Positions 1 to 64,000 of a DNA stretch of 64,000 bases are shown in pieces. The position numbers and the translations under genes were made by a program. The notes under the pieces were generated by a model. That model made no database searches, was not told the origin of the DNA, and saw nothing but the letters and a program-made list of their open reading frames with translations. The DNA lies in the NCBI GenBank assembly GCA_964642015.1, contig CAZXLF010000002.1, forward strand, positions 2,717-66,716, given 5' to 3'. Origin of the DNA: an uncultured Planctomycetia bacterium (GTDB taxonomy: Bacteria; Omnitrophota; Gorgyraeia; 2-02-FULL-51-18). Every line of letters begins with the position of its first letter. Positions within the stretch are counted from its first letter, which is position 1.

Positions 1-895
1 TTGATCGGTTTCTTTGTCCCCTGTCCAAAAGCGCAATAGCTCTATAAAGAGACGGAGGATAGAATTGATTTAGACGGGAAACGGCCCCGATACCTTCTAT
101 CTTAGGGCAAAAAGGTTCAGAAGACAAAAGCTTCGCACCTTTTTTTAAAAGCCGGTCATCTGAATTGGCGACTAATGTCATCGAACTCAGTTGATGCTTC
201 CACTTTTTGAAGAAGCGTACGCGGTTTTTTAAAAGATAATCTGCGTCCCCAAAACGATATAAATGATGATGAACGACCCGTATCCTACCATTATAAATAA
301 TTTGGTATCCTGCAAGCCTGGCTCGGACACAATAGTCAATGTCCTCATACTGACATGGAAAATATCTTTCATCGAAAGGACCGATTTTTTTTATTGCGTC
401 GCGGCGCATCAGCCAGCATGGTCCTGGTAGCGCATCACACTCGCGAATATAATCTCTTTGCCCTTGATCCCTTTCATATTTACCGACCATACCGAACGGC
501 TCAAATTTAAACTCAGCTGAGAATATGAGGCCATTGGGCCAGACGACTTTGCCGCCTACAATACCTATCTGAGGGTTCAGTTGCGCGCACTGAAGCAACT
601 TTTCAAGCCATTGGGGTGTTACTTCAATATCATCGTCTAATAAAGCGACCCAGGGGTTTCTACCGGCAAACAGCGCTTTATTCGCTGCTCCTGAAAAACC
701 CAGATTTTTGGGAAGCAGCAGTAAGGAGTCTATGGAATTTCGTTGTTTACGCAGAGATTCGCGTGTGCCATCCGTGCTATGGTTATCGATGATCGTTAAC
801 GTGTAAGGAACTGATCGGGTGTGTTCACGGATAGATCTTAAGCATCGTAAGATCTTTGCACGCGCATTATAGGTGACTATGATAATGTCAACCAT
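1..895 (-). CDS. GT2 glycosyltransferase paralog, partial at the window edge. The 5' ~545 nt are identical to gene 3226..4320; the 3' part has diverged.
   Basis: Minus-strand ATG at 895..893 (MVDIIIVTYNA...). Region 348..895 is nucleotide-identical to 3773..4320; upstream, 181..347 is only ~70% similar to 3601..3784. The ORF runs off the window start. Confidence 0.55.
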   Translation of the reverse strand, partial: MVDIIIVTYNARAKILRCLRSIREHTRSVPYTLTIIDNHSTDGTRESLRKQRNSIDSLLLLPKNLGFSGAANKALFAGRNPWVALLDDDIEVTPQWLEKLLQCAQLNPQIGIVGGKVVWPNGLIFSAEFKFEPFGMVGKYERDQGQRDYIRECDALPGPCWLMRRDAIKKIGPFDERYFPCQYEDIDYCVRARLAGYQIIYNGRIRVVHHHLYRFGDADYLLKNRVRFFKKWKHQLSSMTLVANSDDRLLKKGAKLLSSEPFCPKIEGIGAVSRLNQFYPPSLYRAIALLDRGQRNRS

Positions 896-1302
896 CCATT
901 CAACCTTATCTTATTCTTATTTTGTGAATCTTTGGTATACTGACGAATAGACGCTCAAAGAATATCATTTTCAGAGTAAATAGTACACTGGGACTATGGA
1001 AGAATAAAAATGAGAGCGGCTGCAGAAGTGTGCGTTGTTTTGTGCCGATCTATGGGCGCAGTAGGCATTATGGTATACGTTATTTTAACGTCAATTCTTA
1101 TTTAACATCTTTTTTAATCAACCCACTTTTTATCCTTTATTTGGCCATTTTGAATAAATTCAATTCGATGCATCAGGATGGAAGACAGGTTCTATTTTTT
1201 TAGACAACGATCGGATTGATGAATTACCGGATCAAATCGGATCGGCATAGAGAACAACTAGCGTTGGGCATACGGAGAAACGGGTATTCAGACGTTCCAT
1301 GA

Positions 1303-2526
1303 TCAGCAAAAAATCGTTCTTAAAGCATGGACAGCTTTTTCGTTATTCCTTTTAGCATATTCATATGCTTGAAGAGATAGTTGTTTGGCAAGATCGTGGT
1401 CATCTAAAACATCCAATACTTTATTTGCGAAGTCTCTGGGCGATCTGGAAATAAGAAAAGCCTTGGCTGCTCCGTTTTCCATACCCCTCGCTCCTATTGG
1501 CGTCGTAACGAGAGGTTTAGAATGACTTAGAGCCGTCAGATTTTTCGTACTTGACCCAGTCGCAAAAACCTCCGCATTGATCACGACATCCGAGTTGCCA
1601 TAAATTTTTTCAAGATTTTTCAAAGGACCTATCTTGAAGCAAGGACTTTTCACTTTGCTGATGAGGGGGCACACTTTTCCGGCAATAATAAATTGGGCTT
1701 TTGGATTTTTAACCCTGATCAATGGAAATATATCGTGCATAAAAAATTCCACGCTCTTTCTACTGCTTTGCGTATCGCCTCCGATAAAAAGAATATTGTG
1801 ACGGGAAGTTCTTTTTATGACAGGAGCGTATAACGGGAGCCAATGTCTCACTGTGACTACTCGTTTGGCGGTCAGTTTTGAAAAATAAGCTTTATCATCA
1901 TCCTGAATGGCCATAACGATATCCGCTCTGTCGAGCGCTTTCTTTTCTTGGCTTGTTTTCAGAGAAGCAGTGTTCAGTGGAAAAATACCATGAGCTAAGA
2001 GTTTTTTATTTCTATCGGCAAACACATCGATGGTATCTAGCAGTTTGAGGATATTGGGTCCAAAACATTCCAAAGATCGTGAAGTGACGGCGTATTCCGC
2101 TATTACGGCATCGGGCCTTATAGATTTAGAAAACGAATGGAGAAATCTATCCAGACGGGTATCATACCAGTCATCCAGATGCTTTAATTCGCCGCTGATC
2201 GTTTTAGAGAGCCTGTCCGGATGCTTGATATTATAAAACTCTTCAAAATCAGGCATATAAAATCCACTTTTCCAGCATCGCTTCATTTCAGAAATATCAT
2301 CATCTTTTCTTTGGTTTTTGGCTCTCAAGTAAACAAAATGGACCTGATGTCTCAATCTTTGCAACGTTTTAAGCAAATAATAGATTCGTATTCGATTGCC
2401 AGCGTTTTGCGGATGCGTGGCGATCGGAGAAATCACCAGTATTTTTTTTGTTTTGCTGTTAGAACGCATAGCGGCAGATCGATGAACTAGCCTGGTGTAA
2501 TGGTAAAATTTTGTAGAAGATGTCAC
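1303..2526 (-). CDS. GT-B fold glycosyltransferase, GT4-like
   Basis: 407-aa ORF with N-terminal 'KILVISPIATHPQNAGNRIR' and C-terminal 'FIIAGK...GSSTK...PLVTTPIGARG', typical GT4/GT1 architecture. Confidence 0.45.
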   Translation of the reverse strand: MTSSTKFYHYTRLVHRSAAMRSNSKTKKILVISPIATHPQNAGNRIRIYYLLKTLQRLRHQVHFVYLRAKNQRKDDDISEMKRCWKSGFYMPDFEEFYNIKHPDRLSKTISGELKHLDDWYDTRLDRFLHSFSKSIRPDAVIAEYAVTSRSLECFGPNILKLLDTIDVFADRNKKLLAHGIFPLNTASLKTSQEKKALDRADIVMAIQDDDKAYFSKLTAKRVVTVRHWLPLYAPVIKRTSRHNILFIGGDTQSSRKSVEFFMHDIFPLIRVKNPKAQFIIAGKVCPLISKVKSPCFKIGPLKNLEKIYGNSDVVINAEVFATGSSTKNLTALSHSKPLVTTPIGARGMENGAAKAFLISRSPRDFANKVLDVLDDHDLAKQLSLQAYEYAKRNNEKAVHALRTIFC

Positions 2527-2598
2527 TCAAAGGCGGAAAGGATTCAAGCAAGTAAAAATCGCAATAACAGGGAAGAAGGCGCGGGTGAAAAAAGCGGA

Positions 2599-2994
2599 TT
2601 AACTACCGACCCCGATCTCGTGAAGCTGCTCGTATCTTTTCATGGTCGGTTTTTTATATAAAGCTTTGCCTTTTTTCATGGGCTCTTTGTTGTTATGCTG
2701 AGGTTTCGACTCGGCCATATCTTGGCTTTTTTCGATCAAACTTTGGCTTTCCATTTCCTTCAATAAATTTCTAACGTCCTTTTGACAGGTAGAAAAGTCT
2801 ACATTGTATTCTTCTATGATTTTCGATATTATTTGATCGAATCCTTTTTGATCGACAATCATTTTCCATATGTATCCGCTGATCTTATCGAATACAAAGT
2901 AGAAACCTCTCTCCATATTTAGTACGACCGTTTGGTCTTCAACCTTCTTCCAGGAAATCTTGTCTTTATCTACGAAATATTTTGTATGAGCCAT
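2599..2994 (-). CDS. PqqD-family protein (RiPP recognition element-like) with a Lys-rich C-terminal tail
   Basis: 'VVLNMERGFYFVFDKISGYIWKMI...DVRNLLKEMESQSLI' follows the PqqD pattern (LN-x-t-a-x-iW...DV-x-x-FL-x-x-L-x-x-x-gli). Confidence 0.5.
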   Translation of the reverse strand: MAHTKYFVDKDKISWKKVEDQTVVLNMERGFYFVFDKISGYIWKMIVDQKGFDQIISKIIEEYNVDFSTCQKDVRNLLKEMESQSLIEKSQDMAESKPQHNNKEPMKKGKALYKKPTMKRYEQLHEIGVGS

Positions 2995-3225
2995 ATCTTT
3001 GCCCTCGTTTTTGTATAGATGATGTTGACCCGTAAATCACCATATTTCAAAGTATAATAGTTTTTATAGAAACTTACAAGCCTAGCTTAGGGTCACCCTG
3101 CTGTCAGTCTCTGTAAAAAATAAGCTTCAGTTTCTCAGAATGTTCTCGTCAGGAATATGGCGTATATTGCTATAAGGCTCAAAACTATAAAAGAGGACAT
3201 CTTTTGAAGGGATAAATCCTGGAAT

Positions 3226-4320
3226 TTACGCTCGGTCAGCGATTTTTTTCATAATCGTTTTTGGAGTTAAGTATTTTAGAAAATTCCGAGCCTCATGCTG
3301 GGCACTCCTCAGCATCCCAGCTCTGCGGAAATAAATGCATAGAAGGTGGTTGATGTTGGCACGTTCTCCTTTCGTGATACCTGTGTTTTTTTTGAGCCAA
3401 CGCGAAGTGTGTGTTAATTCTGTTATTGCTTGTCTTTTTTGTCCCGCATGAAGATGCACGATGGCGCGGTACAGCGATAACGGGTAGTATTCGCTTAATC
3501 GCGAAACACCGGCGACGCCGGGCGTGCGAGGACAGAAGGGCTCTGTCGAAAGAAGCTTGGCGCCTTTTTTTAAAATGCGGTCATCCGGACGTGTGATCAA
3601 CGTCATTGGGCCCAGCAGGCGTTCCCATTTTCTGAAAAAAAACTCGGCGTTTTTTATCAGATCGCGGTTTTTGCCAAAACGATAAAGATGATGATGGATA
3701 ATTTGAACTCGACCGTTATAATAGATCTTATAGCCTGCCCGACGCACTCGAATACAATAATCAATGTCCTCATATTGGTTTGGAAAATATCTTTCATCGA
3801 AAGGACCGATTTTTTTTATTGCGTCGCGGCGCATCAGCCAGCATGGTCCTGGTAGCGCATCACACTCGCGAATATAATCTCTTTGCCCTTGATCCCTTTC
3901 ATATTTACCGACCATACCGAACGGCTCAAATTTAAACTCAGCTGAGAATATGAGGCCATTGGGCCAGACGACTTTGCCGCCTACAATACCTATCTGAGGG
4001 TTCAGTTGCGCGCACTGAAGCAACTTTTCAAGCCATTGGGGTGTTACTTCAATATCATCGTCTAATAAAGCGACCCAGGGGTTTCTACCGGCAAACAGCG
4101 CTTTATTCGCTGCTCCTGAAAAACCCAGATTTTTGGGAAGCAGCAGTAAGGAGTCTATGGAATTTCGTTGTTTACGCAGAGATTCGCGTGTGCCATCCGT
4201 GCTATGGTTATCGATGATCGTTAACGTGTAAGGAACTGATCGGGTGTGTTCACGGATAGATCTTAAGCATCGTAAGATCTTTGCACGCGCATTATAGGTG
4301 ACTATGATAATGTCAACCAT
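3226..4320 (-). CDS. Family 2 glycosyltransferase
   Basis: 364 aa. 'IIIVTYNARAKILRCLRSI...TLTIIDNHSTDGT' and 'ALLDDDIEV' (DxD) mark a GT-A fold GT2. Confidence 0.75.
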   Translation of the reverse strand: MVDIIIVTYNARAKILRCLRSIREHTRSVPYTLTIIDNHSTDGTRESLRKQRNSIDSLLLLPKNLGFSGAANKALFAGRNPWVALLDDDIEVTPQWLEKLLQCAQLNPQIGIVGGKVVWPNGLIFSAEFKFEPFGMVGKYERDQGQRDYIRECDALPGPCWLMRRDAIKKIGPFDERYFPNQYEDIDYCIRVRRAGYKIYYNGRVQIIHHHLYRFGKNRDLIKNAEFFFRKWERLLGPMTLITRPDDRILKKGAKLLSTEPFCPRTPGVAGVSRLSEYYPLSLYRAIVHLHAGQKRQAITELTHTSRWLKKNTGITKGERANINHLLCIYFRRAGMLRSAQHEARNFLKYLTPKTIMKKIADRA

Positions 4321-4420
4321 CCATTCAACCTTATCTTATTCTTATTTTGTGAATCTTTGGTATACTGACGAATAGACGCTCAAAGAATATCATTTTCAGA
4401 GTAAATAGTACACTGGGACT

Positions 4421-5572
4421 ATGGAAGAACATAGAAAAGAAAAGCTTTTTCTGTTGAATTGCCTGTTGGAGTTAGCGCAGCCGGATCGTTTCGATACCCA
4501 GTCTTCCGCAGATCTTGATTGGGACTGGATCTTCCATTTTGCTTTTTATAATCGTGTGCTGGGTTTTGTCGGTTCTGTGCTCGAGAAAAAAAAGATCTTG
4601 GAAACATTAGGCAAAGAAGGGCGCTATAAGATCTTTTTCGCGATTCAAAGCGATTTACGGAATAATGAGATCAGACGCTCCGAATTCATTGAGCTAAGTT
4701 CGATGCTAAATGTTCATTCGATTTCCGTGATTCCATTGAAAGGCATCGCACTGTCCTACCTGGTTTACGACAAACTTCCTTGCAGACAGATGGTGGATCT
4801 GGACATTTTAGTGCAAAAGGAAGACGTTGAGCGTGTGCTGAAGATATTGGTCGAAAATGAGTTTGATCCGAACAAAGGGCGCACAAGGAACCGTTGGCAT
4901 GATGAAATGAATAAAGATCGAGTTATCTCTCATGCATTGGCATTGCAGGCGAATAGCTTGGGACGATTTGCGATGAGTAACGGAAGATATCAAGTAGACG
5001 TTCATTATGATCCTATTTATGCCAAGGTGAAAATGGATTTAGAACGTGTTTGGAAGCGGTCAACGGCGTATCCATCGATCTCTCCTAACGTACGCATGCT
5101 TGACCCTGTGGATCAATTTTTTCATGTACTTATTCATACCGCTCATTCTCCGTCGATCCGGGGGCTTTTAGACTTGCTCATGATGATGTCAAAATACAGA
5201 CTGGATCCGTCCCAGATAGCGGCGGATAAGGATGCCTCCAATATTCATTGGAAAAAATCGGAAAACCTTTTAAGATCCGTGTTGCAATTGCTCGATGTAG
5301 CAGATGCAGATCATCTTCCAGACCATCTCCTAAATAATTTGGACATCTTTTTTGAGATGACCCAAACAAATGATATGAGCTCAACTCCTGATCTCGGACG
5401 GTTGCGCCGGATCAGGTCGGTTAAGGATTTTTTTCTTTATTTTCTTGGTTACATTGTTCCGAACCCTTATTTTTATAATCGACGCAAAGGGCGCTGGGCG
5501 ATGTACAAGCAGCATTGGAAATCTTTGTATTTCAGGTTTTGCGCGCTTTTTCTAAAAAAAGCCAAGAAATAA
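4421..5572 (+). CDS. Nucleotidyltransferase family protein, PF14907-like; paralog of 10261..11358 and 59317..60285
   Basis: 'ISVIPLKGIALSYLVYDKLPCRQMVDLDILVQKEDVERV' matches the shared PLKG...R-x-M-x-D-(L/I/V)-D-(L/I/V)-(L/I/V) motif of the other two copies. Confidence 0.55.
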   Translation: MEEHRKEKLFLLNCLLELAQPDRFDTQSSADLDWDWIFHFAFYNRVLGFVGSVLEKKKILETLGKEGRYKIFFAIQSDLRNNEIRRSEFIELSSMLNVHSISVIPLKGIALSYLVYDKLPCRQMVDLDILVQKEDVERVLKILVENEFDPNKGRTRNRWHDEMNKDRVISHALALQANSLGRFAMSNGRYQVDVHYDPIYAKVKMDLERVWKRSTAYPSISPNVRMLDPVDQFFHVLIHTAHSPSIRGLLDLLMMMSKYRLDPSQIAADKDASNIHWKKSENLLRSVLQLLDVADADHLPDHLLNNLDIFFEMTQTNDMSSTPDLGRLRRIRSVKDFFLYFLGYIVPNPYFYNRRKGRWAMYKQHWKSLYFRFCALFLKKAKK

Positions 5573-5639
5573 AACTTACGGATTGAGCGAGAGCCGTTAT
5601 TCAGTACGTAAAAAATTGTGGCGGGTCAAAGTTCTTTGC

Positions 5640-5938
5640 TTTTTTACGATCAATGGACGCTTTGACGATCTTGAGAGCGTGCGGCTTTAATTTTTCGCTC
5701 ACATTTTCCCAATTTTTTTCATTCAATTTTTTTCCAGATTTCTGACAAACAAGGGAAGAAGAACATAAGAGTTTTGTTCAAATTTATTTTCCATTTCCAA
5801 TGAAGATGATGGGCGGGAATAGAGTTCCCAGTCTCTGAATGCGTTTTCGCCCGTCAAAAGCGACGCCCGGAAAAGATATTTTTGCTTTGCAGTAAAGCGT
5901 TGGTTTAAAGGAAAGATTGCTGTTTTGCATAAATCCAA
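5640..5938 (-). pseudogene. Deletion scar: the N-terminal 71 aa of a nucleotidyltransferase paralog joined to the C-terminal remnant of a GT2 gene
   Basis: ORF 5723..5938 (MDLCKTAIFPLNQRF...LLPLFVRNLEKN) is ~55% identical to the N-terminus of 10261..11358. The reverse complement of 5590..5700 translates to '..HALKIVKASIDRKKAKNFD', matching the C-terminus 'NVLKIVKASIDRKKSKEL*' of GT2 7235..7954 with a 1-nt frameshift. Confidence 0.6.
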
Positions 5939-7017
5939 TAATATTTATACTAACAAGCAAAGCATATATCAGATACTGTTTTATTTTGAATAGGATGATA
6001 TCATGTTGCCAAAGGGCTTATCTTATGTCGGAAGTTGATGAGAGCGTTATCGCGGGCAAGGACAGGCTGCAGCTTAATTTTCTTTATCTGACCGAGCTCT
6101 TAGCAAATCATTTGAAGATCGGACGCAGGTATCATGATGGCATCCGGAAGAAATTTGAAGCGGCATTTTACGAGCGTTTATTGTCGGCCGGTACAACCGT
6201 GAATCCCCCCGCTCTTCCCGTAGACCGTGTTCGGAAAATATCAGCTGTTGATTTCGCGAATAGCTACCTAAAAAAATACAAACCTGTGGTACTGGAGGGT
6301 TTTTGTGGCTCCTGGCCGGCGTCGAAGAAGTGGAATTTTGACTATTTACTGAATAACTATGGAAATATCCGCATACAGGTCCCTAATAGCTCTGAGAGCG
6401 TAACATTAAGTTCGATCTTGGAATCGATCTTGAATGGATCGGAGCCGCGTTATGTTAATTTTTTACCGCTACTTTTTGCGGCGTCCGACATGAAATCCTC
6501 GGTCGATTATAATGAATTTAAAAGGATCGCAGGACTGCCTGACAAAACCATATTTGTTTCAAAACCCTATATCGGTCAAAAGACATATAAATGCAGCGTT
6601 CACAATGATATTAGCCACAATTTTTTGACGCAATTTCAAGGAGAGAAGACCGTGACACTTTTTCCGCTTTCGCAGACCCCTTTTCTTTATTCCAAGGCGG
6701 AGTGTCCGGCGCCCAGCACTTTTTCCATCCGGACGAGATTTGATAAAGGCACATTACTGGATTCGGAGTTCGAAGCGTTTCCGCTGGCGCGTTTTGCTCA
6801 GCCATTTCAAACCAAACTTTTCCCGGGCGATATCCTTTTTATACCCGCTTTTACTTGGCATCAAGTCTATTACGATACACCGACGATTGGTCTGGGGAAT
6901 TGGTGGGTGGATTTTAAAGATAATTTCCGGATCAGTCCGCTTTTTACTTTGATGAGCCTGCCCCGCTACATTGAGGGCTACCGAATGTATCGCCGTGATT
7001 CTTTTAATACAAAGTGA
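5917..7017 (+). CDS. Cupin-like / JmjC-domain protein, putative 2-oxoglutarate/Fe-dependent hydroxylase; the true start may be the ATG at 6025
   Basis: 'KYKPVVLEGFCGSWPASKKWNFDYLLNNYGNIRIQV' is the typical N-terminal block of cupin_8/JmjC proteins. His/Asp candidates lie in 'CSVHNDISHNF' and 'FTWHQVYY'. Confidence 0.45.
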   Translation: MLFCINPIIFILTSKAYIRYCFILNRMISCCQRAYLMSEVDESVIAGKDRLQLNFLYLTELLANHLKIGRRYHDGIRKKFEAAFYERLLSAGTTVNPPALPVDRVRKISAVDFANSYLKKYKPVVLEGFCGSWPASKKWNFDYLLNNYGNIRIQVPNSSESVTLSSILESILNGSEPRYVNFLPLLFAASDMKSSVDYNEFKRIAGLPDKTIFVSKPYIGQKTYKCSVHNDISHNFLTQFQGEKTVTLFPLSQTPFLYSKAECPAPSTFSIRTRFDKGTLLDSEFEAFPLARFAQPFQTKLFPGDILFIPAFTWHQVYYDTPTIGLGNWWVDFKDNFRISPLFTLMSLPRYIEGYRMYRRDSFNTK

Positions 7018-7128
7018 TTTGATATATCTTTTGAATTATTTTCAGATCCGTATTTTTATCTTTTGATCAAACGTAAAGAGATATTTTTATATTAGGCTTG
7101 AGTTTTTGTTTAATTGACGCTCTTGGGA

Positions 7129-7292
7129 AATCTTTGTATTTCAGGTTTTGCGCGCTTTTTCTAAAAAAAGCCAAGAAATAAAACTTACGGATTGAGCGAG
7201 AGCTGTTATTCAGTACGTAAAAAATTGTGGCGGGTCAAAGTTCTTTGCTTTTTTTGCGGTCAATTGACGCTTTGACGATCTTGAGAACATTT
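7129..7292. repeat. ~165-bp near-identical copy of 5516..5690: convergent gene ends of an NTase (+) and a GT2 (-) plus the intergenic spacer
   Basis: Direct comparison: 'gaaatctttgtatttcaggttttgcgcgctttttctaaaaaaagccaagaaataaaacttacggattgagcgagag...' is present at both sites. Confidence 0.8.
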
Positions 7293-7954
7293 TGTACCGT
7301 CCAGCGCGAATCATTCATTAAATGAGACAGGTTGGAATCATGGATGCGGCGAAGCGTAAGCTTATCGGGAAGAATAGCCATTGGAACGGAAGCTTCCCTC
7401 GCGCGTAAGAACCAATCAGTGTCATCTCCCATTTTAAAAGAAATATTGAAATCGCCTATTTTTTCAAATACCGACCTTCGAGACATCAGTGCACTCGGTA
7501 TGAACGACGCGGCATTGATGTCAGCCATATTTCTTTTAGTTTTTTCATCGAGCCATGATGGGATATCGGAGCCCGTTTCGATAAAATTCTTGATATGGCA
7601 TAGCACAAGTCCTTTATCGGGATTTGCCAAAAGATAATTGACCTGAAGGCGCGTTTTTTGGGGAAGCCACATATCATCCGAATCCAGGAACGAAATAAAT
7701 TCTCCCTTAGATTCCCGAAGCCCTAAATTGCGTGCTTGTGCCGGACCGATCCCTTGATGAGCCTGATAAAAATACCTGACTTTTTTGAAAGAACGGACGA
7801 CCTCGGCTGTTCGATCCGTTGAGCCGTCGTCAACAACGATAACTTCTAACGCTTCATAATCCTGTTTAAACACGCTTTTAAGAGCATCTTGAATGAATTT
7901 TTCGCGATTGTGGACAGGAATGATAACGCTTACTAGCGGTTGGCCGTTGTTCAT
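7235..7954 (-). CDS. Family 2 glycosyltransferase
   Basis: 'LVSVIIPVHNREKFIQDALKSVFKQDYEALEVIVVDDGSTDRT' and 'DSDDMW'. Confidence 0.75.
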   Translation of the reverse strand: MNNGQPLVSVIIPVHNREKFIQDALKSVFKQDYEALEVIVVDDGSTDRTAEVVRSFKKVRYFYQAHQGIGPAQARNLGLRESKGEFISFLDSDDMWLPQKTRLQVNYLLANPDKGLVLCHIKNFIETGSDIPSWLDEKTKRNMADINAASFIPSALMSRRSVFEKIGDFNISFKMGDDTDWFLRAREASVPMAILPDKLTLRRIHDSNLSHLMNDSRWTVQNVLKIVKASIDRKKSKEL

Positions 7955-7960
7955 TTGTGC

Positions 7961-9028
7961 CTACAGTCTGCCTAGCAGTTTCTCAATGCTATTTGGTATT
8001 TCGGTTAAAAGTTTGCCTGTATTCAGGCGGTAACAAGGCAATGACTTGATGATCTTTTTCAAACGCTCGAATTCAGTGGCACCCGAGTCGGGCAGTTGAA
8101 GCAAAGTGTTCGGGGCGACGGCCGAAATCGCTGAGATCGGCGAGATCTCTTCAACTGTTGTGTTTTCATTTTGCGTGTAGTGAGCGATCGTCACGGCTTT
8201 TAACGGAAACCGGTCGATCATTTTATTTTTGAAATGTTGATGCAGAAAGAATAATGATTTTTCGTCTTCCTGCCATTTCGGATCTGTAACAGCCGATATT
8301 CCGATATCAGGAAATTTATGTACGAATTGTTTGAGGAGTTTGGCGGAACTGTAAAGCGGAGAGGCGAAAGGAATATCGTTGTTGAAATAAACGTCAACAA
8401 AATCATCGGCCATCAAACTGAGCGCCGATGAGAGACAGGAAAGGGCTGTGGTTGATTTGCCCGAGCCTGATTTTCCTGCTATCAAGATGCCTCCTGACCG
8501 GTTGCCCACGGCAGCTGCGTGGACTATTTGATGCCCTTTGCTTCTAAGCCACCAGTGAAAAACTGTTTTTAAAGGAGAAGCGATCTCATACAGAGGGATT
8601 GCATTTGGATCTTTTATAAATACAAAAGCTGTTTTTTCGCGGGAATCGACAAAATAAAAATAGTTGGAGCTGCGCAGTCCGATCAGATCTTTACCTTTAA
8701 GGTAGGCGTCGTTCTCCGATATGGACTCCGGCGGTTCGATTTCGGTCGACCCGTCCCATAGATGGAACGTGAATTCGGCCCTGTCAAAAGGTTTGACTTC
8801 GGCGTGCGCGAGCGCAGCCGAAAAAAACGATTTTAAATTTGGACCTGCCGATCTAAAGATCAAATTCTGTCCGGCTATCGTGTAGTAGTATCGCTGTGCG
8901 CCCGATCTTTCAACTGCTTTCTCGAATTGCCGGCGGAAAACTTCCGTCAAAGAATTACTTGGGATTTTGATCGTGTCCAAGATCGGGATTTGGTTTGCGG
9001 TTAGGCCAGCCTTTATCGTCCACATCAT
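7961..9028 (-). CDS. HprK-related P-loop kinase, similar to the HPr kinase C-terminal domain
   Basis: 'GGILIAGKSGSGKSTTAL' resembles the HprK catalytic P-loop (GxLIxGxSGxGKSxxAL). It lies beside a PqqD-family gene and an NTase, as does the paralog 54890..55783. Confidence 0.5.
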   Translation of the reverse strand: MMWTIKAGLTANQIPILDTIKIPSNSLTEVFRRQFEKAVERSGAQRYYYTIAGQNLIFRSAGPNLKSFFSAALAHAEVKPFDRAEFTFHLWDGSTEIEPPESISENDAYLKGKDLIGLRSSNYFYFVDSREKTAFVFIKDPNAIPLYEIASPLKTVFHWWLRSKGHQIVHAAAVGNRSGGILIAGKSGSGKSTTALSCLSSALSLMADDFVDVYFNNDIPFASPLYSSAKLLKQFVHKFPDIGISAVTDPKWQEDEKSLFFLHQHFKNKMIDRFPLKAVTIAHYTQNENTTVEEISPISAISAVAPNTLLQLPDSGATEFERLKKIIKSLPCYRLNTGKLLTEIPNSIEKLLGRL

Positions 9029-9410
9029 GAATGGGGTCGGCTTGGAAGAAGTCTTGCATGTCCGTGTATTTGTGCATCACGGGCGTTTGGAATTTCGCGT
9101 TACGAAGCTCAGCGGGAATATTTTTTTTGGAGGACTCCGTGGAAGGAGAGGGGTCGGCCGTGATCAGCTCTTCTTTTTTAAGCTCATCAAGGAATTTGTT
9201 TACCGCGCCGCTGATTTGGCTCGATTCCGAATGGGTTTCTTTGGAAATGATCTCAATGATTTCATTTTCGGAACTGCCTTGGGAGATGAGATGCCATATC
9301 GCAGCGCCTGTTTTTTCGAGATTATAATAAAATCCGGCTCCCAAATGAATGATTACAGCCTCGCCGTCGATAAGTTCATGAACTACCATGGGTTGAATTT
9401 TAAAATGCAT
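8955..9410 (-). CDS. PqqD-family protein (RRE-like) with a C-terminal extension
   Basis: 'VVHELIDGEAVIIHLGAGFYYNLEKTGAAIWHLISQGSSENEIIEIIS...VNKFLDELKKEELI'. Confidence 0.6.
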   Translation of the reverse strand: MHFKIQPMVVHELIDGEAVIIHLGAGFYYNLEKTGAAIWHLISQGSSENEIIEIISKETHSESSQISGAVNKFLDELKKEELITADPSPSTESSKKNIPAELRNAKFQTPVMHKYTDMQDFFQADPIHDVDDKGWPNRKPNPDLGHDQNPK

Positions 9411-9485
9411 ATTTTAATTTTTTATATTTTTCCGAGTCTCTCTGAATGGTGACTCTAACAAATTTCATATGCTGTGTCAACGCTT

Positions 9486-10196
9486 CTAGACGGTTTTTTT
9501 ATTTTTGGGATGATTTTTTTTTCTGTCCAAGGAGGCCTTCAGCGCTTTCGCGAACTCGGCTGAAAGATATTGGCGCTGTCTGAGCGTGTTATTTTCATCG
9601 TGGAGGCGCCTGAATAACACAAGCTCTTTGACAGAGGTCATTTTTAGTCCAAGATCTTTGGCTTGCAGATGCCAGTTCAAAAATTCAGTGACCTTCCATT
9701 CCGGTTCAAAGAAACCGACTTTTAAAAAAGAAGCTTTTTTGATGAGTAAAGCGCCCGGGCAAATACCGCTCATGGGTTCTGTCGGGCGCTTGAGAGCTTT
9801 TTCCTTTTCAACGGTGAGTTCGGGAGAAAGAAAATTCCGGATCTGCCCAAATACCATATCCAAAGATTTATCATTGCTGAAAGGCGCCATCATTAATTCA
9901 AGACGATTCTCGGGCCAAACGTCATCGGCATCGAGAAAGGCGATATATTCTCCTTGGGCTAAAGTCACGCCGCGATTTTTCGGCGAAGCAAGCCCTTGAT
10001 GTTCTTGATAAAAATAGCGGATCTTCGCGCCGTAGCTTTGCGCTATTTTTTCGGTATCATCCGTCGAGCCGTCATTGATAACGATGATTTCGGTTGAAGG
10101 ATAAGTTTGGACAATCGCGCTGTCTATAGCTTCTCGCAGATATCGACCGTAGTTGTAAGCTGCAATGATGACGCTGATCAGAGGGGATCGTTTCAA
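9486..10196 (-). CDS. Family 2 glycosyltransferase
   Basis: 'LISVIIAAYNYGRYLREAIDSAIVQTYPSTEIIVINDGSTDDT' and 'LDADDVW'. Confidence 0.75.
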   Translation of the reverse strand: MKRSPLISVIIAAYNYGRYLREAIDSAIVQTYPSTEIIVINDGSTDDTEKIAQSYGAKIRYFYQEHQGLASPKNRGVTLAQGEYIAFLDADDVWPENRLELMMAPFSNDKSLDMVFGQIRNFLSPELTVEKEKALKRPTEPMSGICPGALLIKKASFLKVGFFEPEWKVTEFLNWHLQAKDLGLKMTSVKELVLFRRLHDENNTLRQRQYLSAEFAKALKASLDRKKNHPKNKKTV

Positions 10197-10260
10197 TAGA
10201 TTCTCCGCGTTTCGAAAAAGCCCAACGATTTATTCAGATCTTATCCTAACATGATGAGAA

Positions 10261-11358
10261 TTAATTAGGCGTTTTCTTTTTTAGAAGTTTATTCACCGCT
10301 GCCATGGGTAATTTCCACCATTTTTTTACATGCCATCGGTACATCAGATAAACGCGGAATCCCGATATTTTGGTAAACCAATTTTCAGATCGCATGCCGC
10401 GGTAAAATTGAGACCAAATATCCAGAGCTTTTCTAAATCTAGATCGACCGTTGCCGATAAAAGGAGAAGTATTTAATACCAAGCAGACACGCTCATCGAT
10501 GGATATTTCCAGCGCATCGAGTTCTTTCAAGACCGTTTTAGGAGCAGAGGTTCCGAGCGTTTCCATTAAATAATGAAGGCCGATGCGTAAAGCCAGACAA
10601 CGGTTTTGCCGTTTTGATCTTTCGATCACTGTGTTCCAATCAACCGGAAAGGCAGTGCTATTGACCAGCACGAACATATCCGAGACCCAACGAAGATTCC
10701 ACGCTTTCGGCTCCTGCATGAAGTGTAAAAGATCTGTTGGGCTGAGCGCCGGTACACTGATATCGTCCAAAGAAACGGCGATGGCATTTTCCCAATTTTT
10801 TTCATTGGCGAACCAATGCACGTCAATTCTTGCACCTTCTTTGTTTTCGAACTCTTTGGCGAATGAATAATCACTCACGCGGTTCCATCCGGACTCTTCC
10901 AATATCCTCAAAGCATCGTTCAGATTTTCGGGTTTGACGATAATATCCACGTCTTTCATATAACGGACACCCATGTCGCAATAGTGAGTCGTCGCTATAG
11001 ATGCTCCTTTGAAGATCATGACTTTTATGCCGCATTCGTTCATTTTTTTGATCGCCGATGCAGCCGAATGCAAAAGGATCTGATTTTTCGTCCATGTATG
11101 GCGGTAAACACCACGGTATTTGGCTGGAAGCAGTTCGCTGCGCCCATGTTTTTCCAGATTTCGAAAGAACAAAGGCAGAAGGGTATATGCTGCTTGTTCG
11201 AATTCTGCTTCTATCTCTTGCGGAGACAGTGGGCGAGAGAATTGTTCCCAACTTTTGAGAGCTTCATCGCCCTGCAGAAGGGACGCGCGTAAAAGCTGTT
11301 CATGTTCCGCCGTGAAGAGTTTTTTTAAAGGATAAATTTCGGTTTTTGTTTTTTTCAT
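10261..11358 (-). CDS. Nucleotidyltransferase family protein, PF14907-like
   Basis: 'CGIKVMIFKGASIATTHYCDMGVRYMKDVDIIVKPENLNDALRIL' is paralogous to 4421..5572 and 59317..60285. Confidence 0.55.
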   Translation of the reverse strand: MKKTKTEIYPLKKLFTAEHEQLLRASLLQGDEALKSWEQFSRPLSPQEIEAEFEQAAYTLLPLFFRNLEKHGRSELLPAKYRGVYRHTWTKNQILLHSAASAIKKMNECGIKVMIFKGASIATTHYCDMGVRYMKDVDIIVKPENLNDALRILEESGWNRVSDYSFAKEFENKEGARIDVHWFANEKNWENAIAVSLDDISVPALSPTDLLHFMQEPKAWNLRWVSDMFVLVNSTAFPVDWNTVIERSKRQNRCLALRIGLHYLMETLGTSAPKTVLKELDALEISIDERVCLVLNTSPFIGNGRSRFRKALDIWSQFYRGMRSENWFTKISGFRVYLMYRWHVKKWWKLPMAAVNKLLKKKTPN

Positions 11359-11555
11359 GACATCTTTTCAATATGCTAACAAACGCGCCGCAAGAACGCA
11401 AAACCTTCGCTTTTTTCATTAATGCCGAAAAACTTTATCAGACTGACGAATTTGGTATTAAATATAAGACCGGATATGGTCTGTAAATTTATTTAGATCC
11501 GCCGAGCCCTAAAAGGGTCTTCCCAGCCTCTAGGATCTCATGGTAACATAAAAAA

Positions 11556-13016
11556 ATGCAGGATATTTCGGCCCCATCAAATAATGCTTCGGGCGATCTT
11601 ATAAGCGTGATCATTCCTGCTTGGAACAGAGCTGCGTTCCTGGCGGATGCGATCGAGAGCGTGAATCAACAAAGACACGAAGCGCTCGAGATCATTGTCA
11701 TAGACGATGGGTCAACCGACGATACCCGAAAGATAGCGGAACAATTGAAGGGGAATATCCGCTATATTTTGCAACCTCACCGCGGTGTTGCGGCTGCGCG
11801 CAACGCCGGCATAAAAGCCGCGCGCGGAAACATCATCGCGTTTCTCGACACAGATGACCTCTGGCCTCCCTACAAATTGAACATCCAGCTCGATGCGTTG
11901 AAAAATGGCGCGTTTGAAATGGTTCTGGGCGCGTCTCGCATAGTAAAGCTTTGTGAAAATAGGCAAGAGCCGTTTGTGAGAAATAATTTATCGCCTACAT
12001 TTTCATATCATTTATCGAGCGGACTTTATCAACGAAGTGTTTTTGACAAGATCGGCTTGTTTGACGAGCGTTTGACGCCGAGCGATGATGTTGATTGGTT
12101 TCTTCGGGCACAAGAAGCGGAAGTCCGCGCTTTGATTTTAAGTCAGGAAACGGTGATATGGAGACAGCATGACAACAACATCAGCGTGGGCAAATCGATC
12201 AAAGAGCTGAACCTTTTTAAAGTTTTGAAGGGATCTGTCGACCGGCGCTCGAACGTCAAAAAGAATTTCACTGCGTTTCGTACGTTTGAATATCAAAAGC
12301 CGGATCTTATGGAGGAGCCGCTTATAAGTGTTGTCGTGCCCGTTTGCAATGGCGCGCGCTTTCTGGCAATGGCGCTCAGAAGTATTTTTGATCAATTCTA
12401 CCGTAATTTCGAAGTGATCGTTGTTGATGACGGGTCCGATGATAACAGCGCGGAGATCATAGGCTCGTTCCCAAAAATTACCGCGATCCGCCAAAAAAGA
12501 AAAGGTGTCGCAACCGCTCGCAACACCGGCATCGATGCCGCTCGGGGTGAATTCATCGCTTTTTTAGACCAAGACGATCTTTGGATGCCCAGTAAACTGT
12601 GTTTGCAGATAGCCTGCCATTTAAAGAACTCTAACATCGGTTATTCGCTGACAGGTGAAAAAATTTTTATCGAACCCGGTTCGCCGAGCCCGGCGTGGCT
12701 TAGGAGAGAGATGTTCGATGATCATATTGGTCATGTTCTAGGGGCGATCATGATTAAAAAAAATATTTTTGAACGCGTCGGACTTTTTGATCCAGCGTAC
12801 GAGATCGTTAGTGACGCAGATTGGCTTTTCCGCGCAAAGGATGCCGGAATAACCGCTTATCAATTGACAGACACATTACTTTTGAGAAGGATCCACCAGA
12901 ATAATGTTACTCACCGGCAGTCAGAAATGCGCGCTGAGCTTATGAGATCGCTCAAGGCGTCTGTGGACAGGCAAAATGCGGCTAAAGGTCGTCCATTGAA
13001 ACCTTACGCGGGTTGA
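11556..13016 (+). CDS. Two-domain (tandem) family 2 glycosyltransferase
   Basis: Two GT2 signatures: 'LISVIIPAWNRAAFLADAIESV...IIVIDDGSTDDT' near the N-terminus and 'LISVVVPVCNGARFLAMALRSI...VIVVDDGSDDNS' near aa 260. Each is followed by a DxDD block. Confidence 0.7.
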   Translation: MQDISAPSNNASGDLISVIIPAWNRAAFLADAIESVNQQRHEALEIIVIDDGSTDDTRKIAEQLKGNIRYILQPHRGVAAARNAGIKAARGNIIAFLDTDDLWPPYKLNIQLDALKNGAFEMVLGASRIVKLCENRQEPFVRNNLSPTFSYHLSSGLYQRSVFDKIGLFDERLTPSDDVDWFLRAQEAEVRALILSQETVIWRQHDNNISVGKSIKELNLFKVLKGSVDRRSNVKKNFTAFRTFEYQKPDLMEEPLISVVVPVCNGARFLAMALRSIFDQFYRNFEVIVVDDGSDDNSAEIIGSFPKITAIRQKRKGVATARNTGIDAARGEFIAFLDQDDLWMPSKLCLQIACHLKNSNIGYSLTGEKIFIEPGSPSPAWLRREMFDDHIGHVLGAIMIKKNIFERVGLFDPAYEIVSDADWLFRAKDAGITAYQLTDTLLLRRIHQNNVTHRQSEMRAELMRSLKASVDRQNAAKGRPLKPYAG

Positions 13017-13031
13017 ACGAAAGATCCCTTT

Positions 13032-14171
13032 TTAAGATTTGTCGGCAAAAAGCAAAGGAAGCGAAACGCTTCTCACGGAAGGATCGGCAAATCGAAATAT
13101 CGCTCTATCGATAACGAAATGCATATAAACCGAAGCTGAATTAAAGGCGATGAAAAAGCTTGCTATCCATGGAATAGAGAACGCAGGTTGTAGTAAGGAA
13201 AATAAGATAGGCAAGTTTTTGAACCTATTGGGATTGAACGCAGAATAGATCAGGGGTGTCAGAAAAATGGACACCGCGCACAAGACGAGAACTGTGAGCC
13301 AGAAACGCCGGCTTATGCCACCGATCCATTTGTACCATAGCGAAACCGATTGAGTGTTGCTCCTGTCATTTTGGGCCATGTGGGCGGCGAGGGCTACCGA
13401 AACGATCCAATGTTGGGCTATCCAAAGTATGAAAAAAGATAATGGCTGCAGGAAATAAGCAAGCACGCCCTGAGCCGAAAGGCCTGTCACATAAAGTATT
13501 TTCGGCAGTGAGATCTTTTTAGATCTAAATTCAAAGATGTAAAAAATAACGGTCAGACAAATGATCGAAACCGGCGCGATAATTTTTAGGAAATGAAATA
13601 GAGCGGTAAACGATGTTTGGGGCCACCATCGGTATAAAATGGAATCTTTTACAACTTTTGCGCCGTGCCCCACTTGAGCCAAAGCGACAAGTACGGATCC
13701 TACGGCCAGGCAGAATAATTTTTCGTACTTTTTGAAACCACCGCTCAAATCCTGGCGTGATCGCATGCGATAAATGCTGATAACTCCATAATGCTGAATT
13801 CCTACATGAAAAGTATTATAGAGAAAAAAGATAGTGGCTAATATCTGAGCCTTGACCATTAAACCCAAAGGGATCACGGATAGCGGCATGAATACAAAAG
13901 CGAAGACCGCAAGAAAAATAGCGATCGGCAACAGAACAAAACGCGGATATTGCCGGAGCAAAAGTGGCCGATAAGCCGGATTGCAGAAAGCGTTAAACGA
14001 AGTCGCGAAGCGGTGAGCGATTCCCAGAATTAAAGTAAGGATGATAAAAATTAATCTAAGAATTCTCGGCGCGGAATTATAAACGGCCAATATAACCAAT
14101 AGCCATATTCCTGATAGCATCCAAAATCCATCCCAATAAGCCGACCTTAGCCAGGGATTGGGGTTTTTCAT
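13032..14171 (-). CDS. Polytopic integral membrane protein, possibly a Wzy/O-antigen-polymerase-like or ligase-like protein
   Basis: 379 aa with ≥9 hydrophobic helices and no soluble domain. It sits in a glycosyltransferase neighbourhood. Confidence 0.3.
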   Translation of the reverse strand: MKNPNPWLRSAYWDGFWMLSGIWLLVILAVYNSAPRILRLIFIILTLILGIAHRFATSFNAFCNPAYRPLLLRQYPRFVLLPIAIFLAVFAFVFMPLSVIPLGLMVKAQILATIFFLYNTFHVGIQHYGVISIYRMRSRQDLSGGFKKYEKLFCLAVGSVLVALAQVGHGAKVVKDSILYRWWPQTSFTALFHFLKIIAPVSIICLTVIFYIFEFRSKKISLPKILYVTGLSAQGVLAYFLQPLSFFILWIAQHWIVSVALAAHMAQNDRSNTQSVSLWYKWIGGISRRFWLTVLVLCAVSIFLTPLIYSAFNPNRFKNLPILFSLLQPAFSIPWIASFFIAFNSASVYMHFVIDRAIFRFADPSVRSVSLPLLFADKS

Positions 14172-14434
14172 TGGGTGTCGGCACGGGATTTAGAATATAT
14201 TTATTATTATGGACTTTAATTTGATTGTCAAGCGAACTGAATCCGAATTTGAAACGTGCTGCTGCAATTTTGTCCTCAATTCTGCAGAGATATTTTCGGG
14301 TTTATTCAAAATCTTCGTAATTGCGTCAGTTGAAGCGATATATGCTGGTGTAATTTCATTTTTTTTATTATGATAATCATGTCTATACAATAGGAAACGC
14401 TAAAATCACTAAGAAAATCCCTCTCTTAAACTTC

Positions 14435-15160
14435 TTGCTCGATATTTTTGGATCTCCAAAATCCGTAAAACCAAAAATTTTGGTAATAGGCGGTTCTGGT
14501 CATGTTGGCCGATTGATCCTGCCGTTGATGTCAAATGAATTTGATATTACTGTCTATGATCTCGTTAAACCGCCTAAAGGTTCATGGAAATTTGTCCACG
14601 GCGATGTCCTCAATTTTTTGTCGCTTTGCAAAGCTTGTCAAAATCAAGCGGCGATAGTTTATCTGGCCATGGGAAAGCCGGATGATGATATTCATGCTGC
14701 TTATGATGTGAACGTAAAAGGTCTGCATCTTGCGCTTGAAGCGGCTTGGAAGGCTAAAGTTCCGCGAGCTGTTTATGCTAGCACGTTGTCGATTTATGAA
14801 GACCTTCCCCGGTTCGATGAAGGCGGTGCCGATGATGAAGCGATGGCACCAAGGCCAAGCAGGGTATATGGTTTAAGTAAATTTTTCGGTGAAGAAGTCT
14901 GCCGATTTGTTTCCCGAAAACGCGGAATGACAATATTCGCATTGAGGCTTTTTTTACCTGTTTCTCAGGAAGAACGGCGTGAAAAAAGTATCGCAAGACC
15001 CGTTGATTGCCGAACCAGCGCTCCCGATGTTGCGCGTGCGTTTATCGCAGCGCTTAATACCAGGTATCAAGGCTTCGAAGTTTTTCATATCACCGGCGAT
15101 AGAACGGGCAAAGCATTCTCGCATAGCAAAGCCAAAAAGATCCTGAATTGGTCTCTCTAG
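14435..15160 (+). CDS. NAD(P)-dependent epimerase/dehydratase-family oxidoreductase
   Basis: N-terminal Rossmann motif 'ILVIGGSGHVGRLILPLM', 241 aa. Confidence 0.45.
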   Translation: MLDIFGSPKSVKPKILVIGGSGHVGRLILPLMSNEFDITVYDLVKPPKGSWKFVHGDVLNFLSLCKACQNQAAIVYLAMGKPDDDIHAAYDVNVKGLHLALEAAWKAKVPRAVYASTLSIYEDLPRFDEGGADDEAMAPRPSRVYGLSKFFGEEVCRFVSRKRGMTIFALRLFLPVSQEERREKSIARPVDCRTSAPDVARAFIAALNTRYQGFEVFHITGDRTGKAFSHSKAKKILNWSL

Positions 15161-15261
15161 CTTTTCCATATAAATTGATATGATTCTGCTGTCAACGGAT
15201 CTAAAGAAGTAAGTTTCGAATTTAGTTTGAGTTTTTGTTTAATTGACGCTCTTGGTCGGGC

Positions 15262-15345
15262 AGGATAGAATACGTTTTTTCTATGGTGGGCGCCTGCCTG
15301 CCGGCAGGCAGGTAGCTCAGCTGGGTTAGAGCGTCTGACTGTGGC
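15262..15345 (+). repeat. Composite repeat: a conserved leader, a 22-bp perfect palindrome, and a truncated 5' copy of tRNA-His that ends in the anticodon loop
   Basis: 'caggatagaatacgtttttctatggtgggcgcctgcctgccggcaggcaggtagctcagctgggttagagcgtctgactgtggctc'. Compare the intact tRNA-His at 22998 and the second copy at 20628. Confidence 0.7.
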
Positions 15346-15736
15346 TCTTATCAAGGGCTTTAACACCGTTTCGTTTGGTTTCATTTCTTTTTACAATCCC
15401 TCTACTTAGCGATTTACATGATTTACATGGTGTATGTGACTTAGCTTTGTTTTGGTTGGTGTTTGTCACAATTTTTTCGCATTAAAAATAACCGCGATCA
15501 GAACAACGCGATTCGTTTGAAATAGTTAAACCTCCAGAATATGTAGTCCACGACTATTTAAATTTGACCTCGCAATCAATTGCTTGAAGTCCCAGTTGAA
15601 ACTGTTTTTACTAACTATTTATTATTAAAAGCGATAAGATACTACCCAAATTATGCCGAAAATTTTTAAACGAATATTAAACACCTGCTATATATTATAA
15701 AAAAAAGTACTATAATAATAGGAGAAGGATATCTTT

Positions 15737-16876
15737 GTGAAAGCCATCGCCGTTTTTCCGTCTAAAAAAGAGATCAAGCTTATAGATTATGCTCTTCCCG
15801 AGATAACCAAGCCGACCGACGTCAAAGTCCGTGTTCTCGAAGTCGGTATTTGCGGAACCGATAAAGATATCTGTACATTTCAGTACGGTACTTCGCCGGT
15901 AGGCTCCGAATATTTGGTGATCGGCCATGAGTGTTTGGCCCAGGTGGTCAAGGTCGGTTCGAAAGTATCAGGTCTATCCGTCGGCGATCTGGTGGTGCCG
16001 ATGGTCCGGCGGCCGTGCCATCACCGGAGCTGTTTTGCCTGCCGGGCCGACCGCCAGGATTTTTGCTTCACGGGTGATTTCACCGAGAGAGGCATCAAAG
16101 AGGCGCACGGCTTTATGACGGAGTTTGTCGTCGACGATGAAAAATATTTTAATCGCGTGCCGAAGGAATTACGCGATGTCGCTATTCTTACGGAACCTCT
16201 GACGATCGCTGAGAAAGCGCTGATACAGATCTGGCAGGTGCAGCAGAGACTTCCCTGGGGACCGGGACCGAAAGGGCAAAAGCCGGGTTACTGTCACAAA
16301 GCGGTTGTTTTAGGAGCGGGGCCTGTGGGGCTTTTAGGAGCGATGGCGCTCTTGAATGCGCGTTTTGAAACCACTGTTTATTCGCGCGAATCGATCTCAA
16401 GTCCCGAAGCTTCTTTTATCCAGTCTGTAGGAGGATCTTATGTTTCCTCCGAGGCCGAAACGTTGGATGATTTTGCAAAGCGCATAGGCAATATGGATCT
16501 TGTGTATGAAGCCACGGGAGCCGCGCAGATCTCTTTTGACATGATGAAAGTGTTGGGCACGAATGGTGTCATGGTTTTCACGGGAATCCCCGGAATAAAA
16601 GGCCCGATAGAGGTCGAAGCGGATCAGATCATGAGGAATATGGTGCTGAAGAATCAGGTTTTTTTTGGGACAGTCAATGCGGGCCGCCAAGCGTTTAAGT
16701 CAGCTATTAAGGATCTGGCAATTTTTGAAAAGCGCTGGCCGAAAGCCGTTCGTTCGCTGATCACCGGCCGTTACGAGATGGAGAACTACCGTGATCTTCT
16801 TTTAGGGCCCAAGAAAGGGATAAAAAATATTTTAGTGCTGGATAAAAATCCTACGATAAAAAAGGCGAAAAAATAA
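15737..16876 (+). CDS. Zinc-dependent alcohol/sugar dehydrogenase of the MDR family (GTG start)
   Basis: 'GHECLAQVVKVG', 'VLGAGPVGLLGAMAL', and Cys ligands 'CHHRSCFAC'. Confidence 0.65.
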   Translation: MKAIAVFPSKKEIKLIDYALPEITKPTDVKVRVLEVGICGTDKDICTFQYGTSPVGSEYLVIGHECLAQVVKVGSKVSGLSVGDLVVPMVRRPCHHRSCFACRADRQDFCFTGDFTERGIKEAHGFMTEFVVDDEKYFNRVPKELRDVAILTEPLTIAEKALIQIWQVQQRLPWGPGPKGQKPGYCHKAVVLGAGPVGLLGAMALLNARFETTVYSRESISSPEASFIQSVGGSYVSSEAETLDDFAKRIGNMDLVYEATGAAQISFDMMKVLGTNGVMVFTGIPGIKGPIEVEADQIMRNMVLKNQVFFGTVNAGRQAFKSAIKDLAIFEKRWPKAVRSLITGRYEMENYRDLLLGPKKGIKNILVLDKNPTIKKAKK

Positions 16877-16881
16877 TTTTA

Positions 16882-17517
16882 ATGGTCTCTCATTTGATTG
16901 ATATTTCCGTAACGTTAAAATCCGGAATGGTCCATTGGCCCGGCGACCCGCCGGTTAAGATCACCGGCACGCACTCTATTTCAAAAGGAGATGCTGCGAA
17001 TGTATCGAAGATCGATATGGGCTCTCACACCGGGACTCATATGGACGCGCCGTATCATTTTATTCCGGCCGGAAAAAAAATAGATCAGATGCCGCTTGAC
17101 GCGGTTGTCGGCGAGGCGAGAGTCATAGAAATTCGTGATAAAAAGTCCGTCAAGCCGGAAGAGTTGAGGCGTCATAATATTCGACGCGGTGAAAGAATTT
17201 TAATTAAGACCGTCAATTCATCCCGATGCTGGAAAAAAAATTCGTTCGCGGAAGATTTTGTATATATTTCTCTTGAAGCAGCAAAGTTTTTGGCCGAACG
17301 CCGCATCCGAGCGGTCGGCGTCGATTATCTTTCTGTCGGAGGCTATAAAGAGGATGGTTCTGCCACACACCGCGCGCTTTTAAAAAGCGGGATCTGGATC
17401 ATCGAAGGTTTAAATCTATCGGGTGTAAAAGCCGGAAAGTATGAGCTTATTTGTCTTCCGCTGAAATTTTGGCATGGAGACGGAGCGCCGGCCCGCGCGA
17501 TTTTGAGGAAAAAGTAA
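16882..17517 (+). CDS. Cyclase-family protein, arylformamidase-like
   Basis: The HxGTHxDAPxH motif appears as 'GSHTGTHMDAPYHF'. Confidence 0.65.
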   Translation: MVSHLIDISVTLKSGMVHWPGDPPVKITGTHSISKGDAANVSKIDMGSHTGTHMDAPYHFIPAGKKIDQMPLDAVVGEARVIEIRDKKSVKPEELRRHNIRRGERILIKTVNSSRCWKKNSFAEDFVYISLEAAKFLAERRIRAVGVDYLSVGGYKEDGSATHRALLKSGIWIIEGLNLSGVKAGKYELICLPLKFWHGDGAPARAILRKK

Positions 17518-17530
17518 AAGGAGAAAAGTT

Positions 17531-18502
17531 ATGGCCAGTAAAATGGAATGGGGACTTGTGGGCATGGGAAAAATGGGAGCGAATCTGGCTCTCCAAGCGC
17601 TTGAAAAAGGCATGAACGTCGTAGGTTTTGATTTGAAAAAAGCGCCGGATGAATATTTGAAAGCGGGCCTTGTTCAGATCCCGCGCATTGAAGATTTTAA
17701 ACAGAAGCTTTCGAAACCGCGCGCTATCTTTGTTTATATTCCCGCAGGACCTGCGGTTGACAAAGTTCTCGATGATCTGGCTTCAAAGCTGGAGGTGGGA
17801 GATATTTTGGTGGACGGAGGAAATTCTTACTGGGGAGATTCGATACGGCGTCACCGGAGATTCAAATCAAAAGGAATTCATTTTGTTGATCTCGGGACCA
17901 GCGGAGGAGTTGACGGTGCGCGTCACGGAGCCTGCTTCATGGCCGGAGGCGAAAAAGAAGCGATAGCCAGGATCGAGCCAATATTAAAAGAGTTGGCGAT
18001 CAAAGACGGCTATGTTCACGCGGGCCCTCCGGGCGCGGGACATTTCACGAAATTGGTTCACAACGGCATTGAATTTGGAATGCTTCAAGCGATCGGCGAA
18101 GGAATAGACCTTTTGGAACATTATCGCGATAAATTGGATGTCGCCGAAGTTTTGCGTTGTTGGCGCCATGGTTCGGTGATCCGTTCGTGGCTTGTGGATC
18201 TTATGGAAGCGGCTTACCGTTCCGACGGCGGTCTTGAAAAAATCCCGCCGTATGTTGAAGATACGGGCGAGGTCAATTGGCTCGTAGACGACGCGATGCA
18301 TATGGAAGTGCCGGTGCCGGTCATCGCACAGTCGGTGATGCAGCTGTTGGCTTCAAGGGACCAAAAAAAATATTGGGCGCGCGCGATCGCAATGATGCGT
18401 CATGGTTTTGGCGGGCATCCTTTCAGCGCGGATCAGGGGATAGTCCGCGAGCGCCGCGAAGGCCGTATCGGAGGATTTTTGAAAGAGGGCCAAGATGCCT
18501 AG
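17531..18502 (+). CDS. gnd: 6-phosphogluconate dehydrogenase (decarboxylating)-like, short Gnd/YqeC type
   Basis: 'GLVGMGKMGANLALQALEKGMNVVGFD' and 'HFVDLGTSGG', ~320 aa. Confidence 0.6.
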   Translation: MASKMEWGLVGMGKMGANLALQALEKGMNVVGFDLKKAPDEYLKAGLVQIPRIEDFKQKLSKPRAIFVYIPAGPAVDKVLDDLASKLEVGDILVDGGNSYWGDSIRRHRRFKSKGIHFVDLGTSGGVDGARHGACFMAGGEKEAIARIEPILKELAIKDGYVHAGPPGAGHFTKLVHNGIEFGMLQAIGEGIDLLEHYRDKLDVAEVLRCWRHGSVIRSWLVDLMEAAYRSDGGLEKIPPYVEDTGEVNWLVDDAMHMEVPVPVIAQSVMQLLASRDQKKYWARAIAMMRHGFGGHPFSADQGIVRERREGRIGGFLKEGQDA

Positions 18503-20471
18503 AAATATTCCGGTCGGTAACGGTTCACTGCTCGTGATGTTCGATGAAAATTATTTGATCAGGGACCTGTATTTCCCGCACGTCGGTTCGGAAAATCACA
18601 CGATAGGACATCCTTTCAGATTTGCCGTGTGGGTAGACGGCCAATTCAGCGAAATGGGCCCCGAATGGCAAAAAGAATTGCGTTATTTGGACGACGGCTT
18701 GACGACCGAGGTGAAGGCTAAAAACGACAGACTCGGCATTGAGCTTGTTTGCTCCGACGCGGTGGATTTTCATCTGAATGTTTATATCAAGAAAATTACC
18801 GTAAAAAATCTAAGGAACCAGGCTAGGGATCTACGCTTATTTTTCAGCCACGATTTTCATATTTCAGGAAACGAAGTCGGCGATACGGCCAATTATGACC
18901 CCAGAAATCAGGCGCTGATCCATTACAAAGACAAACGGTATTTTTTGATCAATTGTTGTAATGAAAAAAAATACGGCGTCGAGCATTTCGCCTGCGGGCT
19001 TAAAGAAACTCAGGGGTTGGAAGGGACTTGGAGAGATGCCGAGGACGGCGTACTTTCCGGTAGCGCCGTGGCTCAGGGTTCCGTGGACTCGACGGCAGGA
19101 ATAAATGTACCGTTGGCCGCCAACTCATCGGCAACCGCTTATTATTGGATATGCGCCGGAAAAAATTATCAGGAAGTGATAGCGTTGAATAAAACTGTCC
19201 AAGAAAAAACGCCTGAACTCCTGCTGAGCCGCACGTCGAATTATTGGAAACTCTGGATCAGCAAAGAATTGTGCCCCGACGGTGAAATGCTTTCACAGAA
19301 AATTTTTCAGCTTCTCAAAAGAAGCCTTCTCATCATACGTACTCAAATAGACAACGACGGCGCGGTCATTGCCGCCAATGACACAGATATCCTGGCTTTT
19401 TCCAGAGATACATACTCTTATATGTGGCCGAGAGACGGCGCTTTTGTGACGGCCTCGCTGATCGAAGCCGGCTATTCGGAAGCCTCCAGAAAATTTTTTA
19501 ATTTTTGTAACAATCTCATCGATCCGGATGGTTTTTTCCTCCACAAATTCAGTCCTGACGGTTCTGTAGGCAGCACTTGGCACGCTTGGTGGAGGGACGG
19601 GCATCATGAACTTGCGATCCAGGAAGATGAGACCGCGCTCGTGCTATGGGCGCTTTGGCGCCATTTTGACCGTTTTCATGATGTGGAATTTATCAAACCG
19701 CTTTATCGCAATATGATCATACGCGCAGCGGAGTTCATGGTGCGTTATCGTGACGAGAAAACAAAACTTCCGCAGCCTTCCTACGATTTATGGGAAGAAC
19801 GCCGCGGTGTGCACACTTTTACGGTTTCAACGGTTTTTGCCGGCCTCACGGCCGCGGCGAATTTTGCCGAGGCCTTCGGAGAAAATGATCTGTCCGCCAA
19901 ATATCGCGCGGCGGCGCAGGAGATAAAGCAATCAATGAAACAGTATATGTTTCATAAAGACTTGAACCGCTTTGCCAAGATAGCTAACCCAAATCAGGCC
20001 AACGGAAAATATGATCTTGATATGACGATTGACGCGAGCCTTATCGGCTTGTGGTACTTTGGCGTTTTTGCTCCGGAGGATCCGTTGGTGGCGTCTACCA
20101 TGAAAGCCGTTTATGATAGGCTTTGGGTAAAAATAGGCGCGGGAGGCATGGCCCGGTACGAAAATGACGCTTATTATCAGGTCGAGAAGAATGACATTCA
20201 GAACGTCCCGGGAAATCCTTGGTTTATCTGCACGCTTTGGTGGGCGCAGTATTTAATCGCAAAGGCCAAAACAAAAGAAGATTTAAAAGAACCTTTCCGA
20301 ATTCTTGAATGGGCCGCGGATCATGCGATGCCTTCGGGTGTGTTGGCTGAACAGGTCCATCCGCGAACGGATGCGCCTCTTTCGGTCTCTCCTCTAACCT
20401 GGAGTCACGCGGCATATGTGCTCGCTGTGTTTGAATATGTCGATCGTACGAATTGTATCAACGCTAAATAA
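18495..20471 (+). CDS. Glycoside hydrolase family 15 (glucoamylase/glucodextranase-like)
   Basis: GH15 motifs 'SYMWPRDGAFV' and 'YDLWEERRG', 658 aa. Confidence 0.6.
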   Translation: MPRNIPVGNGSLLVMFDENYLIRDLYFPHVGSENHTIGHPFRFAVWVDGQFSEMGPEWQKELRYLDDGLTTEVKAKNDRLGIELVCSDAVDFHLNVYIKKITVKNLRNQARDLRLFFSHDFHISGNEVGDTANYDPRNQALIHYKDKRYFLINCCNEKKYGVEHFACGLKETQGLEGTWRDAEDGVLSGSAVAQGSVDSTAGINVPLAANSSATAYYWICAGKNYQEVIALNKTVQEKTPELLLSRTSNYWKLWISKELCPDGEMLSQKIFQLLKRSLLIIRTQIDNDGAVIAANDTDILAFSRDTYSYMWPRDGAFVTASLIEAGYSEASRKFFNFCNNLIDPDGFFLHKFSPDGSVGSTWHAWWRDGHHELAIQEDETALVLWALWRHFDRFHDVEFIKPLYRNMIIRAAEFMVRYRDEKTKLPQPSYDLWEERRGVHTFTVSTVFAGLTAAANFAEAFGENDLSAKYRAAAQEIKQSMKQYMFHKDLNRFAKIANPNQANGKYDLDMTIDASLIGLWYFGVFAPEDPLVASTMKAVYDRLWVKIGAGGMARYENDAYYQVEKNDIQNVPGNPWFICTLWWAQYLIAKAKTKEDLKEPFRILEWAADHAMPSGVLAEQVHPRTDAPLSVSPLTWSHAAYVLAVFEYVDRTNCINAK

Positions 20472-20627
20472 AAGGAAATTATCTAAAAACCTAAAAAATC
20501 CATTAGTTTAGTGAAAAATATTTTATCGCGACCTTTTAACGTATATGTTATTGATTCATACCCAACCTCAGCTATCCATATAGTGAAATTCTGATCTTTT
20601 TGTTTAATTGAAGTTCTTTGCTGGGCA

Positions 20628-20770
20628 GGATAGAATACGGTTTTTCTATGGTGGGCGCCTGCCTGCCGGCTGGCAGGTAAAGCGTCGGCGGACTTCACAG
20701 CGCGTGTCGATTTTGAAAGAATTTGGTGGGCGTAGCTCAGCTTGGTTTGAGCGTCTGACTGCGGCTCTGC
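20628..20770 (+). repeat. Second composite repeat: leader, palindrome variant, tRNA-His upstream region, and a truncated 5' tRNA-His copy
   Basis: 'gggcaggatagaatacggtttttctatggtgggcgcctgcctgccggctggcagg...aaagcgtcggcggacttcacagcgcgtgtcgattttgaaagaatttggtgggcgtagctcagcttggtttgagcgtctgactgcggctc' is near-identical to 22908..23040 up to the anticodon loop. Confidence 0.7.
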
Positions 20771-21006
20771 CCAGAGCTTTATCACCATTTCATTTAGTTT
20801 GATTTTCATTCACAATCTCTCGAAACACGACTCCGCCATTTACCACCAATTACGTGGTTTGATACACTGTTTGCTACTATAGTGCCACTGGTTTATAACT
20901 TGCAGTTAGCGCAGGGCGAGATGAGGATATACAATAGGAGTTCGATTTGATAAAATCTATTTTCATCAAAATATTTTTTAAGGGGTATATTTGATCTATT
21001 AAATCC

Positions 21007-21288
21007 ATGAAATTAAAATATCCCTTTTTTCTCACAGTACCTTTTCTCTTAATATCCAATACTATTTATGCTGAAAAACAAAACACACAGGAGGATTTGT
21101 ATTCTGGGATAAAAAAGGATATCGGCGATCCTGACCGCCCTTTTCAGGTAAAGTTGAACGAATATAATGCCTATTTTTCTACGGGTGAAGAGGCGAATGC
21201 GGATCAAGATGATTCAGAGGAAATTGCAATAAAAGACCCAGATAAAACGTCCCCTTATTTTGAAGTAGGTCTCAGGAAAAAATATTAG
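21007..21288 (+). CDS. Small secreted hypothetical protein
   Basis: N-terminal signal peptide 'MKLKYPFFLTVPFLLISNTIYA', acidic tail. Confidence 0.35.
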   Translation: MKLKYPFFLTVPFLLISNTIYAEKQNTQEDLYSGIKKDIGDPDRPFQVKLNEYNAYFSTGEEANADQDDSEEIAIKDPDKTSPYFEVGLRKKY

Positions 21289-21307
21289 ATAATTAAAAAC
21301 AAGATAA

Positions 21308-22624
21308 ATGTTAACCAAATTTATTGATAGTATAACTTCCAAGGCATCACCTCAAAAGGTTGGCCAGCGTCTCAGGAGTACTCCGCGTAGCTATTTTGAT
21401 TGGAGAAAAGAAAAGAGCTTTAAAGCCGTCGTGAAATATGCCTATAAAAACTCGCCGTTCTATAAACGTAAATTTGAAGAGTTTAAGATTGATCCTAATA
21501 AAGTAAAAAAACCGGAAGATTTGGGTAATTTTTACACTGTTCCGGAAGATATCATTAACTTTGCCGAGGAATTTTTATGTCAAAAACCTCATATTGTTTT
21601 CGAATCTTCGGGAACCACAGGAAAGAATAAAAGGATTTATTTCACACAAGAAGAGCTGAATAACATCGGTAAATACAATGCCATCGGTTTATACGGTTTG
21701 GGTCTTTCCCCGGAAGATCGCATTGTCAATGCTTTTGATTTTTGTGTTTGGATTCCAGGAATGGTTACCCATAAAGGCATAGAGAGAGCTAAGATTTTCT
21801 GCATGGCCGCCGGAAAGATCGAACCGATGGAAGTATATAAACGAATACCCATTTACAAATTTAATGTCGTAATGGGAGAACCGACCTGGCTTATCAAACT
21901 GACCGAGTTAGCGGAAAAGCACGGTTCTCATCCTTTAAAAATGATCATCGGCGGTGCAGAGGCGATGCCGGAAGCGGCCAGGCCCTGGATGGAGAAAGTG
22001 TGGCAGGGAGCTAAAGTTCGTATGGCTTATGGAACAGTCGAGTCGGGCGGTACCCTTGCATTTGAACTTGATCCCGTATGCAAGGCCTATCACGTTAATG
22101 AAAACAATTTTTATGTGGAAATATTCAATCCTGATGAGAACGGTTTTGGAGAAGTCGTCTTTACGACATTAGACAGGACAACAATGCCACTCATTCGGTA
22201 TAGAAATCGCGATATCAGCAAGATCATAGAAGAAAAATGCTACTGCGGACTGTCTTACCGAAAACTGGAGAAGATTCGCGGGCGTACCGATGAGATGGTT
22301 GTTGCGTCCGGTGGCAACTTGTATCCGCTCATGTTTCAAGAGATTTTAAAAGATATTCCAGGAATATCGAATGATTGGCAAGTCATTTTTATGCTGAAAG
22401 GGATCAAAGAAGTCATGCAGTTTCATTTAGAAACCCACACAATGAATGGTGCCAATAAGATCCTGGAAGAAAAGATTTTTGAGAATATCCAAAGGCTTTA
22501 CCCCGATCTTTGGAAGAATTATATGTTAGGGATTTTTAAGATCGATTTTGCTTACCATTTGCCAAACAGTATTCGCACTCAAAGAAAAATGGTTCGTTTG
22601 GTCGATAGACGATATGTCGACTGA
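21308..22624 (+). CDS. Adenylate-forming enzyme, PaaK / CapK / F390-synthetase family
   Basis: 'FESSGTTGKNKRIYF' (AMP-binding P-loop) and 'YGTVESGG'. Confidence 0.6.
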   Translation: MLTKFIDSITSKASPQKVGQRLRSTPRSYFDWRKEKSFKAVVKYAYKNSPFYKRKFEEFKIDPNKVKKPEDLGNFYTVPEDIINFAEEFLCQKPHIVFESSGTTGKNKRIYFTQEELNNIGKYNAIGLYGLGLSPEDRIVNAFDFCVWIPGMVTHKGIERAKIFCMAAGKIEPMEVYKRIPIYKFNVVMGEPTWLIKLTELAEKHGSHPLKMIIGGAEAMPEAARPWMEKVWQGAKVRMAYGTVESGGTLAFELDPVCKAYHVNENNFYVEIFNPDENGFGEVVFTTLDRTTMPLIRYRNRDISKIIEEKCYCGLSYRKLEKIRGRTDEMVVASGGNLYPLMFQEILKDIPGISNDWQVIFMLKGIKEVMQFHLETHTMNGANKILEEKIFENIQRLYPDLWKNYMLGIFKIDFAYHLPNSIRTQRKMVRLVDRRYVD

Positions 22625-22997
22625 AAAAGATTTATTTATATTCTATCCAGTATTTTTTTTGATGCTGTGAATGAGAGTGACATTTGTCATCCGAATCAGA
22701 GTCAGACGACGCTCTAAAGACTGTTTTATATTTTACCGTAACTCGTTCTAAACTCAGAAAGAGAATGCGTTAAGTAGTTTGGTCTAACTCTCGCCTAACA
22801 CAATAAGCCCCACCAAATAGGTAATTGACCTTCAAAGGCAAAATCAATAGAATACCAATGCTACCCGAACACTTTTTTCAACATTCTTTTTTAGTTTAGG
22901 TTTTTTGGTGGGCGCCTGCCTGCCGGCAGGCAGGCAGTTCAGCCCGCCACTAAAGCGTCGGCGGACTTCGCAGCGCGTGTCGATTTTGAAAGAATTT

Positions 22998-23076
22998 GGT
23001 GGGCGTAGCTCAGCTTGGTTAGAGCGTCTGACTGTGGCTCAGAAGGTCGCGAGTTCAAATCTCGTCGCCCACCCCA
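22998..23076 (+). tRNA. tRNA-His (GUG) with encoded G-1 and CCA
   Basis: Cloverleaf read by hand. Acceptor gtgggcg/cgcccac, extra 5' G opposite discriminator C, anticodon loop 'ctGTGgc', T-arm gcgagttcaaatctcgt, 3' CCA. Confidence 0.85.
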
Positions 23077-23301
23077 GATTTTGAAGCTGATTTTTTATTT
23101 CTACCCCAAAATCCATAGTGGGTTTTAGGATTTGAAGAGAGCGCCAAAATTAGCGAACGGTCCTGACCCAGCCCGCCTGCCGGAAGACGGGGAGCCGAGG
23201 TGCACTGCCTGAATTGTAAATAGTGAAGGCAGAGAATAAAAAAGATCTCACCCGAGGTCTTGCGGCTGTGATTATAATGCGAGGCTCTAAGTCGGCGGCA
23301 A

Positions 23302-25557
23302 TCAGTTCTTTTTATCGAGAATTTCGCGGATGATAAGCAGAAGTTCGGCGTGTGTATAAGGTTTTTGTATAAAGCGACAGCCTTTATCCAGCCATTTTTG
23401 CACGACGCTCTGGTCGGAATAACCCGAAGTGAAGAGGATCTTCATTTCGGGGTATTTTTTGAACACATTTTCTGCCAGTTCGTTTCCGCCCATTTGAGGC
23501 ATCACCATATCGGTGAAGATCAGTTTTGGCGCAGACACGTGGCCGCTCAATATTTTTAACGCTTCGAGCCCGGTAGAAGCTTCTTCCACTTGAAAACCCT
23601 GATGAGTGAGGATTTGAAAAGCCAGCGTGCGGACAAGCTCTTCATCCTCTACGATAAGGATAGACTCAATGCCGCGTGGCAACGGCGAAGAAGCCGTAGT
23701 TTCTTTTTTATCTATTTTTTCATCGGAAGGCGGTAGATAGACAAGGAACGCAGTGCCTTTACCGACCTCGCTTTCGGCATAGATGTAACCTCTTGACTGT
23801 TTGACGATACCGTATACGGTCGCAAGACCCAAACCGGTGCCTTTACCTTTTTCCTTTGTCGTAAAAAAAGGCTCGAACAAATGTGATTTGACCTCGGAAG
23901 GAATGCCGCAACCCGTATCTTTTATTTTCAATAAAACATAATCTCCAGGGATCATGCCCATGTAGTGTGCAGCGGTTTTAGAGTCGACCGCCGTTTCCGA
24001 AGTCTCAATGATAAGCTTCCCTCCGTTCGGCATCGCATCTCGGGCGTTCACGACTAAGTTCATCAGAACTTGTTCGATCTGAGCGGGGTCCACTTTGATC
24101 GGTTTCAAATTCTCATTCAGAATAACGACCATCTCAATATCTTCGCGTAATAACCGGCGGAGGAGTTTATCGGTATTTCGAATGATCTCGTTCAAATCCA
24201 TCACTTTGATCTGGAAGATCTGTTTACGGCTGAACGCCAGAAGCTGGCGCGTGAGGTTCGCGGCACGATCCCCGGTCTTCCGTATTTCTTGAACATAGTT
24301 CAGAATAGGACTTTCAGGAGTTATTTTGGAAAGCAAAAGGTCGCAGTTGCCGAGAACAATTGTCAAAAGATTATTGAAATCGTGGGCAACCCCGCCGGCC
24401 AACCGTCCGACCGCCTCCATTTTTTGCGCTTGTCTGAATTGAGCCTCCAGCTTTTTATCGGATGAAATGTCCTGCTTGATCGCTATGAAATGCGTAATTT
24501 TATTCTCGGCGTCTTTAACAGGAGTAATCGTTTGTTTTTCAAAATAAAGCGAGCTATCTTTTCGGCGATTGATCAACTCGCCGGTCCATGTATTTCCGGC
24601 AAGGATCGTTGCCCATAATTGTTTGTACAGCTCAGGTGATTGCTCTCCGGATTTCAGGATGCGCGGTGTTTTTCCGACAGCTTCCTCAAAAGAGTAGCCC
24701 GTCATATTTGTGAAAGAGATATTTACCCATAGGATCACGCCATGCACGTCCGTGATCACGATCCCGTTCGATGCCGCTTCGAGCGTTTTCGATTGAAGGG
24801 CCATCTTCTCTTCATTTGTTTTGCGCTCGGTGATGTCGCGCGCGATGCCTGTGATGCTTTCAACTTCGCCGTTTGGATCTAAAATGGGGATCAATTTGGT
24901 GCTGAGCCATCTCTCACCGGTAGGGAACAAAAGTTTTTCTTCTAAGTGATATGATTTCTTGGATTGTATTACGGTCTCAAAATTTTTCTTTATCCATAGA
25001 TAATCTTTTTCAGAGAAGATCTCACTTAAATATTTTCCGATCACCTGATCCGGAGGCGCCTTGAACAAGCTTGCGGAAAAAGTGTTGGCGTAGATTATAC
25101 GGCAATCTTTTCTGCATTGAAAGATCGCATCTTCGGCCGATTCGGTTAGTGTTTTATACCGTTGCTCGCTTTCTGATAAAGCATTTTGCATTTTTTTTCT
25201 GTGTTCTATATCTCTGAGTACGATCAGTATTTCTGAATCGCCATCATCATATTTGATCAGCTGGGAATGGACTTCATAGGGATGTCGGGAACCATCTTTA
25301 AATATAAACTCCATTTCATACGGAGGCCTTTCTTTCTGGACCAATGTCAGCGCAAATTCACTCATTGCTTTTGGAAGTGACAATGCTGAAATGACACCGG
25401 CTGTGGCAAACGAGTGTCCAACCAGCTCAGAGGAGGAGTAGCCGGAAATTTTTTCAGCCTGGTGATTTAGACTTTTTATGGACCCGTTAGAAGCGAGCAC
25501 TACGATGGGGTCCGGCGCTGAAAATAGCAGTTTTTCGTACCGATCGTTTTTATTCAT
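23302..25557 (-). CDS. Hybrid sensor histidine kinase with multiple PAS domains and a C-terminal receiver
   Basis: H-box 'VAHDFNNLLTIVLGNCDLL', HATPase G-boxes, C-terminal 'ILIVEDEELVR...TDMVMPQMGG'. Confidence 0.8.
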   Translation of the reverse strand: MNKNDRYEKLLFSAPDPIVVLASNGSIKSLNHQAEKISGYSSSELVGHSFATAGVISALSLPKAMSEFALTLVQKERPPYEMEFIFKDGSRHPYEVHSQLIKYDDGDSEILIVLRDIEHRKKMQNALSESEQRYKTLTESAEDAIFQCRKDCRIIYANTFSASLFKAPPDQVIGKYLSEIFSEKDYLWIKKNFETVIQSKKSYHLEEKLLFPTGERWLSTKLIPILDPNGEVESITGIARDITERKTNEEKMALQSKTLEAASNGIVITDVHGVILWVNISFTNMTGYSFEEAVGKTPRILKSGEQSPELYKQLWATILAGNTWTGELINRRKDSSLYFEKQTITPVKDAENKITHFIAIKQDISSDKKLEAQFRQAQKMEAVGRLAGGVAHDFNNLLTIVLGNCDLLLSKITPESPILNYVQEIRKTGDRAANLTRQLLAFSRKQIFQIKVMDLNEIIRNTDKLLRRLLREDIEMVVILNENLKPIKVDPAQIEQVLMNLVVNARDAMPNGGKLIIETSETAVDSKTAAHYMGMIPGDYVLLKIKDTGCGIPSEVKSHLFEPFFTTKEKGKGTGLGLATVYGIVKQSRGYIYAESEVGKGTAFLVYLPPSDEKIDKKETTASSPLPRGIESILIVEDEELVRTLAFQILTHQGFQVEEASTGLEALKILSGHVSAPKLIFTDMVMPQMGGNELAENVFKKYPEMKILFTSGYSDQSVVQKWLDKGCRFIQKPYTHAELLLIIREILDKKN

Positions 25558-25707
25558 ACAAATTTTCAGATAGAACGGCGATTATTGTATTATGAATTAT
25601 AAATGCTATACTATATTAATATATTTTAACAAAAAGCAAAAGATAGCATATTATACTACATTATAATAAGTAAACAGAGCTAAATCAACAGCCAAACTAT
25701 TATTCAA

Positions 25708-26487
25708 ATGGTAGAGACTGACCCAAAAAAAGATCTGTTAACCGACGAATCAGAAAAAACCAAAATATTGTGGTTTTTGGGCCTGTTATCAATTTGCACG
25801 ACACCGATCTTTATCTATGGATATTCCAAATGGGGGGCGCCGGCTGCGAGCTTCGCCGTCCTTTTGTCGGTACCGTTTTTTTTACTCAATTATATTATAT
25901 GGCGTATTTTTCATTCTTCGGCTTTTGCCGGTAATTTTATCATTGCGATAGGTTATTTTTTATTTTTGGCCATCTCTATCTATACCGGAGGTGTGGATTC
26001 ACCGGCAATCATATGGACAGTCGCTATACCCATGGTCGCGACGACTATTTGCGGTCTAAGATCGGGATTTGTCTGGTTTGTGCTGGTGGTTCTAAAGATC
26101 GGTATTTTAGAATGGATGGATTTTCACGGGAACCATTTTATACATGAGATCCCCGAAGGAAGGGAGTTAGATATAGCTTTTTGCGTTAATACGATAGCGG
26201 TCGTATTTTTTACTTTTTTTATTTCCGCAAGTTCCGAATTTTATAAAGAAAAATATCTTAAGAGGATCAGAGAAAGCAATGAACAGCTCCAAAAAGCGTT
26301 GGATAGCATCCGCACTTTAAAAGGCCTTTTGCCGATCTGCGCCTGGTGTAAAAAGATCCGCAATGACAAGGGTTATTGGGACAAATTGGAAACGTATGTG
26401 TCCGCGAATACGGAAGCCGAATTCACGCATGGCATTTGCCCTGAGTGTTTGTCCAAGCAGATAAAGAAAGTTAATCCTGCGCTGTGA
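25708..26487 (+). CDS. Membrane sensor protein: a 6–7 TM N-terminal domain and a C-terminal Cys-rich zinc-ribbon-like motif
   Basis: Hydrophobic helices, then 'LKGLLPICAWCKKIRNDKGYWDKLETYVSANTEAEFTHGICPEC'. Confidence 0.4.
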   Translation: MVETDPKKDLLTDESEKTKILWFLGLLSICTTPIFIYGYSKWGAPAASFAVLLSVPFFLLNYIIWRIFHSSAFAGNFIIAIGYFLFLAISIYTGGVDSPAIIWTVAIPMVATTICGLRSGFVWFVLVVLKIGILEWMDFHGNHFIHEIPEGRELDIAFCVNTIAVVFFTFFISASSEFYKEKYLKRIRESNEQLQKALDSIRTLKGLLPICAWCKKIRNDKGYWDKLETYVSANTEAEFTHGICPECLSKQIKKVNPAL

Positions 26488-26506
26488 AAATCAAGGCTGA
26501 GTTCTA

Positions 26507-27043
26507 ATGGACAAAAGCGTTATGAACGGAGAGGCGGTGTTATTGGCGCGGTGGCAGAGTGAAGACGACCCTGCCGCGCTGAGGTCATTGTTGCAGCGTT
26601 ACCTGAAATCAAGTTACGCGTTAATATTGAATCTCACCGGCTGTGACCGGAATACAGCTTATGAATTTACCGCCTCAATTCTCGCCAAAAGCATAGAATC
26701 CCTCAATAGTTCTTCTCATGCCTTTTTTCTGCCGGCGTTGCAACTGCTGGTGGATGAATGTTCTCGGATCAGTCCGGCCGCTTTTTTCGATTCCTCACAG
26801 TTTTTGAGTTTACCGCCAGAAAAACGCGAGTCTGCCAAAGTATTAAAAGAAGCGCTTTTTGCGCTGCCGTACGGATCGAGAACAATGATCTTGTTAAGAG
26901 ATCAATTGAATTTGTCTTACAAAGAGATCTCGGACGTATTAGCCATAACGGAAAGGGAAGCGCGCTCGACGACTTTTCGCATCCGCGGTGAACTGAGAGA
27001 TAAGATCGAGGAAGCTTTAAATCGTCATCGAGGAAAGCCATGA
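26507..27043 (+). CDS. ECF-type RNA polymerase sigma factor
   Basis: Region-4-like 'LSYKEISDVLAITEREARSTTFRIRGELRDKIEE'. It is translationally coupled to a downstream anti-sigma-like gene. Confidence 0.5.
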   Translation: MDKSVMNGEAVLLARWQSEDDPAALRSLLQRYLKSSYALILNLTGCDRNTAYEFTASILAKSIESLNSSSHAFFLPALQLLVDECSRISPAAFFDSSQFLSLPPEKRESAKVLKEALFALPYGSRTMILLRDQLNLSYKEISDVLAITEREARSTTFRIRGELRDKIEEALNRHRGKP

Positions 27044-27855
27044 CTTGCCAGGAGACGCGTCAGAAACTGACGTCTTATTTGGAAGACCTTTTGCAGGAAA
27101 ATGAGTATCAAGAGGTCAGAGAGCATTTAAGCGAATGTTCAAAATGCAAATCATATGCAGACGCAACCGGTTCTTTATCCTACAAGATCTGGGAATTGGG
27201 TGAGGTCCCGGTACCGGAAGACCTTCTTTCGACGATCCTTTTTCGGTTAAAACATCCCGAACCCGGAAAGGTCGCACGAACAGAAATAGATCATCCGCCT
27301 CAAGCCAAGGCCAAAGCAAACCCGGTTTTGATCGGCACGTTGCTTATTTTGGGAGCTTCGACGTTTTTTTTCGCAGGAATGCATTTGAAATCGGCCACTT
27401 CTTTGGGCCGTCAATCATCCGAGACATCGCCGCCTAATATAAACATGGGTCGGTCCGCGATCTCACCACTTGAAACCACAACGGAAATGATCAAAACTAT
27501 TCTTTATGGGATGAAAGGCGCTTCAAGCGACGAGAAGATTGCCAAATTAGAAAGCATGCTGGCTGAATCAAATAAACGACCGACCTCATTAAAAGACTGG
27601 AGGCCGGTGCATTGGCACTATCATGTATCTAGTTCGAGCCAGGCGGAACTGTTGCAATTGATCCGCGATCAAGGTTTAACGATCGATTATGAGTCGTCAA
27701 AATTTTTATTATTGTATGTTCCCAAGTCCAAATTAGGGGCGTTCGACCGCGGAATGAGCGGTCTCAGCGGAATCACGACTGAGTTTAACAAATCGGAAAT
27801 AAAGAACGTGACGGACGAATCCGTGCAAGTTTCTGTTTTTATGATCGATAAATAA
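27040..27855 (+). CDS. Putative anti-sigma factor (zf-HC2-like N-terminus and a TM segment)
   Basis: 'HLSECSKCKSY' follows the Hx3Cx2C pattern; a single TM 'VLIGTLLILGASTFFFAG' follows. The start overlaps the sigma-factor stop. Confidence 0.45.
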   Translation: MTCQETRQKLTSYLEDLLQENEYQEVREHLSECSKCKSYADATGSLSYKIWELGEVPVPEDLLSTILFRLKHPEPGKVARTEIDHPPQAKAKANPVLIGTLLILGASTFFFAGMHLKSATSLGRQSSETSPPNINMGRSAISPLETTTEMIKTILYGMKGASSDEKIAKLESMLAESNKRPTSLKDWRPVHWHYHVSSSSQAELLQLIRDQGLTIDYESSKFLLLYVPKSKLGAFDRGMSGLSGITTEFNKSEIKNVTDESVQVSVFMIDK

Positions 27856-27857
27856 CC

Positions 27858-28622
27858 ATGTCGCATATACTTGTCGTTGATGATGATCTTCAGATCCGTG
27901 AATTGGCTCGCAATGTTTTAAGCGACGCAGGGCATAAGATCGTCACGGTGCCGAGTGCCGAGCAGGCGTTTGAGGAAGTTAACTCGCGTATCTTCGATCT
28001 TATTTTGCTGGATGTCAATATGTCCGGGGAATCCGGAGTCTCATTTTTAAAGAAGATCCGAGCGGCGAAAAATGCCACTCCCATCGTGGTCTATTCGGGC
28101 ATGATCACAACAGACGATGAAAAAGAACTTCGGATGGCAGGCGCAAATGAGATCATCCGAAAAGGCGAAAGCGTCGGCAAATTAACGGCACAGATCGAAA
28201 AGGTCTTGAAGGCCTCGGGACATCTGTTTCAAGAGCCGTTAAAAACTTCGGATCGAGCGATCCTGATCGTGGATGATGAACACGCGATCCGCATGCTTTT
28301 GACGAGTTTTTTCAGATCGAAAAATTTCCGGACGGTGGAGGCTGAGAACGGGCAAAAAGCCATCGAGGCGGCCCAGCGTGAAAAACCTTTGGCGGTGTTA
28401 TTGGATATTCAGATGCCTGTCATGGACGGTTTGACCACTTTGCAGAAACTTCTCCAAATTTATCCAAAATTGGGTGTGGTGATGGTTACTGCGGAACAGG
28501 ATGACGAAAAAGTTCATCGCGCGATAGATCTCGGTGCTTACGGTTACGTGATCAAACCATTTGATTTTGTTTATTTGGACCTGGTGGTCATGTCCAAACT
28601 CATTATTGCCGGAAGTTATTGA
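27858..28622 (+). CDS. Response regulator with two tandem receiver domains
   Basis: 'ILVVDDDLQIREL...LLDVNMSGESG' and 'ILIVDDEHAIRML...LLDIQMPVMDG'. Confidence 0.7.
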   Translation: MSHILVVDDDLQIRELARNVLSDAGHKIVTVPSAEQAFEEVNSRIFDLILLDVNMSGESGVSFLKKIRAAKNATPIVVYSGMITTDDEKELRMAGANEIIRKGESVGKLTAQIEKVLKASGHLFQEPLKTSDRAILIVDDEHAIRMLLTSFFRSKNFRTVEAENGQKAIEAAQREKPLAVLLDIQMPVMDGLTTLQKLLQIYPKLGVVMVTAEQDDEKVHRAIDLGAYGYVIKPFDFVYLDLVVMSKLIIAGSY

Positions 28623-28637
28623 GCGAGGAGATGTGAT

Positions 28638-29063
28638 ATGGATCAATTTTTGTTAAAGAAACAACAAGTGTTCCATTCCATGGAATCGATCACTTTTACT
28701 TGGTTTGTTGTGGTTACTACCATCGTGATCATCATTTATGGGTATAATAAATATAGACAGTTAGAAAGAGAGATCTCGCTGGGCATCCACATGTTCAATG
28801 CCAAGATCTTTATGCCCGATAGAGCGATGTTCGATCAATACAAGAATAAAAAAATGCTGCTCGGCAACGATTTTATTAAAATGTATAAAGACGATGCTTT
28901 GAGGGAACACTTGTTGAAAAAGGAAGTCAGCTATTATCAGGAGCTATTAAAAATAGTCGATAACTTAAATACCCTTAAATTTTACAAACGTCTAGCAGTG
29001 ATTATTCTGGTCGGTACGGCTTCCATCGAGATTTTTTTTGTATGGTCTGCTTTTTCTCTGTGA
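28638..29063 (+). CDS. Small membrane protein, hypothetical
   Basis: Two predicted TM helices, one near each end. Confidence 0.3.
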   Translation: MDQFLLKKQQVFHSMESITFTWFVVVTTIVIIIYGYNKYRQLEREISLGIHMFNAKIFMPDRAMFDQYKNKKMLLGNDFIKMYKDDALREHLLKKEVSYYQELLKIVDNLNTLKFYKRLAVIILVGTASIEIFFVWSAFSL

Positions 29064-29115
29064 TTTAAATGACAGGTCTAAAGGTTATATTGAAATTTTG
29101 AAAGGAGGTAATGCA

Positions 29116-29505
29116 ATGTCGATCGATGTGCATCATTTACGTTTCGCAGTGGTGGATGATGACCACCTGATTTTGGAAGTGTTTGCTTCGCTTATGCATC
29201 AATCAAATTATCATGCCGATTTTTTTTCCACGTTCGATCAGGCTTACAAAGCTATAACGGCCCACCCGGGACGATATGATCTTCTGATCACCGACATTTT
29301 TATGCCTGACGGTAACGGCATTGATTTTGCAAAAAAGATCAGGGTTGTTTTCCCCGACATTCCGATTTTGTTCATGACAGGGAGCGGGACGGACGAGCTC
29401 AAACAGCAGGCGTTAAATCTTGGCCGTGTTAGTTTTTTGGAAAAACCGTTTCATTTATCAAGCGTTTTAGAGGGAACGATAGTCAAATTTTTATCTGATA
29501 AATGA
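29116..29505 (+). CDS. Single-domain response regulator, CheY-like
   Basis: 'RFAVVDDDHLILEVF...LLITDIFMPDGNG...K'. An in-frame ATG at 29116 lies inside ORF 29038..29505. Confidence 0.6.
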   Translation: MSIDVHHLRFAVVDDDHLILEVFASLMHQSNYHADFFSTFDQAYKAITAHPGRYDLLITDIFMPDGNGIDFAKKIRVVFPDIPILFMTGSGTDELKQQALNLGRVSFLEKPFHLSSVLEGTIVKFLSDK

Positions 29506-29758
29506 CCTATCTGTATAATATTTTGAATCTCTAGGTTTGATTTAACCTATCGAAGTGAGCAGCTCGAAGAAGCCATTGGTTAACTGTTTCTGACTCAGCC
29601 TGCCGGCAGGAAGGGAATTGAGGGCGGGGTCTGCTTTGTTCTAAATTTAACTATTTTGTATATGGCTGGACAGTATTTGGTTTTTTTGGTAGAATTGTCG
29701 TTACTTATTGGGTGACCAGCGCTCATTGCCAATTGTATTATAAAGGCGGTAGTGAAGG

Positions 29759-30115
29759 ATGATGTCTAAACAGGCGATAGAAGAAAAGAGATCGTCTCGT
29801 AGAGCCAGTTGCCAAGCTTATTCTCAATTCAAAAACCTGGACTCTAAAATCCCGTCAGCCTATAATGAAACCTTTATAAGTGACATATCTGAAGGTGGTT
29901 TGCGCTTTCGTTCCCCCCAATTTATTCCGGTACATCATCGGTTATCGCTGAAAATTGATATTCCCAAAGCTCCTAGTATCGAAGTTATCGCAAAACCTGC
30001 CTGGATCAAAGAGCTCCCGAACCTCGAGCAATACGATGTCGGCGTACAATTTCTTACGCTGTCAGACACCGATAAATTTCTTCTTAAAAAATTCTTCGGC
30101 GTTTCCGCGATCTAA
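29759..30115 (+). CDS. PilZ-domain protein (c-di-GMP receptor-like)
   Basis: 'RRSSRRASCQ' (RxxxR) and 'DISEGGLRF' (DxSxGG). Confidence 0.55.
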   Translation: MMSKQAIEEKRSSRRASCQAYSQFKNLDSKIPSAYNETFISDISEGGLRFRSPQFIPVHHRLSLKIDIPKAPSIEVIAKPAWIKELPNLEQYDVGVQFLTLSDTDKFLLKKFFGVSAI

Positions 30116-30161
30116 ACCGCCGGTCAATCCATTATTAAATGTCGGCCTCGTTTTATCGATC

Positions 30162-30941
30162 ATGCTAAGTATGATTTTAACTCCAAGTGTGACTCAGGCG
30201 GACGAAGCCCCTAAAGAATTGCCGGGCGGATGGCGGCTTGTGTGGCATGACGAATTTAACGGTGGTCAGCTGGATACTTCAAAATGGACGGCCGGAGATC
30301 TAGCTCTCAATACCGGCACAGTCGAATACTACACGCCCGAAGATATTTATGTACACGATGGTGTTTTAACGATTCGCAGCCAAAAACGTCCCATGGGAGG
30401 ACGCCAGTATACCTCAGGATTGGTGTCAACTTACGGTAAATTCGCAATAACCTACGGTCGATTCGAGATATGCACGAGACTTTCCAAGGGCCAGGGTATT
30501 TTGTCGGCACAAACGCTTATGCCCATTAATAAAAGTGGAAGTTGGTCTCCTCAGATCGATATTGCGGAACTTCTTGGTCATGAACCCAATAAGATCCATA
30601 TGCTGCACCAGTATGGCACCGTTGATAAACACAAACATTATGGCGGCGTCTATGTAGGTCCCGATTTTTCAAATGATTTCCACATTTTTGCGGTGGAATG
30701 GGAACCGGACGAGATAAGGTGGTATGTCGATGGGGCCATGCGTTTTTCGACTAAGGACAACATCCCACATATGCCTATGAATATTATTTTAATTACAGAG
30801 GTGGGCGGTGAATGGGCAGGTTCTCCGACAAAAAAGACCGTGTTTCCTCAATACCATGACATTGATTATGTGCGTGTGTACGCCAAAGCCAACACTAATA
30901 TTGAGATCGCGGGTTCCAAAATCTCTAAAAATGCTATATAA
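30162..30941 (+). CDS. Glycoside hydrolase family 16 (beta-glucanase/laminarinase-like), secreted
   Basis: 'GGWRLVWHDEFNG' and the catalytic 'SWSPQIDIAELLGH' (ExDxxE). An in-frame ATG at 30162 precedes a signal-like 'MLSMILTPSVTQA'. Confidence 0.65.
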   Translation: MLSMILTPSVTQADEAPKELPGGWRLVWHDEFNGGQLDTSKWTAGDLALNTGTVEYYTPEDIYVHDGVLTIRSQKRPMGGRQYTSGLVSTYGKFAITYGRFEICTRLSKGQGILSAQTLMPINKSGSWSPQIDIAELLGHEPNKIHMLHQYGTVDKHKHYGGVYVGPDFSNDFHIFAVEWEPDEIRWYVDGAMRFSTKDNIPHMPMNIILITEVGGEWAGSPTKKTVFPQYHDIDYVRVYAKANTNIEIAGSKISKNAI

Positions 30942-30987
30942 AAAAGATAAAATGAATGATAACCTATGCAATTACTATACTGCTCAA

Positions 30988-31803
30988 ATGCCGATTTTTA
31001 AATATAGGGTCCAAAGGTTGCTTGTTCCCGTGATGATATTGTGTTGTTTATCATTTTCCGATGCCGTCAAAGCGGATGTTCCGAAAGAGCTCGCCGGAGG
31101 ATGGCGGCTTGTGTGGCATGACGAATTTGATGGAAATAAGTTGGATAGCTCAAAGTGGGTCGCTGAAGACGCGGCGCTTGAGAAAAATAATGAGGGCGAA
31201 TATTATACGCCGGAAGACGTTTCCGTTCATGATGGGTTTCTGACTCTGCGCAGCGAAAAACGTGATATGGGCGGCCGTCATTATACGTCAGGTTTGGTTG
31301 AGACTCGCGGTAAGTTTGCAAGAGTTTATGGCCGCTTCGAGATCCGCGCCAAATTACCGAAAGGTCAAGGCATCTGGCCGGCACATTGGTTGATGCCGGA
31401 TGATGATAGTTGGCCGCCTGAGATCGACATCATGGAGCTTATCGGGCACTATCCGAATAGGATCTATATGACGAATCATTTCACGAGCGCTGAAGGCGGG
31501 CCCACGTGGCACGGCGACAGTTTTACGGGTTCGGATTTTTCCAAGGATTTCCATGTTTTTGCGGTGGAGTGGGAACCGGATGAAATAAGATGGTACATTG
31601 ACGGCGTTGAGAGATTCTCGACGAAAGAAAATATCCCCAATGTCCCTATGAGGATCATTTTAAATACCGCCGTGGGAGGTGATTGGCCGGGTTATCCCAC
31701 AAAGAAGACAGTTTTCCCGCAATTTCATGACATTGATTATGTGCGTGTGTACGCCAAGATCAATACCAGCATCGAATTTGCCGATCCCAAAGACTCTGCC
31801 TAA
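30988..31803 (+). CDS. Glycoside hydrolase family 16, tandem paralog
   Basis: 'GGWRLVWHDEFDG' and 'WPPEIDIMELIGH'. A signal peptide 'MPIFKYRVQRLLVPVMILCCLSFSDAVKA' starts at the in-frame ATG at 30988. Confidence 0.65.
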   Translation: MPIFKYRVQRLLVPVMILCCLSFSDAVKADVPKELAGGWRLVWHDEFDGNKLDSSKWVAEDAALEKNNEGEYYTPEDVSVHDGFLTLRSEKRDMGGRHYTSGLVETRGKFARVYGRFEIRAKLPKGQGIWPAHWLMPDDDSWPPEIDIMELIGHYPNRIYMTNHFTSAEGGPTWHGDSFTGSDFSKDFHVFAVEWEPDEIRWYIDGVERFSTKENIPNVPMRIILNTAVGGDWPGYPTKKTVFPQFHDIDYVRVYAKINTSIEFADPKDSA

Positions 31804-31908
31804 AAAACATTAGAAAGACCACTAAGACCGAGAGAGGCAGTTCTATAAAAACTCGATCCTTTTCTTTTGGTTTAGGCAAACGCTGTGATAGAATTAACTT
31901 TCAAAATC

Positions 31909-33033
31909 ATGACGATGCGCCAAGATCCCATCAAAGTTTTGGTCGTTGAGGCTCCTGCAAAAGATACGCAGCAGATCAGACAGATCCTTTCCGGCAAAAA
32001 AGACCCGTCGTACTCCGTCGAATCGGAAACAAACCAGAGAGTGGCGCTCGAGCGTGTTTTGAAAAGTGATATTCATGTCGTTCTGATGGATGAGTCGGCA
32101 CTGAGGTCCCCAGGTTCACAAGTTATCGATCATTGGGCGGATAAGTCATCTTCAACACCTATTATTATCATCGCTGACGGCGAGAACCAGGAATATGTTC
32201 AAAAAGCCATTGAAAAAGGCGCGCAAGATTTTTTATTAAGATCGGATATCGATGAGCGGATCCTGCCGCGCGTGATCAAATACGCGATGGAGCGTAAAGT
32301 TTCCGAGGAAAGAACAAGGTCGCTTGCGAATAGAGGCCTGGCTTTTGTGTCGCTGGTCTCGCATGAACTTCGTGCGCCTCTGGCGATAGTGAAAGAAGGT
32401 GTGAATCTGGTTTTGGACAAGATCCTTGGAAAGACCAATCAAAAACAGCACCAAGTTCTGACGGCCACCCGCCGCAATATTAATCGGCTTGATCAGATCA
32501 TCACGAATATGCTGGATATTTCTAAGATCGAAGCAGGCGACATCAGGCTGCAAAAACAATGGTTCGATCTGGTCGATGTCGTGAAAAAGGTCATCGGTTC
32601 ATATGACCTTCAGATCAGGGAAAAGAAACTCAATTTGCGTGTCACTTTTTCGGGCCAGACCGTGGAAGTTTACGCCGACAAATACAGGATTTTTCAAATT
32701 TTATCTAATTTGATCGGCAATGCCATTAAATTTTCCGAGAAAGGCACCATCACGATTGCGGCTTTCGAAAAGTCGGGTCATATAGAATGTTCTATTTCGG
32801 ACAATGGTGTCGGTATCGCGAAAGATGATCTGGCGAAAGTGTTTTGCAAATTCCAGCCGTTTGGATGGACGCCCGGCGGAGGCGAAAAAGGCATGGGGTT
32901 GGGGCTTGCGATTTCTAAGTCTCTTGTCGAGCTTCACAGCGGCACGATCCAAGTTGAAAGCCAATTGGGCAAAGGATCTTGTTTCACGTTCTCTTTGCCC
33001 AAAGAGCCGACTTCAAAATTCGGCAGGGTGTAG
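31909..33033 (+). CDS. Hybrid response-regulator/histidine kinase: N-terminal receiver followed by HisKA and HATPase
   Basis: 'IKVLVVEA...VVLMDE' receiver, 'VSLVSHELRAPLAIV' H-box, and 'GLGLAISKSLVELHSG'. Confidence 0.65.
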   Translation: MTMRQDPIKVLVVEAPAKDTQQIRQILSGKKDPSYSVESETNQRVALERVLKSDIHVVLMDESALRSPGSQVIDHWADKSSSTPIIIIADGENQEYVQKAIEKGAQDFLLRSDIDERILPRVIKYAMERKVSEERTRSLANRGLAFVSLVSHELRAPLAIVKEGVNLVLDKILGKTNQKQHQVLTATRRNINRLDQIITNMLDISKIEAGDIRLQKQWFDLVDVVKKVIGSYDLQIREKKLNLRVTFSGQTVEVYADKYRIFQILSNLIGNAIKFSEKGTITIAAFEKSGHIECSISDNGVGIAKDDLAKVFCKFQPFGWTPGGGEKGMGLGLAISKSLVELHSGTIQVESQLGKGSCFTFSLPKEPTSKFGRV

Positions 33034-33035
33034 CT

Positions 33036-33422
33036 ATGTCCGAAAAAAAGAAAATATTGATCATTGATGACGAGATTGAATTTGTCGACATGATCTCAAT
33101 GAGGCTTCAAGCCTCCGGTTATAATGTAGTGGCTGTGTACGATGGCGACAGCGTGTTGAACAAAGTTCGGTCGGAAAAGCCGGATCTTATCATATTAGAC
33201 GTCATGCTTCCGAAGGCGGATGGTTATCAGGTCTGTGAGCTGATTAAAAAGGATCCTATCGTTTCAAAGATCCCTATTGTCGTGCTGACTGCAAAGGACC
33301 CATCCCGCGAAGTGGATGATATCCGGAAGACCGGCGTCGAAGATTGTTTCATAAAACCATTTGACCCTAAACAACTTCTGGCTAAGATCAAACAACTTAT
33401 TAAAAATCCTTCCCAAGACTAG
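33036..33422 (+). CDS. Single-domain response regulator
   Basis: 'KILIIDDEIEFVDMI...LIILDVMLPKADG'. Confidence 0.65.
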   Translation: MSEKKKILIIDDEIEFVDMISMRLQASGYNVVAVYDGDSVLNKVRSEKPDLIILDVMLPKADGYQVCELIKKDPIVSKIPIVVLTAKDPSREVDDIRKTGVEDCFIKPFDPKQLLAKIKQLIKNPSQD

Positions 33423-33427
33423 AATTT

Positions 33428-33501
33428 GTGCCCATAGCTCAATTGGATAGAGCGCTTCCCTCCGAAGGAAGAGGTTGCTGGTTCAACTCCAGTTGGGCAC
33501 G
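33428..33501 (+). tRNA. tRNA-Arg (CCG); CCA not encoded
   Basis: Acceptor gtgccca/tgggcac, anticodon loop 'ctCCGaa', T-arm gctggttcaactccagt. Confidence 0.75.
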
Positions 33502-33595
33502 AATTTCATTAAAAAATTTTAATCTTAAGATTAATTTTTAACTGGACTAAGCGTTTTCAAGTGCTAGAATATGCTCCCTATCTAAAGGAGGTCTT

Positions 33596-34849
33596 ATGGT
33601 TAAACACAAGAATAAAAACTTTATATTTGCTAAGTATTTTATAGCAGTATTGGCTTTGGCGTTGGGATTTTCGTATTCGAGCGCTTGGGCCGGTTATACC
33701 GATAAAAGTTATCACGAGGGAGAATTGCATACCTATAAACACCCCGGACAGGCGTCTTTCACGGGCCCTTTTGATTACGGCTCTAAGGAAACTCCTTCGC
33801 CAGCAGTTGAGCCTTCGGCTCCCGAAGGAAAATGCAATTGTTTCACTTTTGATGGCACAAAATCCTATGATCCTGATCGCGAAAAATTGACCTATGCTTG
33901 GAATTTCGGAGATGGCAATACAAGTGACCAACCGGTTGTCAAGCATTGCTACGACAAGGCAGGTGAATATAACGTTACGCTTACGGTAACAGATTCCTCA
34001 GGGCATGTTTGCGGCAACGGTGTTACTTCAACAAAAGTAAATGCCAATTATCCTCCTGTTGCGAAAGCGGGCGAAAACAAGGAAGCTTGCTTAGGCGAAG
34101 CGATCTCTTTCGACGGTTCAGGTTCTACGGCTTCTTCAGCGACACCGAAGTACAGCTGGGATTTTGGTGATGGTGAAACGGGCGATGGAGTTCGTGTCAG
34201 CCATAATTATCAAAAGCCTGGTACTTACCGTGTTCGTTTGACTGTGGATGACGGAAAAGGGACAGAATGTTCCGTGGCCACGGATTCTATCAATGCTGTA
34301 GTCACTGAAAGAGCGTCTGTTAAACTTGAGGGTCCGAAAGCCACATGTGTCGGCAACTCTGCGCATTTTGAAGCCAATGGTTCCGGTGTATCCAAGTATA
34401 CTTGGGATTTCGGCGATGGCACTACCGCTGAAGGCGGTTCCAGCGCAACGCATACCTATGAGAAAGGCGGTACTTATACGGTGAGAGTGACTGGGGATTC
34501 CGGTCACGGCGGAAGCTGCGCGGTTGCTTCGGATAGCACGACCATTAAAGTTAATTCTTCTCCGATCGCAAAGGCAGGACAAAATCTTGCTTGCTGCGTG
34601 GACAAGGATACTACTTTTGATGGCTCAGGTTCCAGCTCTCCGGACGGCAGACAGTTAAGCTATCACTGGGATTTTGGTGACGGCGAAAGTGCTGACGGTG
34701 CAAAGGTCACACACGCTTATAAGAAGAATGGCCAATATCGTGTGATCTTGACGGTCAAAGATGATTCCGGGAGCGATTGCAGCTCAGCCAGCGATTCTTT
34801 CACGGCTGATGTGAATGGAAAACCGGAAGCGGTCATTGAAGTCAGGTAA
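33596..34849 (+). CDS. Secreted protein with four PKD-like repeats
   Basis: Signal peptide, then four repeats carrying 'Y(A/S/T/H)W(N/D)FGDG' and 'Y.V.LTV.D' blocks. Confidence 0.6.
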   Translation: MVKHKNKNFIFAKYFIAVLALALGFSYSSAWAGYTDKSYHEGELHTYKHPGQASFTGPFDYGSKETPSPAVEPSAPEGKCNCFTFDGTKSYDPDREKLTYAWNFGDGNTSDQPVVKHCYDKAGEYNVTLTVTDSSGHVCGNGVTSTKVNANYPPVAKAGENKEACLGEAISFDGSGSTASSATPKYSWDFGDGETGDGVRVSHNYQKPGTYRVRLTVDDGKGTECSVATDSINAVVTERASVKLEGPKATCVGNSAHFEANGSGVSKYTWDFGDGTTAEGGSSATHTYEKGGTYTVRVTGDSGHGGSCAVASDSTTIKVNSSPIAKAGQNLACCVDKDTTFDGSGSSSPDGRQLSYHWDFGDGESADGAKVTHAYKKNGQYRVILTVKDDSGSDCSSASDSFTADVNGKPEAVIEVR

Positions 34850-34953
34850 TTTGTAGTTTTTCAAGATCATGGGCAGCTCATTTTAAAAATGGGCTGCCCA
34901 TTTTTTTGTCGAGTCGGTCACCATTTAATTTTATATCTGAAGAAGGAGATTAG

Positions 34954-35448
34954 ATGATCAACAATCCTAATGATTTACTTAATCCTGTGTTGAAAATAGG
35001 CGAAAATAAAATACTAAATGAATTCAAAGCTTTTATCATGCGCGGCAATGTGCTTGATATGGCGATTGGTGTGATCATCGGCGGAGCGTTCGGTAAAATA
35101 GTCTCATCGCTTGTGAGTGATGTTTTAATGCCGCCGATCGGCCGGTTGATGGGAGGCGTGGATTTTTCGAATCTTTTTATCAATCTCGGAAAAACATCCT
35201 ACGCTACCCTGAAAGATGCGCAAACCGCAGGAGCTCCCACACTTAATTATGGTTTGTTCTTGAATGCGATATTGAATTTTATGATTGTTGCCGCGACTAT
35301 ATTCATTCTCGTCAGGCAAGTCAGCAAACTCTATCCGAAGCCGGCGGAAGCGCCCGCAGTGCCAACGACCAAAGAATGCCGGTATTGTCTTTCGGCGGTA
35401 CCCATCAAGGCGACACGTTGCGCGCACTGCACTTCTGAAAATATATGA
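34954..35448 (+). CDS. mscL: Large-conductance mechanosensitive channel MscL with a C-terminal CxxC..CxxC extension
   Basis: '[40 protein letters not shown]' is near-identical to the MscL TM1 consensus. The tail is '[18 protein letters not shown]'. Confidence 0.75.
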
Positions 35449-35457
35449 TAATTTTGT

Positions 35458-35982
35458 ATGATCAAAAGCCTGTTTAATCGGAAAAACCCGCACATTATCG
35501 CGTGGCTGGCCGTTTTTCTCGTTTGCAGTCAAGTTCCTGTATTCAGTGAATCCGGTCTGGTGCATACAAAGAAATTCGGCGGGCTGAATGATGACGAAGT
35601 CATTTCGATGCGGGAGCTCAGACAAAGACAGCTAAGGCATGATCATCTGATTTTAATCGACGCGCGCGGTAAAAAAAGTTACGAAGAAGGTCATCTAGAA
35701 AACGCCATCCTTTCTTTGCCCGAAGACTACTACAAGAAAGAAGCGCTCTTTAAACAGGGCATTATTGCGCAATCCCCAAGCGTGGACCAGGCGCTTTCGG
35801 ATGCGATGGCATCTTATCCGAAAGGCACCCCAATCGTTACATATTGCAATGATGGTTGCCAAGCCAGTGCTGTTTTGCTGCTTAAGATCAAGCGTCTTGG
35901 ATTTCAAAATGTGCGTGCGATGGAAGGTGGTTTTCAATCTTGGCAATCTAAAGGCTATCCTATTATTATGGGCAAGTCTTGA
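35458..35982 (+). CDS. Secreted rhodanese-domain protein
   Basis: Signal peptide, then 'YCNDGCQASAVLLLKIKRLGFQNVRAMEGGFQSWQSKGYP' (active-site Cys loop). Confidence 0.55.
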   Translation: MIKSLFNRKNPHIIAWLAVFLVCSQVPVFSESGLVHTKKFGGLNDDEVISMRELRQRQLRHDHLILIDARGKKSYEEGHLENAILSLPEDYYKKEALFKQGIIAQSPSVDQALSDAMASYPKGTPIVTYCNDGCQASAVLLLKIKRLGFQNVRAMEGGFQSWQSKGYPIIMGKS

Positions 35983-37409
35983 TTGGCGTAAACTTCGCAT
36001 TGCAAAAAAGAAACGGTCTTTTGCCTGTGGCCGGCATTGTTTTGATATGGGCCATCCTCACCTTACCGCTTATCGGCCATATTCAAGAGTTTAAATGGGA
36101 AGAAGGCAGGCATTTTTTTGCGGCCCAATCCATTTTAAGGAGCGGTAATTTTTTTTCTTACACCGTTCAAGGAGAGCGATTCATCATCAGGCCTCCGTTT
36201 TATATTTGGGTCGTTACGGTTTTTGCCAAGTTGTTCGGCTCGCTAAACTCAATTTCACTTCGATTGCCGTCAGCCCTGTCCAGTCTCATTATGGGATTGT
36301 CGATCTATATGTTCTTAAAGGGCCGCAGTTCTCCAGAGGCGGCGTTTTTTGCAAGCCTGTGTTTTTTTACTTTTCCCAATACATTTCAGCAGTCTACCGT
36401 TGGGGAGATCGACATGTTCTTAGCCATGACTTTGTTTTTGGCTATTCTTTTATGGGTGCGGATCTATTCGGTGAAATTATTCCGTATCAGAGATGCGTTA
36501 TGGTTCACATTCTGCTTGATGATCGCAAATTTAGTTAAGTGGCCTACTTTTTCGATCATCCTGTCGGCCTCGCTATTGATGACGATGTTCTTAGAGCAAA
36601 AGACCGCTACTGTGAGAATATTGGTTCTCTCGACAGCGATAGCCATTCTTCCTGTCCTAATCTGGTGTGTTCATAATTATCGACCCGGCGATTCGAGCCT
36701 GTTTTTTTATTTGATGACCAAATTAGGAAGTCCTATCAGTCTCCGGGCTTATGTGGGTCATAAATGGCAGCTTTTGGGTGAGATCCTAGAAGATTTTTCC
36801 CCATGGATTTTTATTGCGCCAATTTTTATTTTAATGAACGTCTTTGGTAAAAAAAGAATACGCGAAAATTCTTTGTTTTTAATGTTTGTTATTTATGTTT
36901 TGGTGAGCGTTTTAATAGTTTTGGTAAGTCCGAATACCAGACCATATTATTTGACCCCTGTATCGCCGGTTCTGGCAATCATGATGGGGTATTTGTATTT
37001 TGATTTCAAGGAAAAGGGATCGCGCAGATTTTTATCGGCACTCCGCCTTTTAGTGCTTTGTTTGGTTTCATACGGTATTTTTTATAATATAAATTTCATC
37101 GCGACAGCAAAAGAAAAGCATTCTTATAACCAGAAAAACGCGCAGATCATTGATCAATATGTGAAAGACAATATAATTTACTTACCGGATGTATATTTTA
37201 TGAACCAGGTAATTTATTTAAAGTCCAGGTACAAATTTATATCGTTAAAACCGGATTTTTTCGTTGGGAAAGATAGGCTCTTTATGATCAGGGAGCGGGA
37301 TTATGTTCAGCTGTTGTCGCAGCCTTTTGTGCGCAAGGACAAGTTGTTGACGGTCGCTTCATTGGATTATGGGAACGCTGGAAAGGCTTTTTTGATAAGG
37401 ACCGTATAA
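35979..37409 (+). CDS. Membrane glycosyltransferase of the GT39 / ArnT / PMT family
   Basis: 476 aa with ~11 TM helices. The N-terminal region has a 'hydrophilic loop after TM1' architecture typical of GT-C ArnT/PMT_2 proteins. Confidence 0.4.
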   Translation: MIGVNFALQKRNGLLPVAGIVLIWAILTLPLIGHIQEFKWEEGRHFFAAQSILRSGNFFSYTVQGERFIIRPPFYIWVVTVFAKLFGSLNSISLRLPSALSSLIMGLSIYMFLKGRSSPEAAFFASLCFFTFPNTFQQSTVGEIDMFLAMTLFLAILLWVRIYSVKLFRIRDALWFTFCLMIANLVKWPTFSIILSASLLMTMFLEQKTATVRILVLSTAIAILPVLIWCVHNYRPGDSSLFFYLMTKLGSPISLRAYVGHKWQLLGEILEDFSPWIFIAPIFILMNVFGKKRIRENSLFLMFVIYVLVSVLIVLVSPNTRPYYLTPVSPVLAIMMGYLYFDFKEKGSRRFLSALRLLVLCLVSYGIFYNINFIATAKEKHSYNQKNAQIIDQYVKDNIIYLPDVYFMNQVIYLKSRYKFISLKPDFFVGKDRLFMIRERDYVQLLSQPFVRKDKLLTVASLDYGNAGKAFLIRTV

Positions 37410-37490
37410 TGAATAATGAACCGGATAAAAAATAAAAAGGTCTTATGTCAAAAACCTTATCTATGGTATTGTGGGATCCCTCGGATTTTC

Positions 37491-37564
37491 GCGCCCATAG
37501 CTCAGCCGGATAGAGCGACTGGCTTCGAACCAGTAGGCCGCAGGTTCGAGTCCTGCTGGGCGCA
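37491..37564 (+). tRNA. tRNA-Arg (UCG); CCA not encoded
   Basis: Acceptor gcgccca/tgggcgc, anticodon loop 'ctTCGaa', T-arm gcaggttcgagtcctgc. Confidence 0.75.
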
Positions 37565-37770
37565 TATTTTTTTGTAGGAATTGGCACAGGACTCGAAGAG
37601 AGTGCCAAGTTTATGAACTGCGACGGCTAGGAGCAGTGCCCGCCGCAGAGCGTAGGCGGGTCCGCCAATCAGTTTGGCGGAAATGCGGCGAGTGGCCGAC
37701 CTGAAGCGAACGTAAGTGAGCGGAAGGCGCCGAGTCCTGCTGGGCGCATATTTTTTCGATATAAATCCAG
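37565..37770 (+). repeat. tRNA-trailing element E1. It opens with an inverted copy of the tRNA-Arg T-arm, has a conserved ~100-bp core, and ends with a direct duplicate of the tRNA-Arg 3' end plus T-run.
   Basis: 'caggactcgaagagagtgccaag...gcgagtggccgacctgaagcgaacgtaagtgagcggaaggcgccgagtcctgctgggcgcatatttttt'. The last ~25 nt equal the tRNA 3' end at 37540..37572. Confidence 0.7.
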
Positions 37771-37911
37771 AAATTCATAGATAAAACTAAATAACACTAG
37801 GCATTTCCGATATTTAAGCAGCTTAATTTAAGTTTGTCATAATGACGGTTTTTAGCTAGAATAGCACGTTCATGTAAAGCGGTATTTTTGGATGAGTGCG
37901 GGTCGATTTTT

Positions 37912-37984
<73 letters not shown>

Positions 37985-38122
37985 CGGTTTTTTGGAATAG
38001 CAATAGGGATCGAAGTGAGCCGCACGTTTTTGAGTTGCGATGGTAGGAGCAACGAATGCGGCAAGTGGTCGACCCGAAGCGAAAGCAGAGGGCTCCGATC
38101 CCTGCGCGGCACATAGTTTTTT
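37985..38122 (+). repeat. tRNA-trailing element E2, same family. It starts with an inverted tRNA-Lys T-arm and ends with a diverged duplicate of the tRNA-Lys 3' end.
   Basis: 'agggatcgaagtgagccgcacgtttttgagttgcgatggtaggagcaacgaatgcggcaagtggtcgacccgaagcgaaagcagagggctccgatccctgcgcggcacatagtttttt'. Confidence 0.7.
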
Positions 38123-38140
38123 ATATATGTAAATTTTTCC

Positions 38141-38222
38141 GGGCGGATGGCGAAACTGGCAGACGCGTCAGCCTTAGGAGCTGATGGGGCAACCCTTGGA
38201 GGTTCGAGTCCTCTTCCGCCCA
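38141..38222 (+). tRNA. tRNA-Leu (UAG) with a long variable arm; CCA not encoded
   Basis: Acceptor gggcgga/tccgccc, anticodon loop 'ctTAGga', long variable arm 'tggggcaacccttgg', T-arm ggaggttcgagtcctct. Confidence 0.65.
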
Positions 38223-38268
38223 AGATTTAATGGGTGAGAAAGAGTTAAGGCGACTCTAAAAGATTTCG

Positions 38269-38344
<76 letters not shown>

Positions 38345-38485
38345 TTTTATGATAAAAGCGGTTTAGGATTCGAAGTGAGCCGCAGTTTATGAGCTGCGAC
38401 GGGTAGAAGCAGCGAGTGCGGCGAGTGGCCGACCCGTAGCGAGCGTAAGCGAGCGAAGGGCGCCGAATCCCTTCTCTCGCTCCAT
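38345..38485 (+). repeat. tRNA-trailing element E3, same family. It starts with an inverted tRNA-Gly T-arm and ends with a diverged duplicate of the tRNA-Gly 3' end, including CCA.
   Basis: 'aggattcgaagtgagccgcagtttatgagctgcgacgggtagaagcagcgagtgcggcgagtggccgacccgtagcgagcgtaagcgagcgaagggcgccgaatcccttctctcgctcca'. Confidence 0.7.
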
Positions 38486-38516
38486 ACTTTGTAGTCGATA
38501 GGAGAAACGAAACAAC

Positions 38517-38981
38517 ATGAAAATCGTTGATTTCTTGAACGAAAAAGCGGTTACAGCGGATATTAAGGCCTCCAACAAAGAAGGAGTGATCAGAGAGTTG
38601 GTGGATCTTTTGGCGAAGGCGGAAGGTATAAAAAGCAAAGAAGATCTTGTCAAAACATTATTGAATCGCGAGGCGCTTGGCAGCACCGGAATCGGTCAAG
38701 GGGTCGGGATCCCTCATGGCAAAACCAATACGGTCAAGAAGCTTGTCGCTGCGTTCGGTATCTGCCACGAAGGTGTGAATTTTGATGCTTTAGACGGCGA
38801 ACCGGTTTATATATTTTTCTTGTTGGTCGCTCCCGAAGATTCAGCTGGACCGCATTTGAAGGCGTTGGCGCGGATATCCCGACTACTTAAAGATAAATTT
38901 TTCAGGGAATCTCTAAAATCTCTAACTGACGAAAAAGCCATTCTCAAGCTTCTCCGCGAAGAAGACGCTAAAAAGCCCTAA
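38517..38981 (+). CDS. ptsN: PTS EIIA-Ntr (nitrogen-regulatory IIA, fructose-type EIIA)
   Basis: 'KIVDFLNEKAVTADIKASNKEGVIRELVDLL...GIGQGVGIPHGKT' includes the His-phosphorylation region. Confidence 0.65.
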   Translation: MKIVDFLNEKAVTADIKASNKEGVIRELVDLLAKAEGIKSKEDLVKTLLNREALGSTGIGQGVGIPHGKTNTVKKLVAAFGICHEGVNFDALDGEPVYIFFLLVAPEDSAGPHLKALARISRLLKDKFFRESLKSLTDEKAILKLLREEDAKKP

Positions 38982-39076
38982 TCCTGCTTTCAAGGGAGCG
39001 TTCAATGATTTTAAGATTAATCGCGGGGTGAGGTGTGTTTATGATTTTGAAACTCTAATAAAGGTATTAAAGATCT

Positions 39077-40330
39077 ATGGGGTTATTTAAGTGGTTATAT
39101 CCGGGCATGCGGGTGAAGCGTTGGGTGTTTTTGTGCTGCTTCGGTATTATTTTGTGTTCGATGGGTTTTGTCCTGACAGTCATGGAAGCTCAAAAGACAA
39201 GCGGAAGTTTGATAGTTCTGCTGGGTGTAGGTCTTGTCGCGATCAGCATTCGCAAGATCATTAAATCTGTGGTGACGGTACTTTTGCCTCAAAGGGAGAA
39301 CGAGCTTGTCAACATTATGTATCAGAAGAGGTATCTGGAAAGAGGGGCGAAGGTCGTCGCGATCGGAGGAGGTTCGGGGCTATCCGTACTTTTGCACGGC
39401 TTAAAACAATTCACCTCGAACATCACAGCGGTGGTCACTGTTGCTGATGATGGAGGCTCTTCCGGACGATTAAGAAGCCAATTCAATATGCCTCCTCCGG
39501 GAGATATAAGAAATTGCCTGGTTGCTTTGGCTGATGCGGAACCCATGATGAGCGACCTGTTTCAATTCCGTTTTCAGGAATCCGGCGAACTTGAAGGACA
39601 TAATTTTGGCAATCTCTTTATTTTGGCTATGCTCAAAGTCACAGGCGATTTTGAAAAGGCGATCAAAGAATCCAGTAAGATCCTTGCGATCCGCGGCCGT
39701 GTGGTGCCATCGACGCTGAAGAAAGTAACACTTTTGGCACAGCATAAGGACGGCACGCAAACCAAAGGCGAAAGCAACATTTCCAAAGTAAAGAATCCTA
39801 TCGAGCGCTTATATTTAAAACCGGAAGGATGCAGCGCGACTGAAGATGCGCTTCAAGCGATACAAAATGCTGATGCCATTGTTATTGGTCCCGGCAGTTT
39901 GTATACGAGCATCTTGCCGAATCTTTTGATCGAAGATCTTGCTGCGGCTTTGGCGCGGACCAGCGCGCCTAAAATTTATATATGCAACGTCATGACTCAG
40001 CCGCATGAAACAGATCATTTCAGTGTTTTTGATCACGTGAATACGATCATTGAACATACTCGGCCGGATATTTTGAGCCATGTGTTGGTGAACACCGGCC
40101 ATTTGCCTCAGAGTATTTTAAAAAAATATGAGGCGGAGGAAGCGTTTCCTGTTGTCGTGGATGTTCCGAAGGTGAAGAGCCTGGGCTATTCGATCATCGA
40201 AGCAAATATCGTCAACTGCGTGGACACGATCAGACATAATCCTAGAAGAGTGTCGAAAGTGATCATCGATATTATTAATTCTACAAAAAAGAAAATCACC
40301 GACGAAAAGAGAAAAAAAGAGAATCATTGA
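39077..40330 (+). CDS. yvcK: YvcK / UPF0052 (CofD-like gluconeogenesis factor) family protein with an N-terminal two-TM extension
   Basis: 'VVAIGGGSGLSVLLHGLKQFTSNITAVVTVADDGGSSGRLR' is the YvcK signature. The first ~70 aa are hydrophobic. Confidence 0.65.
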   Translation: MGLFKWLYPGMRVKRWVFLCCFGIILCSMGFVLTVMEAQKTSGSLIVLLGVGLVAISIRKIIKSVVTVLLPQRENELVNIMYQKRYLERGAKVVAIGGGSGLSVLLHGLKQFTSNITAVVTVADDGGSSGRLRSQFNMPPPGDIRNCLVALADAEPMMSDLFQFRFQESGELEGHNFGNLFILAMLKVTGDFEKAIKESSKILAIRGRVVPSTLKKVTLLAQHKDGTQTKGESNISKVKNPIERLYLKPEGCSATEDALQAIQNADAIVIGPGSLYTSILPNLLIEDLAAALARTSAPKIYICNVMTQPHETDHFSVFDHVNTIIEHTRPDILSHVLVNTGHLPQSILKKYEAEEAFPVVVDVPKVKSLGYSIIEANIVNCVDTIRHNPRRVSKVIIDIINSTKKKITDEKRKKENH

Positions 40331-42321
40331 TGGTAAAACCATACAAGAATCTGATCATTTGCGTGCACTCGCATCAGCCGGTAGGCAATTTCGATAATGT
40401 TTTCGAAGAAGCGTACCAAAAATCTTATAAGCCCTTTTTTGAGGCATTTGAAAGACACGCTTCCATTCCTTTGTCTTGCCATTTTTCAGGCAGTTTGATC
40501 GATTGGCTTGAGAAACATAGGCCTGAATTCATACAGCTTCTCAAGAAAATGTCCGATCGGGGGCAGATCGAATTTGTCGGCGGCGGATATTACGAGCCGA
40601 TCTATGGATTGATCCCTAAAAAAGATTTGCAGGGCCAGATCAGTATGATGTCCGAAAAGATCCGGGAGTTGTTCGGAAAAAAATTCGAAGGCGTGTGGCT
40701 GACCGAACGCGTGTGGGACCCGGATTTGGTAACGCCTCTCAAAAAAGCAGGCATTCAATTCACTATTCTTGATGATCTGCATTTTGAAAAGGCGGGGTTG
40801 GCTGCGCCGATCAAAGGATATTATCAGACCAAACAAGGTAAAGATTCTTTAGATCTTTTTGCCTCGATGAAACAATTGAGATATTTAATGCCCTTTAGGA
40901 AAGCCGAAGAAACTTTTCATTTTATTCATGCGACTGAAGCCGGACCTCAGGATGTTTTTGTTTTCGCCGATGACTGCGAAAAATTCGGCATGTGGCCAGG
41001 CACCTATGATTGGGTTTATAAAGAGGAATGGCTGGACAAATTTTTAAAACTTCTTGAAAAAGATGAAGTAGTTAAAGCGTGCTCGTTCAAGGATTGCCGC
41101 CAAAGTTTCGGTCCAAAAAGTGTTGTAAAGATCCCCCACGCGAGTTACAGCGAAATGATGGAATGGTCTGACGGAAATTTTTACAATTTTATGAAAAAAT
41201 ATCCGGAAAGCCGGTATATGCGTGATCGGATGTGGGCGGTCAGCGAAGCTGTTGGGAGCATATCTTCGAGCAACGGTTCATTTGAGAAAGCGCGTTCCGC
41301 CAAAGCGGCTCTTTACCGCGCGCAGTGCAATTGTTCTTACTGGCATGGTGTGTTTGGTGGCCTTTATCTGCATCATTTGCGGTCAGCCGTGTTCGAAAAT
41401 CTTATTCAGGCGGAACATTACCTTTGCCAGATCGATAAAAAACGCTTTAAAAAAGAGTCCGCTCTTATTTATCCTGAAAAACTTGAATCCGGTCAGCGAT
41501 GGAAGATAGCGCAGAAAGATCTTGTGAGTTTTTTTAACGGTGCATACGGCGGAGCGCTTGAGGAATTGGATACTATCCCAAAACATGTGAACTTGATGTG
41601 TAATCTTCAGCGGCGTAAAGAAAAGTATCACGAAGTGGCTATGAAAAAAAGTTCTGAAGGCACTAGCGGGTCAGAACCTCTTTCGATCCATGAATTGCTC
41701 GGAAACAAAGAGAGTGGACTTGAACAGCACCTTCATTACGATCTTTTCCGACGGCTTTCGTTCATGGATCATTTCTTTCGCGAAGCGTTGATACCGGATG
41801 AGTTCGCAAAGTCCTCTTATTCCGAAGCCGGTGATTTTATAGCAGCTTCGTATAGAGCCGCCATTCATTCCCGAAAAGGAGTCAAAGAACTGAGTTTCGA
41901 GAAAACTGGCCAAGTATTTCTGGATCGTAAAAAATATCCTGTAACTGTGAATAAAATTATTTCTCCCAAAGGATCTTCGGCGTTAAAAGCACATTATTTA
42001 ATCACTAATCGCGGCACCGCTGTGCTAAGGTGCGCATTCGGAGTGGAATTCAATTTTTCTATAGGCGACAGCCAGGCGATGAAAGGACTCGACCAGAAGG
42101 GGATCAGGGAATGGATTTTTAACGATTCGTGGCGGGACATACGGATCGAACTTCACTCTAAGGAACCCATGGATCTTATCGCGGTCCCCGTGGACACGGT
42201 GTCGGAATCTGAATCAGGTTTGGAGAAGACCTACCAAGAATTAGGTGTTTTGCTTCAAAAAAATATTGTTTTAGATCCCAAACAAACCTTAGAACAGGTT
42301 TTGGAGCTAAGCGTCGTTTGA
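40327..42321 (+). CDS. Glycoside hydrolase family 57 (alpha-glucan-active)
   Basis: 'LIICVHSHQPVGNFDNVFEEAYQKSYKPFFEAFERHASIPLSCHFSGSLIDWLE' is the GH57 N-terminal catalytic block. Confidence 0.6.
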   Translation: MMVKPYKNLIICVHSHQPVGNFDNVFEEAYQKSYKPFFEAFERHASIPLSCHFSGSLIDWLEKHRPEFIQLLKKMSDRGQIEFVGGGYYEPIYGLIPKKDLQGQISMMSEKIRELFGKKFEGVWLTERVWDPDLVTPLKKAGIQFTILDDLHFEKAGLAAPIKGYYQTKQGKDSLDLFASMKQLRYLMPFRKAEETFHFIHATEAGPQDVFVFADDCEKFGMWPGTYDWVYKEEWLDKFLKLLEKDEVVKACSFKDCRQSFGPKSVVKIPHASYSEMMEWSDGNFYNFMKKYPESRYMRDRMWAVSEAVGSISSSNGSFEKARSAKAALYRAQCNCSYWHGVFGGLYLHHLRSAVFENLIQAEHYLCQIDKKRFKKESALIYPEKLESGQRWKIAQKDLVSFFNGAYGGALEELDTIPKHVNLMCNLQRRKEKYHEVAMKKSSEGTSGSEPLSIHELLGNKESGLEQHLHYDLFRRLSFMDHFFREALIPDEFAKSSYSEAGDFIAASYRAAIHSRKGVKELSFEKTGQVFLDRKKYPVTVNKIISPKGSSALKAHYLITNRGTAVLRCAFGVEFNFSIGDSQAMKGLDQKGIREWIFNDSWRDIRIELHSKEPMDLIAVPVDTVSESESGLEKTYQELGVLLQKNIVLDPKQTLEQVLELSVV

Positions 42322-42620
42322 TGTTTATCAAAAAAAAAATTAAAATAAGCAGTACCCAAGGCTTGCACGCCAGGCCTGCATCCATATTTGTGCGTATTGC
42401 AAATAAATTCGAATCGGATATTGTGGTAAAAAAAGGTTCTGAAAGTGTCAACGGAAAATCGATCATGGGACTTTTAGTGTTGGCCGCCAATCAGGGCAGC
42501 ACGATCGAGATCGAGATCAGCGGGCCCGATGCCCAGCAGGCCATGGATGAGCTTGAATATTTTTTGTTGCATGACCCGGAAAACGATGGCAAAGAATTGG
42601 ATAGTGGACAGAAAGATTAA
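42318..42620 (+). CDS. ptsH: Phosphocarrier protein HPr
   Basis: 'GLHARPASIFV' (His15 site) and 'GKSIMGLLVLAA' (Ser46 region). Confidence 0.8.
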   Translation: MMFIKKKIKISSTQGLHARPASIFVRIANKFESDIVVKKGSESVNGKSIMGLLVLAANQGSTIEIEISGPDAQQAMDELEYFLLHDPENDGKELDSGQKD

Positions 42621-42623
42621 ACA

Positions 42624-44375
42624 ATGAAAACGATCAAAGGTATCGCCGCATCACCAGGAGTTGCGATCGGCAAGGCTTTCTTGCTGGACAGCGAAGACAT
42701 GGTGATCTCCAAAAAGATCATCAAGGAGTCTATGATCCCCAGGGAGATCGCGCGTTTTGAAGAAGCGCTCACTAAAACCCGGGCGGAAATCTTGGGCATC
42801 CGAGACAAAATTTCTCAGGAAATAGGTCAGGAACACGGCAATATTTTTAACGCCCATCTTTTGGTCATCGAGGACCGCGCGCTTATAGAAGAAGTAATCG
42901 GCCGGATCAAGAAGGAAAAGGTCACCAGTGATTACGTGTTTTCCCAAGTCCTTAAGAAATATATTCAGTCTTTCCTGAACATCGATGATGAGTATATCCG
43001 TGAACGTGTCAGCGATATCAATGACGTCGGCCGCCGAATCATCAGACATCTGGTCGGGGGGCAAAGAGCTTCGTTGAGTGATTTGAAGGAAAAGGTGATC
43101 GTGATCGCGTATGATCTTTCTCCGAGCGATACAGCAGTGATGCACCGCCGGAACGTGATCGGCTTTGCGACGGATATCGGCGGACGCACTTCTCATACCG
43201 CTATCATGGCCAAATCCCTTGAGATACCGGCGGTCGTCGGTATTGAATTTGCCACAAGACAAATCAAAAGCGGCGACATGCTGATCGTGGACGGCAGTCA
43301 GGGAGTCGTGATCATCAACCCGACCGCAAGCGAGCTTCAGAAATACAAACAGGAGCTGATCCGCTATCAGGAGTTCGGTAAGGGACTCAAAAAATTAAAA
43401 GATTTGCCATGCATAACTTCGGATGGCAGACGCATCGAATTATCAGCCAACATTGAAATGCCTGAAGAAACAATCTCCGTGCTTTCGCACGGCGCCGACG
43501 GCATCGGACTTTACCGTACCGAATTCTTGTACATGAACCGCACGGATCTGCCTTCCGAAGACGAGCAGTATCATGCGTACCGGAAAGTCGTGAAAGAAAT
43601 GGCTCCAAAGCCGGTCATCATCAGAACGTTCGATCTCGGGGGAGACAAGTTTTTATCCCATCTTGAGATGCCTCGGGAAATGAACCCTTTCTTGGGATGG
43701 CGTGCGATCCGTTTTTGTTTAGCGCGGCCTGAAATCTTTAAAGTACAGCTCAGAGCGATCCTCCGCGCCAGCGCGCACGGAAAGCTTCGCATGATGTATC
43801 CGATGATCTCAGGGCTTGGGGAATTAAAAGAGGCCAACAAAGTTTTAGAAGAAGTTAAGGTAGAACTTCGCTCTAAAAAGGTCAATTTTGACGAAAATAT
43901 CGAAGTCGGCGCTATGATCGAGATCCCATCCGCGGCGATCGCATGCGATATCCTGGCGCCGGAGGTGAATTTTTTTAGTATCGGCACCAATGATTTGATC
44001 CAATATGCCTTGGCCGTTGACAGGATCAACGAAAAGATAGCGTATCTTTATGAACCTGCTCACCCGGCTGTTTTACGGCTTATCAAGAACATCATCGATA
44101 CGGGCCATTCGAAGCATATTTGGATCGGCATGTGCGGCGAGATGGCGGGCGATCCTGTTTTGACCCCTATCTTGATAGGTCTTGGTATCGATGAGATATC
44201 GACCTCTCCTTTAATGCTTCCTGAGGTCAAGAAGATCATCCGTTCGATGAATTTTGAGGAGTCCAAAAAGATCGCTCAGCATGCTTTGGATCTGCCCACC
44301 GGCCAGGAAGTCGTCAGATATTTAAAGATAAAGAACGAAGAGATCGCTAAAAGGTCACAAACAAAAACCAGATAG
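42624..44375 (+). CDS. ptsI: Phosphoenolpyruvate–protein phosphotransferase (Enzyme I)
   Basis: 583 aa with 'GGRTSHTAIMAKSLEIPAVVG' (active-site His) and a PEP-utilising C-terminal domain. Confidence 0.8.
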   Translation: MKTIKGIAASPGVAIGKAFLLDSEDMVISKKIIKESMIPREIARFEEALTKTRAEILGIRDKISQEIGQEHGNIFNAHLLVIEDRALIEEVIGRIKKEKVTSDYVFSQVLKKYIQSFLNIDDEYIRERVSDINDVGRRIIRHLVGGQRASLSDLKEKVIVIAYDLSPSDTAVMHRRNVIGFATDIGGRTSHTAIMAKSLEIPAVVGIEFATRQIKSGDMLIVDGSQGVVIINPTASELQKYKQELIRYQEFGKGLKKLKDLPCITSDGRRIELSANIEMPEETISVLSHGADGIGLYRTEFLYMNRTDLPSEDEQYHAYRKVVKEMAPKPVIIRTFDLGGDKFLSHLEMPREMNPFLGWRAIRFCLARPEIFKVQLRAILRASAHGKLRMMYPMISGLGELKEANKVLEEVKVELRSKKVNFDENIEVGAMIEIPSAAIACDILAPEVNFFSIGTNDLIQYALAVDRINEKIAYLYEPAHPAVLRLIKNIIDTGHSKHIWIGMCGEMAGDPVLTPILIGLGIDEISTSPLMLPEVKKIIRSMNFEESKKIAQHALDLPTGQEVVRYLKIKNEEIAKRSQTKTR

Positions 44376-44389
44376 ATCAAGGAAAAAAG

Positions 44390-45136
44390 ATGAAAGCAGT
44401 CATACTTGCGGCAGGCTATGCGACACGTTTATACCCTTTGACACTTAATAAGCCCAAATGCCTTTTAACCGTTGGCTATCAGACGATCCTTGATTCTCTT
44501 TGCGACAAACTCAATGAATTAAAATCATTGGATGAATTGATCATCGTGACGAACGCGAAATTTTACGATCAGCTGTCTGATTGGAAGAAAAACGCCAAAT
44601 CGCGTTTGCCGATCCGCATCGTGAACGACGGTACAACGTCCAACGATAATCGTCTCGGCGCGATCGGCGATCTTCGGTTCACGATCCAGCAATGCCATAT
44701 CCAGTCGGACATTTTGATGTTGGCGAGCGATAACCTCTTTGATGCCGGCCTATCCGCTTTTGAGAGCTTCGCTGGTTTGAAGGGAGGGGCGGTAAGCGTG
44801 GGATTGTACGATATTAAAGATTCAAGCCTGGCATCCAAAAAATTCGGAGTACTGGAAGTGAATAGTTCATCAGAAGTGATCGGGATAGAAGAGAAACCTG
44901 AATTTCCGAAATCCAGCCTGATCGGGATGGGGATTTACTATTTCCCAAAAGATTCCCTTAAATTGATCGACGAGTATTTGAGCGACCAGGCTGCTAACGA
45001 CGCCCCCGGACATTATATACGGTGGCTTGTGGGAAGGATCAAAATTTTTGGCTTTCTGTTTTCAGGGATGTGGTATGATATCGGGAATTTAAAAGCGCTT
45101 GAAGATGCTAACCAGGCGTATCAGCATAAAAAGTAA
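44390..45136 (+). CDS. Sugar-phosphate nucleotidyltransferase (NTP_transferase family)
   Basis: 'MKAVILAAGYATRLYPLTLNKPKCLL'. Confidence 0.65.
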   Translation: MKAVILAAGYATRLYPLTLNKPKCLLTVGYQTILDSLCDKLNELKSLDELIIVTNAKFYDQLSDWKKNAKSRLPIRIVNDGTTSNDNRLGAIGDLRFTIQQCHIQSDILMLASDNLFDAGLSAFESFAGLKGGAVSVGLYDIKDSSLASKKFGVLEVNSSSEVIGIEEKPEFPKSSLIGMGIYYFPKDSLKLIDEYLSDQAANDAPGHYIRWLVGRIKIFGFLFSGMWYDIGNLKALEDANQAYQHKK

Positions 45137-45154
45137 TCAGTAAAAGGAAAGATC

Positions 45155-46300
45155 ATGAGACCGCAAAATTATTTATTCACATCAGAGAGTGTCACAGAAG
45201 GCCATCCGGATAAAGTGGCGGACCAGATCTCGGACGCGGTATTGGACGCGATCTTGGACAAAGATCCCAATGGCCGCGTAGCTTGCGAAACGCTTGTTAC
45301 GACCGGCCTTGTTTTTGTGGCAGGTGAGATCACGACATCTTGTTATGCGGATATCCCGAAGATCGCGCGAAGCACGGTAAAACGGATCGGATATGATGAC
45401 CCTATTTATGGATTTGACTCTGATTCCTGCTCGGTGGTCACCTCTATTCAAGGACAGTCACCGGACATTGCGATGGGTGTGAATGTGGGGGGCGCTGGAG
45501 ATCAAGGGATGATGTTTGGTTATGCGACCAATGAGACGCCGGAGTATATGCCTTTGGCAATTTCATTAGCGCATAAGCTGACCCGTCGCGTTTCAGAGCT
45601 CCGCAAAAGTAAAACACTGCCTTACCTAAGGCCCGACGGAAAATCTCAGGTGACTATTGAGTATAAGAATGAAAGGCCTGCTCGTGTAGATACGGTAGTG
45701 ATCAGTGTCCACCACAGCCCGAAGGCAAAGCTCAAAGAGATCGCATCTGATATGAAGAAACTCGTGATCGAAAAAGTGATCCCTTCCGGTTATCTTGATA
45801 AAAAGACCAAATTTTATATCAATCCTACCGGCCGTTTTGAAGTAGGCGGACCTCAGGCCGATACGGGGCTTACCGGCCGTAAAATTATCGCTGATACTTA
45901 TGGTGGATATGGCGCGCACGGCGGAGGCGCTTTCTCCGGTAAGGATCCCACAAAAGTGGATAGATCTGCGTCTTACATGGCTCGATATATTGCTAAAAAC
46001 ATCGTTGCAGCGAAGCTCGCCGACAAATGCGAGATCCAGATCGCTTATGCGATCGGCATTGCCGAACCTGTTTCGGTAATGGTGAATACCTATAATACAG
46101 GAAAGATCCCTAACGAGGAGATCAGTAAATTGATCTCAAAGCATTTTGACCTCACCCCCGCAGGGATCATCCGTGATCTGAAATTGCGCAGGCCTATTTA
46201 CAGCGCGACCGCTGCCTATGGCCATTTCGGACGCAACGATGAAGGTTTTTCCTGGGAAGAATTGGATAAGGTTTCCGCGCTTCGAAAAGGCATTGCGTAG
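45155..46300 (+). CDS. metK: S-adenosylmethionine synthetase
   Basis: '[25 protein letters not shown]' and '[17 protein letters not shown]'. Confidence 0.9.
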
Positions 46301-46340
46301 AATTTTTCAAAGATCAATCGCTTCTGGCAAGCTTAAATAA

Positions 46341-48696
<2,356 letters not shown>

Positions 48697-48697
<1 letters not shown>

Positions 48698-49797
48698 CAG
48701 TGTTTAGCCAATCTGTAAAATAGAAGCACACCCAGTCCTCCGACCAAGAAATTCGAGAATTGGAGCGCCAAAAATGGCGGTGCCATGCCTTTTTGGGCCA
48801 ATGTTTTTCCGCCAATAAGCAGAAGCCAATAAAGCGTCATTAAGCCGAGACTGATGCCGAAGCTGATGGATTTTTCGCTCCGGCGTGTCGTGATGCCCAA
48901 AGGGATACCTATTAATAGGAAGGCGAGGCTTGAAAATGCAATGGCGATCTTGTTATGTATCTCGGCAGAAAGCGGGTAAGTCGCTTTGATCCCTTCTTTT
49001 CCGAGTCGATCGATCTCGTCCCTGAGTTCCCGGATCATCATGTCCTTGGGTTTCTTCGATATTTCCTGCGGTTGTTTAATGTTGGAAATGTTCAATGGAA
49101 GGTCGTAGGTCTTAAAGTTCAACTTAAAAAGTTTCGCGGGATCTTTCGGATCCGGCTCATCGCTGACGCCGTGGATCAATTTTAGTTTGATCATGTTCAT
49201 TTCAGGGACCGATATCAGCTCGCCTTTTTGCGCGATGATCGTCCGGGTAGGCTTTCCTTCCTGCGGCTGATAGATGCGGATGCCTTTGAGTTTATTTTTA
49301 TCAATCTCGTAAATGAATATGACGAAATTCTTGAATTTTTTTATGAATACTCCTTCTTCCAGTGCGGCCTGCGGGCTTTCGATACCTATCTGAGTTAGCA
49401 ATTGCCGGTACGCGTGGAGACTGGCCGAGGCGATCTGATCCGACAAGAGAAAAGAGGATAAACACAGGATCAATACCGAAACGATAAGAGGCGAGACTAA
49501 TCTGACGATACTGATACCGCTTGCGCGTATAGCCATGATCTCATTATCCAAAGAAAGTTTTCCAAAAGAAAGCAGCGTAGCCACGAGTACTGAAATAGGG
49601 ATGATGAACGTTAAAAGATAAGGAAACGAATAAAATAAAAGTTTCAGGATCAGAATGATGTCGACGTCTTTATTGAAGATAAGATCGGCCATTTGGACCA
49701 GACCGCGCCCGAGTAGCATCACAAAAATAAGTGATACAAGGCAGGAAAAGAACGGCGTAAAAAATTCGGCCAAAATATAGTTTCTTAATAGCTTCAA
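48697..49797 (-). CDS. lptF: LptF/LptG-family LPS export permease (YjgP/YjgQ)
   Basis: 366 aa, the same architecture. Its start overlaps the downstream paralog's stop by 1 nt. Confidence 0.55.
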
Positions 49798-49801
49798 AAT
49801 T

Positions 49802-50545
49802 TTACTCCCCCCGAGCTAGTGTCAGAACGGTCACTGAGGCGGCGCCCGATCTTTTTAAGGTTTTAGCGCATTCGGAAGCGGTATAACCGGTTGTCAATAT
49901 ATCATCGATCAATAAAAGGCGTTTAGAATGGAACTCGTCACTGTTCCTGACCAAAAAAGCGCCTTTGACATTCATTTTACGCTGATTCTTGGCTAAAAGT
50001 GATTGAGGAGCACCCGGATGAATGTGGATCAAATTGCCGGATGAATGGGATATTCCGCAATGCTTGGCTATTTCCGAAGAGATCAGCTCTGATTGATCAA
50101 ATCCTCTTTCCAGCCATCGTTCTTTAGATATGGGAACGGCTAGTGTTATATCGTAATCCGTTTTGATCAGATATTTCTCGATAAATTCGCGCATTAATTT
50201 TATGAAGTAATATTTTAAATATTTTCTATTCTCGAATTTATACAAATGTATCAATTGACGCATTGGCCCCTCATAAACTGCGCAAGCGTATGCGCGATCA
50301 AAAGCGAAGGATTCATCCTGACATTCAGTACATCGGACAGCTGGTTGCGCCAAAGTCCGACCGCAGCTTATGCAATGAGGTGCATTGATAAGCTTTGCTT
50401 TGGCCTGGCAAGTTCCACAGACCCCTAAAGGAGGATTTGGAGCCATAGAAATGCTGCAAATCGCGCATTCAACAGGGTAAACAAGAGCGGATAGAGATTC
50501 CAGTAAGTTATTCATCATAAACAAGTTAACTATAGCACCGGCCAA
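49802..50545 (-). CDS. comF: ComF-family protein (double zinc ribbon plus phosphoribosyltransferase domain)
   Basis: N-terminal 'CAICS...CGTCQ...CISCG...CTECQ' and PRTase 'LLIDDILTTGYTASECA'. Confidence 0.65.
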   Translation of the reverse strand: MAGAIVNLFMMNNLLESLSALVYPVECAICSISMAPNPPLGVCGTCQAKAKLINAPHCISCGRTLAQPAVRCTECQDESFAFDRAYACAVYEGPMRQLIHLYKFENRKYLKYYFIKLMREFIEKYLIKTDYDITLAVPISKERWLERGFDQSELISSEIAKHCGISHSSGNLIHIHPGAPQSLLAKNQRKMNVKGAFLVRNSDEFHSKRLLLIDDILTTGYTASECAKTLKRSGAASVTVLTLARGE

Positions 50546-50607
50546 ACGGATAGGTCAAGCAGCTGGAATTCATGGAAAAAGCATAATTTTCCGATATAAT
50601 CTTTCCC

Positions 50608-51273
50608 ATGAAGAATCAGATCATGAGAGACCTGCCCGAAATACTAAAGATTCTCAAGAAAGAAGTCGTCCAATGGAAGGCGCCTATCGTCGGCACTTTT
50701 GTTACTGCCAAAAACGCGCCTTTTAAGATCCTTATTTCGACGGTTTTAAGTTTGCGCACTAAAGATAAGACAACTGAAGAAGCCAGCCATCGCTTGTTCG
50801 CTTTGGCGGACACGCCTGAAAAAATGGTGAATTTAAGCATTTCGCAAATTGAAAAAGCAATTTATCCAGTGGGTTTTTATCACACGAAAGCCAAAAATAT
50901 TCTGGATATTTGCAAGACCTTGATAGAAAAGTTTGATAGTCGCGTGCCGGACGATCTTGATACGCTTTTAACGCTGAAAGGCGTCGGCCGTAAAACAGCG
51001 AATCTTGTCGTGACGGTCGGCTATAATAAATTGGGCATTTGTGTTGACACGCATGTCCATCGCATTTCTAATCGGTGGGGTTTGGTCAAAACAAAAACCC
51101 CGGAAGAAACAGAGATGGCTTTAAGAAAAATCCTGCCGAAACGCTATTGGATCATTTTCAATGACATTCTCGTGGCGTATGGACAGAATTTATGTGTTCC
51201 GGTCTCGCCGTTTTGTAGCCGTTGCAAGATCAGCCAATTTTGTCCCAAAAAGAGTGTTACGACGAGGCGTTAA
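50608..51273 (+). CDS. nth: Endonuclease III-like HhH-GPD DNA glycosylase with a 4Fe-4S cluster
   Basis: 'LLTLKGVGRKTANLVV' HhH-GPD and C-terminal 'CVPVSPFCSRCKISQFC'. Confidence 0.7.
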   Translation: MKNQIMRDLPEILKILKKEVVQWKAPIVGTFVTAKNAPFKILISTVLSLRTKDKTTEEASHRLFALADTPEKMVNLSISQIEKAIYPVGFYHTKAKNILDICKTLIEKFDSRVPDDLDTLLTLKGVGRKTANLVVTVGYNKLGICVDTHVHRISNRWGLVKTKTPEETEMALRKILPKRYWIIFNDILVAYGQNLCVPVSPFCSRCKISQFCPKKSVTTRR

Positions 51274-51288
51274 TCTGTCTAAAGAGGA

Positions 51289-52308
51289 ATGATTGCAGGC
51301 TATCAAAAAACCGTGAATAAAAAAATCAACTCATTAAATATTTCTATTTTTTTTGGGATCTTTTTTTTATGCGCTACAGTTAGCTACAGCATTGTTTATT
51401 CAAATATTCAGAATTTTTCTTTGTCTCCGGCAATGGGAAATCTGGACACGCAAATTTACCTATCAATGTACAAAGGAGAACCCGTCCAGCGCTATGAAGG
51501 ACGCCGCGTCTTAGTCCCTTTTTTGGCACGGTCCTTGCCTGATTTTCCGCCGTCTTTTTTTGCTAAAGACCACGAATTATCCGGATCATGGACGGCAATA
51601 GTAAAATTCGGAGTCGTTAATTATTTTTTTCTCACAGCCGCGGGAATAGTATTTTTTTACTACTTAAAACAGGCTAAGTTCTCAAATTGGGAATCTGTCG
51701 CCGGATGCCTTTTATTTTATTCGGCAAGGCCTGTGGTCCAGAATGCGGGCCTACCTTTGCCCGATGCGGCTTCGTATTTTTTCTTGGCGATCTGTTTTTA
51801 TTCTATTCAAGTCGAAAATAGATGGCTGCTTTTTGTTGGTTTTTTATTGGGCATTTTTGCGAAAGAATCTGTTTTTTTGGTGATCCCAGCGCTTCTTTTT
51901 TCAGAACATAAGCTTAGATCGAAAATGCTATATGTGCTTATCCCCGGGATTGTAACTTATTCGATTTGTCATTGCGCCATTGTCTTACCCAGACCCAATC
52001 TAACGAATATGCTTTTAGTTTCAGCGCGCTATTTTATTGATACTTTTACTCACGTGAATAGGCTGATAGATCTTTTTTCGTCATTCGGGTTGCTTTGGTT
52101 GCCGGCGTTTTTTTCATTAACATTTCCTGAATTGCCGATAGAGCACCGTCGATGGAAGTGGTTAATTCCATTTATGCTTGCTGTCATTTTTATTTTCAGC
52201 ATGAATCTTGGGCGGATATTATTTGTCGTATTTCCTGTCGTGATCCCGCTGTCATTATTTGGACTGCGCAGGTTTTTGGCAGAAAAAAGTCATGGCTCAA
52301 CGTCATAA
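51289..52308 (+). CDS. Polytopic membrane protein, hypothetical
   Basis: 339 aa with ~9 hydrophobic helices and no recognisable motif. Confidence 0.3.
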   Translation: MIAGYQKTVNKKINSLNISIFFGIFFLCATVSYSIVYSNIQNFSLSPAMGNLDTQIYLSMYKGEPVQRYEGRRVLVPFLARSLPDFPPSFFAKDHELSGSWTAIVKFGVVNYFFLTAAGIVFFYYLKQAKFSNWESVAGCLLFYSARPVVQNAGLPLPDAASYFFLAICFYSIQVENRWLLFVGFLLGIFAKESVFLVIPALLFSEHKLRSKMLYVLIPGIVTYSICHCAIVLPRPNLTNMLLVSARYFIDTFTHVNRLIDLFSSFGLLWLPAFFSLTFPELPIEHRRWKWLIPFMLAVIFIFSMNLGRILFVVFPVVIPLSLFGLRRFLAEKSHGSTS

Positions 52309-52361
52309 TTATGTAGATGAAATGAGACGCATTATGTACAATAATCTTTACAGGGGGTCTC

Positions 52362-52658
52362 ATGGATACGAAAGATCTGATCTTTTCAAAAAATCCCAAT
52401 TTTGTCTTCCGCCAGATAGCCGGTGAGTCTTTATTGATCCCGATCCGAAAAAAACTGAATCAAGTGAACAGTCTTTACGTCTTAAATGAGACAGCGGCCG
52501 CTTTTTGGAACCGGTTGGACGGCCAATGCTCCATAAACCGCATTTTGAATGATCTCACGCAGGTATTCGATGTGTCACTCGAGCAACTTGAGCAAGATAC
52601 GTCAGTGTTGGTCCAGGATCTTTTGAGCATCGAGGCTATTCAAGAAGCCATTTCTTAA
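52362..52658 (+). CDS. PqqD-family RiPP recognition element (peptide chaperone)
   Basis: 'FRQIAGESLLIPIRKKLNQVNSLYVLNETAAAFWNRLDGQCSINRILNDLTQVFDVSLEQLEQDTSVLVQDLLSIEAI' is a strong PqqD pattern. Confidence 0.75.
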   Translation: MDTKDLIFSKNPNFVFRQIAGESLLIPIRKKLNQVNSLYVLNETAAAFWNRLDGQCSINRILNDLTQVFDVSLEQLEQDTSVLVQDLLSIEAIQEAIS

Positions 52659-52675
52659 TTCTAAAAAATGGAAGA

Positions 52676-53575
52676 ATGGATAAAATAGATCTAAAAATTC
52701 CCAGCCATTATCCACTTCACTGCCAATGGGAAATCACCTGTCGATGCAATTTGCGCTGTGTGATGTGCTACACCGATTGTTTTAATACGCCGCAAAAGAT
52801 CAAAGAAGAGCTGTCTACGGCGGAGATACTTCGGATCATGGGCGAGCTTGCTGAGGCGGGATGTCTTGAGCTGACGCTCACCGGAGGCGAACCTTTCGCA
52901 AGGCCTGATTTTTTTGAGATCTATGATTACGCGAAAGAAAAAGGCTTTCTTATCATCATATTTTCTAACGGAACCTTGATCACTGAAAAGATCGCCGATC
53001 GCTTTGCTATAAATCCGCCCGAGCGCATCGAAATCAGTTTTCACGGTCTTACCGAACGATCCTTTGAAGCGATCACAAAGGGGGCTGGTTCCTACCATAA
53101 ATGCCTGGAAGCGATCCGTTTGCTTCTGGAGCGCCGCATTCCGCTTGTCTTAAAAAGTGTGGCGATGACGGTCAACAAGGATGAAGTTCTGGCGATCAAG
53201 AAATTCTCTAAAGAGCTGGGGCCTGTGGTTTATCATCTCGGCGAAGAAATACGGATGGCCATCGACGGAGGTGAAGCGCCTTTTCAATATCAGCTTTCCG
53301 AGCAAGAACTTGAAACGATCCACCGGCAGGATCCGGCTATTTGGAAAGAGGCTTGTTGCAAAAAAGAGTCTCCTGTACCTGTTTGTCAAAGCGCGAGGCA
53401 AAATTTTCACATTGATGCCTATGGGCAGCTTCAACGCTGTTCGGGTAACCGCTTGGCGAGCTATGACCTGCGCTCAGGCTCATTCAAAGAAGGTTTTTAT
53501 CGATTTCTTCAAGATTTTCCTTGTCCGGCAAAGTGCAATGAAGCGGTAAAAACGGAAATTTATGGGTTGTTATGA
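52676..53575 (+). CDS. Radical SAM enzyme with a C-terminal Cys-rich SPASM/twitch-like domain (rSAM-1)
   Basis: 'CQWEITCRCNLRCVMCYTD' carries the CX3CX2C motif. The C-terminal Cys run is 'CCKKESPVPVCQSA...RCSGN...CPAKC'. Confidence 0.75.
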   Translation: MDKIDLKIPSHYPLHCQWEITCRCNLRCVMCYTDCFNTPQKIKEELSTAEILRIMGELAEAGCLELTLTGGEPFARPDFFEIYDYAKEKGFLIIIFSNGTLITEKIADRFAINPPERIEISFHGLTERSFEAITKGAGSYHKCLEAIRLLLERRIPLVLKSVAMTVNKDEVLAIKKFSKELGPVVYHLGEEIRMAIDGGEAPFQYQLSEQELETIHRQDPAIWKEACCKKESPVPVCQSARQNFHIDAYGQLQRCSGNRLASYDLRSGSFKEGFYRFLQDFPCPAKCNEAVKTEIYGLL

Positions 53576-54693
53576 TCTTAAATCCGAATAAGATCTCCAA
53601 AATGGAATATGGTGATTTTAGTCTTAACATTCATGAGAAGGCCGGCACAGAATGCGTGATCAAAGCGCAGATGGAACTTACTTACCGCTGCAATCTCCAT
53701 TGCCGTCATTGTTATACCGACCCTTTCAATCGTAAGGAGTATTTCCCTAAAGAAATGGAATTGGCGGAGGTTAAAAGGATTCTTGATGAAATGGCGGCGT
53801 TGGGGATCTTATGGCTTAACTTCACCGGCGGCGAAGCGTTGATGAGAAAGGATTTCTTTGAGATCTATGATTACGCGTGGGCTAAAGGTTTTATTTTGAC
53901 GCTTTATACCAACGGCACCATGATCACTGAATCGGTGATCAACAAATTAAAAGATAAACCGCCGTTTTTTATCGATGTCTCATGTCACTCGATAACCGAA
54001 GAGAGTTTTGATTGGTTTACGCAAGTCAAAGGGTCGTTTCGTCATTTTCTCAAGAGCATGGAACTCTTGAAAGCGAGCGGCTTGCCTTTCCGGATGAAAA
54101 CGATCGGGATGAATTGGAACAAGAAAGAGCTGCCGTACATAAAGGAATATGTCGAATCTTTTGGGATTTCCTTTCATCCAACCACAGCTCTTTATCCAAG
54201 ATTAACCGGCGATCTTGAGCCTTTGAAATTGAGGCTTTCTCCTGAGGAAGCGGTCGATCTGCAGGTTGGATCAGAGGTATTTCAGGAAGATGAATGTCTT
54301 GACTCAGACTCTGTTTACAGCACTATTCCAAACCGACTTTATCGCTGTACTTGCGCGACTAATGCGATCCATATCAACGCATGGGCGGAACTTGGCACCT
54401 GCGGGTTGGAATATGAGGCCAGAGCTTCTCTTCGAGAATATTCTTTAAAGGAGGCTATCTCACAGGTTTTTGAGAAAGTTCGCTCGCTCAGGTTTGAAAC
54501 AAACACACCTTGCCGGGATTGTTCGCTATTCTCATTTTGCAACAAAAAGCCGACCTCTGCGCGTTGGGAATTCAAAGACCCCCAGAGGGCGAATCCTTAT
54601 GAATGTGATGTAGCTTTTTTAAAAGCGTCGCGGTTAACAGGTAAAACACAAATGCACCCGTTAAAAAAAGAGGAGAGTGGCTATGCCGGATAA
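53572..54693 (+). CDS. Radical SAM enzyme with a SPASM-like C-terminal domain (rSAM-2)
   Basis: 'YRCNLHCRHCYTD', and C-terminal 'CTCATNA...GTCG...CRDCSLFSFC'. It is paralogous to rSAM-1 ('FFEIYDYA..KGF...ysNGT.IT'). Confidence 0.75.
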   Translation: MILNPNKISKMEYGDFSLNIHEKAGTECVIKAQMELTYRCNLHCRHCYTDPFNRKEYFPKEMELAEVKRILDEMAALGILWLNFTGGEALMRKDFFEIYDYAWAKGFILTLYTNGTMITESVINKLKDKPPFFIDVSCHSITEESFDWFTQVKGSFRHFLKSMELLKASGLPFRMKTIGMNWNKKELPYIKEYVESFGISFHPTTALYPRLTGDLEPLKLRLSPEEAVDLQVGSEVFQEDECLDSDSVYSTIPNRLYRCTCATNAIHINAWAELGTCGLEYEARASLREYSLKEAISQVFEKVRSLRFETNTPCRDCSLFSFCNKKPTSARWEFKDPQRANPYECDVAFLKASRLTGKTQMHPLKKEESGYAG

Positions 54694-54865
54694 AAAGAAG
54701 TACATTACGCCTCAAATATTTGAGGTCCCGTTAAGGCAAGAACAGGCTGTGCTTACTAGTTGCAATACTAATTGGTCCAATTCTACATCCGGCGGAAATG
54801 GCAAGTGCACCAGCGGTGGATGTAAAAATGGAGGAGGGACCAATAATGCAAACCCTCCATCTTAA
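54683..54865 (+). CDS. Candidate RiPP precursor peptide, 60 aa: MPDKKKYITPQIFEVPLRQEQAVLTSCNTNWSNSTSGGNGKCTSGGCKNGGGTNNANPPS
   Basis: A Shine–Dalgarno 'aggagag' lies 7 nt upstream of the ATG (an alternative GTG is at 54677). The charged/hydrophobic leader is followed by a Gly/Ser/Thr/Asn-rich core with 3 Cys, 1 Trp and 2 Lys. The gene sits between rSAM-2 and the kinase. Confidence 0.7.
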   Translation: MPDKKKYITPQIFEVPLRQEQAVLTSCNTNWSNSTSGGNGKCTSGGCKNGGGTNNANPPS

Positions 54866-54889
54866 ACGCTTATTTCAAGACTAGTCCAA

Positions 54890-55783
54890 ATGCTGATTTC
54901 ATTGGGGATTGGCGGCTATAAAGTTTCAATAGAAGAGCCTAGAGATCGTTTCTGCTTTTTTTGGCCTCTTGCTAGATTTGAACCATTTCTTTCTAATGAA
55001 ACAGCGAATTCAGATATCACTGTTAAAGTCCATATCGTTAAAAAACTAGCAGTGCTTAATAATGAAAATTTGATCTTTGATTCCGGAATAGGTTATTGGA
55101 AACTTTATGATAATGGGCCTAAGGGTTATTTATTTGAAAGTTGCCGTGCAGAGAATGGCCGGCTTTTTTTGCAAGCGGCCATATCGCATGATCTTTCAGA
55201 GGTTGAAGTGACCGTCAAAGAAACCCGCATGAAAGGTAGTGCGCGCGGCGGTTGGGGGCCTGCCACTATTATCAGTCCGCTTCTCGAATTTGTGCTTCAG
55301 GAGAAACTTGCTAGAGATGGCGGCGTGATGCTTCACAGCTCCGCAATATTGGCAGAAAATGAAGTGCTTGTTTTTTTTGGCCCTTCCGGTGCCGGTAAAT
55401 CAACAGCGGCAAATTTTTTTCTGAATAAAGGATATACAGTTCTCAATGATGAGCGCGTGATCATCCGGCGGGAAGGCGACGAGTTTAAAGCATATGGTAC
55501 TCCATGGCCCGGTTCAAGTTTTCTTTATTCGGGTGCACAGGGTCGAATGAGACAGATTTTTAAAATCGGCCATGGGCAGGGAAAGCATATGTTAAATAAA
55601 ATGTCGACCAGAGTAATGATGGCCACTTTATTTCAAGAGGCCTACTTGCCCCATTGGACCGTGATGGGAATGGATAAAACAACTCGTTTTTTTGAGGAAC
55701 TGGCAACTACTTTTGGTTCTCTTGAACTTTTATTTTGTAAATCTTCGGATATCGTTGACTTCCTAACAGAAATTTTTTTTTAA
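54890..55783 (+). CDS. HprK-related P-loop kinase (HPr kinase C-terminal-domain-like)
   Basis: 'VLVFFGPSGAGKSTAANFF' Walker A. Its size and context match 7961..9028. Confidence 0.55.
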   Translation: MLISLGIGGYKVSIEEPRDRFCFFWPLARFEPFLSNETANSDITVKVHIVKKLAVLNNENLIFDSGIGYWKLYDNGPKGYLFESCRAENGRLFLQAAISHDLSEVEVTVKETRMKGSARGGWGPATIISPLLEFVLQEKLARDGGVMLHSSAILAENEVLVFFGPSGAGKSTAANFFLNKGYTVLNDERVIIRREGDEFKAYGTPWPGSSFLYSGAQGRMRQIFKIGHGQGKHMLNKMSTRVMMATLFQEAYLPHWTVMGMDKTTRFFEELATTFGSLELLFCKSSDIVDFLTEIFF

Positions 55784-55796
55784 TGCGAGTCATTTA

Positions 55797-56843
55797 ATGA
55801 AAATTTTAAACGAGAATATTCTCTATCAATCCGTCGCTTTAGGTTCAAAGACCGAAAAGATACCTTCAAAAGTTTTATTTGAGTTAACTTATGGCTGCAA
55901 TTTCCGCTGCGTACATTGTTATAATCCCACACATCAGGCGCGGCCTGAAGAGCTTTCAACAAAAGAAATACATCGAATCTTAAATGAAATTGCAGACTTG
56001 GGTGTTTTATCTATCATTTTTACAGGCGGGGAATTATTTACACGTCCTGATATTTTAGAAATTCTCGAGCATGCCAAGCGATTAGGGCTTTTAATCGACA
56101 TTTTTACCAATGCGAGCCTGTTAACAGACTTGATCGTTAAAAGGCTTGATGAATTAGGGATCCGCGACATGGTCGTTTCGATTTATGGAACGACTCCGTC
56201 CACATTTGAAAAGGTCACTCGTCAAGCGAACTCTTATGAGCGTTTCTTGCGTGGAATCGTGGCGCTTGCAAAATCCTCTTTGAATGTCCACATTCGAATT
56301 CCTCTATTAACTTTGAATAAACATGAAGCCGAGACCGCCAAACTGTTTGTCGAAAGTATGGGATTTCCGTTTCGCTTTTATCTTGAAATTGAGCCTCGCC
56401 AAGATGGTAATCAAGAACCGTTGCAGTACAATCTTAATGCGGGTGAAAAAATGGATATTTTAAAAAGATTACGTCCAGAGGCTTTGGAAAAACCTCCTTT
56501 TGAAGAAAAGCAATTTTCAACGGATTTTATTGAATGCGCTTGCGGTAAGGAACAGTTCGCAGTGACTCCCTACGGAAAAATGAACTTTTGCGTTTCTTTT
56601 CCAACACCGAATTATGACTTGCGCTGCGGTACCGTCAAAGAAGGCTGGCAAATACTTCAGAAATTGGTCCGAGAAGCTAAACCCAATGAAAATTATCATT
56701 GTCCTGGCTGTGACGTCCGGTCGTTTTGCCAGCAAGGTCGTAGCGATGCCTGGCTCGAAACAGGCGACATGAGCGTATGCCTCCCACGTTTTAAAGAAGC
56801 CGCCACTCTTCATAAGACAGCGGTCATTCATAAGACGATCTGA
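55797..56843 (+). CDS. Radical SAM enzyme with a SPASM-like C-terminal domain (rSAM-3)
   Basis: 'YGCNFRCVHCYNP', and C-terminal 'CACGKEQ...CVSF...RCGT...CPGCDVRSFCQ'. Confidence 0.75.
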   Translation: MKILNENILYQSVALGSKTEKIPSKVLFELTYGCNFRCVHCYNPTHQARPEELSTKEIHRILNEIADLGVLSIIFTGGELFTRPDILEILEHAKRLGLLIDIFTNASLLTDLIVKRLDELGIRDMVVSIYGTTPSTFEKVTRQANSYERFLRGIVALAKSSLNVHIRIPLLTLNKHEAETAKLFVESMGFPFRFYLEIEPRQDGNQEPLQYNLNAGEKMDILKRLRPEALEKPPFEEKQFSTDFIECACGKEQFAVTPYGKMNFCVSFPTPNYDLRCGTVKEGWQILQKLVREAKPNENYHCPGCDVRSFCQQGRSDAWLETGDMSVCLPRFKEAATLHKTAVIHKTI

Positions 56844-56955
56844 TGAGGGTCTGTAGCCGGATGGGCTGGTTGATTTTAAGATTGTTTTATTGGTTGCGTT
56901 CAAGCATACCAGCGTTTTTTAATGAGGGCGGTGCCAACTTCGCTGCGCTGTACCC

Positions 56956-57777
56956 ATGATCAATCTGTTACAATCCACGGAATCAGATGGAAGATTTTCC
57001 TTGCAAGAAATAATACAAACAGAGGATTCCGATCTGTCGCTTACTTTTAAGACGGCTGGTTGGAGCATGTTTCCTACGTTAAGGAACAATGACTGCATTG
57101 AGCTTTCGAGAATCCAAGATTACGAAGTAGGAGATCTTGTTGTTTTTCGTCAAAATAACAGGTTAATTTGCCACCGCATCTCAGAGATTCATTTGAATGG
57201 CCGGATACGGACGAGTAGTATCGGAGGTGAACATTTCATTCGGCAAAACGATATTTTGGGCAAAGTCAATTCGATCATTCGAGGCAAAAACCATTTTTGT
57301 CCTTCGAAAACCCAGAAAAAACTACAACTATTCGATCGTTTTTGGATCCATTTGAATATAAATTTAGAAACTATTCAGAATAAGTGTCGTGAATTAATGT
57401 TTGATGTATTTGTTTTGATCAACCGGATCCTGATCTTTAATCAGATCATTTTATTTTTTATGAATAAAAACGTTCACTATTCGATCGGTTCTAAAGCTCA
57501 GGTTGGTCCATTGGATTGCTACCGATTGATTCCTGTTCAGAAAAAGCTCACGCAAGGTTCGATGATTGCGTTAAAGGAAAGTCTAAAAAATGGTAAAGAC
57601 TGTTCAATCCTTGTCGCGCAATTGGCAGGACGTTATGCGGCGACTTTTGAATTTGCTTCAGGCAAAGTATGGCTTCATGACCGTCTAAAAATTACGAATT
57701 TCAAAGCAGAGATTTCACGCTTTGCAGAAAAACTGTGTCACGAATTGAAAGGATATTGTGAACTTAGCGGTGATTGA
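56956..57777 (+). CDS. S24/S26-type serine peptidase domain (signal-peptidase-I/LexA-like) fused to a ~180-aa uncharacterised C-terminal domain; candidate leader peptidase
   Basis: 'TAGWSMFPTLRNNDCIELSRIQDYEVGDLVVF' matches the G-x-SM-x-PTL catalytic-Ser box of S26/S24 peptidases. Confidence 0.5.
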   Translation: MINLLQSTESDGRFSLQEIIQTEDSDLSLTFKTAGWSMFPTLRNNDCIELSRIQDYEVGDLVVFRQNNRLICHRISEIHLNGRIRTSSIGGEHFIRQNDILGKVNSIIRGKNHFCPSKTQKKLQLFDRFWIHLNINLETIQNKCRELMFDVFVLINRILIFNQIILFFMNKNVHYSIGSKAQVGPLDCYRLIPVQKKLTQGSMIALKESLKNGKDCSILVAQLAGRYAATFEFASGKVWLHDRLKITNFKAEISRFAEKLCHELKGYCELSGD

Positions 57778-58558
57778 AGCAACAAATCTAACAAAAACCT
57801 ACTCAGCCGGCACGGGATTATTGGACTGGCTTTTTCGGAATTCATCTATGAAGCCAAAAACAACGGCTCTCAACGGTGTAAATTTACGCATCGAGAAAGG
57901 CGAAATCATCACTTTGCTTGGGCCTAACGGCGCAGGCAAAACGACCCTCATAAAAATTTTAGCCGGTCTTATGACTCCGGACAGTGGTAACGTTAATATT
58001 TGCGGTTTTGACACGGTCAAAGATCTTGCGAAAACTAAACAGTGCGTGAGTCTAGTGCTGGGTGAAGAGAAGAGTTTTTACTGGCGGCTTACAGGACGTC
58101 AAAATCTCGAGTTTTTTGGAATTCTTTACAATCTTTCAAGAGATCGCATCCGCCAAAAGATCAAACAGGCGGCCGAGCTTCTTGACCTCGATCTGGACAA
58201 ACGCTACCAGGAATGTTCGACGGGTATGAAATTTCGTCTGGCGCTGGCGCGTGGATTTTTGAGCGATGCAAAATTGATCCTGATGGATGAACCGACTAGA
58301 AGTTTGGATCCTAATGTAGCAAACCGGCTGAGGGAATTGATCAAAACAATGCGTAACGAGAAAGGATGCGCGTTTTTTTTCGCCACACACGATGTCCATG
58401 AGGCCGAAACGGTCGCCGATAGGATTGTAATCTTGGATCAGGGAAAGATCAGGGCAAGCGGAAGATTGAGCGATCTAAGAAATATTTTAGGGAACAATGA
58501 GGCATCAGTGGAAGATATCTTTCAGCGTGTGACCATCGAGGATCAGTATGTTTTTTAG
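57758..58558 (+). CDS. ABC transporter ATP-binding protein
   Basis: Walker A 'GPNGAGKTT', Q-loop, signature-like 'CSTGMKFRLALARG', Walker B 'ILMDEPT'. Confidence 0.8.
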   Translation: MNLAVIEATNLTKTYSAGTGLLDWLFRNSSMKPKTTALNGVNLRIEKGEIITLLGPNGAGKTTLIKILAGLMTPDSGNVNICGFDTVKDLAKTKQCVSLVLGEEKSFYWRLTGRQNLEFFGILYNLSRDRIRQKIKQAAELLDLDLDKRYQECSTGMKFRLALARGFLSDAKLILMDEPTRSLDPNVANRLRELIKTMRNEKGCAFFFATHDVHEAETVADRIVILDQGKIRASGRLSDLRNILGNNEASVEDIFQRVTIEDQYVF

Positions 58559-59357
58559 AAAATTTTTTGCGATCATATACCGCGATGCGCTCGAAGCATT
58601 AAGTTACAAAACCGCATTTTTTACCGATTTATTAGCGATGACAGCACAGCTCTTGATCTTCTTTTTTGTGGGGCGCATGATCGGGCCGCAGGCAGCCCCG
58701 TTTCTTAGTGAATATGGCGGTGAGTATTTTCCATTCGTGCTTATTGGTATTGCTGTCGCAGGGTTTTGTATGGCCGGTACGAACAGCTTCACTGGTACGA
58801 TCATGAAGGAGCAGGGCGACGGAACGCTTGAGGCCATTTTTGTGACCCCGACCTCTCTTGGTGTATTCATGTTCACGGGATTTATTCGGACATTCGTTTC
58901 AAGCTCCTGTCGGGTATTTGTGTTTTTATTGATGGGGTTGTTATTTTTTAAGATACGTTTACCTATGGTTAACATCCCGGTTTTCTTGCTTCTTCTGGTC
59001 TTGTCGATGGTCGTTTTTGGAAGTTTTGGGCTTTTTTCAGGAGGAGCATTGCTCGTGCTTAAAAGAGGTGATCCTTTCACGCATTTGTTCAATGCCGCTT
59101 CTCGTTTTCTTGCAGGCGTTTATTTTCCTGTTACGCTTCTGCCGCTGTGGCTTCAAAAGGTTTCTTTATGGATGCCGATGACCTATGCGCTTCAGGCGAT
59201 AAGAAAGGCGGTTCTAATCGGTGCCTCTGTTCATGATCTGCAGGCGGAGATGATCACACTGGCGCTTTTTTCGGCCGTTTTATTTTTTTGCGGCATAGCT
59301 TTTTTTAACTGGTGTTTTGAGAAAGCTCGAAAGGAAGGATCCCTTGCTTTCCGCTAA
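58548..59357 (+). CDS. ABC-2 type transporter permease
   Basis: 269 aa with six TM helices. Its start overlaps the ATPase gene end. Confidence 0.65.
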   Translation: MFFRKFFAIIYRDALEALSYKTAFFTDLLAMTAQLLIFFFVGRMIGPQAAPFLSEYGGEYFPFVLIGIAVAGFCMAGTNSFTGTIMKEQGDGTLEAIFVTPTSLGVFMFTGFIRTFVSSSCRVFVFLLMGLLFFKIRLPMVNIPVFLLLLVLSMVVFGSFGLFSGGALLVLKRGDPFTHLFNAASRFLAGVYFPVTLLPLWLQKVSLWMPMTYALQAIRKAVLIGASVHDLQAEMITLALFSAVLFFCGIAFFNWCFEKARKEGSLAFR

Positions 59358-60285
59358 ACCATTTTTGGAAGAAACTTTTTCCACGAACCACTTGGATTAC
59401 GAACGTGTGCTTACCCGAAACCGCAGGAGGCTTGATTTCCTTTTGGAGCTCGAAAGCGATCTAGCGATGGAGAACGTTGATCTTTTACCTTTAAAAGGGA
59501 TGGATCTTTTAATACGCGCTTATCCCTCGCTGGGAATGCGCCCGATGACTGATATTGATCTCCTCATCCATAAAAAAGACATCCCAAAAGTGAAGCGGTT
59601 GCTGGAGCATAAAGATCTGCAATGGTCCGCTGATGAGAACCTTAGCTACTATGACCCCAATTCTTTTATCATTTTAGATATCGTTTGGAATGTCTGGTAC
59701 ATGCCGGACTCGCGGCCGGTTTGGCAGCGTTCATCGCTTTATGCGACAAATGAAGGCAAAGCATTAAAATTGATGCATTCCGAAGATGCTTTGACCTATT
59801 TGATCGCTTATACGATAGCGCATCGCACAGAAATAAATTCTATTTTTTTACAAGACCTCAAATTTTTTTTGGATAAAGAATCCCATAAAATTGATTGGGA
59901 CCACTGGGCTTCAACAGTGAAAAACCTTCACTTAGGCCCAACAGTTTTTTATGGGTTGTCTTACGTCAGAAAAAGTGGGCTCGAAAGCATTCCGGAAGAA
60001 ATAGTTTGTAAACTTCGTCCAACCTCCTATGCGGAAAAAAAATTAAATTTTTATTATCAAAATGTTTTGGAACTAAAAAAAAAGCCGGCGAATTATTTGC
60101 GGACTTGGCTAAGTTATCCGGGATGGAGAGGTAAAATAAAGCTATTACGTATTAAATTTTTGCCTTCCAAATGGCAATTTGAATTGCGTTTTGGACGAAA
60201 AAGCTGGTTAAAATACCTGATTTTTTGCTTCGCCCATCCTTTCTGTGTATTATTCCGTGCCCTCACTGGCCCTTTTATTGAATAA
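59317..60285 (+). CDS. Nucleotidyltransferase family protein, PF14907-like
   Basis: 'VDLLPLKGMDLLIRAYPSLGMRPMTDIDLLIHKKDIPKV' carries the same motif as 4421..5572 and 10261..11358. Confidence 0.55.
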   Translation: MRKLERKDPLLSAKPFLEETFSTNHLDYERVLTRNRRRLDFLLELESDLAMENVDLLPLKGMDLLIRAYPSLGMRPMTDIDLLIHKKDIPKVKRLLEHKDLQWSADENLSYYDPNSFIILDIVWNVWYMPDSRPVWQRSSLYATNEGKALKLMHSEDALTYLIAYTIAHRTEINSIFLQDLKFFLDKESHKIDWDHWASTVKNLHLGPTVFYGLSYVRKSGLESIPEEIVCKLRPTSYAEKKLNFYYQNVLELKKKPANYLRTWLSYPGWRGKIKLLRIKFLPSKWQFELRFGRKSWLKYLIFCFAHPFCVLFRALTGPFIE

Positions 60286-60547
60286 AAAACAGATTTCATC
60301 GGATTATATCTTCTCAAAAAGTCATCAGCAGATGCTTCGCGATCTTGATAAGCATGATACTTTAATTGAACTGGTCCGGCACTCTTGCGGAGCGTTGCAG
60401 ACTATGAAAAATGATGCGCTCGGCAAGCATTTTTTACTTTGCGCTGAACTCGCGGATCGAATACAGGCGAAACGATTAGTTCGAACTCACCGCTGGAATC
60501 AAATGAATAATTTATTGCATCTGATAGAGCAGGATATTAATTCATAG
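60245..60547 (+). CDS. Hypothetical small protein; the start is uncertain and may be a later Met
   Basis: 100-aa ORF overlapping the 3' end of the previous gene, with no recognisable motif. Confidence 0.2.
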   Translation: MYYSVPSLALLLNKKQISSDYIFSKSHQQMLRDLDKHDTLIELVRHSCGALQTMKNDALGKHFLLCAELADRIQAKRLVRTHRWNQMNNLLHLIEQDINS

Positions 60548-60726
60548 CAGATTAAGTTAAACGACCAAAGTCTTAAATTTTTGAATCTAAGCCAATTGTT
60601 GCCATTTTTTGTCTTTTGTGTAATAATTGTAAACTGTTGTAATTTTTTAGTAAAAAAAGTTATATAAATATAACATCATATTGCTGTAAACATAAAGAGA
60701 AACACATTTTAATAGTCTGAGCTATT

Positions 60727-62085
60727 ATGCTGATTAGCGCTCGAACGAAGGGGATGATTGTCCCGTTCTTAAACTCATTTTTTATTTTAGGTATTACGAT
60801 AGCTTATGCAGCTGATATGCAATCCGGAATTCAATCCAATAGCGGACAAAATTTTGCTACAATACAGAATGCAGAGAAATATACAATCCAACCGCAGGAT
60901 AAACTTAATATTCAAGTGGCAGGAGAAAATGACTTGTGCGGAGTTTTTGTCGTAGGTCCTCAAGGGGATATTAACTACCCGCTTTTGGGAGCCGTTTATA
61001 TTCAGGGGCTTTCTTTGGGAGAGGTGAAGGATTTTTTGACAGATAGTCTCGGCAAGAAGTATTTGGTGAATCCGCGGGTACAGGTCACATTCTCTGAAAT
61101 GCCTCAACGTTCGATATCAGAAAAATCTTTGCCCGCAAGCGTTCCTACAGTCCCATCTATTCAAGATGTGTTAGCCAAAGTTCAAAATACAAAATCGGAT
61201 AACTCACAAGATTTGAAATCAGAGATCATGAGCATGATAACCCCATCTCCAGCAACCAAAGCAGAGTCTTTGATGAATTATAGCGACGCTGGAGCAACTA
61301 GTTTTGATAGCGATATTATCGACACGGGGGACAAATTGAACATTCAAGTTTATAAAGAGCCTGATCTCTCCGGCGTTTTCAGCGTGAACTCTTCAGGTAA
61401 GATCAATTATCCGTTGCTCGGTGAGGTTTATGCTCAATCGCTTTCGCTAGAAGAACTCAAACAGTTCCTTTATGACAAATTGAATGAAAAATATGTTACA
61501 AATCCTCAAATTGAGATTACGATCACAGAAAGCTCTACTAAATCTGTTTCGATGCTTGGTCAGATCAACAAGCCGGGCAATTATATTTTGACACATCACC
61601 TTACGCTTTTAAAATTGATCTCTCAGAACGGGGGCTTTACTCCTGATGCGTCGACTAAAAATGTCCGTATTGTCAGAACCAATGGTGACGGAAAAAAAGA
61701 GACTTTGGAAGTTGACGTTGATAAGGTAATTCAAGGACTAGCCGATGATGTGATCCTGAGATCAGGGGACATTATATTTGTGGATTTCAGGAGTAAGGAA
61801 GAAGTTAAGAAAGAAGTTGCAAAGAATTATATTACCCTCTTAGGGCAGGTAGCAAAGCCGGGGAATTATTTCTATAGCCCAAAGTTGACGTTGATCCGCC
61901 TGATCGGCGAAGCCGGAGGTTTTTCACCTTCAGCTGCGACTAACAGAATAAAGATCGTACGCAATGGTAAAGATGGTAAGCAGCAGATTTTATTTGTGGA
62001 TGCCGGGCGGATCATGGGCGGCGGTGTGAAGGATCTTGAGGTGGAAGAAGGGGATCTTATTATTGTGCCTGAATCTTATTTTTAA
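60727..62085 (+). CDS. Polysaccharide export protein, Wza-like, with duplicated Poly_export/SLBB modules
   Basis: Signal peptide, then two 'PDY.L.pGD.L.I.V'-like blocks ('YTIQPQDKLNIQVAGENDL', 'IDTGDKLNIQVYKEPDL') and SLBB-like 'GDIIFV'/'GDLIIVPESYF'. Confidence 0.6.
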   Translation: MLISARTKGMIVPFLNSFFILGITIAYAADMQSGIQSNSGQNFATIQNAEKYTIQPQDKLNIQVAGENDLCGVFVVGPQGDINYPLLGAVYIQGLSLGEVKDFLTDSLGKKYLVNPRVQVTFSEMPQRSISEKSLPASVPTVPSIQDVLAKVQNTKSDNSQDLKSEIMSMITPSPATKAESLMNYSDAGATSFDSDIIDTGDKLNIQVYKEPDLSGVFSVNSSGKINYPLLGEVYAQSLSLEELKQFLYDKLNEKYVTNPQIEITITESSTKSVSMLGQINKPGNYILTHHLTLLKLISQNGGFTPDASTKNVRIVRTNGDGKKETLEVDVDKVIQGLADDVILRSGDIIFVDFRSKEEVKKEVAKNYITLLGQVAKPGNYFYSPKLTLIRLIGEAGGFSPSAATNRIKIVRNGKDGKQQILFVDAGRIMGGGVKDLEVEEGDLIIVPESYF

Positions 62086-62093
62086 GAATCGAT

Positions 62094-63914
62094 ATGCCAG
62101 ATAATGATGAATTAGCCAAGAATTCTGCAATCATGATGTCGGATGAGATGCCGTCCAATGATTGGTTGGAGTATTGGTACGTTTTTTTGGCACACGCATG
62201 GATCATCGGAGCTATTACGACGGTTTTTTTTATCGTATCGGCTTTCCATTTTTTTAGTCTGCCTAATCTTTATACGGCTACGACCACGATCTTAGCTTAC
62301 CCGGCCGATAACCCTATCCAGCAATCATCCCATCAAGATGTCCAAACGCCTACGTATGGCCAAGAGGAGGAATATTACGGCACACAATTGGCTATTCTGA
62401 CCGGTATGGAAGTCGAAGAAGAGGCCATCAAAGAGCTTGGAGGCAACGTAGCCGATTATACGGTCAATGCCGAGCATGTGCATGACACAAGGATCCTATC
62501 GTTATCCGTGACCCATCGCGATCCTGAGGTCGCTGCCAAAGTAGCTAATAAGTTCGCCGAGGTCTTTGTGAGGGAAAGTAAGCGTGAAGGCGCATTCATC
62601 GGACAGCAGATTTTAAAATTCCTGCCAGATGATCAGAAAGTCTCAAATCCGAATCCTGTTTTGCAAGCCGGGGGCGCATCGGGAGATAATCTGTCTGGGT
62701 TCAGTAAGCAGGAATTTGCTTCATCGTTAGTGAATGTCTCCAATGACCCTCAGATCCAGCAGCTTAGAAGTGAAAAGCTAGGGATTCTTTCAAAGTTGAC
62801 CGAATTATCACAGCGATACAAATCCGAACATCCGATAATTCTCGATTTAAATCAGCGTCTGGGTATTATTGAAAATGAGATCAAGGCAAGGACCGAAACC
62901 ATATTGAGCAATGTTAAGGCGAACCTTGCTGGCGAGACGAACGTGACGAACATTAAGGTATTGCAGGAAGCCCGCGTTCCGTCAGGCCCCTCTCAGCCCA
63001 ATCGTTTTAAAGGCATTCTTTTATGGACGCTCGGAGGGTTTTTTATCAGTACTTTTTTTGTGTTTCTATTCGAGTTTTCTAACCAAAAGATACGCGATGA
63101 ACATGACGCGACAGCCATGGGTCTGACTTTTTTAGGTTACATCCCCTTGACTAAGGATTTCTTAGTTAGACGCCGAACTAGTGGCTATCATCCAGAAGAT
63201 GTGGATCTGATCAAAGTGCTTAAATCCAATTCTACTTTAGCTGATTCAGTCGCTAATGCGCGCACACATATCCTTTTTTCGATGCCTTATGAAAAGTCGC
63301 GACGCATCATGTTGACAAGCGCTATACCTGGTGAAGGTAAATCAACGCTTGCAGCGCTACTAGCTATTTCGTTGACCACTTTGGGAAGGAATATCTTGTT
63401 GATTGATGCGGATCTAAGAAAGCCTTCTCTGCACAGGTATTTGGGTTTTAGAAATGAAAAAGGATTGACCGATTATCTTGTTGGAACAGCTACGCTGGAT
63501 GAGGTCGTTCAATCTTTGAAAGGTAATTCTTTACAAATGATCACAGCGGGGTCCATATCCCCTAATCCCTCAGAACTATTATCTTCCGAAAGGTTTCGTG
63601 AGCTTTTGGATAAATGCGGAGAACGATTTGATAGGGTCGTCATCGATGTTCCTCCGGTACTGTATATTCCCGATGGGCTTATTGTTGCCAAAGTCGTTCA
63701 TACGGGCATTTTGATCTGTGGAGCCGGTATGGTGCATAAGAGAACTATTCAGCAGGTAAAAGAAAAATTTGATTCAGTAGGTTACTCATTTATCGGCACG
63801 ATCATTAACCGTGCCGATTTTGACAGACAAGCTTATCGCTATAAGTACTATGGTAATTATAAGAGTTATTACAATACCGCGCGTCAGCAACCGATTGTTA
63901 TTCAGCATCGTTGA
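62094..63914 (+). CDS. Polysaccharide co-polymerase / BY-kinase (Wzc/ExoP-like), with a Wzz domain, a Walker ATPase and a Tyr-rich C-terminal tail
   Basis: Two TMs flank a periplasmic domain. Walker A is 'AIPGEGKSTLAALLA', and there is a DxD motif. The C-terminal tail is 'YRYKYYGNYKSYY'. Confidence 0.6.
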   Translation: MPDNDELAKNSAIMMSDEMPSNDWLEYWYVFLAHAWIIGAITTVFFIVSAFHFFSLPNLYTATTTILAYPADNPIQQSSHQDVQTPTYGQEEEYYGTQLAILTGMEVEEEAIKELGGNVADYTVNAEHVHDTRILSLSVTHRDPEVAAKVANKFAEVFVRESKREGAFIGQQILKFLPDDQKVSNPNPVLQAGGASGDNLSGFSKQEFASSLVNVSNDPQIQQLRSEKLGILSKLTELSQRYKSEHPIILDLNQRLGIIENEIKARTETILSNVKANLAGETNVTNIKVLQEARVPSGPSQPNRFKGILLWTLGGFFISTFFVFLFEFSNQKIRDEHDATAMGLTFLGYIPLTKDFLVRRRTSGYHPEDVDLIKVLKSNSTLADSVANARTHILFSMPYEKSRRIMLTSAIPGEGKSTLAALLAISLTTLGRNILLIDADLRKPSLHRYLGFRNEKGLTDYLVGTATLDEVVQSLKGNSLQMITAGSISPNPSELLSSERFRELLDKCGERFDRVVIDVPPVLYIPDGLIVAKVVHTGILICGAGMVHKRTIQQVKEKFDSVGYSFIGTIINRADFDRQAYRYKYYGNYKSYYNTARQQPIVIQHR

Positions 63915-64000
63915 AGAATGATCCGTTTTATGCGGAGGAAATAATGTTTAAAAACGAGATTAAGATGAGTTCGATCGTTCATTGCAGTCCGGATCAAGTG

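Follow-up and report, generated by a model that had tools for sequence, protein, structure and literature searches.

The region at 52362-60285 of the analysed DNA (the window, 64,000 nucleotides in all) is a real gene cluster, widely conserved and uncharacterised, that encodes a modified ribosomal peptide. The ORF list of the window gives ten ORFs there, and the ten co-directional + strand genes named in an earlier sequence-only reading were all present, with the coordinates and families given there. The intergenic spacing within the run is -41 to +24 nt, with the single exception of a 112-nt gap 5′ of the peptidase gene. Families were assigned by Pfam and NCBIfam profile searches of the encoded proteins. 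The PqqD and radical SAM assignments held and the small ORF was strongly conserved wherever the enzymes occur, which bears out the proposal of the sequence-only reading that the locus makes a RiPP. The expected co-occurrence in other genomes was also found; since dozens of unrelated metagenomic contigs have the genes in this order, the cluster is far beyond chance.

Synteny was counted at 80 metagenome loci of the precursor, the denominators being the loci with enough flank. In about 80% of such loci the order was PqqD, radical SAM enzyme 1 (rSAM1), rSAM2, peptide, ScmC-type kinase, rSAM3, nucleotidyltransferase and S24-like peptidase. The upstream partners were rSAM2 (44/55), which always lies directly 5′ of the precursor gene, rSAM1 (38/48) and PqqD, with which the conserved cluster begins (33/43); the other neighbours were ScmC (48/58), rSAM3 (34/42), the nucleotidyltransferase (33/40) and the S24 peptidase (26/32). 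ScmC, PqqD, the S24 peptidase and the leader form the module of widest conservation. About 15 of the 80 loci were orphans with unrelated neighbours. The metagenomes carrying the family here are mostly of Nitrospiraceae and Omnitrophica type.

The 60-aa ORF at 54683..54865 (+ strand; MPDKKKYITPQIFEVPLRQEQAVLTSCNTNWSNSTSGGNGKCTSGGCKNGGGTNNANPPS) is a genuine RiPP precursor. A Shine-Dalgarno sequence, GAGGAG (54670..54675, + strand), was read from the sequence 7 nt 5′ of its ATG, and GTG 54677 was set aside as a start in favour of this ATG at 54683. The window peptide has the leader motif Y7-x-x-P10-x-I12, the invariant C27, C42 and C47, and an invariant C-terminal S60. A word-index search with the precursor gave 39 matches, five syntenic small ORFs were found (at loci that include L009, L010, L012 and L014), and an exhaustive profile search (E<=1e-3) extended the family to at least 462 cluster representatives, whereas none of the NCBIfam and Pfam models matches the precursor. 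Among the top 136 profile-search matches, 128 had a terminal Ser and 120 had three Cys; among 239 distinct peptides, 96% ended in Ser, a feature that the sequence-only reading had overlooked, and 84% had exactly three Cys. The spacing from the Tyr of the YxxPx[I/L] motif to the first Cys (C1) was 20 residues in 193 of 194 peptides, K or R followed the third Cys in 192/199, and Ser followed C1 in 166/199 (83%). A stretch EQA[I/V]L-S-A-C is also conserved. The three Cys and the terminal Ser are the only invariant side chains of the core.

The first gene (52362..52658, + strand) encodes a stand-alone PqqD-family RRE of 98 aa (Pfam PqqD, E 3e-13), which also gave sub-threshold NCBIfam matches to PqqD, ScmD and the lasso PqqD chaperone. 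This protein would bind the leader motif and present the linear precursor to each enzyme that depends on the leader; the constant distance of 20 residues would fix the register of the first Cys. In the bsf system, the RRE BsfB1 speeds up the kinase BsfK (PMC10368454).

The three tailoring radical SAM enzymes described in the sequence-only reading are encoded on the + strand at 52676..53575 (rSAM1, 299 aa; Radical_SAM, E 7e-25), 53572..54693 (rSAM2, 373 aa; E 1e-22) and 55797..56843 (rSAM3, 348 aa; E 9e-25), with CxxxCxxC motifs at C24/C28/C31, C40/C44/C47 and C34/C38/C41, respectively. Of the SPASM-like tails ascribed to the first two enzymes, that of rSAM2 stood, with seven conserved C-terminal Cys (259, 261, 277, 314, 317, 323, 345), and rSAM3 has a similar set (247, 249, 265, 302, 305, 311, 328), but the tail of rSAM1 is short and twitch-like with four conserved Cys (C227, C237, C255, C283), the last three of which are at least 90% conserved among 32 orthologues. 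A Pfam search with the rSAM1 tail gave no match, and the Pfam SPASM model was reached by none of the three enzymes (top value E 0.06, rSAM3). All matches to the NCBIfam peptide-maturase models were far under the cut-offs, including the alignment of rSAM2 (residues 25-337) with the model of the mycofactocin radical SAM/SPASM maturase, and no equivalog model was reached. The enzymes are paralogues of one another within the SPASM/twitch subgroup and of the lone radical SAM enzyme in more distant ScmC clusters. The solved proteins closest to them are peptide crosslinkers, namely SkfB, PqqE, CteB (5wgg) and SuiB. The Cys-thioether synthase SkfB was the best solved match of the single sequences of rSAM1 (E 6e-15) and rSAM2 and of the profiles built from rSAM2 and rSAM3 orthologues; PqqE and SkfB were nearest to rSAM3, whose AF2 model (pLDDT 60.7) best matched SkfB, MoaA, PqqE, BlsE and SuiB. 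Judging from these relationships, the three enzymes probably crosslink the three invariant Cys of the precursor, and would do so intramolecularly, most likely through sactionine- or ranthionine-type thioethers. As no chemistry was observed, the type of crosslink is a guess made from homology. Since the peptides of distant ScmC clusters with one radical SAM enzyme likewise have three Cys, the number of enzymes does not simply track that of Cys; one enzyme per Cys is not required, and the other two paralogues may have a different role.

The gene at 54890..55783 (+ strand) encodes a 297-aa P-loop kinase of the ScmC family with H149, a P-loop at G164-T172 and D187-E188. The family assignment (PF27840) is the precomputed one of Pfam, the profile search itself being without an above-threshold match. 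Its structural model (pLDDT 90.8) has the HprK/PEPCK fold, consistent with the HprK-related kinase of the sequence-only reading. In the catalytic core it is 46% identical to BsfK, and all six mutationally defined BsfK residues are aligned and conserved; BsfK is the only validated kinase aligned directly. In contrast, its identity to HPr kinase/phosphorylase and ATP-dependent PEP carboxykinase is 8-15%, Pfam Hpr_kinase_C was not matched, and its context is peptide maturation rather than the carbon catabolite control of HPr kinase/phosphorylase. The last gene (59317..60285, + strand, from TTG 59317) encodes a 322-aa PF14907 'uncharacterised nucleotidyltransferase' (NTP_transf_5, E 7e-27), for which the gene caller chose ATG 59344 (313 aa). 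Its K60-G61, D79-x-D81 and D121 are at least 90% conserved among 28 orthologues, with the DxD motif intact.

The sequence-only reading had regarded the kinase and nucleotidyltransferase as foreign to every characterised class that it could name, but the pair is documented in lasso-peptide tailoring, where HPr-kinase homologues (PadeK, ThcoK, SyanK, PsmK) target the last Ser of the linear precursor for phosphorylation (PMC8498205, PMC6993621). The 'uncharacterised nucleotidyltransferase' PsmN, which requires its DxD motif, adds a hexose onto the phosphoserine, and terminal phosphoserine is the sole substrate on which a PF14907 enzyme is known to act (PMC6993621). The nucleotidyltransferase of lasso clusters is in some cases fused to the leader protease (PMC8498205), which is paralleled by a fusion to the S24-like peptidase in L010/L011. 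By analogy, the pair probably decorates the invariant last Ser of the precursor. The two enzymes would act on this Ser while the precursor is presented by the RRE, the nucleotidyltransferase adding a hexose, as PsmN does, or a nucleotide to the phosphate.

The S24/S26-peptidase fusion noted earlier was recovered at 56956..57777 (+ strand) as a candidate leader peptidase (Peptidase_S24, E 1e-5, above the gathering score), and it is a fusion because the Peptidase_S24 match spans the N-terminal third only. It is of the ER/archaeal signal-peptidase type with Ser37/His73, matches the NCBIfam archaeal signal peptidase I model under the cut-off (E 2e-6), and has SMxPT and CHR motifs at least 90% conserved among 27 orthologues. 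Its C-terminal region of about 170 aa, of unknown fold and with a single hydrophobic segment (residues 147-170), gave no match in a Pfam search. This signal-peptidase-like Ser/His enzyme would cut the leader off somewhere within EQA[I/V]L-S-A-C. The previously proposed ABC exporter was recovered as a DrrA-like ATPase (57758..58558, + strand, 266 aa; ABC_tran, E 7e-27; drrA subfamily, E 2e-59) and an ABC-2 type permease with multiple hydrophobic segments (58548..59357, + strand, 269 aa; ABC2_membrane, E 9e-13). Clusters with the ATPase gene adjacent are limited to the types of the window, L009 and L012/L013, and the exporter is absent from most clusters and not conserved family-wide; in the window, the transporter would export the product.

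Clusters for lasso peptides that are phosphorylated or phosphoglycosylated (paeninodin, pseudomycoidin, the Bradymonas bsf cluster) have several features in common with this one: the PqqD RRE stands alone, the leader is of the YxxPxL type (Y..PQ[I/L] in the family, IYKKPQL in BsfA), the kinase belongs to the HprK superfamily and has identical catalytic residues, the last residue of the precursor is Ser, and there are a PF14907-type nucleotidyltransferase and an ABC exporter. The present cluster has neither a lasso cyclase nor a transglutaminase-like B2 protease; the protease is S24/S26-like, three radical SAM enzymes would crosslink in place of the cyclase, the kinase is of the ScmC rather than the lasso PF07475 type, with the BsfK alignment restricted to the catalytic core, and the core has three invariant Cys without the lasso ring-forming Asp/Glu logic. 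A Cys-containing core and RRE-dependent radical SAM enzymes with auxiliary Fe-S Cys are common to sactipeptides and ranthipeptides (SkfB, AlbA, CteB, PapB), among whose maturases SkfB and CteB are the nearest solved homologues, whereas the RRE is maturase-fused there and a separate protein here, next to three paralogous maturases. No model of these classes was reached, and the literature searched contained no report of C-terminal Ser/kinase/nucleotidyltransferase tailoring in them.

Taken together, we lean, with slightly better than even confidence, to an RRE-guided RiPP cluster in which three radical SAM enzymes crosslink Cys, the kinase and nucleotidyltransferase decorate the terminal Ser, the peptidase removes the leader and, in the window, the exporter acts. 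A role of the radical SAM enzymes other than Cys-thioether formation is unlikely, be it C-C or C-O crosslinking, epimerisation or oxidation of Cys to formylglycine, as is a use of the Cys in disulfides or metal binding. Such activities would fit structural neighbours such as the epimerase EpeE, PqqE and SuiB, which form C-C crosslinks, and the non-peptide enzymes MoaA, BlsE and DesII, as well as the four-Cys tail of rSAM1, the unreached equivalog models and the one-enzyme relatives that manage three-Cys peptides. However, a Cys-rich core together with a radical SAM/SPASM enzyme and an RRE is the hallmark of sactipeptides and ranthipeptides, SkfB is the top solved match, and no core side chains apart from the Cys and terminal Ser are invariant. 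The kinase could likewise phosphorylate an internal Ser/Thr, such as the Ser after C1, or be an ATP-dependent leader-processing partner, with the terminal Ser kept for, e.g., nucleotidyltransferase or peptidase recognition. BsfK acts on core Ser3 and not on the C-terminus (PMC10368454), the most widely conserved module includes ScmC, and a Butyrivibrio plasmid locus that encodes a ScmC-like protein along with PqqD and an S24/S26 peptidase has a KKxYxKPxL-leader peptide whose last residue is Trp. We consider this equally improbable, as the terminal Ser is conserved above any internal Ser and is kept even in distant one-enzyme clusters (...GIGS, ...GAGS), the four lasso kinases target it, and the PF14907 partner is known only from terminal phosphoserine.

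The sequence-only reading also placed the cluster outside any named class. The P-loop protein is assigned to Pfam ScmC, which is named for Haft's SynChlorMet (SCM) cassette, and the ScmC, ScmD, ScmE and ScmF models (NCBIfam TIGR04248-04251, Pfam PF27840) all match weakly and sub-threshold within this one cluster. In the cassette, too, a PqqD homologue occurs together with an HprK-like P-loop protein and with radical SAM/SPASM proteins that resemble PqqE. Nevertheless, a plain SCM member with nothing new is rather doubtful: the scores against the curated cut-offs (18.6/125, 24.2/100, 92/400, 77/400) were 4- to 7-fold below, there are three radical SAM enzymes instead of two, the cluster also has a nucleotidyltransferase, an S24 peptidase and an ABC exporter, and a clear precursor family, matched by neither database, was identified. 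To our knowledge, the precursor is unidentified in the SCM model description. The literature searched contained no mention of SynChlorMet and no ScmC combined with radical SAM or PqqD. Least probable is a product that is not freely secreted, in which the C-terminal phosphoserine is a glycosylation handle for a peptide-primed or -capped glycoconjugate linked to the neighbouring machinery for cell-surface polysaccharide. Export genes of Wza-like and Wzc-like type (60727-63914) lie directly downstream, L016 has Poly_export beside its ScmC cluster, L017 has sugar-modifying enzymes on its flanks and the Butyrivibrio locus has GT2 and PssD/PssE glycosyltransferases. The kinase and nucleotidyltransferase genes beside PqqD at 2.6-11.4 kb of the window, noticed earlier, were also found (two PqqD, one HprK-like, two PF14907) among glycosyltransferases, with three GT2 genes interleaved, and the PsmN-dependent modification is a hexose on phosphate (PMC6993621). 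This idea is speculative; most of the 80 family loci showed no such neighbours, in an annotation limited by glycosyltransferases and export proteins not being modelled, the flanks of L010 and L014 hold sigma/anti-sigma genes, with an NRPS gene as well at L014, and the window cluster has its own ABC exporter.

The cluster is a strong genome-mining lead rather than new biology, in which a kinase and nucleotidyltransferase pair earlier known from lasso peptides occurs without a lasso cyclase.

The sequence-only reading had described a co-directional block of ten genes, and these ten ORFs are present on the + strand at 52362-60285, with profile searches agreeing on the families. Neighbouring genes overlap by up to 41 nt or are separated by up to 24 nt, with the exception of 112 nt ahead of the seventh gene. 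Since the G+C content of the block (42.9%) is close to that of the window (44.0%), it is not compositionally foreign. A scan for sigma-70 promoters and terminators gave matches at chance level. The first gene (52362-52658) encodes a PqqD-like RRE (Pfam PqqD, E 3e-13, 50.3 bits against a cut-off of 23.4), and rSAM1 (52676-53575), rSAM2 (53572-54693) and rSAM3 (55797-56843) each reached 81-89 bits with Radical_SAM (cut-off 29.5), so that both assignments of the sequence-only reading passed their profile cut-offs. A 60-aa precursor ORF (54683-54865) and a P-loop protein gene (54890-55783) lie between rSAM2 and rSAM3. Downstream are a protein (56956-57777) that scored above the Pfam S24 cut-off and is Peptidase_S24/S26-like over its N-terminal third only, a DrrA/DrrB-like ABC-2 transporter assigned by profile searches (57758-59357), and a PF14907 nucleotidyltransferase (59317-60285; 95 bits against a cut-off of 31.2). 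A 339-aa membrane protein (51289-52308) was rejected as a cluster member because the syntenic locus L009 has no such gene.

The sequence-only reading would have been refuted by homologous clusters with conserved enzymes in which the small ORF is missing or not conserved, but this ORF is clearly conserved beside the enzymes in other genomes. An ORF in the same slot, with the same gene order, was present in four unrelated contigs (groundwater, a Nitrospiraceae MAG, an Omnitrophica MAG and a 1-Mb contig) whose kinase homologues are 36-54% identical to that of the window. A word-index search with the peptide profile recovered 39 proteins, and an exhaustive profile search recovered, at E<=1e-3, the representatives of 462 clusters formed at 50% identity, 122 of them at E<=1e-10. 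Among the 136 full-size top matches, 128 end in Ser and 120 contain exactly three Cys; when the profile matches were pooled with the peptides of the metagenome loci, 96% of 239 distinct peptides ended in Ser and 84% had three Cys. The leader motif Y7-x-x-P10-x-I12 is invariant or nearly so, and the residues ahead of the first Cys (C1) follow the pattern (E)-Q-A-[I/V]-L-(S)-(A). Counted from the leader Tyr, C1 comes exactly 20 residues later in 193 of 194 peptides; C1 and C2 are 15-16 residues apart in 180 of 194, and Lys or Arg directly follows C3 in 192 of 199. The best start of the window's ORF is the ATG at 54683, with a GAGGAG Shine-Dalgarno sequence 7 nt 5' of it. A spurious small ORF was rejected on the basis of this conservation, the Shine-Dalgarno sequence and the fixed position. 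The locus is very probably a genuine RiPP cluster with the 60-aa ORF as its precursor.

Scanning metagenomes with the peptide profile gave 134 relatives. Eighty loci were retained, and HMMs of the syntenic genes served to annotate them. In the canonical order, PqqD is followed by rSAM1, rSAM2, precursor (one to three tandem copies), ScmC, rSAM3, nucleotidyltransferase and S24 fusion, and each of these genes was present in about 80% of the loci where the contig reaches far enough: ScmC in 48/58 testable loci, rSAM3 in 34/42, the nucleotidyltransferase in 33/40, S24 in 26/32, rSAM2 in 44/55, rSAM1 in 38/48 and PqqD in 33/43. The order in the window, in which the S24 gene precedes the transporter and the nucleotidyltransferase gene follows it, is a minority arrangement, and the ABC exporter adjoins the cluster only in the window's own subtype (the window, L009 and L012/L013). 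Two tandem precursor genes with differing cores occur in 11 of 76 scorable metagenome loci and three in 1 of 76; in two loci (L022, L023), a further precursor-like ORF lies 3' of rSAM3. The remaining loci, among them L052, L058, L080, L084, L094 and L095, encode bona fide family peptides among unrelated neighbours. Pfam searches of the neighbours in L052 and L080 found an epoxide hydrolase, an AraC-type regulator, an HD-domain protein, a LuxR-type response regulator and an adhesin; those in the other four named loci were scored with the cluster HMMs only. These orphan precursors are presumably extra precursor genes served in trans by modifying enzymes encoded elsewhere in the genome. The precursor family was seen in Nitrospiraceae and Omnitrophica, and the samples include groundwater and microbial mat. 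On the 1-Mb contig (L014, 17654-18906 and upstream), ~6.7 kb separates the cluster from genes for a large NRPS, of more than 3,000 aa, and for a phosphopantetheinyl transferase. An ECF sigma/anti-sigma pair is located 3' of the cluster in this locus, and the Nitrospiraceae loci L010/L011 have such a pair too.

All three radical SAM enzymes contain CxxxCxxC, and the motif Cys residues are conserved among 32-40 orthologues. There are seven further conserved Cys residues in each of rSAM2 and rSAM3 (CxC-x15-C ... CxxCx5C ... C) and four in rSAM1. The best match to Pfam SPASM (PF13186) was that of rSAM3 (E 0.06, 14.1 bits against 21.5), and rSAM1 and rSAM2 gave none. The nearest solved sequences are SkfB, PqqE, CteB (5wgg) and SuiB, with matches that span the core only. 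The folds nearest to a model of rSAM3, which was built from the three-paralogue alignment and in which the SPASM region is poorly resolved (pLDDT 60.7, C-terminal region weak), are SkfB, MoaA, PqqE, BlsE, SuiB and EpeE, every one a SPASM/twitch enzyme. Since PF13186 was not reached and the structure matches are confined to the core, the SPASM label leans on the Cys pattern and the nearest relatives.

The three enzymes are paralogues with 27-36% mutual identity, and each is 27-41% identical to the lone radical SAM enzyme of distant ScmC clusters in a Schekmanbacteria MAG (L015), a Deltaproteobacteria metagenome contig (L016) and a Pseudomonadota MAG (L017). No candidate precursor was found in L015. 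The small peptides of L016 and L017, ...KKEYEKPKLRTIELAAEEVLAAGCKLVSGGFAPMAVPCMANGCSGIGS and ...KRSYETPVLRIIELAAEEVLAVGCKTQAVGTAGFGNGKAVCTFPRQCYGAGS, share the family plan, both with a Tyr-to-C1 distance of 20, three Cys and Ser as the last residue. The occurrence of the same peptide plan in clusters with one radical SAM enzyme indicates that the ancestral system had one such enzyme. The window's clade triplicated it, and the tail after C3 grew from 5 to 12-17 residues. A firm rule of one radical SAM enzyme per Cys was rejected because the one-enzyme relatives likewise have three Cys.

Local profile libraries gave only sub-threshold P-loop matches for the fifth-gene protein, including HprK-related kinases A and B and ScmC. 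In a public collection, PF27840 (ScmC) is the precomputed assignment of the identical protein and of 65 of its 66 other homologues, and the protein belongs to this Pfam family. An AlphaFold model made from 15 homologues had a pLDDT of 90.8, and a Foldseek search of the PDB with it at E<=0.001 returned HPr kinase/phosphorylase and ATP-PEPCK and nothing else. A validated member is BsfK, the kinase of the Bradymonas lasso cluster, whose gene is printed in PMC10368454. Residues 146-191 of the window kinase are 46% identical to residues 145-190 of translated BsfK (E 2e-9), and the ScmC HMM built here scores BsfK at 39.9 bits. BsfK mutagenesis showed that H148, G163, K169, S170, D186 and D187 matter (PMC10368454), and these residues align one-for-one with H149, G164, K170, S171, D187 and E188 of the window kinase, which are at least 90% conserved among 41 orthologues. 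Thus, the catalytic His, the P-loop Gly/Lys/Ser and the acidic pair of lasso-type HprK-superfamily kinases are all present. Most characterised kinases of this type place phosphate on the C-terminal Ser of the precursor, with few other sequence demands (PMC8498205; PMC6993621). A terminal Ser, carried by 96% of the peptides, was the only substrate feature seen, and it is probably the kinase target, with the caveat that BsfK acts on core Ser3 and not on the C-terminus (PMC10368454). BsfK is strongly stimulated by its RRE, BsfB1 (PMC10368454).

The Pfam name of PF14907 is "Uncharacterised nucleotidyltransferase". The same wording is applied to PsmN of pseudomycoidin, which needs a DxD pair and attaches one or two hexose units to the terminal phosphoserine (PMC6993621). 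The window enzyme is likened to PsmN through the family name and the DxD motif. In the window enzyme, K60-G61, D79-x-D81 and D121 are conserved, and the Pol-beta-type G-[S/G]...DxD metal site is present. A tblastn search with this protein against plasmids gave no match. Fusions of an uncharacterised nucleotidyltransferase with the B2 leader protease occur in some lasso clusters (PMC8498205), and in the Nitrospiraceae loci L010/L011 the nucleotidyltransferase and the S24-like protein form a single 592-aa product. The recurrence of such a fusion with a different protease speaks for a leader-peptidase role of the S24-like protein. Among 27 orthologues, the S37 (SMxPT) and CHR motif (C72-H73-R74) of this protein are conserved at 90% or above. 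We take this Ser/His arrangement to be that of ER/archaeal-type, S26B-like signal peptidases, in which His replaces the bacterial catalytic Lys; the NCBIfam archaeal signal peptidase I model gave a sub-threshold score (27.6 against a cut-off of 51.9). The C-terminal 170 residues contain one hydrophobic segment and had no match in Pfam.

Whereas the parts, their conservation, the intact catalytic residues and the fixed spacings are observed directly, the chemistry that we propose from them would proceed as follows. The lone RRE would bind the lasso-like YxxPx[I/L] motif and serve every leader-dependent enzyme. The radical SAM enzymes would crosslink the three Cys (C27, C42 and C47), most likely as thioethers, the kinase would phosphorylate S60, and the nucleotidyltransferase would then decorate the phosphate. 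The Ser/His peptidase would take off the leader and the ABC-2 pump would export the product. We consider this mechanism as a whole slightly more probable than its being wrong.

The cluster shares a recognition and tailoring layer with phosphorylated lasso peptides and a crosslinking layer with sactipeptides and ranthipeptides, and it works like a hybrid of the two. A leader with the YxxPxL motif, as defined in PMC10368454, and a PqqD-type B1 RRE are common to lasso clusters and the window cluster, and the PqqD HMM built here scores the lasso RRE BsfB1 at 57 bits. A lasso cluster was nevertheless rejected, because profiles detected neither an asparagine-synthetase-like lasso cyclase nor a transglutaminase-like B/B2 protease among the ten proteins, and both were likewise absent from the homologous loci. 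As for SynChlorMet (SCM), the NCBIfam scores were 18.6 for ScmC (cut-off 125), 24.2 for ScmD (100), 92.4 for ScmE (400) and 76.7 for ScmF (400); since all four are 4- to 7-fold under the cut-offs, the cluster is not an NCBIfam SCM equivalog. No sactipeptide maturase model was reached, the NCBIfam matches to StsB, AlbA and SkfB being far below their cut-offs. The P-loop protein does fall in Pfam ScmC. The interpretation given in the sequence-only reading is partly supported, and its claim that the gene composition matches no named class has to be softened. Literature searches on SynChlorMet, on ScmC or HPr kinase with radical SAM, on HprK with PqqD and on PF14907 found no earlier account of this arrangement. 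No precursor is known to have been assigned to the SynChlorMet cassette. A 2025 paper on phosphorylated natural products lists only a handful, none of which is a radical-SAM-modified RiPP.

Further PqqD, kinase and PF14907 genes are interleaved at 2.6-13 kb of the window with three single-domain GT2-like glycosyltransferase ORFs, and a two-domain GT2-like ORF (11556-13016) and a Cupin_8/JmjC-like protein (5917-7017) are also located there; the GT2 calls were made by eye from translations, without profiles. No radical SAM enzyme, lasso cyclase or separate small precursor was found in this region, and a scan of the whole window for Ser-ended ORFs with YxxPx[ILVM] found none besides the peptide at 54683. 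A 131-aa PqqD protein (2599-2994, - strand) has a C-terminal extension, ending in ...KALYKKPTMKRYEQLHEIGVGS at the stop codon, that is lasso-leader-like (YxxPxM) and Ser-ended. The extension is weakly similar to the leader of the Bradymonas lasso precursor BsfA, KLIYKKPQLTYHSTLAAI (39% identity over 18 residues, E 0.11), and the protein may combine an RRE and its own minimal substrate in one chain; a homologue search with it returned only itself. The second PqqD protein of this region (8955-9410, - strand, 151 aa) has a Lys-ended tail with a similar motif, KFQTPVMHKYTDM, and its gene overlaps by 74 nt the start of an HprK-like kinase gene (7961-9028, - strand). This kinase is nearer to classical HprK than the ScmC-type protein is, with sub-threshold scores for Pfam Hpr_kinase_C (30 bits against 33.3), NCBIfam HprK-related kinase A (32.8 bits) and HPr(Ser) kinase/phosphatase (31.5 bits).

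Directly 3' of the cluster, a Wza-like export protein (Poly_export, SLBB) and a Wzc-like chain-length/tyrosine-kinase protein are encoded at 60727-63914 on the + strand. Poly_export likewise adjoins the ScmC cluster of the Deltaproteobacteria contig (L016), and the adjacency could be a coincidence or a functional link. Just past the right end of the window, after the Wza-/Wzc-like genes, the source contig (L001, 19055-20894) encodes a 98-aa PqqD protein, an unannotated 246-aa protein and a PF14907 protein. With this pair, the genome has at least four PqqD/PF14907 sets within ~65 kb. Six ordinary tRNA genes are located at 22999-23073, 33428-33501 and 37491-38341, four of them clustered at 37.5-38.3 kb. 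A related locus on plasmid pNP243 of the cultured Butyrivibrio fibrisolvens (L018; NZ_CP146964.1, 178722-195285) encodes an ScmC-like protein, PqqD, an S24/S26 peptidase, a nucleotidyltransferase, and GT2 and PssD/PssE glycosyltransferases; no radical SAM enzyme was found in it. Its 57-aa peptide, MKKAYVKPEL...CQPSYGRIW, has five Cys and does not end in Ser. This locus may be a tractable relative for experiments.

More tentatively, and with odds that we put somewhat below even for the reading taken jointly, the cluster could be the first example to define a new class of RiPPs, radical-SAM-crosslinked three-Cys peptides with a C-terminal phospho-(glycosyl or nucleotidyl)-serine. The YxxPxL leader and PqqD RRE, together with the HprK-like kinase, the PF14907 nucleotidyltransferase and the leader protease, would then constitute a portable "C-terminal serine decoration" module, which evolution might have plugged into lasso cyclases, radical SAM enzymes and glycosyltransferase loci such as that at 2.6-11.4 kb.

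The cluster is a high-quality genome-mining lead. If the model is right, it would provide a concrete precursor and testable chemistry for an SCM-type cluster, and terminal-Ser phosphorylation and phospho-decoration would reach beyond lasso peptides, phosphorylation being rare in RiPPs. The action of three radical SAM paralogues on a single small core would also offer a natural system for studying the divergence of site or reaction specificity. With at least 462 clusters at 50% identity in poorly cultured lineages, the family would represent untapped chemistry.

Follow-up and report, generated by a model that had tools for sequence, protein, structure and literature searches.

Why should one small peptide be accompanied by three radical SAM (rSAM) enzymes? 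The question is raised by a 64,000-nucleotide stretch of DNA from an uncultured Planctomycetia bacterium (contig CAZXLF010000002.1), hereafter referred to as the window. A first reading, made from the sequence alone, had described three paralogous rSAM/SPASM-type genes at one locus and had proposed that each enzyme serves one crosslink site of a precursor with three Cys residues. It had also pointed out that most characterised clusters use one rSAM enzyme, which is correct. Our analysis indicates that the three genes probably encode non-redundant rSAM maturases of a conserved RiPP cassette, although not on the basis of one enzyme per Cys.

Three rSAM families of ancient descent

The three genes lie within 52676-56843, with open reading frames that end exactly at the limits first claimed for them, and all exceed the Pfam Radical_SAM threshold of 29.5 bits:

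52676 to 53575, + strand: rSAM1, 299-aa radical SAM protein, C-terminal domain truncated and twitch-like (Radical_SAM 88.6 bits)
53572 to 54693, + strand: rSAM2, 373-aa radical SAM protein, SPASM-like domain divergent (Radical_SAM 81.5 bits)
55797 to 56843, + strand: rSAM3, 348-aa radical SAM protein, SPASM-like domain near threshold (Radical_SAM 88.2 bits)

The public gene call for rSAM1 starts 54 codons late and loses the CX3CX2C motif.

Each protein carries the CX3CX2C motif attributed to it (CNLRCVMC, CNLHCRHC and CNFRCVHC). Together with GG(E/D), this motif is invariant in sets of 78 (rSAM1), 81 (rSAM2) and 71 (rSAM3) sequences, counts that include the window protein; the residues are C24/C28/C31 with GGE in rSAM1, C40/C44/C47 in rSAM2 and C34/C38/C41 with GGE in rSAM3. 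The possibility had been raised that one or two copies are pseudo-enzymes, whereas on this invariance all three look active. Because CX3CX2C begins at residues 24, 40 and 34, none of the three has a fused N-terminal RRE. A further block, F.EIYDYA...G(F/L)......NGT.IT, had been assigned to all three proteins; it is literal in rSAM1 (FFEIYDYAKEKGFLIIIFSNGTLIT) and rSAM2 (FFEIYDYAWAKGFILTLYTNGTMIT), but in rSAM3 a diverged homologous version is found (ILEILEHAKRLGLLIDIFTNASLLT).

The duplication proposed for the trio is right as far as homology goes, with pairwise BLASTP identities of 34%, 36% and 27% (E = 3e-54, 5e-48 and 8e-41), far above chance. A recent or local duplication is not indicated, however, as each has its own cross-phylum orthologous clade. 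Many outside proteins score 190-216 bits against rSAM1, compared with 169 for rSAM2 and 151 for rSAM3, and in a neighbour-joining tree, which carries no support values, the three families are each monophyletic and their clades are not sisters. On these comparisons rSAM1, rSAM2 and rSAM3 are judged to be ancient orthologous lineages, not recent duplicates. The internal branching of the families is broadly congruent in the same tree, which suggests co-inheritance as a unit.

Auxiliary cluster sites

Orthologue alignments bear out the distinct C-terminal Cys patterns of the three proteins, but the common label 'SPASM-type' proved loose. No protein reaches the Pfam SPASM threshold of 21.5 (best 14.1, rSAM3 only), and TIGR04085 (cutoff 27) gives 24.7 for rSAM3, 16.7 for rSAM2 and no match for rSAM1. 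Both rSAM2 and rSAM3 are nonetheless SPASM-like, with two auxiliary Cys sets each. The C-terminal residues C242, C259, C261, C277, C314, C317, C323 and C345 of rSAM2 are each present in 80-81 of 81 sequences, and the protein has CX2CX5C, with a CxC pair instead of the canonical fourth Cys (X3C). Conserved C-terminal Cys in rSAM3 are C247, C249, C265, C302, C305, C311 and C328; an upstream Cys that 66 of 71 aligned sequences share is K238 in the window protein. The rSAM3 C-terminus gives weak matches to the QhpD, SCIFF-maturase, CXXX-maturase and PapB models (E 4e-4 to 2e-2), suggesting a weak likeness to the SPASM domains of thioether-forming maturases.

By its sequence rSAM1 is a twitch-like enzyme with one auxiliary cluster. 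It has a single conserved auxiliary Cys set (C227, in 64 of 78 sequences, C237, C255 and C283), its C-terminus lies ~16 residues past the Cys aligned with the first Cys of CX2CX5C, and C16, C22, C35 and C143 are additional conserved Cys. The full complement of cluster-ligating Cys is thus not found in every copy, as rSAM1 lacks the second auxiliary set, but the truncation is common to all orthologues; this retention, together with the twitch likeness, points to a different enzyme type and not a decayed copy. The top match of the rSAM1 AF2 model (pLDDT 83) is SkfB (PDB 6EFN), with E 4e-16, a TM of 0.69 over 288 columns and 22% identity; PqqE, viperin and MoaA come next.

None of the three proteins reaches any curated NCBIfam family cutoff, so that the reaction type assigned to each rSAM is a guess.

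The precursor peptide and its cysteines

54683 to 54865, + strand: precursor peptide gene, 60 aa from ATG, with homologous ORFs at the same position in related loci

A single precursor gene (MPDKKKYITPQIFEVPLRQEQAVLTSCNTNWSNSTSGGNGKCTSGGCKNGGGTNNANPPS) lies between rSAM2 and a ScmC-like gene and encodes three post-leader Cys. Its probable start is ATG 54683, 8 nt 3' of GAGGAG (a GTG stands at 54677). The peptide matches no NCBIfam or Pfam family, and there is no second copy within the window; related loci have one to three copies at the same position. The precursor family shares the leader KKPYxxPQLFRVELNQEQAILSAC and an invariant first Cys, and its core is hypervariable between Cys residues. 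A C-terminal Ser is found in 100/105 precursors, and precursors of single-rSAM sister cassettes are likewise Ser-terminated. The window precursor is without the family-typical DSGxRxS tail, ends in NANPPS and keeps only the terminal Ser. The leader/core junction has L/I in position -3 and A/T/S in position -1, in agreement with the -3/-1 rule of signal peptidase I.

If each rSAM made the thioether crosslink of one core Cys, the window precursor would fit, having exactly three, as do most precursors of the family (68 of 105 copies). However, 26 copies have five Cys and six have seven, and these 32 precursors come from loci in which the rSAM count is constantly three; only three rSAMs are found even where there are two or three different precursors. 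Single-rSAM sister cassettes also serve precursors with three Cys (L085, L086) or two (L082), and among characterised sactisynthases one enzyme, for example AlbA, forms several bridges by iterative action. The one-to-one correspondence first proposed is therefore improbable, and distinct roles for the three maturases are preferred.

Conservation of the cassette

Further genes complete the locus:

52362 to 52658, + strand: stand-alone PqqD-family RiPP recognition element, 98 aa (Pfam PqqD 50.3 vs 23.4)
54890 to 55783, + strand: 297-aa putative peptide kinase, a ScmC-family P-loop protein of PEPCK/HPr-kinase fold
56956 to 57777, + strand: 273-aa putative leader peptidase, S26-like (SipW/archaeal-type signal peptidase I) (Pfam Peptidase_S24 25.7 vs 23.3)
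57758 to 58558, + strand: ABC transporter ATPase, DrrA-like (Pfam ABC_tran 95.2 bits)
58548 to 59357, + strand: ABC-2 type permease (Pfam ABC2_membrane 48.7 bits)
59317 to 60285, + strand: PF14907 'uncharacterised nucleotidyltransferase' (Pfam NTP_transf_5 95.1 vs 31.2)

The cassette is a single-strand, operon-like block, in which the window has the genes for the PqqD protein, rSAM1, rSAM2, precursor, ScmC-type protein and rSAM3, followed by the peptidase, exporter and nucleotidyltransferase genes. Its core order is kept in at least 80 species-level genomes of Nitrospira/Nitrospiraceae, Omnitrophota, Rokubacteria and Elusimicrobia, mostly in nitrite-oxidising Nitrospira. The rSAM trio is complete in 73 of 80 related loci, the remaining seven being cut by contig ends, and the PqqD-family gene is directly upstream of rSAM1 in 74. 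Conservation almost unchanged across this many genomes argues for a real peptide-natural-product pathway, and the fixed rSAM synteny ties the trio to the adjoining precursor. As the cassette has no description in curated families or searchable literature, it would represent a previously undescribed pathway of this kind.

The PqqD-family protein falls under every NCBIfam equivalog cutoff, including those of the PqqD, ScmD and lasso PqqD models. The ScmC-like protein belongs to Pfam PF27840 'ScmC'; it has no match to Pfam Hpr_kinase_C at E <= 0.01 and resembles HPr kinases only at fold level or by weak HMM matches. The S26-like protein matches TIGR02228 (archaeal signal peptidase I, E 2.2e-6) and shares with related loci the motifs GWSMFPTL (catalytic Ser box) and ICHRI (His replacing Lys), while the GD box of most relatives is absent from the window copy; an S24/S26 gene is also found in the distant single-rSAM cassettes L084 and L087. 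The ABC ATPase scores 201.6 bits against TIGR01188 (drrA), under the cutoff, and its gene overlaps that of the permease by 11 nt. An adjoining ABC transporter is found only in some relatives (L017, L068, L077) and is missing in most Nitrospira loci, so secretion is not assured. The PF14907 gene is present in nearly all related cassettes, and also in L084. Its public gene call starts at window position 59344 (313 aa).

A proposed pathway

The PqqD protein would bind the conserved leader (KKxYxxPxhFxVxL...EQAhL) and present the peptide, either sequentially or in one complex, to the three rSAMs, which have no recognition domain of their own. These would introduce different radical modifications instead of one crosslink apiece, most likely thioether bridges from Cys into the core, which is rich in Ser/Thr/Asn, together with one or more further reaction types or regiochemistries.

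The three rSAMs could also assemble into a hetero-oligomeric maturase with chemistry confined to one or two of them, the rest serving chiefly as scaffold, peptide clamp or electron conduit, as in TrnC/TrnD of thuricin CD. Sharing one stand-alone PqqD among three enzymes would suit such an arrangement, as would the 4-nt overlap of the rSAM1 and rSAM2 genes, which suggests translational coupling. Yet in each of the families CX3CX2C and GG(E/D) are unchanged even between phylogenetically remote members, which argues that each rSAM still cleaves SAM, and we consider a division into catalytic and supporting subunits unlikely.

For the later steps of a pathway with three working maturases, the near-invariant C-terminal Ser, the kinase-fold gene and the PF14907 gene suggest, by analogy, lasso-type C-terminal phospho(glyco)sylation. 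Two lasso precursors, paeninodin and pseudomycoidin, have their C-terminal Ser phosphorylated by homologues of HPr kinase, and hexose is attached to the Ser phosphate by an uncharacterised NTP transferase (PMC6993621; PMC8498205). The ScmC kinase-fold protein, a putative peptide kinase purely by analogy and co-occurrence, would phosphorylate the Ser as PadeK/PsmK do, and the PF14907 enzyme would decorate the phosphate as PsmN does. The S26-like peptidase may release the leader by cleavage at L-x-(A/S/T)|C, so that the invariant Cys becomes the new N-terminus, and the ABC-2 pump would export the product.

Comparison with known systems

The SynChlorMet system (SCM; NCBIfam TIGR04248-04251: ScmC, ScmD, ScmE, ScmF) likewise combines a PqqD-family protein, a ScmC-family P-loop protein and more than one PqqE-like rSAM/SPASM protein. 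The window proteins, however, score far under its cutoffs (ScmC 18.6 vs 125, ScmD 24.2 vs 100, ScmE up to 92.4 vs 400, ScmF up to 76.7 vs 400), and the window cassette differs in its three rSAMs (one twitch-like), S26 peptidase, PF14907 gene and identifiable precursor with C-terminal Ser.

In the thuricin CD (TrnC/TrnD) and ruminococcin C (RumMC1/RumMC2) systems each maturase has an N-terminal recognition domain of its own, whereas in the window three mutually distant enzymes (27-36% identity) have a single stand-alone PqqD between them. More than one rSAM/SPASM maturase and Cys-containing precursors are common ground with thuricin CD (PMC12093266) and with ruminococcin C (PMC8188230), but each of these has two enzymes, not three, and thuricin CD has two precursor peptides (PMC12093266) where the window has one. 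Sactisynthase models stay under cutoff in the window rSAMs (StsB up to 96.5 vs 625, AlbA 59.2, for rSAM2, vs 850, SkfB up to 59.3 vs 300). The twitch-domain sactisynthase SkfB is like rSAM1 in its truncated C-terminal domain, single auxiliary cluster site and Cys-containing peptide substrate; unlike it, rSAM1 lacks an N-terminal peptide-binding domain and has the four extra Cys listed above.

A stand-alone PqqD-family chaperone and an rSAM without fused RRE are also found in PqqE/PqqD and MftC/MftB, and the best HMM and PDB sequence matches of the window rSAMs include MftC and PqqE. The pathway could accordingly make a peptide-derived cofactor comparable to PQQ or mycofactocin, a small redox-active molecule built from the conserved C-terminal tail, excised and glycosylated, and not a secreted crosslinked peptide. 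The near full-length MftC match of rSAM2 (residues 25-337, 100.9 bits vs cutoff 265), the co-occurrence of PqqD and the DSGxRxS tail, the wide retention within Nitrospira and the scarcity of adjoining exporters there would all agree with this. The scores are nevertheless low (MftC 89-101 vs 265, PqqE 69-86 vs 381), the window peptide is without the tail motif, and exporters adjoin the cassette in the window and other non-Nitrospira loci. Furthermore, the hypervariable, Cys-rich core and the one to three divergent precursor copies are typical of bioactive RiPPs, not of cofactor precursors. The kinase-fold protein, PF14907 enzyme and S26-like peptidase are not known as accessory genes of pqq or mft clusters. 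A cofactor product is thus very improbable.

For a modified RiPP, a parallel to the accessory genes is, by analogy, the lasso module (PadeK/PsmK, PsmN), with its HPr-kinase-fold protein and 'uncharacterised nucleotidyltransferase' (PMC6993621; PMC8498205), PqqD-type recognition element, YxxPxh leader motif and Ser-terminated precursor. In place of a lasso cyclase and B2 protease, the window cluster has radical SAM enzymes.

Gene layout and conservation of the cassette

The three radical SAM genes (rSAM1, rSAM2 and rSAM3) belong to a run of ten genes at 52362-60285 of the window, which follow one another in a single direction on the + strand, separated by short gaps or overlapping. Scans for promoters and terminators returned no more sites than were found in shuffled sequence.

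Genes of the cassette in the window
52362-52658, +, PqqD (stand-alone recognition protein)
52676-53575, +, rSAM1, 299 aa
53572-54693, +, rSAM2, 373 aa
54683-54865, +, precursor peptide gene
54890-55783, +, P-loop protein (ScmC-like)
55797-56843, +, rSAM3, 348 aa
56956-57777, +, S24/S26-like peptidase
57758-58558, +, ABC ATPase
58548-59357, +, ABC-2 permease
59317-60285, +, PF14907 nucleotidyltransferase (Pfam, 95.1 bits)

Related cassettes were gathered from 80 species-representative genomes, mostly of Nitrospira or Nitrospiraceae MAGs, and the orthologues of each gene were taken by best hit. The order PqqD, rSAM1, rSAM2, precursor (one to three copies), ScmC-like protein, rSAM3, PF14907 enzyme and S26-like peptidase is kept in essentially all 80 loci. 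All three radical SAM genes are present in 73 of them, the other seven being short contigs that end within the cassette. The closest homologues of the window genes bear the names Omnitrophica or Omnitrophota, and ABC transporters adjoin the cassette only in some non-Nitrospira loci, the window among them. This is a real and conserved radical SAM/PqqD RiPP cassette of the ScmC type; the Pfam ScmC family (PF27840, precomputed) matches the window P-loop protein and 50 of the 52 homologues listed for it.

In cassettes that contain ScmC but are more distantly related, the locus has one radical SAM gene and no other. Locus L082 combines PqqD, one radical SAM enzyme and a peptide with a ScmC-like protein; the set of PqqD, one radical SAM enzyme, a peptide and ScmC is found in both L085 and L086; in L084 one radical SAM gene is found with S24 and PF14907 genes, and the peptide gene was not called.

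Several neighbouring genes were also recorded. Directly 5' of PqqD lies a gene for a 339-aa multi-pass membrane protein (window 51289-52308) that has no Pfam match; none of the 80 related loci has a counterpart, so the gene may have been added in this lineage or have nothing to do with the cassette. Genes for MetK (SAM synthetase) and S-adenosylhomocysteine hydrolase (window 45155-47612), annotated by Pfam on the identical contig, precede the radical SAM genes by 5-7 kb and are probably housekeeping, though notable beside a SAM-consuming cluster. Past the window end, after a Wzz/CbiA-like gene, there is a second stand-alone PqqD-family gene (20373-20669 of L001, the record of the identical contig; approximately window 63944-64240), followed by a gene for a 246-aa membrane-anchored protein, and a second recognition-element-dependent system may begin here. 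Polysaccharide-export genes (Poly_export/SLBB, Wzz/CbiA-type) are neighbours of the cassette in the window as well as in loci of other phyla, and Peptidase_C25 genes lie beside three of the distant ScmC cassettes (L085-L087). Together these neighbours (window 60727-63914; L024 18472-19221+; L060 14225-16776+; L085 6384-7196) may reflect a recurring link of the cassette to cell-surface or exopolysaccharide loci.

The three radical SAM enzymes

The sequence-only reading had placed three radical SAM genes at 52676-56843, limits that coincide exactly with the start of rSAM1 and the end of rSAM3. All three proteins score well on Pfam Radical_SAM (PF04055; 88.6, 81.5 and 88.2 bits for rSAM1, rSAM2 and rSAM3, about 50-60 bits over the gathering threshold of 29.5), and pairwise BLASTP is significant throughout (identities of 34%, 36% and 27%; E = 3e-54, 5e-48 and 8e-41). 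The three CX3CX2C strings that had been quoted are all present. As coordinates, motifs, Pfam scores and BLASTP agree, the observation is confirmed. A shared 'FFEIYDYA...NGT.IT' block holds literally for rSAM1 and rSAM2, but has diverged in rSAM3, where it reads ILEILEHAKRLGLLIDIFTNASLLT. In the public gene call rSAM1 (L001 9267-10004) begins at an internal Met and has 245 aa, which loses residues 1-54 including CX3CX2C (window 52676-52837); it is the longer ORF (299 aa, ATG at 52676) that is conserved.

CX3CX2C and GG(E/D) are invariant in the aligned sets of rSAM1 (n=78), rSAM2 (n=81) and rSAM3 (n=71), the window protein being counted in each. The C-terminal Cys sets, as had been noticed, are distinct: they are conserved inside each family and differ between the three. 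In rSAM1 the conserved C-terminal residues are C227 (64/78), C237, C255 and C283, and the protein ends approximately 16 residues past C283 in all orthologues. Against the seven-Cys SPASM motif (CX9-15GX4C...CX2CX5CX3C...C) rSAM1 has the first half only. It thus carries predicted ligands for a single auxiliary cluster only, and its C-terminal domain is, as judged from the alignment, twitch-like, i.e. a truncated SPASM-like domain with a putative single auxiliary Fe-S site. The best match of its AF2 model (pLDDT 83) is the twitch sactisynthase SkfB (E 4e-16), followed by PqqE, viperin, MoaA, BlsE, SuiB and anSME. Neither the radical SAM motif nor the twitch-like domain includes C16, C22, C35 and C143 of rSAM1, four extra Cys residues that are near-invariant (73-78/78) and could be ligands of an additional metal or cluster. 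They are encoded at window 52721-52780 and 53102-53104, with the motif CQWEITCRCNLRCVMCYTDC.

Eight C-terminal Cys are conserved in rSAM2 (C242, C259, C261, C277, C314, C317, C323 and C345) and seven in rSAM3 (C247, C249, C265, C302, C305, C311 and C328). Both enzymes have the CX(n)GX(n)C and CX2CX5C elements of the SPASM motif and the distal Cys; instead of the X3C Cys they carry a CxC pair. An additional upstream Cys occurs in 66 of the 71 aligned rSAM3 sequences. The window protein has K238 at this position (window 56508-56510), and the Cys is likewise absent from rSAM3 of the Omnitrophota locus L017, so in that lineage the aux I site may be open or have non-Cys coordination.

The label 'SPASM-type' used in the sequence-only reading is loose when set against curated models. 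TIGR04085 (cutoff 27) gave 24.7 for rSAM3, 16.7 for rSAM2 and no match for rSAM1, while Pfam PF13186 (cutoff 21.5) matched rSAM3 alone, at 14.1. In a PDB sequence search, matches were confined to the N-terminal radical SAM core of rSAM3. It had also been anticipated that a shortage of cluster-ligating Cys could expose pseudo-enzymes among the copies. rSAM1 does lack the second auxiliary set, but this loss is ancient, conserved and twitch-like rather than decay, and with CX3CX2C and GG(E/D) kept in every family, pseudo-enzyme status is rejected for all three. A related possibility is a heterocomplex like that of TrnC and TrnD (PMC12093266), in which some members are non-catalytic. By analogy this is possible, although the invariance of the radical SAM motifs in all three families speaks against it.

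Ancestry of the three radical SAM genes

A search with rSAM1 of 1.84 billion representative proteins returned 559 clusters at E <= 1e-30. Many outside proteins, approximately 360 aa long, match rSAM1 at 190-216 bits, above rSAM2 (169) and rSAM3 (151). In a neighbour-joining tree, calculated without support values, rSAM1, rSAM2 and rSAM3 form tight clades, each spanning Nitrospira, Rokubacteria, Elusimicrobia and Omnitrophota; branching within the three is broadly congruent, and the clades are not sisters. Recent tandem duplication is rejected on both counts. The paralogy proposed earlier stands in the wide sense: the alignments and tree indicate that the three diverged before the cassette spread, and have since moved together as a unit.

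The nearest outside relative of rSAM3 (P0188), on a contig of <3 kb, again lies 3' of a ScmC gene. That of rSAM2 (P0224), also on a contig of <3 kb, has no informative gene context.

Precursor family

The 105 precursor ORFs have in common the leader KKPYxxPQLFRVELNQEQAILSAC, an invariant first Cys (mostly in C-S-L) and a variable, Ser/Thr/Asn-rich core. The final residue is Ser in 100 of the 105, and the Nitrospira precursors have a D-S-G-x-R-x-S tail. In many Nitrospira loci two to three divergent precursor copies stand in tandem just 3' of rSAM2. The peptides of the single-rSAM cassettes have 2-3 Cys and likewise a C-terminal Ser, their ends being ASCAKTPSICHFHGHLQQTKS, GCKLVSGGFAPMAVPCMANGCSGIGS and GCKTQAVGTAGFGNGKAVCTFPRQCYGAGS.

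The number of Cys after the leader is 3 (68 copies), 5 (26) or 7 (6), odd in 100/105 precursors, a pattern that suggests Cys pairs added to a single fixed Cys at the N-terminal end of the core. From the three core Cys of the window peptide it had been proposed that each radical SAM enzyme makes the crosslink of one Cys. This is contradicted by the family, since the enzymes number three whether the precursor has 3, 5 or 7 Cys, and a single enzyme serves peptides with 2-3 Cys in the smaller cassettes. The earlier description of the locus was essentially right and its mechanistic guess largely wrong.

Accessory genes and proposed pathway

The ScmC-family profile, when compared with PDB, gave mostly generic P-loop matches, and its longer matches, to PEPCK and HPr kinase, are weak. 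In lasso peptide clusters, HPr-kinase homologues phosphorylate the C-terminal Ser of the precursor, and in the case of pseudomycoidin an uncharacterised NTP transferase then puts a hexose on the Ser phosphate (PMC6993621; PMC8498205). The same trio of an HPr-kinase-type kinase fold, a Ser-ended precursor and an accessory nucleotidyltransferase (PF14907) is present here, and by this analogy we infer C-terminal phospho(glyco)sylation of the precursor. The domains of the lasso cyclase (an Asn-synthetase-like C protein) and of the B2 protease are absent from every cluster gene, so a lasso peptide cluster is rejected.

The S26-like peptidase has the signal peptidase I boxes SM.PT and CHR(I/V), the latter of the His type as in SipW and archaeal enzymes, in common across the loci; the GD box is found in most relatives and is absent from the window copy. 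The residues before the invariant Cys (L/I at -3, A/T/S at -1) agree with the -3/-1 rule of S26 enzymes, which points to leader cleavage just before this Cys.

The gene content, its conservation, the catalytic motifs and the folds are observed, whereas the chemical steps that follow are all inferred. The leader would be bound by PqqD, the three radical SAM enzymes having no recognition domain of their own. The radical modifications made by the three would differ; analogy suggests thioethers from Cys into the Ser/Thr/Asn-rich core, together with at least one other reaction. The terminal Ser would be phosphorylated by ScmC and decorated by the PF14907 enzyme, the S26-like enzyme would take off the leader with a cut just before the invariant Cys, and the product would be exported through the ABC-2 pump.

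Comparison with known systems

Scans of NCBIfam and Pfam gave no curated equivalog for the three radical SAM enzymes, PqqD or the precursor, and the relatives of rSAM1 are likewise unplaced in curated families. Full-length sactisynthase scores fell below cutoff (StsB 87.9, 77.3 and 96.5 against 625; AlbA 59.2, for rSAM2, against 850; SkfB 59.3 and 57.4 against 300), as did the C-terminal domain of rSAM3 alone with SCIFF maturase (18.1 against 425) and PapB (14.2 against 340). A cofactor pathway like that of PQQ or mycofactocin, in which the peptide would be the source of a small molecule, is disfavoured, as the cores are hypervariable and precursor copies multiple; PqqE (69-86 against 381) and MftC (86-101 against 265) also scored below cutoff. 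On such scores, membership of the SynChlorMet (SCM), PQQ and mycofactocin systems is rejected.

A three-rSAM cassette of this composition was found in no curated family and in no paper of the open-access literature searched, RRE-mining papers included; a cluster in the WasteFams preprint was rejected as a description of it, being a different PQQ-like cluster. A more far-reaching reading, given somewhat less than even confidence, is that the cassette marks a RiPP class so far undescribed, widely distributed among nitrite-oxidising Nitrospira and present too in Omnitrophota, Rokubacteria and Elusimicrobia. It would combine one free-standing recognition protein, a single precursor and three radical SAM enzymes that differ in mechanism (one twitch-type, two SPASM-like), giving a crosslinked peptide that is phosphorylated, with or without glycosylation, at its C-terminal Ser.

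Radical SAM RiPP clusters nearly always have one maturase. That three distinct enzymes have been kept together across phyla implies that one short peptide undergoes three radical reactions, none redundant with another, and makes new peptide chemistry likely. Nitrospira are a key group of nitrifiers in soils, freshwater and wastewater plants, and as the cassette is common in them its product could have a role in competition or in signalling within nitrifying communities. The cassette is a good target for natural-product discovery, to which its frequency in Nitrospira adds weight, and the orthologue sets, the precursor family and the simpler one-rSAM sister cassettes are available for comparison. 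A concrete prediction, testable by MS, follows from the conserved C-terminal Ser and the genes for the kinase-fold protein and the PF14907 enzyme.

The nearest curated system is SynChlorMet, with two rSAM/SPASM proteins, ScmD and ScmC, whose four equivalog models are missed here by wide margins (ScmC 18.6 against 125; ScmD 24.2 against 100; ScmE 92.4, 56.3 and 80.2 against 400; ScmF 76.7 and 68.0 against 400). Two-rSAM sactipeptide systems are represented by thuricin CD (PMC12093266) and RumC (PMC8188230). If the reading as an undescribed RiPP class is true, the cassette would extend a C-terminal phosphorylation module so far confined to lasso peptides, and link it with radical SAM crosslinking for the first time.

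Follow-up and report, generated by a model that had tools for sequence, protein, structure and literature searches.

A conserved three-cysteine peptide as the probable precursor of a cassette with three radical SAM enzymes and a lasso-type kinase homologue

An open reading frame of 60 codons, located at positions 54683-54865 of the forward strand of the window (the whole stretch of 64,000 nucleotides analysed here), is probably the gene of a precursor (A) peptide that belongs to a conserved cassette of RiPP type; the probability of this reading was estimated at about 0.75. Three features expected of a RiPP precursor were found: the small gene is syntenic in other loci, a conserved leader is followed by a variable core, and a PqqD-family protein, the presumed RRE, is encoded in the same cassette as the leader motif. 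A preliminary description of this DNA had proposed a precursor with leader and core beside modifying enzymes, and this is borne out by the conserved leader and the variable core. Conservation in syntenic loci, which had been put forward there as a check, was observed for the ORF itself, for the leader and for the cysteines.

The peptide gene and its family

The gene runs from the ATG at 54683 to the TAA at 54863-54865 and its translation is MPDKKKYITPQIFEVPLRQEQAVLTSCNTNWSNSTSGGNGKCTSGGCKNGGGTNNANPPS. A program-made ORF list had placed the start at a GTG codon (54677, 62 aa), but the conserved start is the ATG at 54683. The Shine-Dalgarno sequence AGAGGAGA, read on the forward strand at 54669-54676, is separated from this ATG by 6 nt and is found identical before the peptide genes of the two closest homologues (loci L003 and L007). 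The stop codon of the upstream rSAM2 gene (TAA, 54691-54693) falls inside the peptide ORF; both the strong Shine-Dalgarno sequence and the overlap announced in the preliminary description are thus confirmed. Scanning of the cassette for promoters and terminators gave counts at chance level, and an Rfam scan of the window detected only tRNAs, none of them in the cassette. The GC content of the window is 44%.

The leader covers approximately residues 1-26 (54683-54760), with Y7xxP10xI12 and Q21-A22 within it, and the core approximately residues 27-60 (54761-54862), with Cys27, Cys42, Cys47 and the C-terminal Ser60, the boundary between the two being approximate. As initially reported, the core contains three Cys, one Trp and two Lys. 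Its glycine content is 8 of 34 residues (23.5%) instead of the 29% first given, asparagine is equally frequent (8/34), and the claim that Trp is the sole hydrophobic residue of the core has to be corrected, one Ala and two Pro being also present.

A metagenome scan for the peptide gave 106 confirmed matches, and 80 loci were kept; about 80 unique homologues were obtained from syntenic metagenomic loci. A first profile search with the family revealed 44 clusters, and the exhaustive search 323 clusters at 50% identity (E <= 1e-3). All members originate from uncultured MAGs or metagenomes. The conserved leader pattern is KKxYxxPx[IL]..V.L...QA[IV]L, the YxxPx[LIV] element being present in 81 of 82 precursors. 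The core is variable and rich in Gly, Ser, Thr and Asn, and the only residues kept throughout it in the alignment are the three cysteines and the terminal serine. Exactly three Cys are found in 118 of 134 precursors, and the C-terminal Ser in 81/82 and 126/134 of the two sets examined. The C-terminal DSGxRxS motif of the family is lacking in the divergent subgroup that includes the window peptide, and this counts against the proposed reading.

Order and distribution of the cassette

The cassette is organised as PqqD (RRE)-rSAM1-rSAM2-peptide-ScmC-like-rSAM3-nucleotidyltransferase-S24, and this order is kept in about 35 loci with enough flanking sequence; loci from Nitrospiraceae and Omnitrophica MAGs, and a contig of 1 Mb, show it as well. 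In a distant subgroup the gene order is permuted, and cassettes with three rSAMs recur there too. The PqqD-family protein (52362-52658, +; PF05402, E 3e-13), presumed to be the leader-binding RRE chaperone, is encoded first in the cassette at almost every syntenic locus and gives a weak full-length match to the NCBIfam model lasso_PqqD_Bac. This protein would very probably bind the lasso-like YxxPx[IL] leader and present the peptide to the enzymes.

A protein weakly assigned to the S24/S26-like (signal-peptidase-like) group is encoded at 56956-57777 (+; PF00717, E 1e-5). Its match to the NCBIfam archaeal-type signal peptidase I (E 2e-6) is below the cut-off, and S37-M-x-P40 and H73-R74 are kept in five full-length orthologues. 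A homologue lies 3' of the cassette in most loci, and in locus L013 it is fused to the nucleotidyltransferase. The window further encodes a DrrA-like ABC transporter ATPase (57758-58558, +; PF00005, E 7e-27; TIGR01188, E 2e-59), whose association with the cassette is limited to the window, L003 and L014, and an ABC-2 type permease, the presumed exporter (58548-59357, +; PF01061, E 9e-13). The chances are about even that the signal-peptidase-like protein, as candidate leader peptidase, cleaves the leader and that the ABC-2 transporter exports the product.

The PF14907 (NTP_transf_5) nucleotidyltransferase is encoded at 59317-60285 (+; E 7e-27), with an uncertain start placed at 59344 in the source record. 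An alignment of 29 orthologues shows its D79xD81 motif to be conserved. The family is also encountered in a genuine lasso cluster, beside an HprK-type kinase; a tblastn search of plasmids with the window protein gave no match.

The ScmC-like protein as a kinase homologue

The gene downstream of the peptide (54890-55783, +) codes for a P-loop protein of the ScmC family (PF27840, a precomputed match shared by the window protein and 60+ homologues). Sequence searches of the PDB gave generic P-loop matches only, with HprK at E ~0.1-0.5, and fold search and profile-profile comparison were therefore needed. The AF2 model (pLDDT 90.8) retrieved only HPr kinase/phosphatase and ATP-PEPCK as top Foldseek matches. 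By hhalign, the family profile was aligned with the lasso-precursor kinase BsfK over 233 columns (probability 97.9, E 5e-13), and with the kinases of Paracoccus and Butyrivibrio lasso clusters (probability 96.6 and 96.8, respectively); by BLASTP, the identity with BsfK is 46% across the catalytic core. Residues H149/G164/G167/G169/K170/S171/D187/E188 of the window protein align with H148-G163-G166-G168-K169-S170-D186-D187 of BsfK, a motif validated by mutation (PMC10368454). The last position is changed from D to E in the window protein (E188), and the eight motif residues are kept across 51 ScmC-like orthologues. In a genome-contig search with the kinase alignment, at least five distant, uninformative loci were present among the matches listed. 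Fold, profile and motif place the ScmC-like protein among the homologues of lasso-precursor kinases, its catalytic motif being intact.

The C-terminal serine of lasso precursors is phosphorylated by HprK-type kinases, whose recognition of the substrate extends to little else (PMC8498205), and such a phosphorylation has been described for PadeK, ThcoK, SyanK and PsmK (PMC8498205, PMC6993621, PMC10368454). By analogy with these four characterised kinases, the ScmC-like protein could, with the balance neither for nor against, phosphorylate a hydroxyl of the precursor, Ser60 being the preferred site. The terminal Ser is the best-conserved hydroxyl of the family; it is kept in the divergent subgroup of the window and in the one-rSAM cassette L100, and the PF14907 partner co-occurs with the kinase as in pseudomycoidin-type clusters. 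The preliminary description had suggested that the adjacent kinase or nucleotidyltransferase might act on the Ser/Thr-rich core: the kinase part of this proposal is strengthened by the intact motif, whereas the best-conserved hydroxyl is the C-terminal Ser and not the Ser/Thr-rich core in general.

The strongest competing view, which we consider possible but less probable, is that the ScmC-like protein acts on another Ser or Thr, or has an ATP-dependent role as scaffold or chaperone; the terminal Ser would then be a recognition element or a site of decarboxylation or cyclisation. BsfK itself phosphorylates Ser3 of the core and not the terminal Ser (PMC10368454), so the site is not fixed within the kinase family. 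A second conserved hydroxyl is offered by the residue following the first Cys, which is Ser in 73 of 82 family members and Asn in the window peptide. The second acidic residue of the motif is Glu instead of Asp, and a Butyrivibrio member of the ScmC family adjoins a peptide ending in Trp, which also counts against the proposed reading. Against this view stand the conservation of the terminal serine, the specificity of the four lasso kinases and the PF14907 partner, and phosphorylation of Ser60 is retained as the favoured reading.

Requirement of a PsmN-type NTP transferase for the addition of a hexose onto the serine phosphate has been reported (PMC6993621). In analogy with this PsmN-dependent hexosylation, the PF14907 enzyme might add a further group to the Ser phosphate, a step that we regard as rather doubtful.

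The three radical SAM enzymes and the cysteines

The three radical SAM enzymes are rSAM1 (299 aa; 52676-53575, +; PF04055, E 7e-25), with a reduced twitch-like set of C-terminal Cys, rSAM2 (373 aa; 53572-54693, +; E 1e-22 with the same model) and rSAM3 (348 aa; 55797-56843, +; E 9e-25), both with a SPASM-like C-terminal domain. Pfam SPASM gave no hit at E <= 0.01 with any of them, and the SPASM/twitch assignment was consequently made from the Cys motifs and the relatives. In rSAM1, C24x3C28x2C31, C255 and C283 reach a conservation of 95% or more among 40 orthologues; rSAM2 possesses C40x3C44x2C47 and eight conserved C-terminal Cys (52 orthologues), and rSAM3 C34x3C38x2C41 and seven conserved C-terminal Cys (37 orthologues). 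Among proteins of solved structure, the best relatives, all of them peptide-modifying, are SkfB and PqqE for rSAM1, and PqqE, SkfB and CteB for rSAM3. With 27-36% identity, the three enzymes are mutual paralogues, suggesting that one type of chemistry is applied at several sites.

It is highly probable that the core undergoes some radical SAM modification. As to its nature, the three enzymes may act at or around Cys27, Cys42 and Cys47, and intramolecular thioether bridges of the sactionine or ranthionine type would be the most likely outcome, at roughly even odds. The thioether assignment is putative since it relies on the conserved cysteines and the enzyme class only. The preliminary description had matched the three Cys with the three rSAMs. 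The numbers agree in that three Cys are present in most precursors and that three-rSAM cassettes recur, but the same three enzymes also accompany 4-, 5- and 7-Cys precursors, which sometimes share a locus with 3-Cys ones, and the one-rSAM cassette L100 has a 3-Cys, Ser-terminated peptide. A strict rule of one Cys per rSAM was rejected on these grounds.

An alternative that is somewhat unlikely would keep the peptide as a RiPP precursor and assign another chemistry to the rSAMs (epimerisation, C-methylation, C-C or C-O cross-links, or conversion of Cys to formylglycine), the cysteines serving in disulfides or metal binding. Two observations that favour it also count against the proposed reading: no acceptor residue for a cross-link is conserved in the core alignment, and the number of Cys (2 to 7) does not follow that of the rSAMs, varying with a constant enzyme set. 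The auxiliary Cys set of rSAM1 is reduced, and all scores are far below the cut-offs of the NCBIfam sacti/ranthipeptide equivalogs; with the curated maturase models, none above cut-off, they reached at most 96 of 625 bits for StsB, 59/850 for AlbA and 57-59/300 for SkfB. The top partial NCBIfam matches are NirJ/AhbD/PqqE/MftC-like. On the other side, the invariance of the three Cys and the terminal Ser in an otherwise variable core, the combination of conserved Cys, SPASM/twitch rSAMs and an RRE, which is the classical sacti/ranthipeptide set-up, and the presence of SkfB and CteB among the nearest solved relatives argue for thioether formation as the preferred reading.

Selection on the leader and core

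Between the window and L003 and L007, the leader gave pS 0.70-0.74 and pN 0.12, corresponding to dN/dS ~0.05; the synonymous sites are close to saturated. Across the family, the median dN/dS amounts to 0.32, with 0.21 for the leader and 0.60 for the core. Two or three divergent paralogous precursors are present per locus, and orphan copies occur elsewhere, next to unrelated genes that do not hide another enzyme set. Core loop lengths vary within the family, as does the Cys number.

These features leave a very low probability for a role like that of PqqA or MftA, in which the peptide would supply the backbone of a peptide-derived redox cofactor instead of being secreted or bioactive. In favour of a cofactor scaffold, the cassette associates a PqqD protein with PqqE/MftC-like rSAM-SPASM enzymes, rSAM2 shows a weak full-length match, far below cut-off, to the NCBIfam mycofactocin maturase, and the invariant C-terminal residue recalls MftA. 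The hypervariable core, with its changing loop lengths and Cys numbers, and the multiple and orphan precursors speak against it, as do the signal-peptidase-like protein and the ABC-2 exporter of the cassette and the lack of cofactor-dependent dehydrogenases nearby.

A streptide- or darobactin-like C-C or C-O-C cross-link at the core Trp and/or Lys, suggested in the preliminary description by the one Trp and two Lys of the window peptide, is refuted to the point of being very improbable: P0002 and P0003, the closest homologues, lack Trp, which amounts to 0.1% of the family core residues, and the conserved basic residue after a later Cys is K or R interchangeably. Finally, a chance open frame between the rSAM2 and ScmC genes has a negligible probability: its length alone is no evidence of a gene because the window has many ORFs this long (20 kb of it hold 122 ORFs of 40 aa or longer), and Pfam and NCBIfam models gave no match, but the conserved position and Shine-Dalgarno sequence, the leader dN/dS, the synonymous saturation and the hundreds of homologues demonstrate that 54683-54865 is a genuine, selected coding gene.

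Significance of the cassette

On a tentative basis, and with less confidence than in the precursor itself, the cassette may specify a new RiPP class: a 3-Cys peptide cross-linked by three subfunctionalised rSAMs, carrying a C-terminal Ser phosphate (possibly phospho-glycosyl) installed by the lasso-type kinase and PF14907 enzyme, and released by the signal-peptidase-like protein. If this is true, the cassette would be an evolutionary hybrid of lasso leader, RRE and tailoring logic with sacti/ranthipeptide-type chemistry, and a handle would be gained on the orphan cassettes of ScmC/SynChlorMet type, which lack annotated substrates. The cassette occurs widely in uncultured Nitrospirota, Omnitrophota and lineages related to them.

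The peptide provides a defined substrate for an unstudied cassette, with a family of 323 clusters, and the lasso-type kinase and PF14907 module appears to work outside lasso peptides, beside radical SAM chemistry. Direct experiments are thereby opened on the assignment of the rSAM sites, on the generality of Ser phosphorylation in RiPPs and on the role of the ScmC family. The producers are uncultured environmental lineages (Nitrospiraceae and Omnitrophica MAGs), the natural products of which are almost unknown.

Comparison with known systems

A literature search (SynChlorMet; HPr kinase with radical SAM and SPASM; the peptide motif) found no description of the cassette, and none of the curated family models of Pfam and NCBIfam describes the peptide family. 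The cassette shares parts with four known systems.

The first comprises the clusters for phosphorylated and phosphoglycosylated lasso peptides, namely paeninodin (PadeK), pseudomycoidin (PsmK/PsmN) and the Bsf cluster (BsfK/BsfB1/BsfN). YxxPxL is the conserved leader motif of lasso systems, and the RRE BsfB1 strongly enhances the activity of BsfK (PMC10368454). The leader of the window peptide resembles lasso leaders such as those of the lasso precursor in L096 (MVKTYSRPVLRV..LEAMT) and of BsfA (..IYKKPQL..LAAII). In common are the YxxPxL-type leader with a discrete PqqD-family RRE, the homologous HprK-type kinase with the same catalytic motif (D replaced by E at the last position here), the PF14907-type nucleotidyltransferase and a precursor ending in Ser; the fusion of nucleotidyltransferase and candidate leader peptidase in L013 recalls the nucleotidyltransferase-B2 fusions of lasso clusters. 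Unlike these, the cassette contains, among the window cassette ORFs and in the syntenic loci, neither an Asn-synthase-type cyclase nor a transglutaminase-type B2 protease, the sole peptidase-like gene being the S24/S26-like one. The three rSAMs and the signal-peptidase-like protein stand in the place of cyclase and B2, and the core has conserved Cys instead of the Gly/Ala1...Asp/Glu7-9 ring motif.

The SynChlorMet (SCM) cassettes likewise associate PqqD-like and PqqE-like rSAM/SPASM proteins with a P-loop protein of the ScmC family (TIGR04249 and Pfam PF27840 for ScmC, TIGR04248 for ScmD, TIGR04250 for ScmE, TIGR04251 for ScmF). None of the equivalog cut-offs was reached, with 18.6 of 125 bits for ScmC, 24.2/100 for ScmD and 56-92/400 for ScmE/F (92.4 for ScmE and 76.7 for ScmF), and the ScmC cut-off was reached by 0 of the 30 family members tested. 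The present cassette differs by three rSAMs in place of two, by its PF14907 enzyme and S24/S26-like peptidase, and by an identifiable precursor; no precursor is known to have been identified in the notes of the SCM models.

With the sacti- and ranthipeptides (SkfA/SkfB, CteA/CteB), the cassette shares an RRE, SPASM/twitch rSAMs, which count SkfB and CteB among their nearest solved relatives, and a short precursor whose Cys are conserved. Three paralogous maturases are found here versus one there, the RRE is a separate protein instead of an N-terminal domain, a kinase and a nucleotidyltransferase are added, and the thioethers are putative.

In the PQQ and mycofactocin pathways (PqqA/D/E; MftA/B/C), too, a small peptide whose C-terminal region is critical is combined with an rSAM-SPASM enzyme and a chaperone of the PqqD family. 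In contrast with them, the cassette scores far below the PqqE and MftC cut-offs and combines a hypervariable core and several paralogous precursors with an exporter, a kinase and a nucleotidyltransferase.

The precursor peptide gene and its family

Translation of 54683-54865 (+ strand; ATG at 54683, TAA at 54863-54865) gave exactly the 60-residue peptide of the preliminary description. A Shine-Dalgarno sequence, AGAGGAGA, was read at 54669-54676 (+ strand), and the peptide gene starts within the final codons of the radical SAM gene that precedes it (53572-54693), in agreement with the overlap previously noted. The glycine content of the core, given there as 29%, was corrected by recount to 8/34 (23.5%), asparagine being equally frequent (8/34). 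Since the 20-kb neighbourhood holds 122 ORFs of 40 codons or more, the length of the peptide ORF is no evidence by itself.

A direct search revealed two homologues (71% and 61% identity) on independent metagenomic contigs, both flanked by the same two genes as the window peptide. Three more loci were reached via distant homologues of the downstream gene: a Nitrospiraceae MAG (L013), an Omnitrophica MAG (L014) and a 1-Mb contig (L015). A small ORF is found at the equivalent position in each of them, uncalled in the source annotation of L014; the conservation in syntenic loci that had been named as a check was thereby confirmed. A profile built from six peptides matched 44 clusters, and an alignment of 35 sequences scanned against metagenomes yielded 106 confirmed matches (80 loci kept). 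When 1.84 billion representatives were searched exhaustively with an HMM, 323 clusters reached E ≤ 1e-3 and 98 reached E ≤ 1e-10. Among the unique complete precursors of the fetched loci, YxxPx[LIV] is present in 81/82 and a terminal Ser in 81/82; 126/134 full-length representatives are also Ser-terminated.

In the leader, comparison of the window peptide with its closest homologues (L003 and L007) gave pS of 0.70-0.74, pN of 0.12 and dN/dS of about 0.05. The family-wide median dN/dS is 0.32, with 0.21 for the leader and 0.60 for the core; a conserved leader followed by a fast core is the typical RiPP selection pattern. The peptide ORF is a real, selected gene of a large family. Conservation along the peptide extends through Cys27 and the next residue. 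A small divergent subgroup, marked by the leader FEVPLRQEQAVLT, includes the window peptide. The usual C-terminal D-S-G-x-R-[PA]-S of the family is missing from the window peptide, but the terminal Ser is kept.

Gene order and variants of the cassette

Window proteins, with domains assigned from Pfam and NCBIfam models, were compared by phmmer with every ORF in the fetched loci; in about 35 loci the flanks were long enough for the order to be judged. Their order is PqqD, rSAM1, rSAM2, peptide (1-3 copies), ScmC-like protein, rSAM3, PF14907 nucleotidyltransferase and S24/S26-like peptidase, showing that the peptide ORF is the conserved small-peptide component of the cassette. Of these loci, only L003 and L014 share an ABC-2 exporter with the window. 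Tandem precursor paralogues, two or three per locus, occur in L022/L023, L032, L034, L036, L056 and L068/L071; 3-Cys and 5-Cys paralogues are adjacent in L036 and also on two short contigs, L035 and L039. Orphan precursor genes were found in L051, L057, L063, L073, L075 and L094; wherever the flanks were long enough, no cassette enzyme lies within about 9 kb of them. The neighbours in L051 and L073 are unrelated (LuxR-type regulator, adhesin E, epoxide hydrolase, HD protein). That the peptide might be the precursor of a cofactor is unlikely because its core is hypervariable, tandem paralogues and orphan copies occur, and the cassette includes an exporter.

Other arrangements were also observed. 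A distant subgroup locus (L102, 463-5647) shows the permuted order PqqD, rSAM, rSAM, ScmC, peptide, rSAM. A Pseudomonadota MAG (GCA_043825735.1; L100, 4248-8479) carries a simpler cassette of PqqD, one rSAM, a 62-aa ORF, a 328-aa protein, ScmC and an S24-like protein; the 62-aa ORF, MTDRDDGKKDKRSYETPVLRIIELAAEEVLAVGCKTQAVGTAGFGNGKAVCTFPRQCYGAGS, contains YxxPxL and three Cys and ends in Ser. In L013 (8930-10705), the PF14907 nucleotidyltransferase and the S24-like peptidase form one fused protein of 592 aa, which parallels the nucleotidyltransferase-B2 protease fusions reported in lasso clusters.

In the window, a 339-aa multi-pass membrane protein without Pfam match (51289-52308) lies directly upstream of the PqqD gene; it was seen with the cassette in no locus other than that of this genome. 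SAM synthetase and S-adenosylhomocysteine hydrolase genes (45155-46300 and 46356-47612) are located about 5 kb upstream of the cassette; they were not seen beside it in other loci, so that their proximity may be coincidental. A second PqqD-family gene (PF05402, E 1e-18) begins in the last 57 bases (63944-64000) and continues as 19262-19558 of L001. It is preceded by Wza-like (60727-62085) and Wzz/Wzc-like (62094-63914) polysaccharide export genes, is followed by a gene without Pfam match and may be part of a second peptide-modification system. Apart from six tRNA genes (22999-23073, 33428-33501 and 37491-38341, four being clustered at 37.5-38.3 kb), the window has no Rfam match.

Radical SAM enzymes and conserved cysteines

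Orthologue alignments revealed a conserved CX3CX2C motif in rSAM1 (52676-53575), rSAM2 (53572-54693) and rSAM3 (55797-56843). Eight conserved C-terminal Cys in rSAM2 and seven in rSAM3 are SPASM-like; in rSAM1 this set is reduced. The three enzymes are mutual paralogues (27-36% identity over nearly full length), and the single rSAM of the simpler cassettes L099 and L100 is as close to them as they are to each other. Among solved structures, the peptide-modifying enzymes SkfB, PqqE and CteB are closest to them, and none of the three rSAMs reaches any NCBIfam equivalog cut-off.

The three Cys of the peptide had been matched to the three enzymes. The three-Cys signature itself stood, exactly three Cys being present in 118/134 full-length representatives. 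A rule of one enzyme per Cys is unsupported because 4-, 5- and 7-Cys precursors are accompanied by the same three rSAMs, sometimes beside 3-Cys paralogues in one locus (in L036 one set serves both 3-Cys and 5-Cys paralogues), and because L100 has a single rSAM with a 3-Cys, Ser-terminated peptide. The alternative of a Trp or Lys cross-link was ruled out, neither residue being conserved in the family.

The ScmC-like protein as a kinase homologue

The AF2 model of the ScmC-like protein (54890-55783; pLDDT 90.8) matched only HPr kinase/phosphatase and ATP-dependent PEPCK among PDB structures. By tblastn against plasmids, a match was obtained to a "serine kinase" (hhalign probability 96.6) encoded in a genuine lasso cluster of Paracoccus; the precursor of that cluster has a YxxPxL leader and a Ser at its end. 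The family profile was also aligned with BsfK, an experimentally characterised lasso-precursor kinase with the validated motif H148-G163-G166-G168-K169-S170-D186-D187 (PMC10368454), over 233 columns (probability 97.9, E 5e-13). In the pairwise alignment, H149, G164, G167, G169, K170, S171, D187 and E188 of the window protein fall exactly on these positions, and all eight are conserved in 51 orthologues. Judged from alignments and the predicted fold, the ScmC-like protein is a homologue of lasso-type peptide kinases.

BsfK activity is strongly raised by the PqqD-type RRE BsfB1, and its target is Ser3, not a terminal Ser (PMC10368454). The kinases PadeK, ThcoK, SyanK and PsmK phosphorylate the C-terminal Ser of lasso precursors and have little further sequence requirement (PMC8498205, PMC6993621, PMC10368454), and hexose addition to this phosphate needs the NTP transferase PsmN (PMC6993621).

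In a genuine lasso cluster of a Butyrivibrio plasmid (B2, HprK-type kinase, Asn synthase, PF14907), a kinase of the HprK type is accompanied by a PF14907 enzyme. This cluster adjoins an rSAM-less one (L098, 6935-8958, and L104; Butyrivibrio fibrisolvens plasmid NZ_CP146964.1) that comprises a full-length ScmC-family protein, PqqD, an S24/S26 peptidase and a 57-aa ORF that is rich in Cys and has Trp as its last residue. A distant homologue of the kinase-like protein, annotated as hypothetical, lies on the Streptomyces sp. NBC_01456 plasmid NZ_CP109456.1 (L097, 146099-149422) beside a radical SAM protein, a methyltransferase, a phosphotransferase and an F420 ligase, which is another uncharacterised context of the kinase-like fold.

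Proposed pathway and comparison with known systems

D79xD81 is conserved across orthologues of the PF14907 nucleotidyltransferase (59317-60285). In the S24/S26-like protein (56956-57777), whose S24/S26 assignment is weak, S37-M-x-P40 and H73-R74 are conserved across orthologues; together with a partial TIGR02228 match, they presumably correspond to archaeal/Sec11/SipW-type signal peptidases. The lasso-like leader would be bound by the PqqD protein, and the rSAMs would act on the core at the three conserved Cys or near them, thioethers being the most plausible outcome. The invariant terminal Ser would be phosphorylated by the ScmC-like kinase and the phosphate elaborated by the PF14907 enzyme. 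The signal-peptidase-like protein would remove the leader, and the product might be exported by the ABC-2 system.

The papers searched contain no mention of the cassette or the peptide family. In the databases, the nearest entity is the SynChlorMet cassette, whose curated cut-offs are unmet here and whose architecture is different. Unlike lasso systems, the cassette has neither cyclase nor B2 protease and is therefore not a lasso system. It shows the hallmarks of sacti/ranthipeptide systems and matches none of their curated models. The system is best read as a variant of the radical SAM RiPPs in which three paralogous rSAMs are combined with kinase/nucleotidyltransferase tailoring of the lasso type; its peptide family is large and entirely uncharacterised.
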